From assembly GCA_951406725.2 (NCBI GenBank), contig OX597842.1:13640001-13704000 (forward strand): a DNA stretch of 64,000 nucleotides, read 5' to 3'. The stretch comes from Octopus vulgaris. Taxonomy: Eukaryota. The translations under genes and the position numbers were made by a program. The notes below the pieces were generated by a model. It had not been told where the DNA came from. It worked only from the letters and a program-made list of their open reading frames with translations, and did no database searches. How positions within the stretch are numbered: position 1 is the stretch's first letter; every line of letters starts with the position of its first letter. Positions 1-64,000 of the stretch are shown here, piece after piece.

Positions 1-253
1 AGGTCAAGTTGCGACCCTAGACAGTCTGTGGTTTGTGTTTCTGATTCTCGACCCCATGTCGAATTTATTGATCTTTTTCAGAACTGGGGGAACCTTTCAA
101 AATTTTCGCTGCGTTAGTTTTGAATTATGACATTGGGCTATGTGTGTGTCAAGTTTCATCAGAATCGGTTGACAGCCGTGGTCAGGGTGAGGGTACAACA
201 TGACAGACACACAGACACACACACAGACAAACTGCCGTTTATATATAGAGAGA
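1..253 (-). mobile_element. Non-autonomous Helitron-like element, partial (cut by window start)
   Basis: Near-identical to 56570-56822 and to the reverse complement of the start of 27067-27436; ends ...TATATAGAGAGA|T, i.e. A|TC 5' end on the minus strand. Confidence 0.75.
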
Positions 254-328
254 TACAGTTTTTACGACATGATCAACATTTGATTGCCATGCTAGATGTT
301 ACTTTGTACTTGTATATTTAGAACTAAA

Positions 329-1105
329 CTAGCAGTATCGCACGGCGTTGCCCGGGTTTGTTTCGACCCTTTAGAATTGAAATTTTTTAAAAGTAAAAGT
401 TTTGCATTATGTAGCTTGTTATTCTCTTTAAGTGAACATTTTTCTGGTTGAAATACACCGAAAAATAGCGACACAGCAGTAAAAAAACCCGTAAAATATA
501 GGGATTTTCATAGAAAAAAGCACTTTTTTTATGTAAATAATTTTTGGTGTTGACATGGTCTGATTTGAATTTTTTCTTCTATGGAAGGAAGAGCAAGCCT
601 TCTTCTATCAGACTCTCAATTTTGATCAACTTGCACCACAGAGGAGATAGTGTTAGTTGAAGGCTGCCAAACCTGCCATACACAATCAACTTCAGCTTTA
701 TATAGAGAGAGATCTATTTACTAGCAGTATTGCCCGGCGTTGCTCGGGTTTGTTTCGACCCTTTAGAATTGAAATTTTTAAAAAGTAAAAATTTTGCATT
801 ATGTAGCTTGTTATTCTCTTTAAGTGAACATTTTTCTGGTTGAAATATACCGAAAAATAGCGACACAGCAGTAAAAAAAATTGCAAAAAATAGGGATTTT
901 CATAGAAAAAAAGCACCTTTTTGATGTAAATAATTTTTGGTGTTAACATGGTCCGATTTGAAATTTTTCTTCTATGAAAGGAAGAACAAGCCTTCTTCTA
1001 TCATACTCTCGATTTTGGTCAACTTGCGCCGCAGGGTCTCAGAGGAGATAGTGTTAGTTGAAGGCTACCAAACCTGCCATACACAGACAACTTCAGCTTT
1101 ATAGA
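329..1105 (-). mobile_element. Two tandem non-autonomous Helitron-like elements (329-712, 721-1105)
   Basis: Each begins A|CTAG followed by the GC-rich subterminal motif (cgcccggcgttgctcggg-like) and ends GA|T, giving TC...CTAG between A and T on the minus strand. Confidence 0.75.
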
Positions 1106-1138
1106 TTATCCAAGTTCTAAGTTTTATATATTGTCCAT

Positions 1139-1269
1139 TCTTCTTCATCTTCTTCTTCTTCTTCTTCTTCTTCTTCTTCTTCTTCTTCTTCTTCTTCTTC
1201 TTCTTCTCCTTCTCCTTCTTCTTTTCTTCTTCTTCTTCTTCTTCTTCTTCCCCCTACCCCTCTTCCTCC

Positions 1270-1300
<31 letters not shown>

Positions 1301-1333
1301 CTTTTTCTTCCTCCTCCTCCTCCTCTTCTTCTA
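1139..1333. repeat. (CTT)n microsatellite
   Basis: Directly visible; ends about 50 bp before the first LRR exon acceptor. Confidence 0.95.
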
Positions 1334-1380
1334 CTAACGTGTTCCATACAAGTTCTTCTTAGCCAAACTTTATCTTACAG

Positions 1381-1452
1381 GATATTGTCGAATAATGTCA
1401 TCAAAGAAATGAGAGCAGATGCTTTCCAGAATCTTCCCCGTTTAACATTACT
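1381..1452 (+). CDS. LRR-LU gene exon 1 in window, one LRR (ILSNNVIKEMRADAFQNLPRLTL)
   Basis: ttacag| 72 bp |gtaagt, phase 2-2, fits the typical 24-aa LRR consensus LxLxxNxIxxLxxxxFxxLxxLxx. Confidence 0.93.
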
Positions 1453-1493
1453 GTAAGTAGAATCAGTCTTTTTGATAGTAATTCATTGACGAT

Positions 1494-1526
<33 letters not shown>

Positions 1527-1572
1527 TACACACACACACACACATACACCCACATATATATATATACAATAA

Positions 1573-1801
1573 GGCGGCGAGCTGGCAGAAACGTTAGCAC
1601 GCCGGGCGAAATGCGTAGCCGTATTTCGTCTGCCGTTACGTTCTGAGTTCAAATTCCGCCGAGGTCGACTTTGCCTTTTATCCTTTCGGGATAGATTAAA
1701 TAAGTACCAGTTACACACTGGGGTCGATGTAATCGACTTAATCCGTTTGTCTGTCCTTGTTTGTCCTCTCTGTGTTTAGCCCCTTGTGGGTAGTAAAGAA
1801 A
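1573..1801 (+). mobile_element. SINE family B
   Basis: ggcggcgagctggcagaa...gagttcaaattcc (B-box-like)...gccccttgtgggtagtaaagaaat; many other copies in the window. Confidence 0.85.
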
Positions 1802-1919
1802 TATATATATACAATTTAAAAATAGGATAAAAATCTTCATAAGAATTTATCAAGTAGTTAACATGAAAAACCTCATAAGAGAAAAAACCCCTCAATTTTT
1901 TCACTTAAATATATTTATT

Positions 1920-1921
<2 letters not shown>

Positions 1922-1998
<77 letters not shown>

Positions 1999-2019
1999 TA
2001 TATATATATACATATATAC

Positions 2020-2095
<76 letters not shown>
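1922..2095. repeat. (TA)n microsatellite (another at 2392-2453)
   Basis: Directly visible. Confidence 0.95.
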
Positions 2096-2097
<2 letters not shown>

Positions 2098-2389
2098 GTA
2101 AACGTTAAAAAAACACAAACTGGGACAGGAACGTGAAACATTTAGAAGACGACAAAAAAACACACAGACGGGACTTTCGAAGCTCTCAGTCATCAGTCAA
2201 GAACCAGATCATCTTCGCAATTTCGGCTGATTAATCTTGAGATTGCTCCAATCTGGGCAGCCCACCAAGGGAAATCTAAGCCAATCGCATTAGATTCCTT
2301 GGAAGAAAACCTCGAAAGTATACAACACGGTGACGGAAAAACGGACGATGTTACTCGAAAAAAAATTCAAAAATACGTAAAAACAATAA

Positions 2390-2458
<69 letters not shown>

Positions 2459-2804
2459 TCGCCATGTTGATTCGCTAGCTTCTTCACGCATTTTTTTCTC
2501 TCCTTGTTTCTTTTCTATGTATCTTTCTGTTGAAGAGCGTAGGCTCGAAACGTTAAGGACTTGTTTTATTTCTATTCCTAAGCGCCATACTAATACAATT
2601 GTTTGTTTGTACTCCACCTGCCTTCGCCTTTTGTTTATTTTCATAATGCTTCCCGTTATATATATCTTGGGCAAGTGTCTTCTCTTTTTCCTGATTTCTT
2701 CAGATTGTCTTATTCCTGTATCCTTCCTTAGTTCTTTGATTCTTCTCTTACCTTATACAATTTACCTGACCATCATTGCCGCCATCATTATTATCGACGC
2801 TTGG

Positions 2805-3496
2805 TGTGGAGACGCAATGGCCCAGTGGTTAGGGCAGCGGACTCGCGGTCACAGGATCGCGGTTTCGATTCCCAGACCGGGCGTTGTGAGTGTGAGTGTT
2901 TATTGCTCGAAAACACCTAAAAGTTCCACGAGGCTCCGGCAGGGGATGGTGGTGATCCCTGCTGTACTCTTTCACCACAACTTTCTCTCACTCTTACTTC
3001 CTGTTTCTGTTGTACCTGTATTTCAAAGGGCCGGCCTTGTCACTCTCTGTGTCACGCTGAATATCCCCGAGAACTACGTTAAGGGTACACGTGTCTGTGG
3101 AGTGCTCAGCCACTTACACGTTAATTTCACGAGCAGGCTGTTCCGTTGATTCGGATCAACCGGAACCCTCATCGTCGTAACCGACGGAGTGCTTCCATCC
3201 ATATTGAGCGAAAACACCTAAAAGCTCCACGAGGCTCCGGCAGGGGATGGTGGTGATCCCTGCTGTACTCTTTCACCACAACTTTCTCTCACTCTTACTT
3301 CCTGTTTCTCTTGTACCTGTACTTCAAAGAGCCGGCCTTGTCACTCTCTGTGTCACGCTGAATATCCCCGAGAACTAGGTTAAGGGTACACGTGTCTGTG
3401 GAGTGCTCAGCCACTTACACGTTAATTTCACGAGCAGGCTGTTCCGTTGATTCGGATCAACCGAACCCTCATCGTCGCAACCGACGGAGTGCTTCC
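2805..3496 (+). mobile_element. tRNA-derived SINE family A with a tandem headless second copy
   Basis: A box TGGCCCAGTGG and B box GGTTTCGATTCCC; the body is repeated from about 3203. Confidence 0.88.
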
Positions 3497-3879
3497 TATT
3501 ATCGACGCCTTCACCATTGTCCTCCTCATCGCCATCCTATCCTCCTAATTTTCTTTTATCTTTCTCAGTCCTCAACAGCATCAAATTCATCATCGTCCTC
3601 TTCATTATCATCCCCATCCATTACCATAAAACTCCTCGATCGGATGAACAATAGCCAACACCTTCATCATCATCATCGCCAGCATCATCGTCATCAATAT
3701 CATATTCCTCACCACTACAAAACAGGCTAATTCCAATGATTATGAGAATGACCCCTATTTAGATCGACACCTCTCACCCACCCCGCCCCCGAGCCATAAT
3801 CTGAGAAGTAAGCTCCTTGTTATCATTCACTGCTGCCACATCTTATACCCTTCCGCCTCACCATCGAAATAAACTCTGC

Positions 3880-4309
3880 CACCACCACCACCACCATCAC
3901 CGCCACCGCTGACGCTGACGCTGACGCCGCCGCCGCCGCCGCCGCTGACATTGACGCCACCTCCATCGCTACCACCACCACCACCACCACCGTCGCCACC
4001 GCCACCACCAGCAACACCACCACCACCACCACCGCCACCGCCGCCGACGCTGACGCTGACGCTAACGCCGCCGCCGCCGCCACCTCCATCGCTACCACCA
4101 CCACCGCCACCACCGGAGCCACCACCACCACCACCACCTTCACCACCACCATCGCCGCCGCCACCACCAGCAACACCACCACCACCAACTTCCACCGCCG
4201 CCGCCGCCTCCTCCATCGCTACCACCACCACCACCGACACCACCTTCACCACCACCGTCGCCGCCGCCACCACCACCACCCACACCGCCAACAACCACTC
4301 CATTACCGC

Positions 4310-4367
<58 letters not shown>

Positions 4368-4370
4368 GTC
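3880..4370. repeat. Compound (CAC/CGC/CAT)n microsatellite
   Basis: Directly visible; source of the poly-Pro/Gly/Val ORFs. Confidence 0.9.
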
Positions 4371-4497
4371 AAATTCATCGTCTTCGTAATCTACTTTCTC
4401 TCTCTCTTTCCTCTTCTAATTCTTTATCCATAATATTTCCTCTTCTGTCACAAATTTCTTCCGTACAAGTTCCTCTTCACTCAGTTTTATGTTTCAG

Positions 4498-4569
4498 GGA
4501 ATTGGGTGATAACAACCTCAACGAAATCAAGACAGGAACATTCAAAAGTCTTCCAAGTTTAACAACTCT
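4498..4569 (+). CDS. LRR exon 2 (ELGDNNLNEIKTGTFKSLPSLTT)
   Basis: tttcag| 72 bp |gtaagt, phase 2-2, LRR consensus. Confidence 0.93.
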
Positions 4570-4609
4570 GTAAGTTGAATCAGTTTTTCTTTATAGTACT
4601 TCATTGATG

Positions 4610-4970
4610 GTGGAGGCGCAATGGCCCAGTGGTTAGGGCAGCGGACTCGCGGTCATAGGATCGCGGTTTCGATTCCCAGACCGGGCGCTGTGAGTGTTTA
4701 TTGAGCGAAAACACCTAAAGCTCCACGAGGCTCCAGCAGGTGGTTGTGGTGATCCCTGCTGTACTCTTTCACCACAACTTTCTCTCACTCTTACTTTCTG
4801 TTTCTGTTGTACCTGTATTTCAAAGGGCCGGCCTTGTCACTCTCTCTGTCACGCTGAATATCCCCGAGAACTACGTTAAGGGTACACGTGTCTGTGGAGT
4901 GCTCAGCCACCACGTTAACAGGCTGTTCCGTTGATCGGATCAACCGAACCCTCATCGTCGTAACCACGCT
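4610..4970 (+). mobile_element. SINE family A
   Basis: A and B boxes; flanked by a duplicated tacttcattgatg (probable TSD). Confidence 0.88.
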
Positions 4971-5182
4971 TCTACTTCATTGATGACATCTGTTCCGTTG
5001 ATCGGATGTATGTAATGCCTTCATCTCCTCCATTTGAAGCTCTCTCGCTTGCCTTTCTTTATAGTATTAAATGTTAAATGATTGCGTCTTCGCTATTGTT
5101 TATCTCAATGATATTTTGACAAAGAGCAAGTCAGTGGAGAGACACTTCGAAGGTATTGAAAAAGTATTCGGAAAAATAAATA

Positions 5183-6012
5183 GGTGTAGGAGTGGCTGTG
5201 TGGTAAGTAGCTTGGCGGCGAGCTGGCAGAAACGTTAGCACGCCGGGCGAAATGCGTAGCCGTATTTCGTCTGCCTTTACATTCTGAGTTCAAATTCCAC
5301 CGAGGTCGACTTTGCCTTTCATCCTTTCGGGGTCGATTAAATAAGTACCAGTTACGTACTGGAGTCGATGTAATCGATTTAATCCGTTTGTCTGTCCTTG
5401 TTTGTCCATTCTGTGTTTAGCCCCTTGTGGGCAGTAAAGAAAGAGGTAAGTAGCTTGCTTACCAACCACATGGTTCTGGGTTCAGTCCCACTGCGTGGAA
5501 TCTTGGGTAAGTGTCTTCTAGTATAGCCTCGGGCCGACCAATGCCTTGTGAGTGGATTTGGTAGACGGAAACTGAAAGAAGCCCATCATATATATAGGCA
5601 TAGGAGTGGCTGTGTTGTAAGCAGCTTGCTTACCAACCACATAGTTCTGGGTTCAGTCCCACTGCGTGGCATCTTGGGCAAGTGTCTTCCGCTATAGCCA
5701 CGGGCCGACCAATGCCTTGTGAGTGGATTTGGTAGACGGAAACTGAAAGAAGCCTGTCGTATATATGTGTATATATGTATATGTGTATGTGTATGTATAT
5801 GTTTGTGTGTCTGTGTTTGTCCCCCTAGCATTGCTTGATAACCGATGCTGGTGTGTTTACGTCCCCGTCACTTAGCGGTTCGGCAAAAAGAGACCGATAG
5901 AATAAGTACTGGGCTTACAAAGAATAAGTCCCGGGGTCGATTTTCTCGACTAAAGGCGGTGCTCCAGCATGGCCACAGTCAAATGACCGTAACAAGTAAA
6001 AGAGTAAAAGAG
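5183..6012 (+). mobile_element. Nested SINE cluster: family B (about 5215-5443) inside family C, then a full family C copy
   Basis: Family C head ggagtggctgtgtggtaagtagctt is interrupted by B with ggtaagtagctt duplicated; the second C ends ...aacaagtaaaagagtaaaagag. Confidence 0.85.
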
Positions 6013-6059
6013 AATACAGGTTTAGATTAGCAGAGGCACAATGTGAATTTTTGATGAAA

Positions 6060-6830
6060 TAAAATCAAACAGCTCGGTCAAGTAATCGACAAAAGGGGGC
6101 GAAACCAGACCCTTCAAGTGCGACGACAATACGGAATATGCTTTCCCTAATAAACGTCAAATTGTTACAAGCATTTTTAGATTGGTAATCTACTATCGAG
6201 TATATATCTCAAACGTACACAACATAAGTGCTCCACTGAACGAGCTGTTAAAAACGGATACCAAATGGTTTGTGGAGGCGCAATGGCCCAGTGGTTAGGT
6301 GTTTCGCTCATAAACACACACATCACCCTGTCTGAGATTAGAACCTGCGATCCCTCGACCGCGAGTCCGCTGCTCTAACCACTAAGCCATGTGCCGCCGC
6401 ATTATATATGGCATAAAAAATTCCGCAGCTTTATACATGTTGGATGGTGTAGACTACAAACAAACCATCACCCATTGCTAACGAGTTTTGGATCCAAGAA
6501 AGGCATTCCAGTACATTCAGCAAATGGGTTGCAGCGATGAGGCACCATATTATTAAACTACGACTTCGCAATGGAATATTTACCTTCGAAAACGTTAGGA
6601 CAAGTTGACGGCCTAAACAAGTTAATACCCAGAAATGGTGGACCATTTGAGGATGCAGTAATAGCATCCTTAAGAGCCGAAGGGGAAATTAAACACATAA
6701 CGTGGAACATTGTACAAGTGTTATCAATAACTCTGTAGGAGACGAAGTGATACGCATCGAAAGTTAATTTTATTAATGAAGGAAAAATCTTTGTGGTCAC
6801 CTAGTGAGAAGGAGAAGATAGTCAAAGACT
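6060..6830 (+). mobile_element. Decayed Ty3/Gypsy pol remnant (RT connection and RNase H)
   Basis: Fragments translate to NVKLLQAF..YYRVYISNVHNISAPLNELLKTDTKW and FGSKKGIPVHSANGLQR*GTILLNYDFAMEYLPSKTLGQVDGL; stops and frameshifts present; SINE fragments inserted at about 6272-6398. Confidence 0.8.
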
Positions 6831-6848
6831 ATATAATATACATTCAAC

Positions 6849-7182
6849 AATATAAAGAATGGCCATAATAGGCCATTCGACTCACTAGACAGAGCAGCCA
6901 AACTCAAACCGCTAAATAGTTGTAATTCTGAAATTGAAAGAGAAATAAAAACATTTACCCTTTTCATCTCTGGACTATGCATTGTTTCGACAAACTTTCG
7001 TAAACAAATTAATTAAATTAAATTAAATTTATTTACAACTGGCGTGTCTCATCAGCAGAGAATCCGAGGACGAGTAATGGTTTTATTTCTCTTTCAATTT
7101 CAGAATTACAACTATTTAGCGGTTTGAGTTTGGCTGCTCTTTCTAGTGAGTTGAATGGCCTATTATGGCCATTCCTTATATT
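6849..7182. repeat. Inverted repeat, arms 6849-6950 and 7081-7182
   Basis: 102-bp arms are reverse complements with about 3 mismatches by eye. Confidence 0.93.
6967..7061 (-). ncRNA. Type I hammerhead ribozyme motif (Penelope-like/retrozyme style)
   Basis: Minus strand: TCTCTG-CTGATGA-GACA...TGTC-GAAA-C-AATGCATA-GTC^CAGAGA; 6-bp stem I, 4-bp stem II with AT-rich extension, minimal stem III with palindromic loop. Confidence 0.85.
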
Positions 7183-7289
7183 TTCTTTAGGTGACCACAA
7201 AGATTTTTTCGCCCCCTGTTTGATTTTTTTCATCAAAAATTCACATTTTTCCTCTGCTAATCTAAACCCGTATTCTCTTTTACTTTTTC

Positions 7290-7804
7290 TCTTTTACTCT
7301 TTTACTTGTTTCAGTCATTTGACTGTGGCCATGCTGGAGGACCGCCTTTAGTCGAGCCCAGTACTTATTCTATCGGTCTCTTTTTGCCGAACCGCTAAGT
7401 TATAGGTTCGGTAAGAAAAAAAACACACCAACAGATAAACATATGGAACATGCGACTGCGTACTGATGTATGCCCAAAAGGTAATGATATTGGAGACACT
7501 ATAAAAAAGAATTTTGAAAGAATTCCACATAGGCGTGGGAGTGACTATGTGGTAAGTAGCTTGCTTACCAACCACATGGTTCCGGGTTCAGTTCCACAGT
7601 GTGGCACCTTGGGCAAGTGTCTTCTACTAAAGCCTCTAGCCGACTAAAGCCTTGTGAGTGCGTAACTGGTACTTATATAATCGACCCCGAAAGGATGAAA
7701 GGCAAAGTCGTCCTCGGCGGATATTTGAACCCAGAACGTAACGGCAGACGAAATTCGGCTAAACATTTCGCCCGGCGTGCTAACGGTTCTGCCAGTTCGC
7801 CACC
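7290..7804. mobile_element. SINE fragments: C tail (-, about 7290-7400), C head (+, about 7531-7660), B (-, about 7659-7804)
   Basis: Match to the family B and C copies elsewhere in the window. Confidence 0.8.
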
Positions 7805-7937
7805 TTTTCATCATTATCATCATCATCATCGTAATCTCTCTATGTCTTCAATCATCCAGTTGTTTAGCCATAATATTTAATGTTCAGTCACAGATCTGTT
7901 CCATAGAAGTTGTTCTTAACTCAATTTTATGTTGCAG

Positions 7938-8009
7938 GTCATTGTGGGGGAATGCTATCAAAGAAATCAGTGCAGAAACCTTCCAAAATCTTAAAAGTTT
8001 ATCAACTCT
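7938..8009 (+). CDS. LRR exon 3 (SLWGNAIKEISAETFQNLKSLST)
   Basis: ttgcag| 72 bp |gtaagt, phase 2-2. Confidence 0.93.
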
Positions 8010-8067
8010 GTAAGTCGAATCAGTCTTGTTTATGGTATATCATTCACGACAGATTTCTAAATATTCG

Positions 8068-16540
<8,473 letters not shown>

Positions 16541-16654
16541 CCTTCATCTACAATCCGTCTATTCCATCATCTAATCGTTTAGCCGTAATATTTAGAATTC
16601 TGTCACAGAATTCTGTTCGTTAAAAGTTGTCTTTCACTCAATTTTATGTTCCAG

Positions 16655-16726
16655 GAATTTGCGGAATAATATTATCGCGGAGATCAAACCAGACACCTTC
16701 CAAAGTCTTTCCAGATTAAAGATTCT
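16655..16726 (+). CDS. LRR exon 4 (NLRNNIIAEIKPDTFQSLSRLKI)
   Basis: ttccag| 72 bp |gtaagt, phase 2-2. Confidence 0.93.
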
Positions 16727-16875
16727 GTAAGTTGAATCAGCTTTTTTTTTTCAAAGGTTTCTCATTCACGATAGATTTCCAAATATGTAATGACTTTATT
16801 TTAAGATCTGTCACACTTCTTGGCCTATGGCTATTCGTCTCACACCCGAGCTATTTAATTGGCCAACATTGACGC

Positions 16876-16894
16876 CATCATCATAATAACCACC

Positions 16895-16965
<71 letters not shown>

Positions 16966-16970
16966 ACTTC

Positions 16971-17022
<52 letters not shown>

Positions 17023-17233
17023 CCATCATCATCGTCATCATCATTATCATCATCGTCATCATACTTCACCACCACCACCACCACCACAATCATCATCATC
17101 ATCATCATCATCATCACCATTATCATCATCGTCATCGTCATCGTCATCGTCATCATCATCATACACCACCACCACCACCACCACCACCACCATCACCACC
17201 ACCACCACCACCACCAAAACCATCACCACCACC

Positions 17234-17293
<60 letters not shown>

Positions 17294-17412
17294 TTTATCG
17301 TCCTTATTTGTTATCTTTTTCATTCCATCATCAACATCGTCCATCGCCATAAAACACCCCGACCAGATGAACAATCTTCAACGCCATCATCATCATCATC
17401 ATCATCATCGTC
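16876..17412. repeat. Compound (CAC)n/(CAT)n microsatellite
   Basis: Directly visible. Confidence 0.9.
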
Positions 17413-17550
17413 GACAGAAACTTGAATATCCTCAAAGGCACACCCATCATCACTATATACACGCTAAGCCCCGTGATTATAGCAATATTCTCCTTTTACT
17501 ACACCCCCCACCATCATCAGAGACATAGTATAACTGTCATCAGTGCTACT

Positions 17551-18520
17551 ACCTATTTCTTTACTACCCACAAGGGGCTGAACACAGAGGGGACAAACAA
17601 GGACAGACACACGAATTAAGTCGATTGTATCGACCCCAGTGCGTAACTGGTACTTAATTTATCGACCCCGAAAAGATGAAAGGCAAAGTCGACCTCGGCG
17701 GAATTTGAACTCAGAACGCAACGGCAGACGAAATACCTGTTTCCTTATTACCCACAAGGGGCTAAACACAGAGAGGACGAACAAGGACAGACACACGAAT
17801 TAAGTCGATTGTATCGACCCTAGTGCGTAACTGGTACTTAATTTATTGACCCCAAAAGTATGAAAGGCAAAGTCGACCTCGGCGGAATTTGAACTCAGAA
17901 CGTAACGGCAGACGAAATACCTGTTTCTTTACTACCCACAAGGGGCTAAACATAGAAGGGACAAACAAGGACAGACAAACCGATTAAGTCGATTACATCG
18001 ATCCCAGTGCGTAACTGGTACTTAATTTATCGACCGCGAAAGGATGAAAGGCAAAGTCGACCATGGCGGAATTTGAACTCAGAACGTAGCGGCAGACGAA
18101 ATACCTATTTCTTTACTACCCACAACGGGCTAAACAGAGAGAGGACGAACAAGGACAGACACACGAATTAAGTCGATTGTATCGACCCCAATGCGTACCT
18201 GGTACTTATTTAATCGAACCCGAAAGTATGAAAGGCAAAGTCGACCTCGGCGGAATTTGAACTCAGAACGTAACGGCAGACGAAATACCTATTTCTTTAC
18301 TACCCACAACGGGCTAAACAGAGAGAGGACGAACAAGGACAGACACACGAATTAAGTCGATTTTATCGACCCCAGTGCGTAACTGGTACTTATTTAATCG
18401 ACCCCGAAAGGATGAAAGGCAAAGTCGACCTCGGCGGAATTTGAACTCAGAACGTAACGGCAGACGAAATACCGCTAAGCATTTCGCCCACCGTGCTAAC
18501 GTTTCTGCCAGCTCACCGCC
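17551..18520 (-). mobile_element. SINE family B concatemer (one head plus 5 units of about 179 bp)
   Basis: Repeated junction gacgaaatac|ctatttctttactaccc. Confidence 0.9.
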
Positions 18521-18686
18521 TTCATCAATGCTTCTACTGTATATATCCTCTTCCGCCTCACCATTGAATTCATCCCTAACACAGTCATCAGTATTACGAC
18601 CATCATCATCATCAAATACATCATCTTAATTTACTTTTCTTCTCTTCCATCATCTAATTGTTCAGCCATAATATTTAATATTCCGT

Positions 18687-19055
18687 GGTGGAGGCGCGAT
18701 GGCCCAGTGGTTAGGGCAGCGGACTCGCGGTTTCGATTCCCAGACCGGGCGTTGTGTTTATTGTGCGAAAACACCCAAAGCTCCACGAGGCTCCGGCAGG
18801 GGATGGTGGTGATCCCTGCTGTACTCTTTCACCACAACCTTCTCTCGCTCTTACTTCCTGTTTCTGTTGTACCTGTATTTCAAGGGGCCGGCCTTGTCAC
18901 TCTCTCTGTGTCACGCTGAATATCCCCGAGAACTATGTTAAGGGTACACGTGTCTGTGGAGTGCTCAGCCACTTACACGTTAATTTCACGAGCAGGCTGT
19001 TCCGTTGATCGGATCAACCGGAACCCTCATCGTCGTAACCGACGGAGTGCTTCCT
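18687..19055 (+). mobile_element. SINE family A inserted in the conserved pre-acceptor block of LRR exon 5
   Basis: TSD ttaatattcc at 18675-18684 and 19063-19072. Confidence 0.88.
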
Positions 19056-19123
19056 CCTCCTCTTAATATTCCATCACAAATCTGTCCCATACAAGTTCAT
19101 CTTAGCTCAGTTTTATTTTACAG

Positions 19124-19195
19124 GAATTTGGGTGGTAACAATATCAAAGAAATCAAAACAGGAACCTTCCAGCATCTTACTCGTTTAATATATCT
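19124..19195 (+). CDS. LRR exon 5 (NLGGNNIKEIKTGTFQHLTRLIY)
   Basis: ttacag| 72 bp |gtaagt, phase 2-2. Confidence 0.93.
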
Positions 19196-19274
19196 GTAAG
19201 TTGAATCAGTCTTGTTTATAATATTTCATTCACGATAATTTTCTAAATATGTAATATTTTCCCGTACTTCATTT

Positions 19275-19893
19275 TTGTTCCTTCTCGAGCCATCCCTGGC
19301 TCATAAAGGCCGGTTTCCCGGTTTCCTTGGTATATAGGTTCCCCACCTGGACAGGACGCCGGTCCTTCGCAGGTGAGCTGCAAGATGCAGGAGGCAAGAG
19401 TGAGAGAAAGTTGTGACAAAAGAGTCAGCAGAAGTTCACCATTACCTTCTGCCGGAGCCGAGTGGAGCTCAGGTGTTTCGCTCATAAACACGCACATTAC
19501 CCGGTCTGAGATTCGAAACCGCGATCCCTCGACCGCGAGTCTACTGCTCTAACCACTAGGTCATGTGCCTCCACACACACACACACACACATATATATAT
19601 GTTGTTTGTTGTTCCTTTTCGAGCCATCCCTGGCTCATAAGGGCCGGTTTCCCGGTTTCCTTGGTGTATAGGTTCCTCACCTGTCCGTCGCAGGTGAGCT
19701 GCAAGATGCAGGAGGAAAGAGTGAGAGAAAGTTGAGGCGAAAGAGTCAACAGAAGTTCGCTATTACCTTCTGCCGGAGCCGCGTGGAGCTTAGTTGTTTC
19801 GCTCATAAATAAACACATCACCCGGTCTGAGATTCGAACCCGTGATTCCTCGACTGCGAGTCCGCTGCCCTAACCACTCGGCCATATGCCTCC
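19275..19893 (-). mobile_element. Two copies of a family A-related SINE with a different 3' tail
   Basis: Minus-strand tRNA-like heads near 19570 and 19890; ccgtacttcattt on both flanks (probable TSD). Confidence 0.8.
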
Positions 19894-19998
19894 GTACTTC
19901 ATTTGTTCCCTCACCAGTTTCACTCTATACAATTACTCTCTCACTCTCTCTCAAGTGTGTGTGTTTTTGATCCTGAATGTCTGTGAATATGAGTGTAG

Positions 19999-20302
19999 GA
20001 CCCCGAAAGGATGAAAGGCAAAGTCGACCGCGGTGGAATTTGAACTCAGAACGTAATGGCAGACGAAATACCTATTTCTTTACTACCCACAAGGGGTTAA
20101 ACATAGAGGGGACAAACAAGGACAGACAAAGGAATTAAGTCGATTACATCAACCCCAGTGCTAACTGGTACTTAATTTATCGACCCCGAAAGGATGAAAA
20201 GCAAAGTCGATCTCGGCGGAATTTGAACTCAGAACGTAACGGCAGATGAAATACGGCTACGCATTTCGCCCGGCGTGCTAACGTTTCTGCCAGCTCGCCG
20301 CC
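19999..20302 (-). mobile_element. SINE family B, about 1.5 units
   Basis: Same internal junction as the other B concatemers. Confidence 0.85.
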
Positions 20303-20451
20303 TTAATTTTCATCATTATCTTCATCATATTCATCATACTCGTAATCTTCTTTCCCTCTCTTCCACAATCTAATTGTTTAGCCATGATATTTAATATTCA
20401 GTCACACATCTGTTCCATAAAAGTTCTTCTTAATTTAATTTTATGTTGCAG

Positions 20452-20523
20452 GTCAATTTGGGGTAATTATATCACAGAACTCAACGCAGAAACATTCCGA
20501 AACCTTTCCAGTTTATCAGATAT
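20452..20523 (+). CDS. LRR exon 6 (SIWGNYITELNAETFRNLSSLSD)
   Basis: ttgcag| 72 bp |gtaagt, phase 2-2. Confidence 0.92.
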
Positions 20524-20755
20524 GTAAGTTGAATAGGTCACTCATGGAGTCAGCCTAATTCGAAAATGGTATAATTTATTGGGTTACGGCTTTTAGGAGT
20601 AAAGTTGAAAAGGCGTGACACTCTGACACACAGACATTCATATTTGTTATATTGTAGATAGATTTCTAAGTGTGTAATACCTTCCTATATTCCCTTTTGA
20701 GCTTTCTCACCAGTTTTTCTCTATAATTTCACTCTCTCTGTCTCTGTCTGTCTGA

Positions 20756-20822
<67 letters not shown>

Positions 20823-20954
20823 CAAAACATGCTTGTGTTATTGTTTGCGAATATCCGTGAATGTGAGTGTAGGGCCATTAACGAGAGTTGGGATATATGA
20901 AAGTGTTATAACTGGAGAGAAACATTTGGTGCATACATGTCTTATATATATATA

Positions 20955-21125
20955 GGCGCTGGAGTGGGAGTGTCTGTGTAGTAAGAAGCTTGCTTCCCAA
21001 CCACATGGTTCCGGGTTCAGTTCCACTGCGTGGTACCTTGGGCATGTGTCTTCTGCTATAGCTTCGGGCCGACCAAAGCCTTGTGAGTGGTTTTGGTAGA
21101 CAGAAACTGAAAGAAGCCCGTCGTG
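20955..21125 (+). mobile_element. SINE family C, 5' half
   Basis: tRNA-like head followed by the ccttgggca(a/t)gtgtc motif. Confidence 0.8.
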
Positions 21126-21431
21126 TATATATATATATATACTCTATTTAACTCTATTTATTTAACTATTATCATTAACCTGAAGATTGACTATAATTTT
21201 GAATCGAATTTATTTCAATTGAATTTAAAATTAATTGTAATTCGAATTTAATTGTAGCCATGAAACGTATGTAGTTTTTTACTTATTATATTATATAGTG
21301 ATCATTCATTTTTATACTTTTTGAGATCCAGTTATAAGTTTTATGTTTTATAAAAATATATATTATTTGTTATTTATGTTTTAGTTTATGTCTATCACTG
21401 TTTGGGTTGCATAATAGTGGTTTTATCTCTA

Positions 21432-21471
<40 letters not shown>

Positions 21472-21531
21472 GAAATATTAAAATTACTAAGTCTCTCTAA
21501 AAGAGAACAACGGCAGCGTTCCCGGAAAATA

Positions 21532-21874
21532 ATAGTTATCGCCATACTAATATGGCATTCTTATAAAAATAAGAATAAAGCTGTCCGCTTATTAGCTCCA
21601 TGAGGCCATCGCCTTAAGTTAGCTATTTGATACACAAACTGTATCCATATAACCTTCGAACAAGGGAGGTTAGTCGCTCCACACTACTTGACCGGCAGCT
21701 ACAGACGCGTTTCGGGGTATTGCCCCTTTTCAATGCAGCGTAGCCAGACTTGTTCGAAGGTTATATGGATACAGTTTGTGTATCAAATAGCTAACTTAAG
21801 GCGATGGCCTCATGGAGCTAATAAGCGGACAGCTTTATTCTTATTTTTATAAGAATGCCATATTAGTATGGCGA

Positions 21875-21881
<7 letters not shown>
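21532..21881. repeat. Inverted repeat, arms 21532-21664 and 21749-21881
   Basis: 133-bp arms appear to be exact reverse complements; the unit lies between (TA)n tracts. Confidence 0.95.
21698..21739 (-). ncRNA. Minimal type I hammerhead ribozyme motif, U3-A8 variant
   Basis: Minus strand: GCTGCA-TTGAAAA-GGGG-caata-CCCC-GAAA-C-GC-GTC^TGTAGC; stems I and II pair; palindromic ACGCGT in stem III. Confidence 0.75.
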
Positions 21882-21911
<30 letters not shown>

Positions 21912-21936
21912 AGATATATATATGTATATATATATG

Positions 21937-21970
<34 letters not shown>

Positions 21971-22254
21971 TATATACTGGTTTTTAAGCTAGTATAAAAC
22001 TTGTAAGCAACTGACCCTGGACAGGAAGATCTGTAAACAGATTTCTGACTTGTTTTGGAGAATATGTTGCTGTTGCTTTTTCCAGAGTCATATCCCCATG
22101 GTGATCATATTCGTCGCAGAAATCATGGAAAAAAAATCGCCGAATACAATCGCAGGAATAAAAACATAGGAATCCAAAATTTTAGGATTGCAGTTCCGGA
22201 TTCGGCCCGGAATCACTCATGATTTATTTTTCTTGCAATGGTGTCACTGTATTT

Positions 22255-23222
22255 ATTTCTTTATTGCTCACAGGGGCTAAACACAGAGGGGACAAACAAG
22301 GTCAGGTAAACGGATTAAGTCGATTATATCGACCCCCAGTGCACAACTGGTACTTAATTTATAGACACCGAAAGGATGAAAGGCAAAGTCGACCTCGGCG
22401 GAATTTGAACTCAGAACGTAACGGCAGACGAAATACCTATTTCTTTACTACCCACAAGGGGCTAAACACAGAGGGGACAAACAAGGTCAGGTAAACGGAT
22501 TAAGTCGATTATATCGACCCCCAGTGCACAACTGGTACTTAATTTATAGACACCGAAAGGATGAAAGGCAAAGTCGACCTCGGCGGAATTTGAACTCAGA
22601 ACGTAACGGCAGACGAAATACCTATTTCTTTACTGCCCACAAGGGGCTAAACACAGAGGGGACAAACAAGGTCAGGTAAACGGATTAAGTCGATTATATC
22701 GACTCCCAGTGCACAACTGGTACTTATTTAATCGACCCCGAAAGGATGAAAGGCAAAGTCGACCTCGGCGGAATTTGAACTCAGAACGTAACGGCAGACG
22801 AAATACCTATTTCTTTACTGCCCACAAGGGGCTAAACACAGAGGGGACAAACAAGGACAGACAAACGGATTAAGCCGATTATATCAACCCCAGTGCACAA
22901 CTGGTACTTATTTAATCGACCCCGAAAGGATGAAAGGCAAAGTCGACCTCGGCGGAATTTGAACTCAGAACGTAACGGCAGACGAAATACCTATTTCTTT
23001 ACTGCCCACAAGGGGCTAAACACAGAGGGGACAAACAAGGACAGACAAACGGATTAAGCCGACTATATCAACCCCAGTACACAACTGGTACTTATTTAAT
23101 CGACCCCGAAAGGATGATAGGCAAAGTCGACCTCGGCGGAATTTGAACTCAGAACGTAACAGCAGACGAAATACCGCTAAGCATTTCGCCCTGCATACTA
23201 ATGATTGTGCCAGCTCGCCGCC
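22255..23222 (-). mobile_element. SINE family B concatemer (5 units)
   Basis: Units of about 180 bp with the same junction as 17551-18520. Confidence 0.9.
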
Positions 23223-23510
23223 CTTTGTTGCTATCATATTGCCACTGGAGTAGATATGGAAAGTAATATTTGTACAGTAGATGAGAATATTACGTAAAAT
23301 CCATATTGTGCACACAACCAAGTCTCGTTGTAATTCTTACGGCTTATCTTCCATCTTTTGGTACCCGGGTATCATATAAGATTTTTGCTTTCCTTAGGAT
23401 GGTAACTACTCCTGTCCAATCTATGCAGACAGAAAAATCATAGAGAAATAAATAACTTTACTGTGAACACGAGCATTTATTCGGTTAGTTTAGACAATAT
23501 TAGTTAATTT

Positions 23511-23905
23511 AGGCGCAGGAGTGGCTGTGTGGTAAGTAGCTTGTTTACCAGCCACATGGTTCCGGGTTCAGTCCCACTGCGTGGCACCTTGGGCAAGTGT
23601 CTTCTACTATAGCCTCGGGCCGACCAAAGCCTTGTGAGTGGATTTTGTAGACGGAAACTGAAAGAAGCCCGTCGTATATATGTATATATATGTATGTGCG
23701 TATATGTTTGTGTGTCTGTGTTTGTCCCCCTAGCATTGCTTGACAACCGATGCTGGTGTGTTTATGTCCCTGTCACTTAGCGGTTCGGCAAAAGAGACCG
23801 ATAGAATAAGTACTGGGCTTACAAATAAGTCCCGGGGTCGAGTTGCTCGATTAAAGGCGGTGCTCGAGCATGGCCGCAGTCAAAATGACTGAAACAAGTA
23901 AAAAA
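23511..23905 (+). mobile_element. Full SINE family C
   Basis: Head, internal (TA/TG)n and tail ...gactgaaacaagtaaaa. Confidence 0.88.
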
Positions 23906-23977
23906 AAGATATATAAAAATAGGAAAAGATTAAACTTGTACGTATTTTAACTCAAAATATTTGTTTCATTCTTCCAG

Positions 23978-24049
23978 ATATTTGAGGAACAACCGAATAC
24001 AAAACTTTGAGGATGGCACCTTCTTATTCCTTCCCAGTTTAACTAAGAT
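23978..24049 (+). CDS. LRR exon 7 (YLRNNRIQNFEDGTFLFLPSLTK)
   Basis: ttccag| 72 bp |gtatgt, phase 2-2; intron flanks are unrelated to those of exons 1-6. Confidence 0.92.
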
Positions 24050-24414
24050 GTATGTACAGTAAATCTTTGTTTATTGGAAAAATAAAACTCTTTGTAAAAA
24101 TTAAATCATAAAAAAGATGTCATCAACTTCTCGGTTATTTAATACAGTTGACAATAAATAGCAATGAGTTTGTGTAAATTTTAGTGGGTCAACATGATTA
24201 TTTCCGAGAATTGTGTTTTTTATTGCAACATGTATATGTATATGTATATGTATATATATGTTTGTGTGTTTGTGTGTCTGTGTTTGTCCCCCCGCCAACA
24301 TCGCTTGACAACCGATGCTGGTGTGTTTACGTCCCTGTAACTTAGTGGTTCGGCAAAAGATACCGATAGAGTAAGTACTAGAAAAGAGTACAAGAGTAAA
24401 GGAAGCTTGGATTA

Positions 24415-24972
24415 CGAAGGGCGTTCAAAGAATATCCGAATTTTATTATTTCCTTGACACTCTCTCCATGAACAAATCCTCCGTTAAAACGGAATGCACG
24501 GATCCCCTGCTTATTTCAACTTCGTGAGTAATTTTCTGGATTGTTACAAAACAATCTTCAATGACTGTTTACCGAACCTTCTCAATCGGTTCCTCGTTTC
24601 GGCTCATTGATGGCCTGCCTGAGAGTGACTCGCACGCCACGGAGGTCGGGTTATATTTCAAACAGTTGTACCATTCTTTGAGATAAGTTTTGTTAAGGGC
24701 TTGCTGAAATTTCTAGATGTATAACCAGGCTTTTGGCAAAATTGGGAATAATACTCTAAGCGTTCGGTCATCTTGTGTGAAAACGAAACTCTGAAGAGCG
24801 CGCATTACGCGTCTGTACTTTAGGCGTAACGACCGAAAACTGACGTAACTTAACGACACAAAAATTTTGACGCATGCGCAGGAAGAATAACGTCGCCTCT
24901 CATCCAAAGGATTTTGCCCACGCACCAATAGTTTTGGAGGGAAAAAATTAAGTACTTTTTGAACGTTCCTCG
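24415..24972 (-). mobile_element. Internally deleted mariner-like element
   Basis: TA|cgaagggcgttcaaa...tttgaacgttcctcg|TA imperfect TIRs; decayed transposase N-terminal peptide (SGRPSMSRNEEPIEKVR) on the minus strand. Confidence 0.75.
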
Positions 24973-25041
24973 TACATTTGATAAATTGGAGTTGGTTCAA
25001 TGGTTTACACACCACTCACACACAAACACATATATTAGAAA

Positions 25042-25417
25042 CTGGCAGTATCGCCCGGCGTTGCTCGGGTTTGTAAGGGAAATAACTATATAAGCATTTT
25101 TAGAGAGTTATAGCCAAAAAATAGCAAAAAAAATGCATTAAAAATGGAAAAAAAATTATAGTAAATTTTTTTTAAATCGATGACTCACCGTAGACATTTT
25201 TAGAGAGTTACTTCCCTTATATAATAGCGAAAAAAATGCATTAAAAATGGGAAAAAATGATGGCAAATTTTTTTTTAATCGTAGACTCATCGTAGACGCG
25301 CGCTAATACCCAGAAGGGCTCGATATGAATCACGACTATAAGATACCCGGTTTTGGTTAAACTGCACCGCAAAATGTGGGAGTAGTTAGGAATCTACTTC
25401 ACTTTTATATATAAAGA
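25042..25417 (-). mobile_element. Non-autonomous Helitron-like element
   Basis: Same subterminal motif gcagtatcgcccggcgttgctcggg; ends ...atataaaga|t. Confidence 0.7.
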
Positions 25418-25775
25418 TTTAGGAAATCTCGAGCATGAGAGAATAACCGTGAAAAAGCTCAGAAGGTTGAGTAAAAATAACTATTTATGATGGGGAAAAA
25501 TCCGCAGCAGAGATTCGAACTGTATACCGGTCAAATTCCATACGAGTGGCCTGTACCTCTGAGCTAAACTATCTTTGATAATGAATGCTGTCTTTCATAA
25601 TGTTAAATCATAACTTTTAGAATGTGTAAGCATTTTTTTTTATATAAACAAACATTGAAATGTCGAGTGCGTTCAATCTTGTAGCCGGTTGCTGGACACA
25701 TTACTCCGTCTTAAAATTAAAGTAGTTTTACCCGACCTTCTAAGCTCTTTTAATAACTATTCTCTTGCGTTCGAT

Positions 25776-26345
25776 GTGGAGGCGCAATGGCCCAGTGGTT
25801 AGGGCAGTGGACTCGCGGTCATAGGATCGCGGTTTCGATTCCCAGACCAGGCGTTGTGAGTGTTTATTGAGCGAAAACACCTAAAAAGCTCCACGAGGCT
25901 CCGGCAGGGGATGGTGGTGATCCCTGCTGTACTCTTTCACCACAACTTTCTCTCACTCTTACTTCCTGTTTCTGTTGTACCTGTATTTCAAGGGGCCGGC
26001 CTTGTCACTCTCTGTGTCACGCTGAATATCCCCGAGAACTACGTTAAGGGTACACGTGTCCGTGGAGTGCTCAGTCACTTGCACGTTAATTTCACGAGCA
26101 GGCTGTTCCGTTGATTCGGATCAACCGGAACCCTCGTCGTCGTAACCGACGGAGTGCTTCCATCCGAGGCTCCGGCAGGGATGGTGGTGATCCCTGCTGT
26201 ACTCTTTCACCACAACCTTCTCTCACTCTTACTTCCTGTTTCTGTTGTACCTATATTTCAAGGGGCCGGCCTTGTCACTCTCTGTGTCACGCTGAATATC
26301 CCCGAGAACTACGTTAAGGGTACACGTGTCTGTGGAGTACTCAAT
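25776..26345 (+). mobile_element. SINE family A with a tandem partial copy
   Basis: A and B boxes; the body restarts at about 26166. Confidence 0.88.
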
Positions 26346-26586
26346 CACATACTTTATTAAACCACCACATAAGGGACTGTAGGGTTAAATATAAAAAAGC
26401 AGAACAAATCAGTGTACATAAAGGAATGTACATAAAAAAGTGTACATAAAAGAGTAATGTTGTATAATAAGTAGAATATATATACCATTTTCTTATCTTG
26501 TATATATATATATATATATTTATATACAACAGGATTTCCCTATACCTCTTTAGCACATTCACGTAGAGTTCTGTTTATAATTGCAG

Positions 26587-26756
26587 TGACCTCAAAGAAA
26601 ATAGAGACATGAGGTGTGGATGTCACCTGCCAGCCTTGGTAAATTATGTGAACAGAACGTTCAACATAGATTTGAATGTCCAGGGCGAGTGTCAGACAGA
26701 TCCAGGCAACAACCAAAGCAAAATTATGCCTATAATGGAATTCTCGCAATGTCAAA
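26587..26756 (+). CDS. Exon 8: last LRR plus LRRCT cap (DLKENRDMRCGCHL...GECQT...SQCQ)
   Basis: ttgcag| 170 bp |gttagt, phase 2-1; CxC...C...C four-cysteine LRRCT pattern; in frame with exon 7. Confidence 0.88.
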
Positions 26757-27066
26757 GTTAGTAAAATCTTCCTTATTTTTGTTGTTATTTTATTATTACC
26801 CTTGAGTGTGGCGACTTTGCACATTTGTTGACTCGCCGGACATAACGCTTTGAGATAGTTCGTTCATCGTTACGGTCTGAGTTCAAACTCCACCGAGGTC
26901 CATTTTGCCGTTCATTTTCTCGATGTCGATAAAATAAATATCGACTATCACCCTCCCCCACCCTCCCCACAAGTTTCAAGCCTTGTGGCTTATTACCACT
27001 AAGAAAACTCCGGGATATTCTCTCCTGCTCATATTAAATTGTCTACTAAAACAAGGCCCCAAAATA

Positions 27067-27436
27067 TCTCTCTATATATAAACGGCAGTTTGTCTGTGCG
27101 TGTTTCTGTGTGTCTGTTTGCTTGTACCCTCACCCTGACCACGGCTTTCAACCGATTCTGATGAAACTTGACACACACATAGCCCAATGCCATAATTCAA
27201 AACTAACGCAGCGAATATTTTGAAAAGTTCCCCCAGTTCTGAAAAAAATCGATAAATTCGACATGGGGTCGAGAATCAGAAACACAAACCACAGACTGTC
27301 TAGGGGATGCAACTCGACCTTTTTAACTAAAAAAAAATTTACCATCATTTTTTTTCCATTTTTGGCTATAACTCTCTAAAACTGCTTTATAGTTATTTCC
27401 CTTACAAACACGAGCAACGCCGGGCGATACTGCTAG
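27067..27436 (+). mobile_element. Non-autonomous Helitron-like element, complete
   Basis: A|TC...GC-rich subterminal motif...CTAG|T, no TSD. Confidence 0.8.
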
Positions 27437-27699
27437 TAAAGAATAAACGCTTTGCCGAGTGGTTAGAGCAGCGGACTCGCGGTCGAGGGATCACGGGTTC
27501 GAATATCAGACCGGGCGATGTGTTTGTTTATGAGTGAAACACCTAAGCTCCACGCTTCCACACCATACACATAGATAAACGCATGTGCACATATACTATC
27601 ATATACTTGCGCGAGCGCGAACACACACGCACAGACACATGGTTTCTCTAATGTACTTACACATAGAGTCAATTGTACCACACAAATACGCATCGATAC

Positions 27700-28103
27700 C
27701 TATTTCTTTACTACCCACAAGGGGCTAAACACAGAGAGGACAAACAAGGACAGAGAAACGGATTAAGTCGATTACGCCGCCCCCAGTGCGTAACTGGTAC
27801 TTAATTTATCGACCCCGAAAGGATGAAAGGCAAAGTCGACCTCGGCGGAATTTGAACTTAGAAAGTAAAGACAGACGAAATACCTATTTCTTTACTACCC
27901 ACAAGGGGCTAAACACAGGGGAGACAAACAAGGACAGACAAAGGGATTGTCGATTATATCGACCCTAGTACTTAATTTATCGACCCTGAAAGGATGAAAG
28001 GCAAAGTCGACCTCGGCGGAATTTGAACTCAGAACGTAGCGGCAGACGAAATACTGCTAAGCATTTCGTCCGGCGTGCTACGATTCTGCCAGCGCGCCGC
28101 CTT
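27700..28103 (-). mobile_element. SINE family B dimer with one TSD
   Basis: atacgcatcgatac at 27686-27699 and 28104-28117. Confidence 0.88.
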
Positions 28104-28466
28104 ATACGCATCGATACATGCCAACACAAATACACCAGAGTGCACATACACACACACATACGCACGCGGCTCTCTCTCCCTATTTCTCACTTCTACACTC
28201 ACACGTACCTTCCCATTCACATATCTACATAAATATATAAGCGAAAATTTAAGAGACAGACTCGAAACTGATTTGAAGTAGAGAATGGATATTGTTAAAG
28301 ACGTCGCGTTGGCAACGAAAGGACCACGACTCACTGATTCATGAACTAAATGAAGAACCAAGCAATGGATTAGTTAATTGGTTAAATTGCTAATCAATTA
28401 AACGAATAATAAATAAGTAAATAGAAGCAGTGCGTGTGTTTTAGCATAATGACCCTCTCGAAATAC

Positions 28467-28924
<458 letters not shown>

Positions 28925-29084
28925 CATCAAATTCCTTGGCATTCCACCCTCAAAATTGATGTTTACAGAAAAGTCAAACTCACTATCTTCAATTTTGTTT
29001 CCGTTTTTAGCCTCCCATTTGCTCATGAACGTTGGGTAATAAGCAACGTTCTTGAACATATTGCAGGTTTCGAATGATGCTACC

Positions 29085-29724
29085 CCAACCCCATGGTTCC
29101 AGGTTCAGTCCCACTGCATGTTTTCTACTACAGCCTCGGGCCGACCAAAGTGGATTTGGTAGACGGAAACTGAAAGAAGCCCATCGTATATATGTATATG
29201 TATATATATGTTTGTGTGTCTATGTTTGTTCCCCTCCTCCCCAACATCGCCTGACAACCGAATCTGGTGTGTTTACGTCCCGGTAAGTTAGTGGTTCGGC
29301 AAAAGATACCGATAGAATAAGTCCTGGGGGTCGATGTGCTCAATTAAAGGCGATGCTCCAGCATGTCCGCAGTCAAATGACTGTGTAGCTTGCTTACCAA
29401 CCACATGGTTCCGGGTTCAGTCCCACTGCGTGTTTTCTACTACAGCCTCGGGCCGACCAAAGTGGATTTGGTAGACGGAAACTGAAAGAAGCCCGTCGTA
29501 TATATGTATATATATATGTTTGTGTGTTTGTGTGTCTGTGTTTGTTCCCCCCCAACCCAACATCGCCTGACAACCGAATCTGGTGTGTTTACGTCCCGGT
29601 AAGTTAGTGGTTCGGCAAAATATACCGATAGAATAAGTCCTGGGGGTCGATGTGATCGACTAAAGGCGATGCTCCAGAATGGCCGCAGTCAAATGACTGA
29701 AACAAGTAAAAGAGTAAAAGAGTA
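29085..29724 (+). mobile_element. Two tandem SINE family C variants
   Basis: Both copies share the same internal deletions, so probably a local duplication. Confidence 0.82.
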
Positions 29725-29727
29725 CAA

Positions 29728-29867
29728 GATTATTATTATTACTACTACTACTACTAATATTATTATTATTATTATTACTACTACTACTACTATTATTATT
29801 ATTGTTATTATTATTATTATTATTACTATTATTATTATTATTATTATTACTACTACTATTATTATTA

Positions 29868-29905
<38 letters not shown>

Positions 29906-29909
29906 GTTA

Positions 29910-29952
<43 letters not shown>

Positions 29953-30080
29953 TACTATTACTATTATTATTATTATTATTATTACTACTACTATTATTAT
30001 TAACATTATTATTATTATTGTTATTATTACTATTACTATTACTATTATTATTATTATTATTACTACTACTATTATTATTA

Positions 30081-30117
<37 letters not shown>

Positions 30118-30150
30118 TACTATTACTATTATTATTATTATTATTACTAC

Positions 30151-30195
<45 letters not shown>

Positions 30196-30257
30196 TACTA
30201 TTATTATTATTATTATTATTACTACTACTATTACTATTATTATTATTATTATTATTA
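29728..30257. repeat. (ATT/ACT)n microsatellite (complementary (AAT)n tracts at 31092-31536 and 32423-32682)
   Basis: Directly visible. Confidence 0.95.
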
Positions 30258-30260
30258 GTG

Positions 30261-31099
30261 AGTGAGAGAGCAGTTCATGCCATCAAAGTGACACTGGGGT
30301 AAAATATACGAAGCCCAATATACCCATCATGACTACCCGTCTGATAAGGGTACACCAGGCACATGCATCACAACCATATGTGCGCGACATGGTGATCTCA
30401 TATCAAGATAAACAGCACATGACCTTGCAGGTGGGGCCCAGTTAGAATTTTCTTCAGGTTGAGTAGCCCATCCCGCTCAAACGGTCCCTGAATAAGGGTT
30501 GTTTAAGGATGTTGAAAGAACCACCCATGTTTCCAGAGGTGAATTATTCAACCCCCAAAGAATCCCTCTCAACACATGGCTATGATGCTCCCCCACTACT
30601 TCTGCTCGTGATCAGAGATGCACATATCGTCAGCCACTAAGGGACATGCTCAACTGGTTAAGGTCAAACAACTGACAAGCAAATCTGTGGTATTGAGCAG
30701 AATATTTGCTGTAGCCCATCTTTTATACCAAGACAAAACAATGTACATGATAACACTTCCAATCAGTTAAGATCAGAAGCCATGAGAGCCTTTGCCTGGT
30801 ACTGCATCAGGGCATCTAAGGGACTACTATTATTATTATTATTATTGTAAGCTTGGATTATGAAGAAAGGAAAAAGTAGTGATAGCAAAATCCAAAGAGA
30901 CAAGGGCAACAAATAGCTCTCATAGTTTTCTTGGTTGAATTTGAATCGTAACTGAAGCAATTGCGATTGAAAATCGTAACATATTTGTAGTCTTCATTAA
31001 TAATGTGGTTTATATGTCTCACATGTATTGGTACCCAAACTAACACACACACATTTGCTTTGCACTTGGAAGTAGTTATTTCCTCTTTTTATAATGATG

Positions 31100-31160
<61 letters not shown>

Positions 31161-31261
31161 AAATAATAATGATAATAATAATAATAATAATAATGATAAT
31201 AATAATAAAAATAATGATAATAATGATAATAATGATAATAATGATAATAATAATAATAATG

Positions 31262-31334
<73 letters not shown>

Positions 31335-31441
31335 TGATAATAATAATAATGATGATAATAATAATAATAATGATAATAGTAATAATGATATTAATAATAA
31401 TAATAATATTAATGATAATAATAATGATAATAATAATAATG

Positions 31442-31487
<46 letters not shown>

Positions 31488-32079
31488 TGATGATGATGAT
31501 AATAATAATAATAATAATGATAATAATAATAATAATCCAGTAGCAGGTAGTGGCTCTCGTGGCTTCTGATCTTAAACGATTGGAAGTGTTATCATGTATA
31601 TTGTTTTGTCTTGGTATAAAAGATGGGCTACAGCAAATATTCTGCTCAATACCACAGATTTGCTTGTCGGTTGTTTGACCTTAACCAGTTGAGCAAGTTC
31701 CCTTGGTGGATGACGATATGTGCATCTCTGATCACGAGCAGAAGTAGTGGGGGTATATCATAGCCATATGTTGAGAGGGATTCTTTGGGGTTTGAATAAT
31801 TCACCTCTGGAAACATGGGTGTTTCTTTCAACATCCTTAACCCTTATTCAGGGACCTTTTGAGCAAGATGGGTTACTTGACCAGAAGAAAATTCTAACTG
31901 GGCCCCACCTGCAAGGTCATGTGCTGTTTATCTTGATATGAGATCACCATGTCGCGCACATATGGTTGTGATGCATGTGCCTAGTGTACCCTTATCAGAA
32001 GGGTAGTCATGATGGGTATACTGGGCTTCGTATATTTAACCCGAGTGTCACTTTGATGGCATGCACTGCTCTCTCACTC
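30261..32079. repeat. Inverted pair of an approx. 530-bp (AAT)n-embedded interspersed repeat (about 30261-30815 and 31537-32079)
   Basis: gagtgagagagcag...gatcagaagccatgagagcc matches the reverse complement of ggctctcgtggcttctgatc...ctgctctctcactc. Confidence 0.88.
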
Positions 32080-32098
32080 AATAATAATAATAATAATA

Positions 32099-32141
<43 letters not shown>

Positions 32142-32174
32142 TGATAATAATAATGATAATAATAACTAAAAAAA

Positions 32175-32422
32175 TGCACCCTTTTAAAGCCTATCCAGGC
32201 TCATGGGCCCGGTTCCCCGGTTTGTATGGTGTATGTGTTTCCCAGCTGGACGGGATGCCAGTCCATCGCAGCGTTACTCATTTTTGCCAGCTGAGTGGAC
32301 TGGAGCAATGTGAAAAGAAGTGTTTTGCTCAAGAACACAACGCGTCGCCCGGTCCCGGAATCGAAACCACAATCTTACGATCATGGTGCTGACACCCTAA
32401 CCACTAAGCCACGCACCTCCAC
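32175..32422 (-). mobile_element. tRNA-derived SINE family D (related fragment at about 53740-53835)
   Basis: Minus strand ggaggtgcgtggcttagtggttagg...ggtttcgattccgg gives A and B boxes. Confidence 0.75.
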
Positions 32423-32447
32423 AATAATAATAATAATAATAATAGTA

Positions 32448-32483
<36 letters not shown>

Positions 32484-32683
32484 GTAGTAGTAGTAGCAGT
32501 AATAATAATAATAATAATAATAATAGTAGTAATAATATAAATAATAATAATAATAATGATATTAATAGTAGTAATAATAATAATAGCAATGATAATAATA
32601 ATAGTAGTAGTAGTAGTAATAATAATAATAATAATAATAATAATATTAGTAGTAGTAGTAGTAATAATAATAATAATGATAAT

Positions 32684-33252
32684 GGAACTTACATACATTG
32701 GAAGCTATGCCAACATTATGGAATAACAACAGAAAAAAGATGGTATAGGCACACACCAGAAAAGGTCACAGAAAACGAGAAAGCAACCATACTCTGGGAT
32801 ATGCCGATACACACAGATAGAGAAATTAAGGCCAACAGACCAGATATAGTTGTCAGAGATCATGAAGAAAAAAATGCTTTCTAATTGATGTATCAGTACC
32901 GGCAGATGACAACGTGTCTCTAAAAGAAATGGAGAAACTCTCAAAATACAAAGACCTGGAAATAGAGGTAACTAGAATGTGGAATCTGAAAACAGAAACA
33001 ATTCATAGTAGGTGCATTAGGCATGATAAAAACATATTCAGACAAATACATAACAAAAACACCAGGACTTACAAACACATATAACATACAGAAAATTGCA
33101 CTACTAGGCACTGCACACATCCTACGCAGAACACTTTCCATACAATAACCATCAGAGCATCACAACAAATCACAGCACATACCCAAGGCACACAGAGCTG
33201 CGCTCGGTAGTGAAGTGAAAGCACGCTATAAAAATAAAAATAAAACTACTGA
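32684..33252 (+). mobile_element. 3' end of an R4/Dong-like non-LTR retrotransposon (restriction-like endonuclease domain)
   Basis: Translates, with frameshifts, to IHWKLCQHYG...ILWDMPIHTDREIKANRPDIVV...LIDVSVP...EKLSKYKDL...IVGALG...ALLGTAHILRRTL*; embedded in (TAA)n, the known Dong target. Confidence 0.88.
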
Positions 33253-33347
33253 ATAATAATAATAATAATAATAATAACAATGATGATGATAATGATAATA
33301 ATTATACGTTAGGCTCCTAAATATCTGTATTTAATTATATTGCGTAG

Positions 33348-33439
33348 ATTACTCGTTATTTCAACGGAATTTGCAATGTCAGACATGTTCACGGATGACG
33401 TGCAGCGCTTCAGATGTAAGAAGCTGTCCCGAAGCAGAG
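33348..33439 (+). CDS. Exon 9: N-terminal half of the Ly6/uPAR domain (YSLFQRNLQCQTCSRMTCSASDVRSCPEAE)
   Basis: gcgtag| 92 bp |gtaaac, phase 1-0; LxCxxC start motif of LU domains; phases match exons 8 and 10. Confidence 0.85.
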
Positions 33440-33544
33440 GTAAACAGAAATGTTACTTTATTCTTTTCTCTTATAAAATGTCCACAGCCGTCAGTGACTG
33501 CTTGTGTGGCCAGGGAACTTGCATCATGCTTTCGCTATTTCTTT

Positions 33545-36500
33545 CTCTCTTTTCTCTCTTTTACTTGTTTCAGTCATTTGACTGCGGCCATGCTGGAGCA
33601 CCGCCTTTAGTCGAGCAAATCGACCCCCGGGACTTATTCTTTGTAAGCCCAGTACTTATTCTATCGGTCTCTTTTCTCTTTTACTTGTTTCAGTCATTTG
33701 ACTGCGGCCATGCTGGAGCACCGCCTTTAGTCGAGCAAATCTACCCCGGGACTTATTCTTTGTAAGCCCAGTACTTATTCTATCGGTCTCTATTCTCTTT
33801 TACTTGTTTCAGTCATTTGACTGCGGCCATGCTGGAGCACCGCCTTTAGTCGAGCAAAACGACTCCCGCGACTTATTCGTTGTAAGCCCAGTACTTATTC
33901 TATCGGTCTCTTTTCTCTTTTACTTGTTTCAGTCATTTGACTGTGGCCATGCTGGAGCACCGCCTTTAGTCGAGCAAATCGACCCCGGGACTTATTCTTT
34001 GTAAGCCCTTACTTATTCTATCGGTCTCTTTTATCTTTTACTTGTCTCAGCCATTTGACTGTGGCCATGCTGGAGCACCGCCTTTTAGTCCAGCAAATCG
34101 ACCCCGGGACTTATTCTTTGTAAGCCCAGTACTTATTCTATCGGTCTCTTTTCTCTTTTTACTTGTTTCAGCCATTTGACTGTGGCCATGCTGGAGCACC
34201 GCCTTTTAGTCCAGCAAATCGACCCCGGGACTTATTCTTTGTAAGCCTAGTACTTATTCTATCGGTCTCTTTTCTCTTTTACTTGTTTCAGCCATTTGAC
34301 TGTGGCCATGCTGGAGCACCGCCTTTTAGTCCAGCAAATCGACCCGGGGACTTATTCTTTGTAAGCCCAGTACTTATTCTATCGGTCTCTTTCTCTTTTA
34401 CTTGTTTCAGTCATTTGACTGCGGCCATGCTGGAGCACCGCCTTTAGTCGAGCAAATCGACCCCCGCAACTTATTCCGTTGTAAGCCCAGTACTTATTCT
34501 ATCGGTCTCTTTCTCTTTTACTTGTTTCAGCCATTCGACTGTGGCCATGCTGGAGCACCGCCTTTAGTCGAGTAAATCGACCCCGGGACTTATTCTTTGT
34601 AAGCCCAGTACTTATTCTATCGGTCTCTTTTCTCTTTTACTTGTTTCAGCCATTTGACTGTGGCCATGCTGGAGCACCGCCTTTAGTCGAGTAAATCGAC
34701 CCCGGGACTTATTCTTTGTAAGCCCAGTACTTATTCTATCGGTCTCTTTTCTCTTTTACTTGTTTCAGCCATTTGACTGTGGCCATGCTGGAGCACCGCC
34801 TTTAGTCGAGTAATCGACCCCGGGACTTATTCTTTGTAAGCCCAGTACTTATTCTATCGGTCTCTTTTCTCTTTTACTTGTTTCAGTCATTTGACTGTGG
34901 CCATGCTGGAGCACCGCCTTTTAGTCCAGCAAATCGACCCCGGGACTTATTCTTTGTAAGCCCAGTAATTATTCTATCGGTCTCTTTTCTCTTTTACTTG
35001 TTTCAGCCATTTGACTGTGGCCATGCTGGAGCACCGCCTTTAGTCGAGTAAATCGACCCCGGGACTTATTCTTTGTAAGCCCAGTACGTATTCTATCGGT
35101 CTCTTTTCTCTTTTACTTGTTTCAGTCATTTGACTGCGGCCATGCTGGAGCACCGCCTTTTAGTCCAGCAAATCGACCCCGGGACTTATTCTTTGTAAGC
35201 CCAGTACTTATTCTATCGGTCTCTTTTCTCTTTTACTTGTTTCAGTCATTTGACTGCGGCCATGCTGGAGCACCGCCTTTTAGTCCAGCAAATCGACCCC
35301 GGGACTTATTCTTTGTAAGCCCAGTACTTATTCTATTGGTCTCTTTTCTCTTTTACTTGTTTCAGTCATTTGACTGCGGCCATGCTGGAGCACCGCCTTT
35401 TAGTCCAGCAAATCGACCCCGGGACTTATTCTTTGTAAGCCCAGTACTTATTCTATCGGTCTCTTTTCTCTTTAACTTGTTTCAGTCATTTGACTGTGGC
35501 CATGCTGGAGCACCGCCTTTTAGTCCAGCAAATCGACCCCGGGACTTATTCTTTGTAAGCCCAGTACTTATTCTATCGGTCTCTTTCTCTTTTACTTGTT
35601 TCAGTCATTTGACTGCGGCCATGCTGGAGCACCGCCTTTAATCGAGCAACTCGACCCAAGGACTTATTCTTTGTAAGCCTAGTACTTATTCTATCGGTCT
35701 CTTTTCTCTTTTACTTGTTTCAGTCATTTGACTGCGGCCATGCTGGAGCACCGCCTTTAGTCGAGCAAATCGACCCCCGGGACTTATTCTTTGTAAGCCT
35801 AGTACTTATTCTATCGGTCTCTTTTCTCTTTTACTTGTTTCAGTCATTTGACTGCGGCCATGCTGGAGCACCGCCTTTTAGTCCAGCAAATCGACCCCGG
35901 GACTTATTCTTTGTAAGCCCAGTACTTATTCTATCGGTCTCTTTTCTCTTTTACTTGTTTCAGTCATTTGACTGCGGGCCATGCTGGAGCACCGCCTTTT
36001 AGTCGAGCAAATCGACCCCGGGACTTATTCTTTGTAAGCCCAGTACTTATTCTATCGGTCTCTTTTCTCTTTTACTTGTTTCAGTCATTTGACTGCGGCA
36101 CATGCTGGAGCACCGCCTTTTAGTCCAGCAAATCGACCCTGGGACTTATTCTTTGGAAGCCCAGTACTTATTCTATCGGTCTCTTTTCTCTTTTACTTGT
36201 TTCAGTCATTTGACTGCGGCCATGCTGGAGCACCGGCTTTAGTCGAGCAAATCGACCCCCGGGACTTATTCTTTGTAAGCCTAGTACTTATTCTATCGGT
36301 CTCTTTTCTCTTTTACTTGTTTCAGTCATTTGACTGCGGCCATGCTGGAGCACCGCCTTTAGTCGAGTAAATCGACCCGGGACTTATTCTTTGTAAGCCC
36401 AGTACTTATTCTATCGGTCTCTTTTCTCTTTTACTTGTTTCAGTCATTTGACTGCGGCCATGCTGGAGCACCGCCTTTAGTCCAGCAAATCGACCCCGGG

Positions 36501-39500
36501 ACTTATTCTTTGTAAGCCCAGTACTTATTCTATCGGTCTCTTTTCTCTTTTACTTGTTTCAGTCATTTGACTGCGGCCATGCTGAGCACCGCCATTTTAG
36601 TCAGCAAATCGACCCCGGGACTTATTCTTTGTAAGCCCAGTACTTATTCTATCGGTCTCTTTTCTCTTTTACTTGTTTCAGTCATTTGACTGCGGCCATG
36701 CTGGAGCACCGCCTTTTAGCTGACGGACTTATTCTTTGTAACTGATCTTAGCTTTTACTTGTTTCAGTCCGCCTTCTGGAGACTTTAGTCCAGCAAATCG
36801 ACCCCAGGACTTATTCTTTGTAAGCCCAGTACTTATTCTATCGGTCTCTTTTCTCTTTTACTTGTTTCAGCCATTTGACTGTGGCCATGCTGGAGCACCG
36901 CCTTTAGTCGAGTAAATCGACCCGGGACTTATTCTTTGTAAGCCCAGTACTTATTCTATCGGTCTCTTTTCTCTTTTACTTGTTTCAGTCATTTGACTGC
37001 GGCCATGCTGGAGACACCGCCTTTAGTCGAGCAAATTGACCCCGGGACTTATTCTTTGTAAGCCTAGTACTTATTCTATTGGTCTCTTTTCTCTTTTACT
37101 TGTTTCAGTCATTTGACTGCGGCCATGCTAGAGCACCGCCTTTAGTCGAGCAAATCGACCCCCGGGACTTATTCTTTGTAAGCCTAGTACTTATTCTATC
37201 GGTCTCTTTTCTCTTTTACTTGTTTCAGCCATTTGACTGTGGCCATGCTGGAGCACCGCCTTTAGTCGAGTAAATCGACCCCGGACTTATTCTTTGTAAG
37301 CCCAGTACTTATTCTATCGGTCTCTTTTCTCTTTTACTTGTTTCAGTCATTTGACTGTGGCCATGCTGGAGCACCGCCTTTAGTCGAGTAAATCGACCCC
37401 GGGACTTATTCTTTGTAAGCCCAGTACTTATTCTATCGGTCTCTTTTCTCTTTTACTTGTTTCAGCCATTTGACTGTGGCCATGCTGGAGCACCGCCTTT
37501 AGTCGAGTAAATCGACCCCGGACTTATTCTTTGTAAGCCCAGTACTTATTCTATCGGTCTCTTTTCTCTTTTACTTGTTTCAGTCATTTGACTGCGGCCA
37601 TGCTGGAGCACCGCCTTTAGTCCAGCAAATCGACCCCGGGACTTATTCTTTGTAAGCCTAGTACTTATTCTATCGGTCTCTTTTTCTCTTTTACTTGTTT
37701 CAGCCATTTGACTGTGGCCATGCTGGAGCACCGCCTTTAGTCGAGTAAATCGACCCCGGGACTTATTCTTTGTAAGCCCAGTACTTATTCTATCGGTCTC
37801 TTTTCTCTTTTACTTGTTTCAGTCATTTGACTGCGGCCATGCTGGAGCACCGCCTTTAGTCGAGCAAATTGACCACGGGACTTATTCTTTGTAAGCCTAG
37901 TACTTATTCTATCGGTCTCTTTTCTCTTTCACTTGTTTCAGTCATTTGACTGCGGCCATGCTGGAGCACCGCCTTTAGTCGTGCAAATCGACCCCGGGAC
38001 TTATTCTTTGTAAGCCTAGTACTTATTCTATCGGTCGCTTTTCTCTTTTACTTGTTTCAGTCATTTGACTGCGGCCATGCTGGAGCACCGCCTTTAGTCG
38101 AGCAAATCGACCCCGGGACTTATTCTTTGTAAGCCCAGTACTTATTCTATCGGTCTCTTTTCTCTTTTACTTGTTTCAGTCATTTGACTGTGGCCATGCT
38201 GGAGCACCGCCTTTAGTCGAGTAAATCGACCCCGGGACTTATTCTTTGTAAGCCCAGTACTTATTCTATCGGTCTCTTTTCTCTTTTACTTGTTTCAGTC
38301 ATTTGACTGCGGCCATGCTGGAGCACCGCCTTTTAGTCCAGCAAATCGACCCCGGGACTTATTCTTTGTAAGCCTAGTACTTATTCTATCGGTCTCTTTT
38401 CTCTTTTACTTGTTTTAGCCATTTGACTGTGGCCATGCTGGAGCACCGCCTTTAGTCGAGTAAATCGACCCCGGGACTTATTCTTTGTAAGCCCAGTACT
38501 TATTCTATCGGTCTCTTTTCTCTTTTACTTGTTTCAGTCATTTGACTGCGGCCATGCTGGAGCACCGCCTTTAGTCGAGCAAATAGACCACGGGACTTAT
38601 TCTTTGTAAGCCTAGTACTTATTCTATCGGTCTCTTTTCTCTTTTACTTGTTTCAGTCATTTGACTGCGGCCATGCTCTAGCACCGCCTTTATTCGAGCA
38701 AATCGACCCCGGGACTTATTCTTTGTAAGCCTAGTACTTATTCTATCGGTCTCTTTTCTCTTTTACTTGTTTCAGTCATTTGACTGCGGCCATGCTGGAG
38801 CACCGCCTTTAGTCCAGCAAATCGACCCCGGGACTTATTCTTTGTAAGCCCAGTACTTATTCTATCGGTCTCTTTTCTCTTTTACTTGTTTCAGTCATTT
38901 GACTGCGGCCATGCTGGAGCACCGCCTTTAGTCCAGCAAATCGACCCCGGGACTTATTCTTTGTAAGCCCAGTACTTATTCTATCGGTCTCTTTTCTCTT
39001 TTACTTGTTTCAGTCATTTGACTGCGGCCATGCTGGAGCACCGCCTTTAATCGAGCAACTCGACCCAAGGACTTATTCTTTGTAAGCCTAGTACTTATTC
39101 TATCGGTCTCTTTTCTCTTTTACTTGTTTCAGTCATTTGACTGCGGCCATGCTGGAGCACCGCCTTTAGTCGAGCAAATCGACCCCCGGGACTTATTCTT
39201 TGTAAGCCTAGTACTTATTCTATCGGTCTCTTTTCTCTTTTACTTGTTTCAGTCATTTGACTGCGGCCATGCTAGACACCGCCTTTAGTCAGCAAATCGA
39301 CCCCGGGACTTATTCTTTGTAAGCCCAGTACTTATTCTATCGGTCTCTTTTCTCTTTTACTTGTTTCAGTCATTTGACTGCGGCCATGCTGGAGCACCGC
39401 CTTTTAGTCCAGCAAATCGACCCGGGACTTATTCTTTGTAAGCCCAGTACTTATTCTATCGGTCTCTTTTCTCTTTTACTTGTTTCAGTCATTTGACTGC

Positions 39501-42500
39501 GGCCATGCTGGAGCACCGCCTTTTAGTCCAGCAAATCGAACCTGGGACTTATTCTTTGTAAGCCCAGTACTTATTCTATCGGTCTCTTTTCTCTTTTACT
39601 TGTTTCAGTCATTTGACTGCGGCCATGCTGGAGCACCGGCTTTAGTCGAGCAAATCGACCCCCGGGACTTATTCTTTGTAAGCCTAGTACTTATTCTATC
39701 GGTCTCTTTTCTCTTTTACTTGTTTCAGTCATTTGACTGCGGCCATGCTGGAGCACCGCATTTAGTCGAGTAAATCGATCCCGGGACTTATTCTTTGTAA
39801 GCCCAGTACTTATTCTATCGGTCTCTTTTCTCTTTTACTTGTTTCAGTCATTTGACTGCGGCCATGCTGGAGCACCGCCTTTTAGTCGAGCAAATCGACC
39901 CCGGGACTTATTCTTTGTAAGCCCAGTACTTATTCTATCGGTCTCTTTTCTCTTTTACTTGTTTCAGTCATTTGACTGCGGCCATGCTGGAGCACTGCCT
40001 TTAGTCCAGCAAATCGACCCCGGGACTTATTCTTTGTAAGCCCAGTACTTATTCTATCGGTCTCTTTTCTCTTTTACTTGTTTCAGCCATTTGACTGTGG
40101 CCATGCTGGAGCACCGCCTTTAGTCGAGTAAATCGACCCCGGGACTTATTCTTTGTAAGCCCAGTACTTATTCTATCGGTCACTTTTCTCTTTTACTTGT
40201 TTCAGTCATTTGACTGCGGCCATGCTGGAGCATTGCCTTTAGTCGAGCAAATTGACCCCGGGACTTATTCTTTGTAAGCCTAGTACTTATTCTATCGGTC
40301 TCTTTTTCTCTTTTACTTGTTTCAGTCATTTGACTGCGGCCATGCTGGAGCACCGCCTTTAGTCGAGCAAATCGACCCCCGGGACTTATTCTTTGTAAGC
40401 CTAGTACTTATTCTATCGGTCTCTTTTCTCTTTTACTTGTTCCAGCCATTTGACTGTGGCCATGCTGGAGCACCGCCTTTAGTCGAGTAAATCGACCCCG
40501 GACTAATTCTTTGTAAGCCCAGTACTTATTCTATCGGTCTCTTTTCTCTTTTACTTGTTTCAGTCATTTGACTGTGGCCATGCTGGAGCACCGCCTTTAG
40601 TCGAGTAAATCGACCCCGGACTTATTCTTTGTAAGCCCAGTACTTATTCTATCGGTCTCTTTTCTCTTTTACTTGTTTCAGCCATTTGACTGTGGCCATG
40701 CTGGAGCACCGCCTTTAGTCGAGTAAATCGACCCCGGACTTATTCTTTGTAAGCCCAGTACTTATTCTATCGGTCTCTTTTCTCTTTTACTTGTTTCAGT
40801 CATTTGACTGCGGCCATGCTGGAGCACCGCCTTTTAGTCCAGCAAATCGACCCCGGGACTTATTCTTTGTAAGCCTAGTACTTATTCTATCGGTCTCTTT
40901 TCTCTTTTACTTGTTTCAGCCATTTGACTGTGGCCATGCTGGAGCACCGCCTTTAGTCGAGTAAATCGACCCCGGGACTTATTCTTTGTAAGCCTAGTAC
41001 TTATTCTATCGGTCTCTTTTCTCTTTTACTTGTTTCAGTCATTTGACTGCGGCCATGCTGGAGCACCGCCTTTATTCGAGCAAATCGACCCCGGGACTTA
41101 TTCTTTGTAAGCCTAGTACTTATTCTATCGGTCTGTTTTCTCTTTTACTTGTTTCAGTCATTTGACTGCGGCCATGCTGGAGCACCGCCTGTAGTCGAGC
41201 AAATCGACCCCGGGACTTATTCTTTGTAAGCCCAGTACTTATTCTATCGGTCTCTTTTCTCTTTTACTTGTTTCAGTCATTTGACTGCGGCCATGCTGGA
41301 GCACCGCCTTTAGTCGAGCAAATCGACCCCGGGACTTATTCTTTGTAAGCCCAGTACTTATTCTATCGGTCTCTTTTCTCTTTTACTTGTTTCAGTCATT
41401 TGACTGCGGCCATGCTGGAGCACCGCCTTTAGTCGAGCAAATCGACCCCGGGACTTATTCTTTGTAAGCCCAGTACTTATTCTATCGGTCTCTTTTCTCT
41501 TTTACTTGTTTCAGTCATTTGACTGTGGCCATGCTGGAGCACCGCCTTTAGTCGAGTAAATCGACCCCGGACTTATTCTTTGTAAGCCCAGTACTTATTC
41601 TATCGGTCTCTTTTCTCTTTTACTTGTTTCAGTCATTTGACTGCGGCCATGCTGGAGCACCGCCTTTTAGTCCAGCAAATCGACCCCGGGACTTATTCTT
41701 TGTAAGCCTAGTACTTATTCTATCGGTCTCTTTTCTCTTTTACTTGTTTCAGCCATTTGACTGTGGCCATGCTGGAGCACCGCCTTTAGTCGAGTAAATC
41801 GACCCCGGGACTTATTCTTTGTAAGCCCAGTACTTATTCTATCGGTCTCTTTTCTCTTTTACTTGTTTCAGTCATTTGACTGCGGCCATGCTGGAGCACC
41901 GCCTTTATTCGAGCAAATCGACCCCGGGACTTATTCTTTGTAAGCCTAGTACTTATTCTATCGGTCTCTTTTCTCTTTTACTTGTTTCAGTCATTTGACT
42001 GCGGCCATGCTGGAGCACCGCCTTTTAGTCCAGCAAATCGACCCCGGGACTTATTCTTTGTAAGCCCAGTACTTATTCTATCGGTCTCTTTTCTCTTTTA
42101 CTTGTTTCAGTCATTTGACTGCGGCCATGCTGGAGCACCGCCTTTAGTCGAGCAAATCGACCCCGGGACTTATTCTTTGTAAGCCCAGTACTTATTCTAT
42201 CGGTCTCTTTTCTCTTTTACTTGTTTCAGCCATTTGTCTGTGGCCATGCTGGGCACCGCCTTTAGTCGAGTAAATCGACCCCGGGACTTATTCTTTGTAA
42301 GCCCAGTACTTATTCTATCGGTCTCTTTTCTCTTTTACTTGTTTCAGTCATTTGACTGCGGCCATGCTGGAGCACCGCCTTTAGTCGAGCAAATTGACCC
42401 CGGGACTTATTCTTTGTAAGCCTAGTACTTATTCTATCGGTCTCTTTTCTCTTTTACTTGTCTCAGTCATTTGACTGCGGCCATGCTGGAGCACCGCCTT

Positions 42501-45500
42501 TATTCGAGGAAATCGACCCCGGGACTTATTCTTTGTAAGCCTAGTACTTATTCTATCGGTCTCTTTTCTCTTTTACTTGTTTCAGTCATTTGACTGCGGC
42601 CATGCTGGAGCACCGCCTTTATTCGAGCAAATCGACCCCGGGACTTATTCTTTGTAAGCCCAGTACTTATTCTATCGGTCTCTTTTCTCTTTTACTTGTT
42701 TCAGTCATTTGACTGCGGCCATGCTGGAGCACCGCCTTTAATCGAGCAAATCGACCCCGGGACTTATTCTTTGTAAGCCTAGTACTTATTCTATCGGTCT
42801 CTTTTCTCTTTTACTTGTTTCAGCCATTTGACTGTGGCCATGCTGGAGCACCGCCTTTAGTCGAGTAAATCGACCCCGGGACTTATTCTTTGTAAGCCCA
42901 GTACTTATTCTATCGGTCTCTTTTCTCTTTTACTTGTTTCAGTCATTTGACTGCGGCCATGCTGGAGCACCGCCTTTAGTCGAGCAAATTGACCCCGGGA
43001 CTTATTCTTTGTAAGCCTAGTACTTATTCTATTGGTCTCTTTTCTCTTTTACTTGTTTCAGTCATTTGACTGCGGCCATGCTGGAGCACCGCCTTTAGTC
43101 GAGCAAATCGACCCCCGGGACTTATTCTTTGTAAGCCTAGTACTTATTCTATCGGTCTCTTTTCTCTTTTACTTGTTTCAGCCATTTGACTGTGGCCATG
43201 CTGGAGCACCGCCTTTAGTCGAGTAAATCGACCCCGGACTTATTCTTTGTAAGCCCAGTACTTATTCTATCGGTCTCTTTTCTCTTTTACTTGTTTCAGT
43301 CATTTGACTGTGGCCATGCTGGAGCACCGCCTTTAGTCGAGTAAATCGACCCCGGGACTTATTCTTTGTAAGCCCAGTACTTATTCTATCGGTCTCTTTT
43401 TCTCTTTTACTTGTTTCAGCCATTTGACTGTGGCCATGCTGGAGCACCGCCTTTAGTCGAGTAAATCGACCCCGGACTTATTCTTTGTAAGCCCAGTACT
43501 TATTCTATCGGTCTCTTTTCTCTTTTACTTGTTTCAGTCATTTGACTGCGGCCATGCTGGAGCACCGCCTTTTAGTCCAGCAAATCGACCCCGGGACTTA
43601 TTCTTTGTAAGCCTAGTACTTATTCTATCGGTCTCTTTTCTCTTTTACTTGTTTCAGCCATTTGACTGTGGCCATGCTGGAGCACCGCCTTTAGTCGAGT
43701 AAATCGACCCCGGGACTTATTCTTTGTAAGCCCAGTACTTATTCTATCGGTCTCTTTTCTCTTTTACTTGTTTCAGTCATTTGACTGCGGCCATGCTGGA
43801 GCACCGCCTTTAGTCGAGCAAATTGACCACGGGACTTATTCTTTGTAAGCCTAGTACTTATTCTATCGGTCTCTTTTCTCTTTTACTTGTTTCAGTCATT
43901 TGACTGCGGCCATGCTGGAGCACCGCCTTTATTCGAGCAAATCGACCCCGGGACTTATTCTTTGTAAGCCTAGTACTTATTCTATCGGTCTCTTTTCTCT
44001 TTTACTTGTTTCAGTCATTTGACTGCGGCCATGCTGGAGCACCGCCTTTAGTCGAGCAAATTGACCACGGGACTTATTCTTTGTAAGCCTAGTACTTATT
44101 CTATCGGTCTCTTTTCTCTTTTACTTGTTTCAGTCATTTGACTGCGGCCATGCTGGAGCACCGCCTTTATTCGAGCAAATCGACCCCGGGACTTATTCTT
44201 TGTAAGCCTAGTACTTATTCTATCGGTCTCTTTTCTCTTTTACTTGTTTCAGTCATTTGACTGCGGCCATGCTGGAGCACCGCCTTTAGTCCAGCAAATC
44301 GACCCCGGGACTTATTCTTTGTAAGCCCAGTACTTATTCTATCGGTCTCTTTTCTCTTTTACTTGTTTCAGCCATTTGACTGTGGCCATGCTGGAGCACC
44401 GCCTTTAGTCGAGTAAATCGACCCCGGGACTTATTCTTTGTAAGCCCAGTACTAATTCTATCGGTCTCTTTTCTCTTTTACTTGTTTCAGTCATTTGACT
44501 GCGGCCATGCTGGAGCACCGCCTTTAGTCGAGCAAATTGACCCCGGGACTTATTCTTTGTAAGCCTAGTACTTATTCTATCGGTCTCTTTTCTCTTTTAC
44601 TTGTTTCAGTCATTTGACTGCGGCCATGCTGGAGCACCGCCTTTATTCGAGCAAATCGACCCCGGGACTTATTCTTTGTAAGCCTAGTACTTATTCTATC
44701 GGTCTCTTTTCTCTTTTACTTGTTTCAGTCATTTGACTGCGGCCATGCTGGAGCACCGCCTTTAGTCGAGCAAATCGACCCCGGGACTTATTCTTTGTAA
44801 GCCCAGTACTTATTCTATCGGTCTCTTTTCTCTTTTACTTGTTTCAGTCATTTGACTGCGGCCATGCTGGAGCACCGCCTTTAGTCGAGCAAATCGACCC
44901 CGGGACTTATTCTTTGTAAGCCCAGTACTTATTCTATCGGTCTCTTTTCTCTTTTACTTGTTTCAGTCATTTGACTGCGGCCATGCTGGAGCACCGCCTT
45001 TAGTCCAGCAAATAGACCCCGGGACTTATTCTTTGTAAGCCCAGTACTTATTCTATTGGTCTCTTTTCTCTTTTACTTGTTTCAGCCATTTGACTGTGGC
45101 CATGCTGGAGCACCGCCTTTAGTCGAGTAAATCGACCCCGGGACTTATTCTTTGTAAGCCTAGTACTTATTCTATCGGTCTCTTTTCTCTTTTACTTGTT
45201 TCAGTCATTTGACTGCGGCCATGCTGGAGCACCGCCTTTAGTCGAGCAAATTGACCCCGGGACTTATTCTTTGTAAGCCTAGTACTTATTCTATCGGTCT
45301 GTTTTCTCTTTTACTTGTTTCAGTCATTTGACTGCGGCCATGCTGGAGCACCGCCTTTAGTCGAGCAAATCGACCCCGGGACTTATTCTTTGTAAGCCCA
45401 GTACTTATTCTTTCGGTCTCTTTTCTCTTTTACTTGTTTCAGTCATTTGACTGCGGCCATGCTGGAGCACCGCCTTTAGTCGAGCAAATCGACCCCGGGA

Positions 45501-48500
45501 CTTATTCTTTGTAAGCCCAGTACTTATTCTATCGGTCTCTTTTCTCTTTCACTTGTTTCAGTCATTTGACTGCGGCCATGCTGGAGCACCGCCTTTAGTC
45601 GAGCAAATCGACCCCGGGACTTATTCTTTGTAAGCCCAGTACTTATTCTATCGGTCTCTTTTCTCTTTTACTTGTTTCAGTCATTTGACTGCGGCCATGC
45701 TGGAGCACCGCCTTTAGTCGGGCAAATCGACCCCGGGACTTATTCTTTGTAAGCCTAGTACTTATTCTATCGGTCTCTTTTCTCTTTTACTTGTTTCAGT
45801 CATTTGACTGCGGCCATGCTGGAGCACCGCCTTTATTCGAGCAAATCGACCCCGGGACTTATTCTTTGTAAGCCTAGTACTTATTCTATCGGTCTCTTTT
45901 CTCTTTTACTTGTTTCAGTCATTTGACTGCGGCCATGCTGGAGCACCGCCTTTAGTCGAGCAAATTGACCACGGGACTTATTCTTTGTAAGCCTAGTACT
46001 TATTCTATCGGTCTCTTTTCTCTTTTACTTGTTTCAGTCATTTGACTGCGGCCATGCTGGAGCACCGCCTTTATTCGAGCAAATCGACCCCGGGACTTAT
46101 TCTTTGTAAGCCTAGTACTTATTCTATCGGTCTCTTTTCTCTTTTACTTGTTTCAGTCATTTGACTGCGGCCATGCTGGAGCACCGCCTTTAGTCCAGCA
46201 AATCGACCCCCGGGACTTATTCTTTGTAAGCCCAGTACTTATTCTATCGGTCTCTTTTCTCTTTTACTTGTTTCAGCCATTTGACTGTGGCCATGCTGGA
46301 GCACCGCCTTTAGTCGAGTAAATCGACCCCGGGACTTATTCTTTGTAAGCCCAGTACTAATTCTATCGGTCTCTTTTCTCTTTTACTTGTTTCAGTCATT
46401 TGACTGCGGCCATGCTGGAGCACCGCCTTTAGTCGAGCAAATTGACCCCGGGACTTATTCTTTGTAAGCCTAGTACTTATTCTATCGGTCTCTTTTCTCT
46501 TTTACTTGTTTCAGTCATTTGACTGCGGCCATGCTGGAGCACCGCCTTTATTCGAGCAAATCGACCCCGGGACTTATTCTTTGTAAGCCTAGTACTTATT
46601 CTATCGGTCTCTTTTCTCTTTTACTTGTTTCAGTCATTTGACTGCGGCCATGCTGGAGCACCGCCTTTAGTCGAGCAAATCGACCCCGGGACTTATTCTT
46701 TGTAAGCCCAGTACTTATTCTATCGGTCTCTTTTCTCTTTTACTTGTTTCAGTCATTTGACTGCGGCCATGCTGGAGCACCGCCTTTAGTCGAGCAAATC
46801 GACCCCGGGACTTATTCTTTGTAAGCCCAGTACTTATTCTATCGGTCTCTTTTCTCTTTTACTTGTTTCAGTCATTTGACTGCGGCCATGCTGGAGCACC
46901 GCCTTTAGTCCAGCAAATAGACCCCGGGACTTATTCTTTGTAAGCCCAGTACTTATTCTATTGGTCTCTTTTCTCTTTTACTTGTTTCAGCCATTTGACT
47001 GTGGCCATGCTGGAGCACCGCCTTTAGTCGAGTAAATCGACCCCGGGACTTATTCTTTGTAAGCCTAGTACTTATTCTATCGGTCTCTTTTCTCTTTTAC
47101 TTGTTTCAGTCATTTGACTGCGGCCATGCTGGAGCACCGCCTTTAGTCGAGCAAATTGACCCCGGGACTTATTCTTTGTAAGCCTAGTACTTATTCTATC
47201 GGTCTGTTTTCTCTTTTACTTGTTTCAGTCATTTGACTGCGGCCATGCTGGAGCACCGCCTGTAGTCGAGCAAATCGACCCCGGGACTTATTCTTTGTAA
47301 GCCCAGTACTTATTCTTTCGGTCTCTTTTCTCTTTTACTTGTTTCAGTCATTTGACTGCGGCCATGCTGGAGCACCGCCTTTAGTCGAGCAAATCGACCC
47401 CGGGACTTATTCTTTGTAAGCCCAGTACTTATTCTATCGGTCTCTTTTCTCTTTCACTTGTTTCAGTCATTTGACTGCGGCCATGCTGGAGCACCGCCTT
47501 TAGTCGAGCAAATCGACCCCGGGACTTATTCTTTGTAAGCCCAGTACTTATTCTATCGGTCTCTTTTCTCTTTTACTTGTTTCAGTCATTTGACTGCGGC
47601 CATGCTGGAGCACCGCCTTTAGTCGGGCAAATCGACCCCGGGACTTATTCTTTGTAAGCCTAGTACTTATTCTATCGGTCTCTTTTCTCTTTTACTTGTT
47701 TCAGTCATTTGACTGCGGCCATGCTGGAGCACCGCCTTTAGTCGAGCAAATCGACCCCGGGACTTATTCTTTGTAAGCCCAGTACTTATTCTATCGGTCT
47801 CTTTTCTCTTTTACTTGTTTCAGTCATTTGACTGCGGCCATGCTGGAGCACCGCCTTTAGTCGAGCAAATCGACCCCGGGACTTATTCTTTGTAAGCCCA
47901 GTACTTATTCTATCGGTCTCTTTTCTCTTTTACTTGTTTCAGTCATTTGACTGCGGCCATGCTGGAGCACCGCCTTTAGTCGAGCAAATCGACCCCGGGA
48001 CTTATTCTTTGTAAGCCCAGTACTTATTCTATCGGTCTCTTTTCTCTTTTACTTGTTTCAGTCATTTGACTGTGGCCATGCTGGAGCACCGCCTTTAGTC
48101 GAGTAAATCGACCCCGGGACTTATTCTTTGTAAGCCCAGTACTTATTCTATCGGTCTCTTTTCTCTTTACTTGTTTCAGTCATTTGACTGCGGCCATGCT
48201 GGAGCACCGCCTTTTAGTCCAGCAAATCGACCCCGGGACTTATTCTTTGTAAGCCTAGTACTTATTCTATCGGTCTCTTTTCTCTTTTACTTGTTTCAGC
48301 CATTTGACTGTGGCCATGCTGGAGCACCGCCTTTAGTCGAGTAAATCGACCCCGGGACTTATTCTTTGTAAGCCCAGTACTTATTCTATCGGTCTCTTTT
48401 CTCTTTTACTTGTTTCAGTCATTTGACTGCGGCCATGCTGGAGCACCGCCTTTAGTCGAGCAAATTGACCACGGGACTTATTCTTTGTAAGCCTAGTACT

Positions 48501-51500
48501 TATTCTATCGGTCTCTTTTCTCTTTTACTTGTTTCAGTCATTTGACTGCGGCCATGCTCTAGCACCGCCTTTATTCGAGCAAATCGACCCCGGGACTTAT
48601 TCTTTGTAAGCCTAGTACTTATTCTATCGGTCTCTTTTCTCTTTTACTTGTTTCAGTCATTTGACTGCGGCCATGCTGGAGCACCGCCTTTTAGTCCAGC
48701 AAATCGACCCCGGGACTTATTCTTTGTAAGCCCAGTACTTATTCTATCGGTCTCTTTTCTCTTTTACTTGTTTCAGTCATTTGACTGTGGCCATGCTGGA
48801 GCACCGCCTTTTAGTCCAGCAAATCGACCCCGGGACTTATTCTTTGTAAGCCCAGTACTTATTCTATCGGTCTCTTTTCTCTTTTACTTGTTTCAGTCAT
48901 TTGACTGCGGCCATGCTGGAGCACCGCCTTTAATCGAGCAACTCGACCCAAGGACTTATTCTTTGTAAGCCTAGTACTTATTCTATCGGTCTCTTTTCTC
49001 TTTTACTTGTTTCAGTCATTTGACTGCGGCCATGCTGGAGCACCGCCTTTAGTCGAGCAAATCGACCCCGGGACTTATTCTTTGTAAGCCTAGTACTTAT
49101 TCTATCGGTCTCTTTTCTCTTTTACTTGTTTCAGTCATTTGACTGCGGCCATGCTGGAGCACCGCCTTTTAGTCCAGCAAATCGACCCCGGGACTTATTC
49201 TTTGTAAGCCCAGTACTTATTCTATCGGTCTCTTTTCTCTTTTACTTGTTTCAGTCATTTGACTGCGGCCATGCTGGAGCACCGCCTTTTAGTCCAGCAA
49301 ATCGACCCCGGGACTTATTCTTTGTAAGCCCAGTACTTATTCTATCGGTCTCTTTTCTCTTTTACTTGTTTCAGTCATTTGACTGCGGCCATGCTGGAGC
49401 ACCGCCTTTTAGTCCAGCAAATCGAACCTGGGACTTATTCTTTGTAAGCCCAGTACTTATTCTATCGGTCTCTTTTCTCTTTTACTTGTTTCAGTCATTT
49501 GACTGCGGCCATGCTGGAGCACCGGCTTTAGTCGAGCAAATCGACCCCGGGACTTATTCTTTGTAAGCCTAGTACTTATTCTATCGGTCTCTTTTCTCTT
49601 TTACTTGTTTCAGTCATTTGACTGCGGCCATGCTGGAGCACCGCATTTAGTCGAGTAAATCGAACCCGGGACTTATTCTTTGTAAGCCCAGTACTTATTC
49701 TATCGGTCTCTTTTCTCTTTTACTTGTTTCAGTCATTTGACTGCGGCCATGCTGGAGCACCGCCTTTAGTCGAGCAAATCGACCCCCGGGACTTATTCTT
49801 TGTAAGCCCAGTACTTATTCTATCGGTCTCTTTTCTCTTTTACTTGTTTCAGTCATTTGACTGCGGCCATGCTGGAGCACTGCCTTTAGTCCAGCAAATC
49901 GACCCCGGGACTTATTCTTTGTAAGCCCAGTACTTATTCTATCGGTCTCTTTTCTCTTTTACTTGTTTCAGCCATTTGACTGTGGCCATGCTGGAGCACC
50001 GCCTTTAGTCGAGTAAATCGACCCGGGACTTATTCTTTGTAAGCCCAGTACTTATTCTATCGGTCACTTTTCTCTTTTACTTGTTTCAGTCATTTGACTG
50101 CGGCCATGCTGGAGCATTGCCTTTAGTCGAGCAAATTGACCCCGGGACTTATTCTTTGTAAGCCTAGTACTTATTCTATCGGTCTCTTTTCTCTTTTACT
50201 TGTTTCAGTCATTTGACTGCGGCCATGCTGGAGCACCGCCTTTAGTCGAGCAAATCGACCCCCGGGACTTATTCTTTGTAAGCCTAGTACTTATTCTATC
50301 GGTCTCTTTTCTCTTTTACTTGTTCCAGCCATTTGACTGTGGCCATGCTGGAGCACCGCCTTTAGTCGAGTAAATCGACCCCGGACTAATTCTTTGTAAG
50401 CCCAGTACTTATTCTATCGGTCTCTTTTCTCTTTTACTTGTTTCAGTCATTTGACTGTGGCCATGCTGGAGCACCGCCTTTAGTCGAGTAAATCGACCCC
50501 GGACTTATTCTTTGTAAGCCCAGTACTTATTCTATCGGTCGCTTTTCTCTTTTACTTGTTTCAGCCATTTGACTGTGGCCATGCTGGAGCACCGCCTTTA
50601 GTCGAGTAAATCGACCCCGGACTTATTCTTTGTAAGCCCAGTACTTATTCTATCGGTCTCTTTTCTCTTTTACTTGTTTCAGTCATTTGACTGCGGCCAT
50701 GCTGGAGCACCGCCTTTTAGTCCAGCAAATCGACCCCGGGACTTATTCTTTGTAAGCCTAGTACTTATTCTATCGGTCTCTTTTCTCTTTTACTTGTTTC
50801 AGCCATTTGACTGTGGCCATGCTGGAGCACCGCCTTTAGTCGAGTAAATCGACCCCGGGACTTATTCTTTGTAAGCCCAGTACTTATTCTATCGGTCTCT
50901 TTTCTCTTTACTTGTTTCAGTCATTTGACTGCGGCCATGCTGGAGCACCGCCTTTAGTCGAGCAAATTGACCCCGGGACTTATTCTTTGTAAGCCTAGTA
51001 CTTATTCTATCGGTCTCTTTTCTCTTTTACTTGTTTCAGTCATTTGACTGCGGCCATGCTGGAGCACCGCCTTTATTCGAGCAAATCGACCCCGGGACTT
51101 ATTCTTTGTAAGCCTAGTACTTATTCTATCGGTCTGTTTTCTCTTTTACTTGTTTCAGTCATTTGACTGCGGCCATGCTGGAGCACCGCCTGTAGTCGAG
51201 CAAATCGACCCCGGGACTTATTCTTTGTAAGCCCAGTACTTATTCTATCGGTCTCTTTTCTCTTTTACTTGTTTCAGTCATTTGACTGCGGCCATGCTGG
51301 AGCACCGCCTTTAGTCGAGCAAATCGACCCCGGGACTTATTCTTTGTAAGCCCAGTACTTATTCTATCGGTCTCTTTTCTCTTTTACTTGTTTCAGTCAT
51401 TTGACTGCGGCCATGCTGGAGCACCGCCTTTAGTCGAGCAAATCGACCCCGGGACTTATTCTTTGTAAGCCCAGTACTTATTCTATCGGTCTCTTTTCTC

Positions 51501-53385
51501 TTTACTTGTTTCAGTCATTTGACTGTGCCATGCTGGAGCACCGCCTTTAGTCGAGTAAATCGACCCCGGACTTATTCTTTGTAAGCCCAGTACTTATTCT
51601 ATCGGTCTCTTTTCTCTTTACTTGTTTCAGTCATTTGACTGCGGCCATGCTGGAGCACCGCCTTTTAGTCCAGCAAATCGACCCGGGACTTATTCTTTGT
51701 AAGCCCTAGTACTTATTCTATCGGTCTCTTTTCTCTTTTACTTGTTTCAGTCATTTGACTGTGGCCATGCTGGAGCACCGCCTTTAGTCGAGTAAATCGA
51801 CCCCGGGACTTATTCTTTGTAAGCCCAGTACTTATTCTATCGGTCTCTTTTCTCTTTTACTTGTTTCAGTCATTTGACTGCGGCCATGCTGGAGCACCGC
51901 CTTTAGTCGAGCAAATCGACCCCGGGACTTATTCTTTGTAAGCCCAGTACTTATTCTATCGGTCTCTTTTCTCTTTTACTTGTTTCAGTCATTTGACTGC
52001 GGCCATGCTGGAGCACCGCCTTTTAGTCGAGCAAATCGACCCCGGGACTTATTCTTTGTAAGCCCAGTACTTATTCTATCGGTCTCTTTTCTCTTTTACT
52101 TGTTTCAGTCATTTGACTGCGGCCATGCTGGAGCACCGCCTTTAGTCGAGCAAATCGACCCCGGGACTTATTCTTTGTAAGCCCAGTACTTATTCTATCG
52201 GTCTCTTTTCTCTTTTACTTGTTTCAGTCATTTGACTGTGGCCATGCTGGAGCACCGCCTTTAGTCGAGTAAATCGACCCCGGGACTTATTCTTTGTAAG
52301 CCCAGTACTTATTCTATCGGTCTCTTTTCTCTTTACTTGTTTCAGTCATTTGACTGCGGCCATGCTGGAGCACCGCCTTTAGTCGAGCAAATCGACCCCG
52401 GGACTTATTCTTTGTAAGCCTAGTACTTATTCTATCGGTCTCTTTTTCTCTTTTACTTGTTTCAGTCATTTGACTGCGGCCATGCTGGAGCACCGCCTTT
52501 ATTCGAGCAAATCGACCCCGGGACTTATTCTTTGTAAGCCTAGTACTTATTCTATCGGTCTCTTTTCTCTTTTACTTGTTTCAGTCATTTGACTGCGGCC
52601 ATGCTGGAGCACCGCCTTTTATTCGAGCAAATCGACCCCGGGACTTATTCTTTGTAAGCCTAGTACTTATTCTATCGGTCTCTTTTTCTCTCTTTTTCAG
52701 TCATTTCTTTACTTGTTTCAGTCATTCTTTGTAAGCCTAGTACTTATTCTATCGGTCTCTTTTCTCTTTTACTCTTTTACTTGTTTGCGGCCATGCTGGA
52801 GCACCGCCTTTAGTCGAGCAAATCGACCCCGGGACTTATTCTTTGTAAGCCTAGTACTTATTCTATCGGTCTCTTTTCTCTTTTCTCTTTTACTTGTTTC
52901 AGTCATTTGTGCTTTTACTTGTTTCAGCCTGTGGCCATGCTGGAGCACCGCCTTTAGTCGAGCAAATCGACCCCGGGACTTATTCTTTGTAAGCCTAGTA
53001 CTTATTCTATCGGTCTCTTTTTTTTCTTGTTTCTTTTACTTGTTTCAGTCATTTGACTGCGGCCATGCTAGAGTCACCGCCTTTAATCGAGCAAATCGAC
53101 CCCGGGACTTATTCTTTGTAAGCCCAGTACTTATACTATCGGTCTCTTTCTCTTTTACTTGTTTCAGTCATTTGACAGTGGCCATGCTGGAGCACCGCCT
53201 TTAGTCGAGCAAATCGACCCCGGGACTTATTCTTTGTAAGCCCAGTACTTATTCTATCGGTCTCTTTTACTCTTTTACTTGTTTCAGTCATTTGACTGCG
53301 GCCATGCTGGAGCACCGCCTTTAGTCGAGTAGATCGACCCCGGGACTTATTCTTTTGTAAGCCTTGTACTTATTCTATCGGTCTT
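33545..53385 (-). repeat. About 19.8-kb tandem array of a 119/120-bp unit derived from the SINE C 3' tail (roughly 165 copies by length)
   Basis: The unit is the reverse complement of the family C tail (compare 5888-6010); the array runs directly into the rest of a family C copy at about 53385. Confidence 0.97.
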
Positions 53386-53620
53386 TTGCCGAACCGCTAA
53401 GTGACGGGGACGTAAACACACCAGCATCGGTTGTCAAGCGATGTTGGGGGGGGGGGGACAAACACAAACACACAAACACACAAACAGATATATACATATA
53501 TACGACGGGCTTCTTTCGGTTTCCGTCTACCAAATCCACTCACAAGGCTTTGGTCGGCCCGAGGCTATAGTAGAAGACACTTGCCCAAGGTGCCATGCAG
53601 TGGGACTGAACCTGGAACCG
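53386..53620 (-). mobile_element. Body of the SINE C whose tail seeds the array
   Basis: ttttgccgaaccgctaagtgac...gggactgaacctggaacc. Confidence 0.88.
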
Positions 53621-54044
53621 TTCTGGATACTTAAATAATTACAAACAGATATAGACATCCTCTCGGTCGTCTCATCTTACACTCAGTGGAGCAACAAGGA
53701 TTAGACATTTTAACGGAGTGACGGTGACCAACATTAGGCTGATACTCATTTGCAGCTGAGTAGACTGGAGCAACGTGAAATGAAGTGCCTTGTTCAAGAA
53801 CTCAAGGTGCTAGTCTGTCTAGGAATCGAACCCACAAGAGGTGTGATCTCTTCCTTTTTCTTTCTCCGAAAAACATGGCTATACTCAGAGTGGGACGTAT
53901 GAAGTACGTGTCCTGGAGTTAACTTGGAAGCAATCAGTTGTGCCTCTTAACATCAGGAACAATAAAAGCATGAGCAAAGGACGAAACTCTAGAGGGTTTA
54001 TTTATCTTGGAAAGAGGGACTGGGCATATAAGATTGTGCGGGAT

Positions 54045-54482
54045 ACTCTTTTACTATTTTACTCTTTTACTCTTTTACTTGTTTCAGTCATTTGACTGCG
54101 GCCATGCTGGAGCACCGCCTTTTAATCGAGCAACTCGACCCCGGGACTTATTCTTTTGTAAGCCCAGTACTTATTCTATCGGTCTCTTTTGCCGAACCAC
54201 TAAGTAACGGAGGCCATAAACACACCAGCATCGGTTGTCAAGCAATGCTAGGGGGACAAACACAGACACACAAACACACACACGCATTTATATACATATA
54301 TATATATGTACATATATACGACGGGCTTCTTTCAGTTTCCGTCTACCAAATCCACTCACAAGGCTTTGGTCGGCCCGAGGCTATAGTAGAAGACACTTGC
54401 CCAAGGTGCCACGCAGTGGGACTGAACCCGGAACCATGTGGTTGGTAAACAAGCTACTTACTACACAGCCACTCCTGCGCCC
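54045..54482 (-). mobile_element. Full SINE family C
   Basis: Reverse complement of the family C consensus seen in this window. Confidence 0.88.
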
Positions 54483-55969
54483 ATAGGATATGAACGGTGA
54501 GCAATGACCAAAAGGCATTGGTAGGGATGAGAAAGGGTAAGTGGTATGAAAACATCCAGGTCCAAGGTGTAGAAGCTACAGTCTTAGAAGTCAGGGGGGG
54601 AAGTACATTTGGGGTCTAGAGCTAGGAAAGGTTTGACGAGCAGCTTCATACCAAACTGTCAAGTGAAGTTTAGAAGGATGTCATCCAGGGCATCTGCTTT
54701 CTGCCATGAAGCTTTTCACACACACACACACACCAGTGCATGGTAGGGTATCACTGATGAACTACAATTTGCGGAAGAACTAATTAAATGGGGGCAATAC
54801 TAAATCTCTGAACGAGATGTAAACAATAACCGGTCGACAACGTAAAGAATACTTGCCATCTCAATATGGCTAACCACTAAGGGTGGGTGTTACTGTAGCT
54901 TTTAGCCCCAGGAGAACATCGTCTCCAGCTGGCTTTAGACACACTTTAGACACATTTTCTTGAGTTATGTACATTGCTAAATCAGATATTCTTATCCAAT
55001 ATTTCAATATTCAAATACGCAAAAAACACCTTCCTATCCTTACGGGTGCATACATAAATAAATACATACATACACAATATATACATACATGTATTCGTAG
55101 ATGCATGCATATAAGAGGAAAGAAGAGAAGAATAGTTACTTTTAAACATGTAATAGAAATATTATAGTTTTCTCAAGAACTGTTTACATTTTCTTGCTTG
55201 TATTTTGTTTGGAACAGTAAATTTCTCAAGTGCTTCAACAAAAATGTTTGCCTCTTCAGCATTTCATTTTCAGAATGAAGCTACGTTGAGGTGTATTGTT
55301 GTCTTCTTTTATGTGAGCAGGTTAAAAGCGAAAGTTTGATAATCAGATTTATATTCCACCATTAGGTGTTATTTAAGTGTCAGTTATCTGTGTATTTATT
55401 TTAGCATTGTCCTGTTATGGATTTTGCCTCCATCATTTACTGCCTGTTTTTGTGTTTCATTCTGTGTGACATTGCTACTGATTTTCATTGTATTTCAATG
55501 AAGAGTAGTTACAATAAACTACATCCTACTGTACAAGACCGAACTAGATAGGAAAACTTTATCAAAAAGGTACAGTATGGCTAGTATTCTTTACGTTAAT
55601 TAAATGGGATTGTCCATGTAATTTGAAGTCAAAATCTATCTTATAGACATTTTAAAAAATCAGAAAGAAGGGAGATAACTTCAATATCATCTGATCAAAA
55701 ACTTTGGAAGCATAGTCCGTTGCTCAGTGACATCAGATAGCAAGATTCGCAGTGGTGGCCACGAGTGGAATCAGGATCACTGAACGGCATACTCTGATGT
55801 TAAGTTTTAATGATCTTCAGATATTCTTATCTCCTAAGATCTTTCTATTTCAACAATTAAATTTGAAAGTATGGGCAGTCGTCCTTAAAGTCACTGGACC
55901 TGAATGTTGCACAAAATTGGTCTGAAAGTAACAGCTTCCTACTGCGAAAGGGCTGTCCTCAAGCTAGTG

Positions 55970-56184
55970 CAGTGGTTTTCAACCAGGGTTCCGCGGAATC
56001 TTAGGGTTCCGCCAGTACAGTCCAGGGGTTCCGCAAGAAGTTACAAAACTGCTAAAACCGGCAGTAATTTTTAATTCTCCTGCGCAGATATGTGTGCATA
56101 AGACAAATTATTGCACAGGGGTTCCCCGAGCCAGTGAAATGTTTCCTTGGGGTTCCGCTCCAGCAAAACGTTTGAAAAGCACTG
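55970..56184. mobile_element. hAT-type MITE
   Basis: TIRs cagtggttttcaa / ttgaaaagcactg; 8-bp TSD agctagtg at 55962-55969 and 56185-56192. Confidence 0.88.
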
Positions 56185-56441
56185 AGCTAGTGGTTGTGTA
56201 TGTCACAACGGGTACTGGACGGTTCGACTTCTCCTGATCTCTGGGAGCTTCCTTGATTTTTACAAGGGAAATTTCGAGCTGAATTTTAGACACAAGACAG
56301 GGCTGGGTAAATGTAACGGAACGAAGAAGTTACAGAGTGGAAACATCTTTTTTGTATATAATCATATATTTTCATTTTTATTTCCATGACTTGAGTAGTT
56401 AATTTCGACCCTTTATTTTGATCATTATCTTTTATGAAGGA

Positions 56442-56822
56442 CTAGCAGTATCGCCCGGCGTTGCTCAGGTTTGTAAGGGAAATAACTATAAAGCATTTTC
56501 AGAGAGTTATAGCCAAAAAATAGCAAAAAAATGGAAAAAAAATTATGGTAAATTTTTTTTGAGTTAAAAAAGGTCGAGTTGCGTCCCCTAGACAGTCTGT
56601 GGTTTGTGTTTCTGATTCTTGACCCCATGTCGAATTTATCGATTTTTTTCAGAACTGGGGGAACTTTTCAAAATTTTCGCTGCGTTAGTTTTGAATTATG
56701 ACATTGGGCTATGTGTGTGTCAAGTTTCATCAGAATCGGTTGAAAGCCGTGGTCAGGGTGAGGGTACAACCAAACAGACACACAGAAACACATACAGACA
56801 AACTGCCGTTTATATAGAGAGA
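56442..56822 (-). mobile_element. Non-autonomous Helitron-like element, complete
   Basis: A|CTAG...GA|T; reverse complement of 27067-27436. Confidence 0.8.
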
Positions 56823-56959
56823 TTACGGTGTGCTTGTTGAATGGAGCTTGCAATCCTGACTGTTCGTACATTTTGCGCGAAAAATTCACAGTACAAGTTC
56901 TCCGACAAAAATCTTTGGCTGAATTATACGATTCTTACAGCTATTTGTCATTTTGTGTA

Positions 56960-57343
56960 GTGGAGGCGCAATGGCCCAGTGGTTAGGGCAGCGGACTCGC
57001 GGTCATAGGATCGCGGTTTCGATTCCCAGACCGGGCGTTGTGAGTGTTTATTGAGCGAAAACACCTAAAGCTCCACGCGGCTGCGGCAGGGGATGGTGGT
57101 GATCCCTGCTGTACTCTTTCGCCACAACTTTCTCTCACTCTTACTTCCTGTTTCTGTTGTACCTGTATTTCAAAGGGCCGGTCTTGTCACTCTCTGTGTC
57201 ACGCTGAATATCCCCGAGAACTACGTTAAGGGTACACGTGTCTGTGGAGTGCTCAGCCACTTACACGTTAATTTCACGAGCAGGCTGTTCCGTTGATTCG
57301 GATCAACCGGAACCCTCGTCGTCGTAACCGACGGAGTGCTTCC
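56960..57343 (+). mobile_element. SINE family A
   Basis: A and B boxes; tgtcattttgtgt on both flanks (TSD). Confidence 0.9.
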
Positions 57344-57346
57344 ATG

Positions 57347-57396
<50 letters not shown>

Positions 57397-57718
57397 TGTT
57401 TATGTGACATGAGAACGTTGTATATTATCGGCATTTATAACACATCATTTAGCCGTTCAAGAATTTGGACCTGGAGATCTCCATTTCCCCCGATTTCGAG
57501 AGCCACCTCCCAGTGGTGTCGGGCGTCAACGAAGAGGCCTCGACTACAAGACGACCAAAGTTTTTTTTTCCAAGGTCCGGGGTCTCCTGCCCCTAAGCCC
57601 TAGACCATCACCTAATCACCCTTACCCGTCTTGTTGCTTAACGAACAACAACACATCATTTAAATGCAGTAAATATCAATAAATTTTACAGGGGATTATC
57701 TATGCGCTTATCTTTCAT

Positions 57719-58237
57719 CATTCGCTAGACAAAACTTGCCTCTCTACTCTCACTTTCCTCTTCAAGTGATACTTGAAGAAGTTGATGAGGGATTGACCAG
57801 AGAGGAAAGTGTTTGTCTCTAATCCTTTCAGGCGCGTCCACCAGATACATTCTTTCGTCATAGCCACAAGGATGATAAAAATAGCTCTTCCTTCCCGTTT
57901 GAAGGAAGGAGGCGTGACAATATTGACGATAGACTCGGCTGATAAACCGACACGTCCCACACGTGACAGCAGTTGTTCGACATAAGCCCACAGGTCGGAA
58001 ATTGTTGGACACTGCACGAGTGCGTGCAGAACGGTTTCGTTGCTCTGACCGCATTTCGGGCACGTCGGCCCCGTGTTTCTCGAGCCATGTCTATAGAGCT
58101 TATCCCGAACGGTAGCGCTTCTCAATAACACTGCCAGGCCAGGGATCTCTGGAAGTTGTCCATAGGTCCCGGCCCGAAAGTCGTCTTGAACAGGCGGGTC
58201 AGGTATTCCTCGTCGACGCCCAGATTCACTCCGAGAT
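57719..58237 (-). mobile_element. Inverted 519-bp fragment of LINE ORF2 C-terminus
   Basis: Reverse complement of 59569-60087; encodes the CPKC...H...C zinc knuckle. Confidence 0.9.
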
Positions 58238-58340
58238 TTCCTTCTTACCTTTTTGATAATTTTAATAGCAATGATTGGACGTTTTTTTATCATCTTAAAT
58301 ATCTCCTGTGTTGTTATGATTTCTGTGTTTACCGTTACAG

Positions 58341-58524
58341 CCTGTTTGCCGCCGCGAATTATCATTGGACGGTGTTACATTGAAGTTTGAAAAATCCTGC
58401 AGCACATACAGAAAATGCCTTGAAGATATCAGAAACAATACCTTTACCTGCAACAAATGGACCAGTGGTACCTCTTGCGTTGCTTGTTGCACCGGAAACT
58501 TATGCAACAAGAACAATTTCACTG
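58341..58524 (+). CDS. Exon 10: C-terminal half of the Ly6/uPAR domain (PVCRREL...CVACCTGNLCNKNNFT)
   Basis: ttacag| 184 bp |gtaagt, phase 0-1; CCxxxxCN signature of three-finger LU domains. Confidence 0.92.
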
Positions 58525-58565
58525 GTAAGTGTTGTTTACTTTTTGATATAAATATACCTGATTTA

Positions 58566-58780
58566 TTTACTACCCACAAGAGGGGACAAATAAGGACAGA
58601 CAAACGGATTAAGTCGATTATATCGACCCCAGCACTTAACTGGTACTTAATTTATCAACCCCGAAAGGATGAAAGGCCGAAGTCGACCTCGGCGGAATTT
58701 GAACTCAGAACGTAGCGGCAGACGAAATACGGCAACGCATTTCGCCCGGCGTGCTAACGTTTCTGCCAGCTCGCCGCCTT
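58566..58780 (-). mobile_element. SINE family B (further copies at about 59050-59262 and 62450-62600)
   Basis: Long TSD gatataaatatacctgatttatt on both flanks. Confidence 0.88.
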
Positions 58781-59456
58781 GATATAAATATACCTGATTT
58801 ATTAAAGATGTGTCGTCAAAAACATTAAAATAGCAAATGTATAATATTTTACCCACATACATATGCACACACACACACACACACACACGTGTGTGTGAAT
58901 AAAAATCCATAGTAAATTTACCGACATCGCGAATTCAACTCACTCTCCATAACCGACAAAAAAATTTAATCGGTTTTCAAAACTTACTGAGTTCTCATCA
59001 AACGTGTATTAATAACATAAGGAATCCCAGAGAAGCAAATAACCATTATTATTTCTTTACTACCCACGAGGGGCAAAACACAGAGAGGACAAACAAGGAC
59101 AGACAAACGGATTAAGTCGATTATATCGACTCCAGTGCGTAACTGGTACTTATTTAATCGACCCCGAAAGGATGAAAGGCAAAGTCGACCTCAGCGGAAT
59201 TTGAACTCACAACGTAACGGCAGACGAAATACCGTTAACGTGTTAACGTTTCTGCCAGCTCGACATTCTATATACATAACAAATGCAGAAGTTTTACAGA
59301 ACTTGAGCTACTAATTTTTAAATTTTTTTCCAAGCCCCTTTTAACTCTGTCGTCCTTCTGCGGTTAGCGACAAACAAAATGTAATCGTGTGGTGTCCATG
59401 CGTTTGTCAGTTGTAAATGAATCCGCTGTCAGCTTCCTTCATCTCATTAAACCAAC

Positions 59457-60505
59457 CGCGAGTGTCGCGCTGCTCTCAAGCAACCATGCCGTCCCGAGTC
59501 GACCTTGAGCGACTTTAACACAACCAAAGCATTCTATAGGGTATTAGTGGAGGGGAGGTATGACGACGATCTTGGAGTGAACCTGGGCGTCGACGAGGAA
59601 TACCTGACCCGCCTGTTCAAGACGACTTTCGGGCCGGGACCTATGGACAACTTCCAGAGATCCCTGGCTTGGCAGTGTTATTGAGAAGCGCTCCCGTTCG
59701 GGATAAGCTCTATAGACATGGCTCGAGAAACACGGGGCCGACGTGCCCGAAATGCGGTCACAGCAACGAAACCGTTCTGCACGCACTCGTGCAGTGTCCA
59801 ACAATTTCCGACCTGTGGGCTTATGTCGAACAACTACTGTCACGTGTGGGACGAGTCGGTTTATCAGCCGAGTCTATCGTCAATATTGTCACGCCTCCTT
59901 CCTTCAAACGGGAAGGAAGAGCTATTTTCACCATCCTTGTGGATATGACGAAAGAATGTATCTGGTGGACGCGCCTGAAAGGATTAGAGACAAACACTTT
60001 CCTCTCTGGTCAATCTCTCATCAACTTCTTCAAGTATCACTTGAAGAGGAAAGTGAGAGTAGAGAGGCAAGTTTTGTCTAGCGAATGTTTAAAAAAAAGA
60101 TGGGTGAATGTAGCAAGGATGGCACGTATGAATGACGAAGCCACCTTGAGCATAATCCTATGAACCCGGAAAAATTTAAAACAGAGTTACTTACTTGCTA
60201 ATAAATGTGTTAACATGTGACATTATCGACCGAGGTTACCGTGGTCTTTTCCGTAGTCTTTTCTTTCCACGGATAAGCCTTATCTGCTTTTCTCTTTACA
60301 CTTTACATCATGGCATTTCTATGATACACGATCCCTATTGATCGTTGTTTTTTCTCTCTCTTTTTACGATCCCTTTTGATCGAAAACCTACCCCGCTTTT
60401 AGTTTTTTCTTTTCCTTTTTCTTTAATCCCCTCCCCTCCAAGAAAAGCTCTCCTTTGTAATTTATCCCCTCTGTGTTCAGCCCTGTGTGGCTAATAAAGA
60501 AACAT
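59457..60505 (+). mobile_element. 5'-truncated LINE (L1/Tx1-like ORF2 C-terminus plus 3' UTR), inactive
   Basis: ...TTKAFYRVLV...FQRSLAWQCY*EAL / VRDKLYRHGSRNTGPTCPKCGHSNETVLHALVQCP...; stop at 60161-60163, 3' UTR ending aataaagaaa. Clade assignment is from the zf-RVT-like pattern only. Confidence 0.82.
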
Positions 60506-60603
60506 ATTATATAGATAATTATATTTATATCTTCATGGTATCTATGAGATGTCTCTCATTTATTAAAGCAATGGTTCTTTTCTATTTTTATATCCTTCCA
60601 TAG

Positions 60604-60680
60604 GTTCGAATAACTCCTTTGTATTTCATCTGATTTTCAATTCGATTTTGAAGAAGTCCAATGAAGACATAGCTAGAAGC
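60604..60680 (+). CDS. Exon 11 (SNNSFVFHLIFNSILKKSNEDIARS)
   Basis: ccatag| 77 bp |gtgagt, phase 1-0; open and phase-compatible with exons 10 and 12. Confidence 0.75.
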
Positions 60681-60948
60681 GTGAGTAGTAATTTTCTCCT
60701 GCGCTTGCACGCACACACGCACGCACACATACATGGATATAGAGCTAACAGACGAGATCGAGAGATTCTCAGAACAGAAGAGACTTATCAGCGCTCGGAT
60801 GATTTGATCCTACACTCCGAAGTCTTTAGCATGGCTCGGATCAGCGGGGTAAAGTGTGGGTATAAGGCGAATTCAAGGGCAGCAGATTTGGAATCAATGA
60901 TGCAAATGAACAAATAAAACAGAATACACACACACACACACACACATA

Positions 60949-62400
60949 AATATGAGGGATAGTATAGGTGGTGCTTGGAGGATGGAATTAGGGGGTAAAT
61001 GTGAGGAATAGTATAGGTGGTGCTTGGAGGATGGAATTAGGGGGTAAATGTGAGGAATAGTATAGGTGGTGCTTGGAGGATGGAATTAGGGGTAAATGTG
61101 AGGAATAGTATAGGTGGTGCTTGGGGATGGAATTAGGGGGTAAATGTGAGGAATAGTATAGGTGGTGCTTGGAGGATGGAATTAGGGGGTAAATGTGAGG
61201 AATAGTATAGGTGGTGCTTGGAGGATGGAATTAGGGGGTAAATGTGAGGAATAGTATAGGTGGTGCTTGGAGGATGGAATTAGGGGGTAAATGTGAGGAA
61301 TAGTATAGGTGGTGCTTGGAGGATGGAATTAGGGGGTAAATGTGAGGAATAGTATAGGTGGTGCTTGGAGGATGGAATTAGGGGTAAATGTGAGGAATAG
61401 TATAGGTGGTGCTTGGAGGATGGAATTAGGGGGTAAATGTGAGGAATAGTATAGGTGGTGCTTGGAGGATGGAATTAGGGGGTAAATGTGAGGAATAGTA
61501 TAGGTGGTGCTTGGAGGATGGAATTAGGGGGTAAATGTGAGGAATAGTATAGGTGGTGCTTGGAGGATGGAATTAGGGGGTAAATGTGAGGAATAGTATA
61601 GGTGGTGCTTGGAGGATGGAATTAGGGGGTAAATGTGAGGAATAGTATAGGTGGTGCTTGGAGGATGGAATTAGGGGGTAAATGTGAGGAATAGTATAGG
61701 TGGTGCTTGGAGGATGGAATTAGGGGGTAAATGTGAGGAATAGTATAGGTGGTGCTTGGAGGATGGAATTAGGGGGTAAATGTGAGGAATAGTATAGGTG
61801 GTGCTTGGAGGATGGAATTAGGGGGTAAATGTGAGGAATAGTATAGGTGGTGCTTGGAGGATGGAATTAGGGGGTAAATGTGAGGAATAGTATAGGTGGT
61901 GCTTGGAGGATGGAATTAGGGGGTAAATGTGAGGAATAGTATAGGTGGTGCTTGGAGGATGGAATTAGGGGTAAATGTGAGGAATAGTATAGGTGGTGCT
62001 TGGAGGATGGAATTAGGGGGTGGAGGAAATGTGAGGAATAGTATAGGTGGTGCTTGGAGGATGGAATTAGGGGGTAAATGTGAGGAATAGTATAGGTGGT
62101 GCTTGGAGGATGGAATTAGGGGGTAAATGTGAGGAATAGTATAGGTGGTGCTTGGAGGATGGAATTAGGGGGTAAATGTGAGGAATAGTATAGGTGGTGC
62201 TTGGAGGATGGAATTAGGGGGTAAATGTGAGGAATAGTATAGGTGGTGCTTGGAGGATGGAATTAGGGGGTAAATGTGAGGAATAGTATAGGTGGTGCTT
62301 GGAGGATGGAATTAGGGGGTAAATGTGAGGAATAGTATAGGTGGTGCTTGGAGGATGGAATTAGGGGGTAAATGTGAGGAATAGTATAGGTGGTGCTTGG
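60949..62400. repeat. 49-bp G-rich minisatellite, about 29-30 copies
   Basis: Unit gaggaatagtataggtggtgcttggaggatggaattagggggtaaatgt. Confidence 0.97.
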
Positions 62401-62646
62401 GTTAAAGAATAGATTATGAATTTTGGCATGAGGCGTGAAATTTCGGGTGTTAAGTCGATTACATCGACCGCAGTGACTAACTGGTACTTATTTTATCGAC
62501 CTCGACAGGATGAAAGGCAAATTCGATCCCAGCGGCATTGGAACAGAAAGCAAAGTCGGAACAACTGCTGCTACGCATTTTTACCGGCGCGGTAACGATT
62601 GTGTCAGTTCGTTGTGTTACACACAAATATAGATACGTGTGTGTAT

Positions 62647-62681
<35 letters not shown>

Positions 62682-62716
62682 TAAATGTATTATATTCCTG
62701 TATAAATCTATTGCAG

Positions 62717-62769
62717 ATGGAGCATGAGTTATCAAACTTGACAGGAACATTCGAAGTTGCATTTTGTGG
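62717..62769 (+). CDS. Exon 12 (MEHELSNLTGTFEVAFC)
   Basis: ttgcag| 53 bp |gtaagc, phase 0-2. Confidence 0.72.
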
Positions 62770-63096
62770 GTAAGCAAAATTAATACTTTTATTCCAATTT
62801 TGTTTATTTTTGGTGAAAATATTCCCGTGTTTATTTTTGCTGTATTAAATATTACAATAAGAATTCTGTACCTGACATCCATAATACACAGGTTCATACG
62901 TTCAATGAAATGTTGAGCAGACTAATGTAGATATATAGAGTACAAAACATGTGTGTGTGAATATATATGTAGATGCATAGGTCGTCGTCGTTGTCGTCAT
63001 CAACACCATCATTACCAGCACCAACACCACCACCACCACCACCACCACCACCACCACCACCAGCACTCCCCATTATCATCATCATCATCATGATCC

Positions 63097-63802
63097 TCAT
63101 TTCATGTGTTCTCTCGACTCTGGCATTGGTTCACCCTTTTGGGATAGACTTGCGACTGGTGACGAAAAATGAATCTTCTATCGAAATGTTAGACGTCGTA
63201 AACAGTGGCTTGGTAAGAGGGAAAAAGCTCAACCACAACCGAGAAGGGAACTTCATGGGAAAACGGTTCTTATCTCTATCTGGTGGGATTGCAAAGAAGT
63301 AATTCACTTTGAATTTTTACCACCTAATACAACAATCAATGCTGAAGTTTACTGTTAGCAATTAGAGCGTTTGAACCAAGTAAAAAATATAACACTGATT
63401 TAGTGAATCGAAAAGGTGTGATGTTTCATCAGGACAATGCGCGACCTCACACTGCAAAGATCACATCACAAGTTCGAAGAGCTTGGTTGGGAAAAAATTC
63501 CTCATCCACCTTATTCTCCCGACCTTGCTCCTTCAGACTACCATTTGTTTCGTAGTTTACAGAATCATTTGGGGAACAAAACTTTCGCAAGCCAGGAGGA
63601 AGTCGAAACTGACATTTCAGAGTTCTTCGCATTGAAACCAAAAGAGTTTTACATTGATGGAATTAAAAAGCTTGTAAATAGATGGAAGGAAGTTATAGAT
63701 AACCAGGGAAAGTACATTGATGATTAAATTTCAATTAAATATAACATTTGATCACACTTTTCTTTATACAAAATTCGGACAGAACTTATGGGATGGCCTG
63801 AT
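63097..63802 (+). mobile_element. 5'-truncated mariner transposon (decayed D,D34D-type transposase)
   Basis: TGDEK*I, FHQDNARPHTA, HPPYSPDLAPSDYHLFRSL motifs with stops and frameshifts; ends ...cttatgggatggcctgata|ta. Confidence 0.92.
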
Positions 63803-63944
63803 ATAATGGTAGAATTTAGATTTTTGTTGTTAGAACAAGATCATTTCCATTAAAACTAGTTAGAGTCCCATATAAGTAAAAATTCTGGTGAGTGTCATTT
63901 AAACTAATTATATATTGTAATATCTTTTTAAAATCCTATTTCAG

Positions 63945-64000
63945 TTCCGAAAAGAATAGTGAGGTATTTACTATTAACTGCACAGTACCACGTACAATTA
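63945..64000 (+). CDS. Exon 13, start (SEKNSEVFTINCTVPRTI...)
   Basis: atttcag| acceptor, phase 2 matches exon 12, open to the window end; 3' boundary unknown (a possible GT at 63964). Confidence 0.62.

Follow-up and report, generated by a model that had tools for sequence, protein, structure and literature searches.

A hairpin with a predicted hammerhead ribozyme in an octopus LRR gene intron as a truncated retrozyme copy, likely inserted by a Penelope-like enzyme

In the 64,000-nt stretch of the Octopus vulgaris genome analysed here (hereafter the window), a hairpin with a predicted hammerhead ribozyme between its arms was found in an intron of an LRR gene. Our main reading, to which we assign a probability of about 0.88 on the basis of sequence comparisons, is that this hairpin is a 5'-truncated copy of a young 363-nt retrozyme with a U3-A8 core, likely inserted into an intronic (TA)n tract by a Penelope-like RT/endonuclease that primed both cut strands. 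In the mechanism that we propose, source arrays would be transcribed from an snRNA-type promoter in the preceding unit, with a predicted start near m302 (m1 being the first base 3' of the predicted cleavage site, and a natural 363-nt monomer serving as reference). The hammerheads would then cut, probably as dimers via their palindromic stem III, to release monomers that may circularise; the enzyme would start at two internal RNA sites, m175 and m238, one per DNA strand, and the two cDNAs would be joined head to head. A more specific version is tentative, its chance falling somewhat short of even: a single complex starts one strand at m175 and the other at m238 of one RNA that is probably circular, and goes round it until up to several units have been copied, while the retrozyme has its own snRNA-type promoter and a Tx1 LINE targets the start from that promoter. 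If true, such a division of labour would allow a direct in vitro test of animal retrozyme movement.

Structure of the window element and its host gene

The sequence-only reading of the window had described 133-bp perfect inverted arms enclosing an 84-bp spacer. The two arms (21532-21664 and 21749-21881) are indeed exact reverse complements of 133 bp each with 84 bp between them, but the left boundary had to be moved, as the true start of the element is at 21466, 66 bp further left. The main arm (21466..21749, minus strand) contains 284 nt of the 363-nt monomer, running from m318 to m363 and then from m1 to m238; it is 5'-truncated, matches positions 1435-1718 of locus L001 at 99% and differs from the family majority sequence at two positions. 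The earlier view of a young insertion is supported. The inverted arm (21749..21881, plus strand) is also 5'-truncated, comprises m40-m172 of the same 363-nt monomer and overlaps the main arm by 1 nt at the junction. What had been taken for the left arm (21532..21664, minus strand) is the m40-m172 portion of the main arm that the inverted arm duplicates, and a one-sided tail (21466..21531, minus strand, about m173-m238) lies between the two preferred 3' ends of the family described below. The element is bordered by (TA)n target tracts at 21434..21465 on the left and 21882..21976 on the right.

The host gene was traced on the plus strand from 1381 to 24049 of the window as seven 72-nt LRR exons, with at least one more exon just upstream and none found past 24049. 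Pfam searches with 131 and 109 window ORFs gave weak LRR hints, which an exon scan then confirmed. Since the element is flanked by plus-strand exons at 20452..20523 upstream and 23978..24049 downstream, each of 72 nt and bounded by AG/GT, it is intronic and its minus-strand hammerhead is antisense to the gene, as had been claimed.

The window copy is likely inert as a ribozyme, because it lacks m239-m317 (the predicted promoter and start) and a dimer partner, and because its single hammerhead has a stem III of 2 bp and lies on the strand opposite to the host pre-mRNA. It would nevertheless give a 133-bp dsRNA stem in an intron of that pre-mRNA. An intronic position and a perfect stem of this length might suggest that the hairpin was formed or kept for host regulation, as an editing substrate, for small RNAs or for control of the LRR gene; we consider this very improbable, as hundreds of other copies match this one at 99% and insertion yields this shape by default. 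Taken by itself the locus is unremarkable, likely an inert insertion, and its family is of modest importance.

The predicted hammerhead and its U3-A8 core

The predicted type I hammerhead occupies 21694..21745 of the minus strand, with U3 at 21733, A8 at 21728, C17 at 21704 and the predicted cut at 21704/21703. Its layout consists of a 6-bp stem I, the core UUGAAAA, stem II GGGG/CCCC, GAAA, the palindromic stem III ACGCGU and the GUC site, and it contains the conserved 3-8 pair, G12-A13-A14 (GAA) and an NUH site (GUC). In a type I scan of both window strands this hammerhead was the sole match; a second window hammerhead near 7000 is absent from the result because the scan admitted only a short stem II. 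No Rfam hammerhead model matched the 141 bases searched, even at E<=10.

Stem covariation was assessed over 39 sequences, 7 of them young or intermediate and 32 old, from which loci fetched as position-3 variants and three further young rows were excluded. Paired bases occupied 95% of the cells and 8 of the 17 pairs showed two-sided changes, although the cells are not independent events, coming as they do from only two or three related subfamilies, and reflect a handful of events rather than 45. The covariation score was higher than those of all 500 shuffles and all slid controls. In stem III, the palindrome ACGCGU of the young copies is replaced by ACUAGU in the old subfamily, both sides being altered, as expected if the ribozyme acts as a dimer. 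The layout and the covariation together bear out the minus-strand type I fold with a U3-A8 pair put forward in the sequence-only reading, and the compensatory changes in stems I to III of the older subfamily indicate that the predicted fold was under selection.

The U3-A8 pair is fixed in the young copies: where the rest of the pattern is intact, 0/768 differ at position 3 and 0/768 at position 8. It is likewise present in an older subfamily about 75% identical to the young one (L126:1065-1351 and L132-L161), whose 3' ends lie near m174 and m235 with TA flanks, and in which U3 was found in 35/35 and A8 in 35/35 aligned copies, whereas at position 7 the A has given way to U or G. Fixation in both young and old copies dates the swap to before the two subfamilies. 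Genome-wide, the older subfamilies, to which the following counts are confined because the patterns exclude the shorter loop of the young subfamily, contained 109 U3-A8 cores, 5 cores changed only at position 3, 4 changed only at position 8 and none with C3-G8. The earlier view of a compensatory double change stands relative to the canonical core, but no swap can be seen here, as the mutants at positions 3 and 8 are all single. At the old locus L201, C3 occurs with A8 in both arms, so that an RNA with a broken core pair was apparently still copied. This suggests that copying can proceed without an intact core, in agreement with work on a purified Penelope-like protein (PMC11167929). Side by side with these, an intermediate subfamily (L216, L220 and L221) has C at position 7 and an A-U pair in place of G-C at the base of stem II. 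A search for sisters of the monomer with C3-G8 gave 18 matches, none of which resembles the monomer around its ribozyme; the sole BLAST match, at L242 (56 nt, 79%), is a separate nearby fragment.

Replacement of C3-G8 by U3-A8 has been reported for the minimal hammerheads of the Penelope-like element (PLE) Cercyon of Schistosoma mansoni (Cervera and de la Pena 2014, PMC4209133), with about 1,300 matches in Schistosoma PLE hammerheads; the same paper also describes Schistosoma hammerheads that occur in pairs on opposite strands, 100-700 bp from each other. Different from Cercyon, the octopus hammerhead has a helix I of 6 bp and a helix II of 4 bp, as in canonical metazoan type I hammerheads, and the octopus copies are nearly identical and belong to a tandem retrozyme rather than to a pseudo-LTR (pLTR).

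A young family of non-LTR retrozymes

The genome (2.8 Gb in 227 contigs) was searched with a 34-nt core pattern, which gave 768 exact matches, rising to 1191 when one mismatch was allowed, whereas the reversed control gave 0; the motif is therefore not due to chance. Family loci are scattered over many contigs, and copies elsewhere in the genome are arranged in head-to-tail tandem with a period of 362-364 nt and one hammerhead core per unit. The monomer has no coding capacity, the longest open frame in three joined monomers being 65 codons, and it is strongly self-paired, with a circular MFE of -119.8 (z = -6.4 against 60 shuffles). Judged by its sequence, the family is a young, protein-free non-LTR retrozyme with over 700 copies. 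Parts of the monomer are also contained in contigs of runs presumed to be RNA, a kind of contig that cannot reveal strand, ends or circles; among these contigs, none bridging an empty site was found.

Non-LTR retrozymes have been described from coral, mussel and axolotl as tandem non-coding monomers, 170-400 nt in length, each with a single type I hammerhead (Cervera and de la Pena 2020, PMC7229834). The octopus family is like them in this organisation, and like metazoan non-LTR retrozymes it shows low GC, a strongly self-paired circular fold, a short palindromic stem III and dispersed copies (PMC7229834). Unlike those retrozymes, the octopus family has a U3-A8 core; it is also two-armed, with two fixed ends in (TA)n, while the main text of that paper does not use the word 'inverted'. 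Our literature search found no paper on cephalopod retrozymes or on two-start inverted retrozyme insertions, supplementary family lists and Repbase being outside its scope.

Insertion anatomy across family loci

Insertion anatomy was analysed at 60 loci on two contigs (C1 and C2), taken from the first 100 core matches listed with the last 5 excluded and without L003. All of these loci had been chosen by an exact core, which biases the sample against ribozyme mutants, not toward any end. Two arms joined head to head were found at 43 loci and a single arm at 15, while one locus is interrupted by a LINE and one is complex. At 40 of the 43 two-arm loci, the end of one arm falls within m165-182 and that of its partner within m228-243, and at the other 3 of the 43 one end lies elsewhere. 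Both arms ended at the same site in 0/43 cases (p ~2e-12 against even choice). TA-rich DNA follows 91 of 100 such arm ends, and the arms overlap at the junction by 1-6 nt in 32/43 two-arm loci. The exact 416-bp structure of the window element was found at none of the 60 loci.

These loci also show how the hairpin comes by its form. The hammerhead is present once, in one arm, at 20/43 two-arm loci, as in the window, and in both arms at 16/43, indicating that a ribozyme comes to lie in the loop according to where the shorter cDNA stopped. Perfect arms are common, since 12 of 42 loci with overlapping arms show no difference at all between them.

The sequence-only reading had proposed that foldback elements bearing a ribozyme in their loop form a recurring class and had pointed to a second hairpin-hammerhead, unrelated in sequence. 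That second element (6801..7182, minus strand, intronic) is a truncated copy plus an inverted piece of a separate tandem family, unrelated to the first and with a 470-nt unit; this family has a C3-G8 core, TA flanks and preferred ends around positions 143 and 230 of that unit, and the stem II of its hammerhead has a long AU-rich extension. The architecture does recur, both in the 43 two-armed loci of the 60 and in this second element, which is the same kind of scar. The proposed new class, by contrast, is not supported, as the arms are an insertion by-product, the ribozyme is frequently in both of them and 17 of the 60 loci are not simple two-arm structures. A DNA element of foldback or MITE-like type, whose terminal inverted repeats enclose a ribozyme in the loop, would accord with the perfect 133-bp arms, the TA flanks and the second, unrelated hairpin-hammerhead within the same gene, and yet it is almost certainly the wrong explanation: arm lengths and junctions vary at nearly every locus, the two outer ends correspond to different points of the monomer, tandem units and copies with one arm are frequent, and the second element is a scar of the same type left by the 470-nt family. 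The two hairpin-hammerheads in one gene reflect the abundance of such families. In genomes of this kind, hairpins with a looped hammerhead are to be expected as scars, and they seed long perfect dsRNA stems in introns.

The arms of a locus resemble each other more than they resemble other loci. Divergence between the arms within a locus is 0.8% (159/19,842 comparisons) versus 2.1% between loci, and the arms of one locus are concordant at 256 of 259 polymorphic calls, where 160 would be expected. Among private variants, 12 are common to all copies within their own locus (6 of these span both arms) versus 89 in single copies. Arm agreement and shared private variants fit copying from one RNA per locus, so the template of each insertion would be either a circle or a homogeneous multimer. 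In a check for an A-to-I footprint, 4 of the 12 locus-wide private variants, a small count, were A>G. The 5' ends of the cDNAs showed no clear enrichment at the predicted cut site or start site; their clearest cluster is at m37-54. At this cluster the monomer has a short palindrome, whose pairing partner in the circular fold is m280-295, and several junctions fold back at this place.

In L1-type twin priming, inverted 5' pieces with short overlaps are generated. Such a process, driven by a LINE like the Tx1 LINE found inside the monomer, could mobilise the RNA and make the inversion, and the inverted 5' pieces, the short overlaps and the tie between the Tx1 LINE and the retrozyme family all agree with it. 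It is nonetheless highly improbable: poly(A) is lacking, the 3' ends of both arms fall at fixed internal sites, the arms often overlap in sequence by more than one unit, and the Tx1 copies, which lie in the monomer as insertions with a duplication of 16 bp, have no (TA)n at their ends.

A Penelope-like enzyme as the candidate mobiliser

Published PLE insertions leave a footprint of partial tandems, an inverted 5'-truncated copy, a tail at one end and a bias toward microsatellites (Craig et al. 2021, PMC8557442), and a purified PLE protein cuts and extends both strands, with the tail bounded by two internal RNA start sites (Frangieh et al. 2024, PMC11167929). The octopus family is like these insertions in its partial tandems, the inverted 5'-truncated copy, the one-sided tail, the microsatellite target and two putative internal starts. 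It differs from them in being a retrozyme without an ORF, in having a tail of 63 nt, which exceeds the published 30-40 nt, and in lacking a sequence link to a sampled autonomous family.

A young PLE-like family of the same genome (L305-L328) has open frames of up to about 717 codons and forms head-to-head pairs in (TA)n; it is called PLE-like from reading its sequence, Pfam having given no match on the 284-residue piece scanned. In this family two 3' ends, separated by about 70 nt, occur before (TA)n (n=24: 10 short, 11 long, 3 other), a spacing close to the retrozyme tail length, and both intact head-to-head pairs checked (2/2) combine one short and one long end. No significant similarity to the monomer was detected in the sampled parts of three PLE-like families (the ~717-codon family, an older GIY-YIG family and a 6.2-kb family), so that the enzyme class proposed here is drawn from insertion anatomy and not from shared sequence. 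The 6.2-kb element (L196-L200, G000:C10:97.80-97.83 Mb) is young, PLE-like and tandem; it has a frame of 884-1008 codons and a long stretch rich in CA, and a scan found no hammerhead in it.

Could the monomer itself be the pLTR of an autonomous PLE, its copies being truncated 3' ends? U3-A8 cores do occur in PLE pLTRs (PMC4209133), Xenopus retrozymes are related to pLTRs (10.64898/2026.07.22.740005), and locus L081 has PLE coding sequence immediately upstream. However, arms of up to 2000 nt among the 60 loci and of 2700 nt at L195 are pure monomer repeats with no ORF, where in an autonomous PLE an ORF for RT and GIY-YIG would separate the repeats. At L081 the PLE shares 95% identity with its master and is older than the 98% retrozyme, L021 carries the same PLE at another junction, and the monomer is unlike the sampled parts of the three PLE-like families. 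We therefore regard a pLTR origin as unlikely. A template switch between retrozyme and PLE at L081 was also considered and rejected, as the PLE part is older.

The reading that we favour, a retrozyme likely mobilised by a Penelope-like enzyme, agrees with existing proposals. PLEs have been proposed as mobilisers of metazoan non-LTR retrozymes (PMC7229834), and vertebrate retrozymes, which likewise form monomers, dimers and multimers, have been proposed to depend on PLEs (Li, Clavereau, Pollet 2026, 10.64898/2026.07.22.740005); both non-LTR retrozymes and the PLE-mobiliser hypothesis are thus already in the literature. The vertebrate case rests on co-occurrence and pLTR homology, whereas the octopus case rests on insertion anatomy, with no pLTR homologue found, and this anatomy points the same way as the published proposal. 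The end asymmetry of 40/40 loci supplies the existing in vitro PLE assay with a sharp prediction. A point against our reading is that in Xenopus 8 of 9 retrozyme dimers failed to cleave in vitro (10.64898/2026.07.22.740005).

A promoter lead and the Tx1-like LINE

When the monomer was compared with the upstream DNA of 20 U2 genes, a 10-nt match to one class of U2 upstream sequence was found. The matching stretch precedes m302 by about 55 nt, the same spacing as in U2, and is kept in the old subfamily, in line with the snRNA-type promoter proposed above. The position m302 is also where a Tx1-like LINE meets the retrozyme, as the 3' end of this LINE is followed by the m301-302 sequence in 19/19 exact 3'-end matches. 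The LINE (L192 at G000:C4:65043500-65052500, L193, L194 and L206-L224) is 5.4 kb long, with a zinc-knuckle ORF1 and an endonuclease-RT ORF2. Its insertions in the retrozyme are found in tandem runs as well as in three or more haplotypes of the retrozyme, and both full-length cases checked have a 16-bp duplication. Targeting of other transposons by Tx1 elements has been published (PMC4494074). A similar Tx1-like 3' end precedes U2 genes in L248 and L255.

Other repeats in the window

The window contains several further repeats. One is a 20-kb array of 119-bp units at 33548-53384, and an 8.5-kb (TCA)n tract lies at 8068-16539. A 49-bp minisatellite was found at 60947-62400, and inverted arms of 544 bp containing LINE zf-RVT fragments at 57707-60099.
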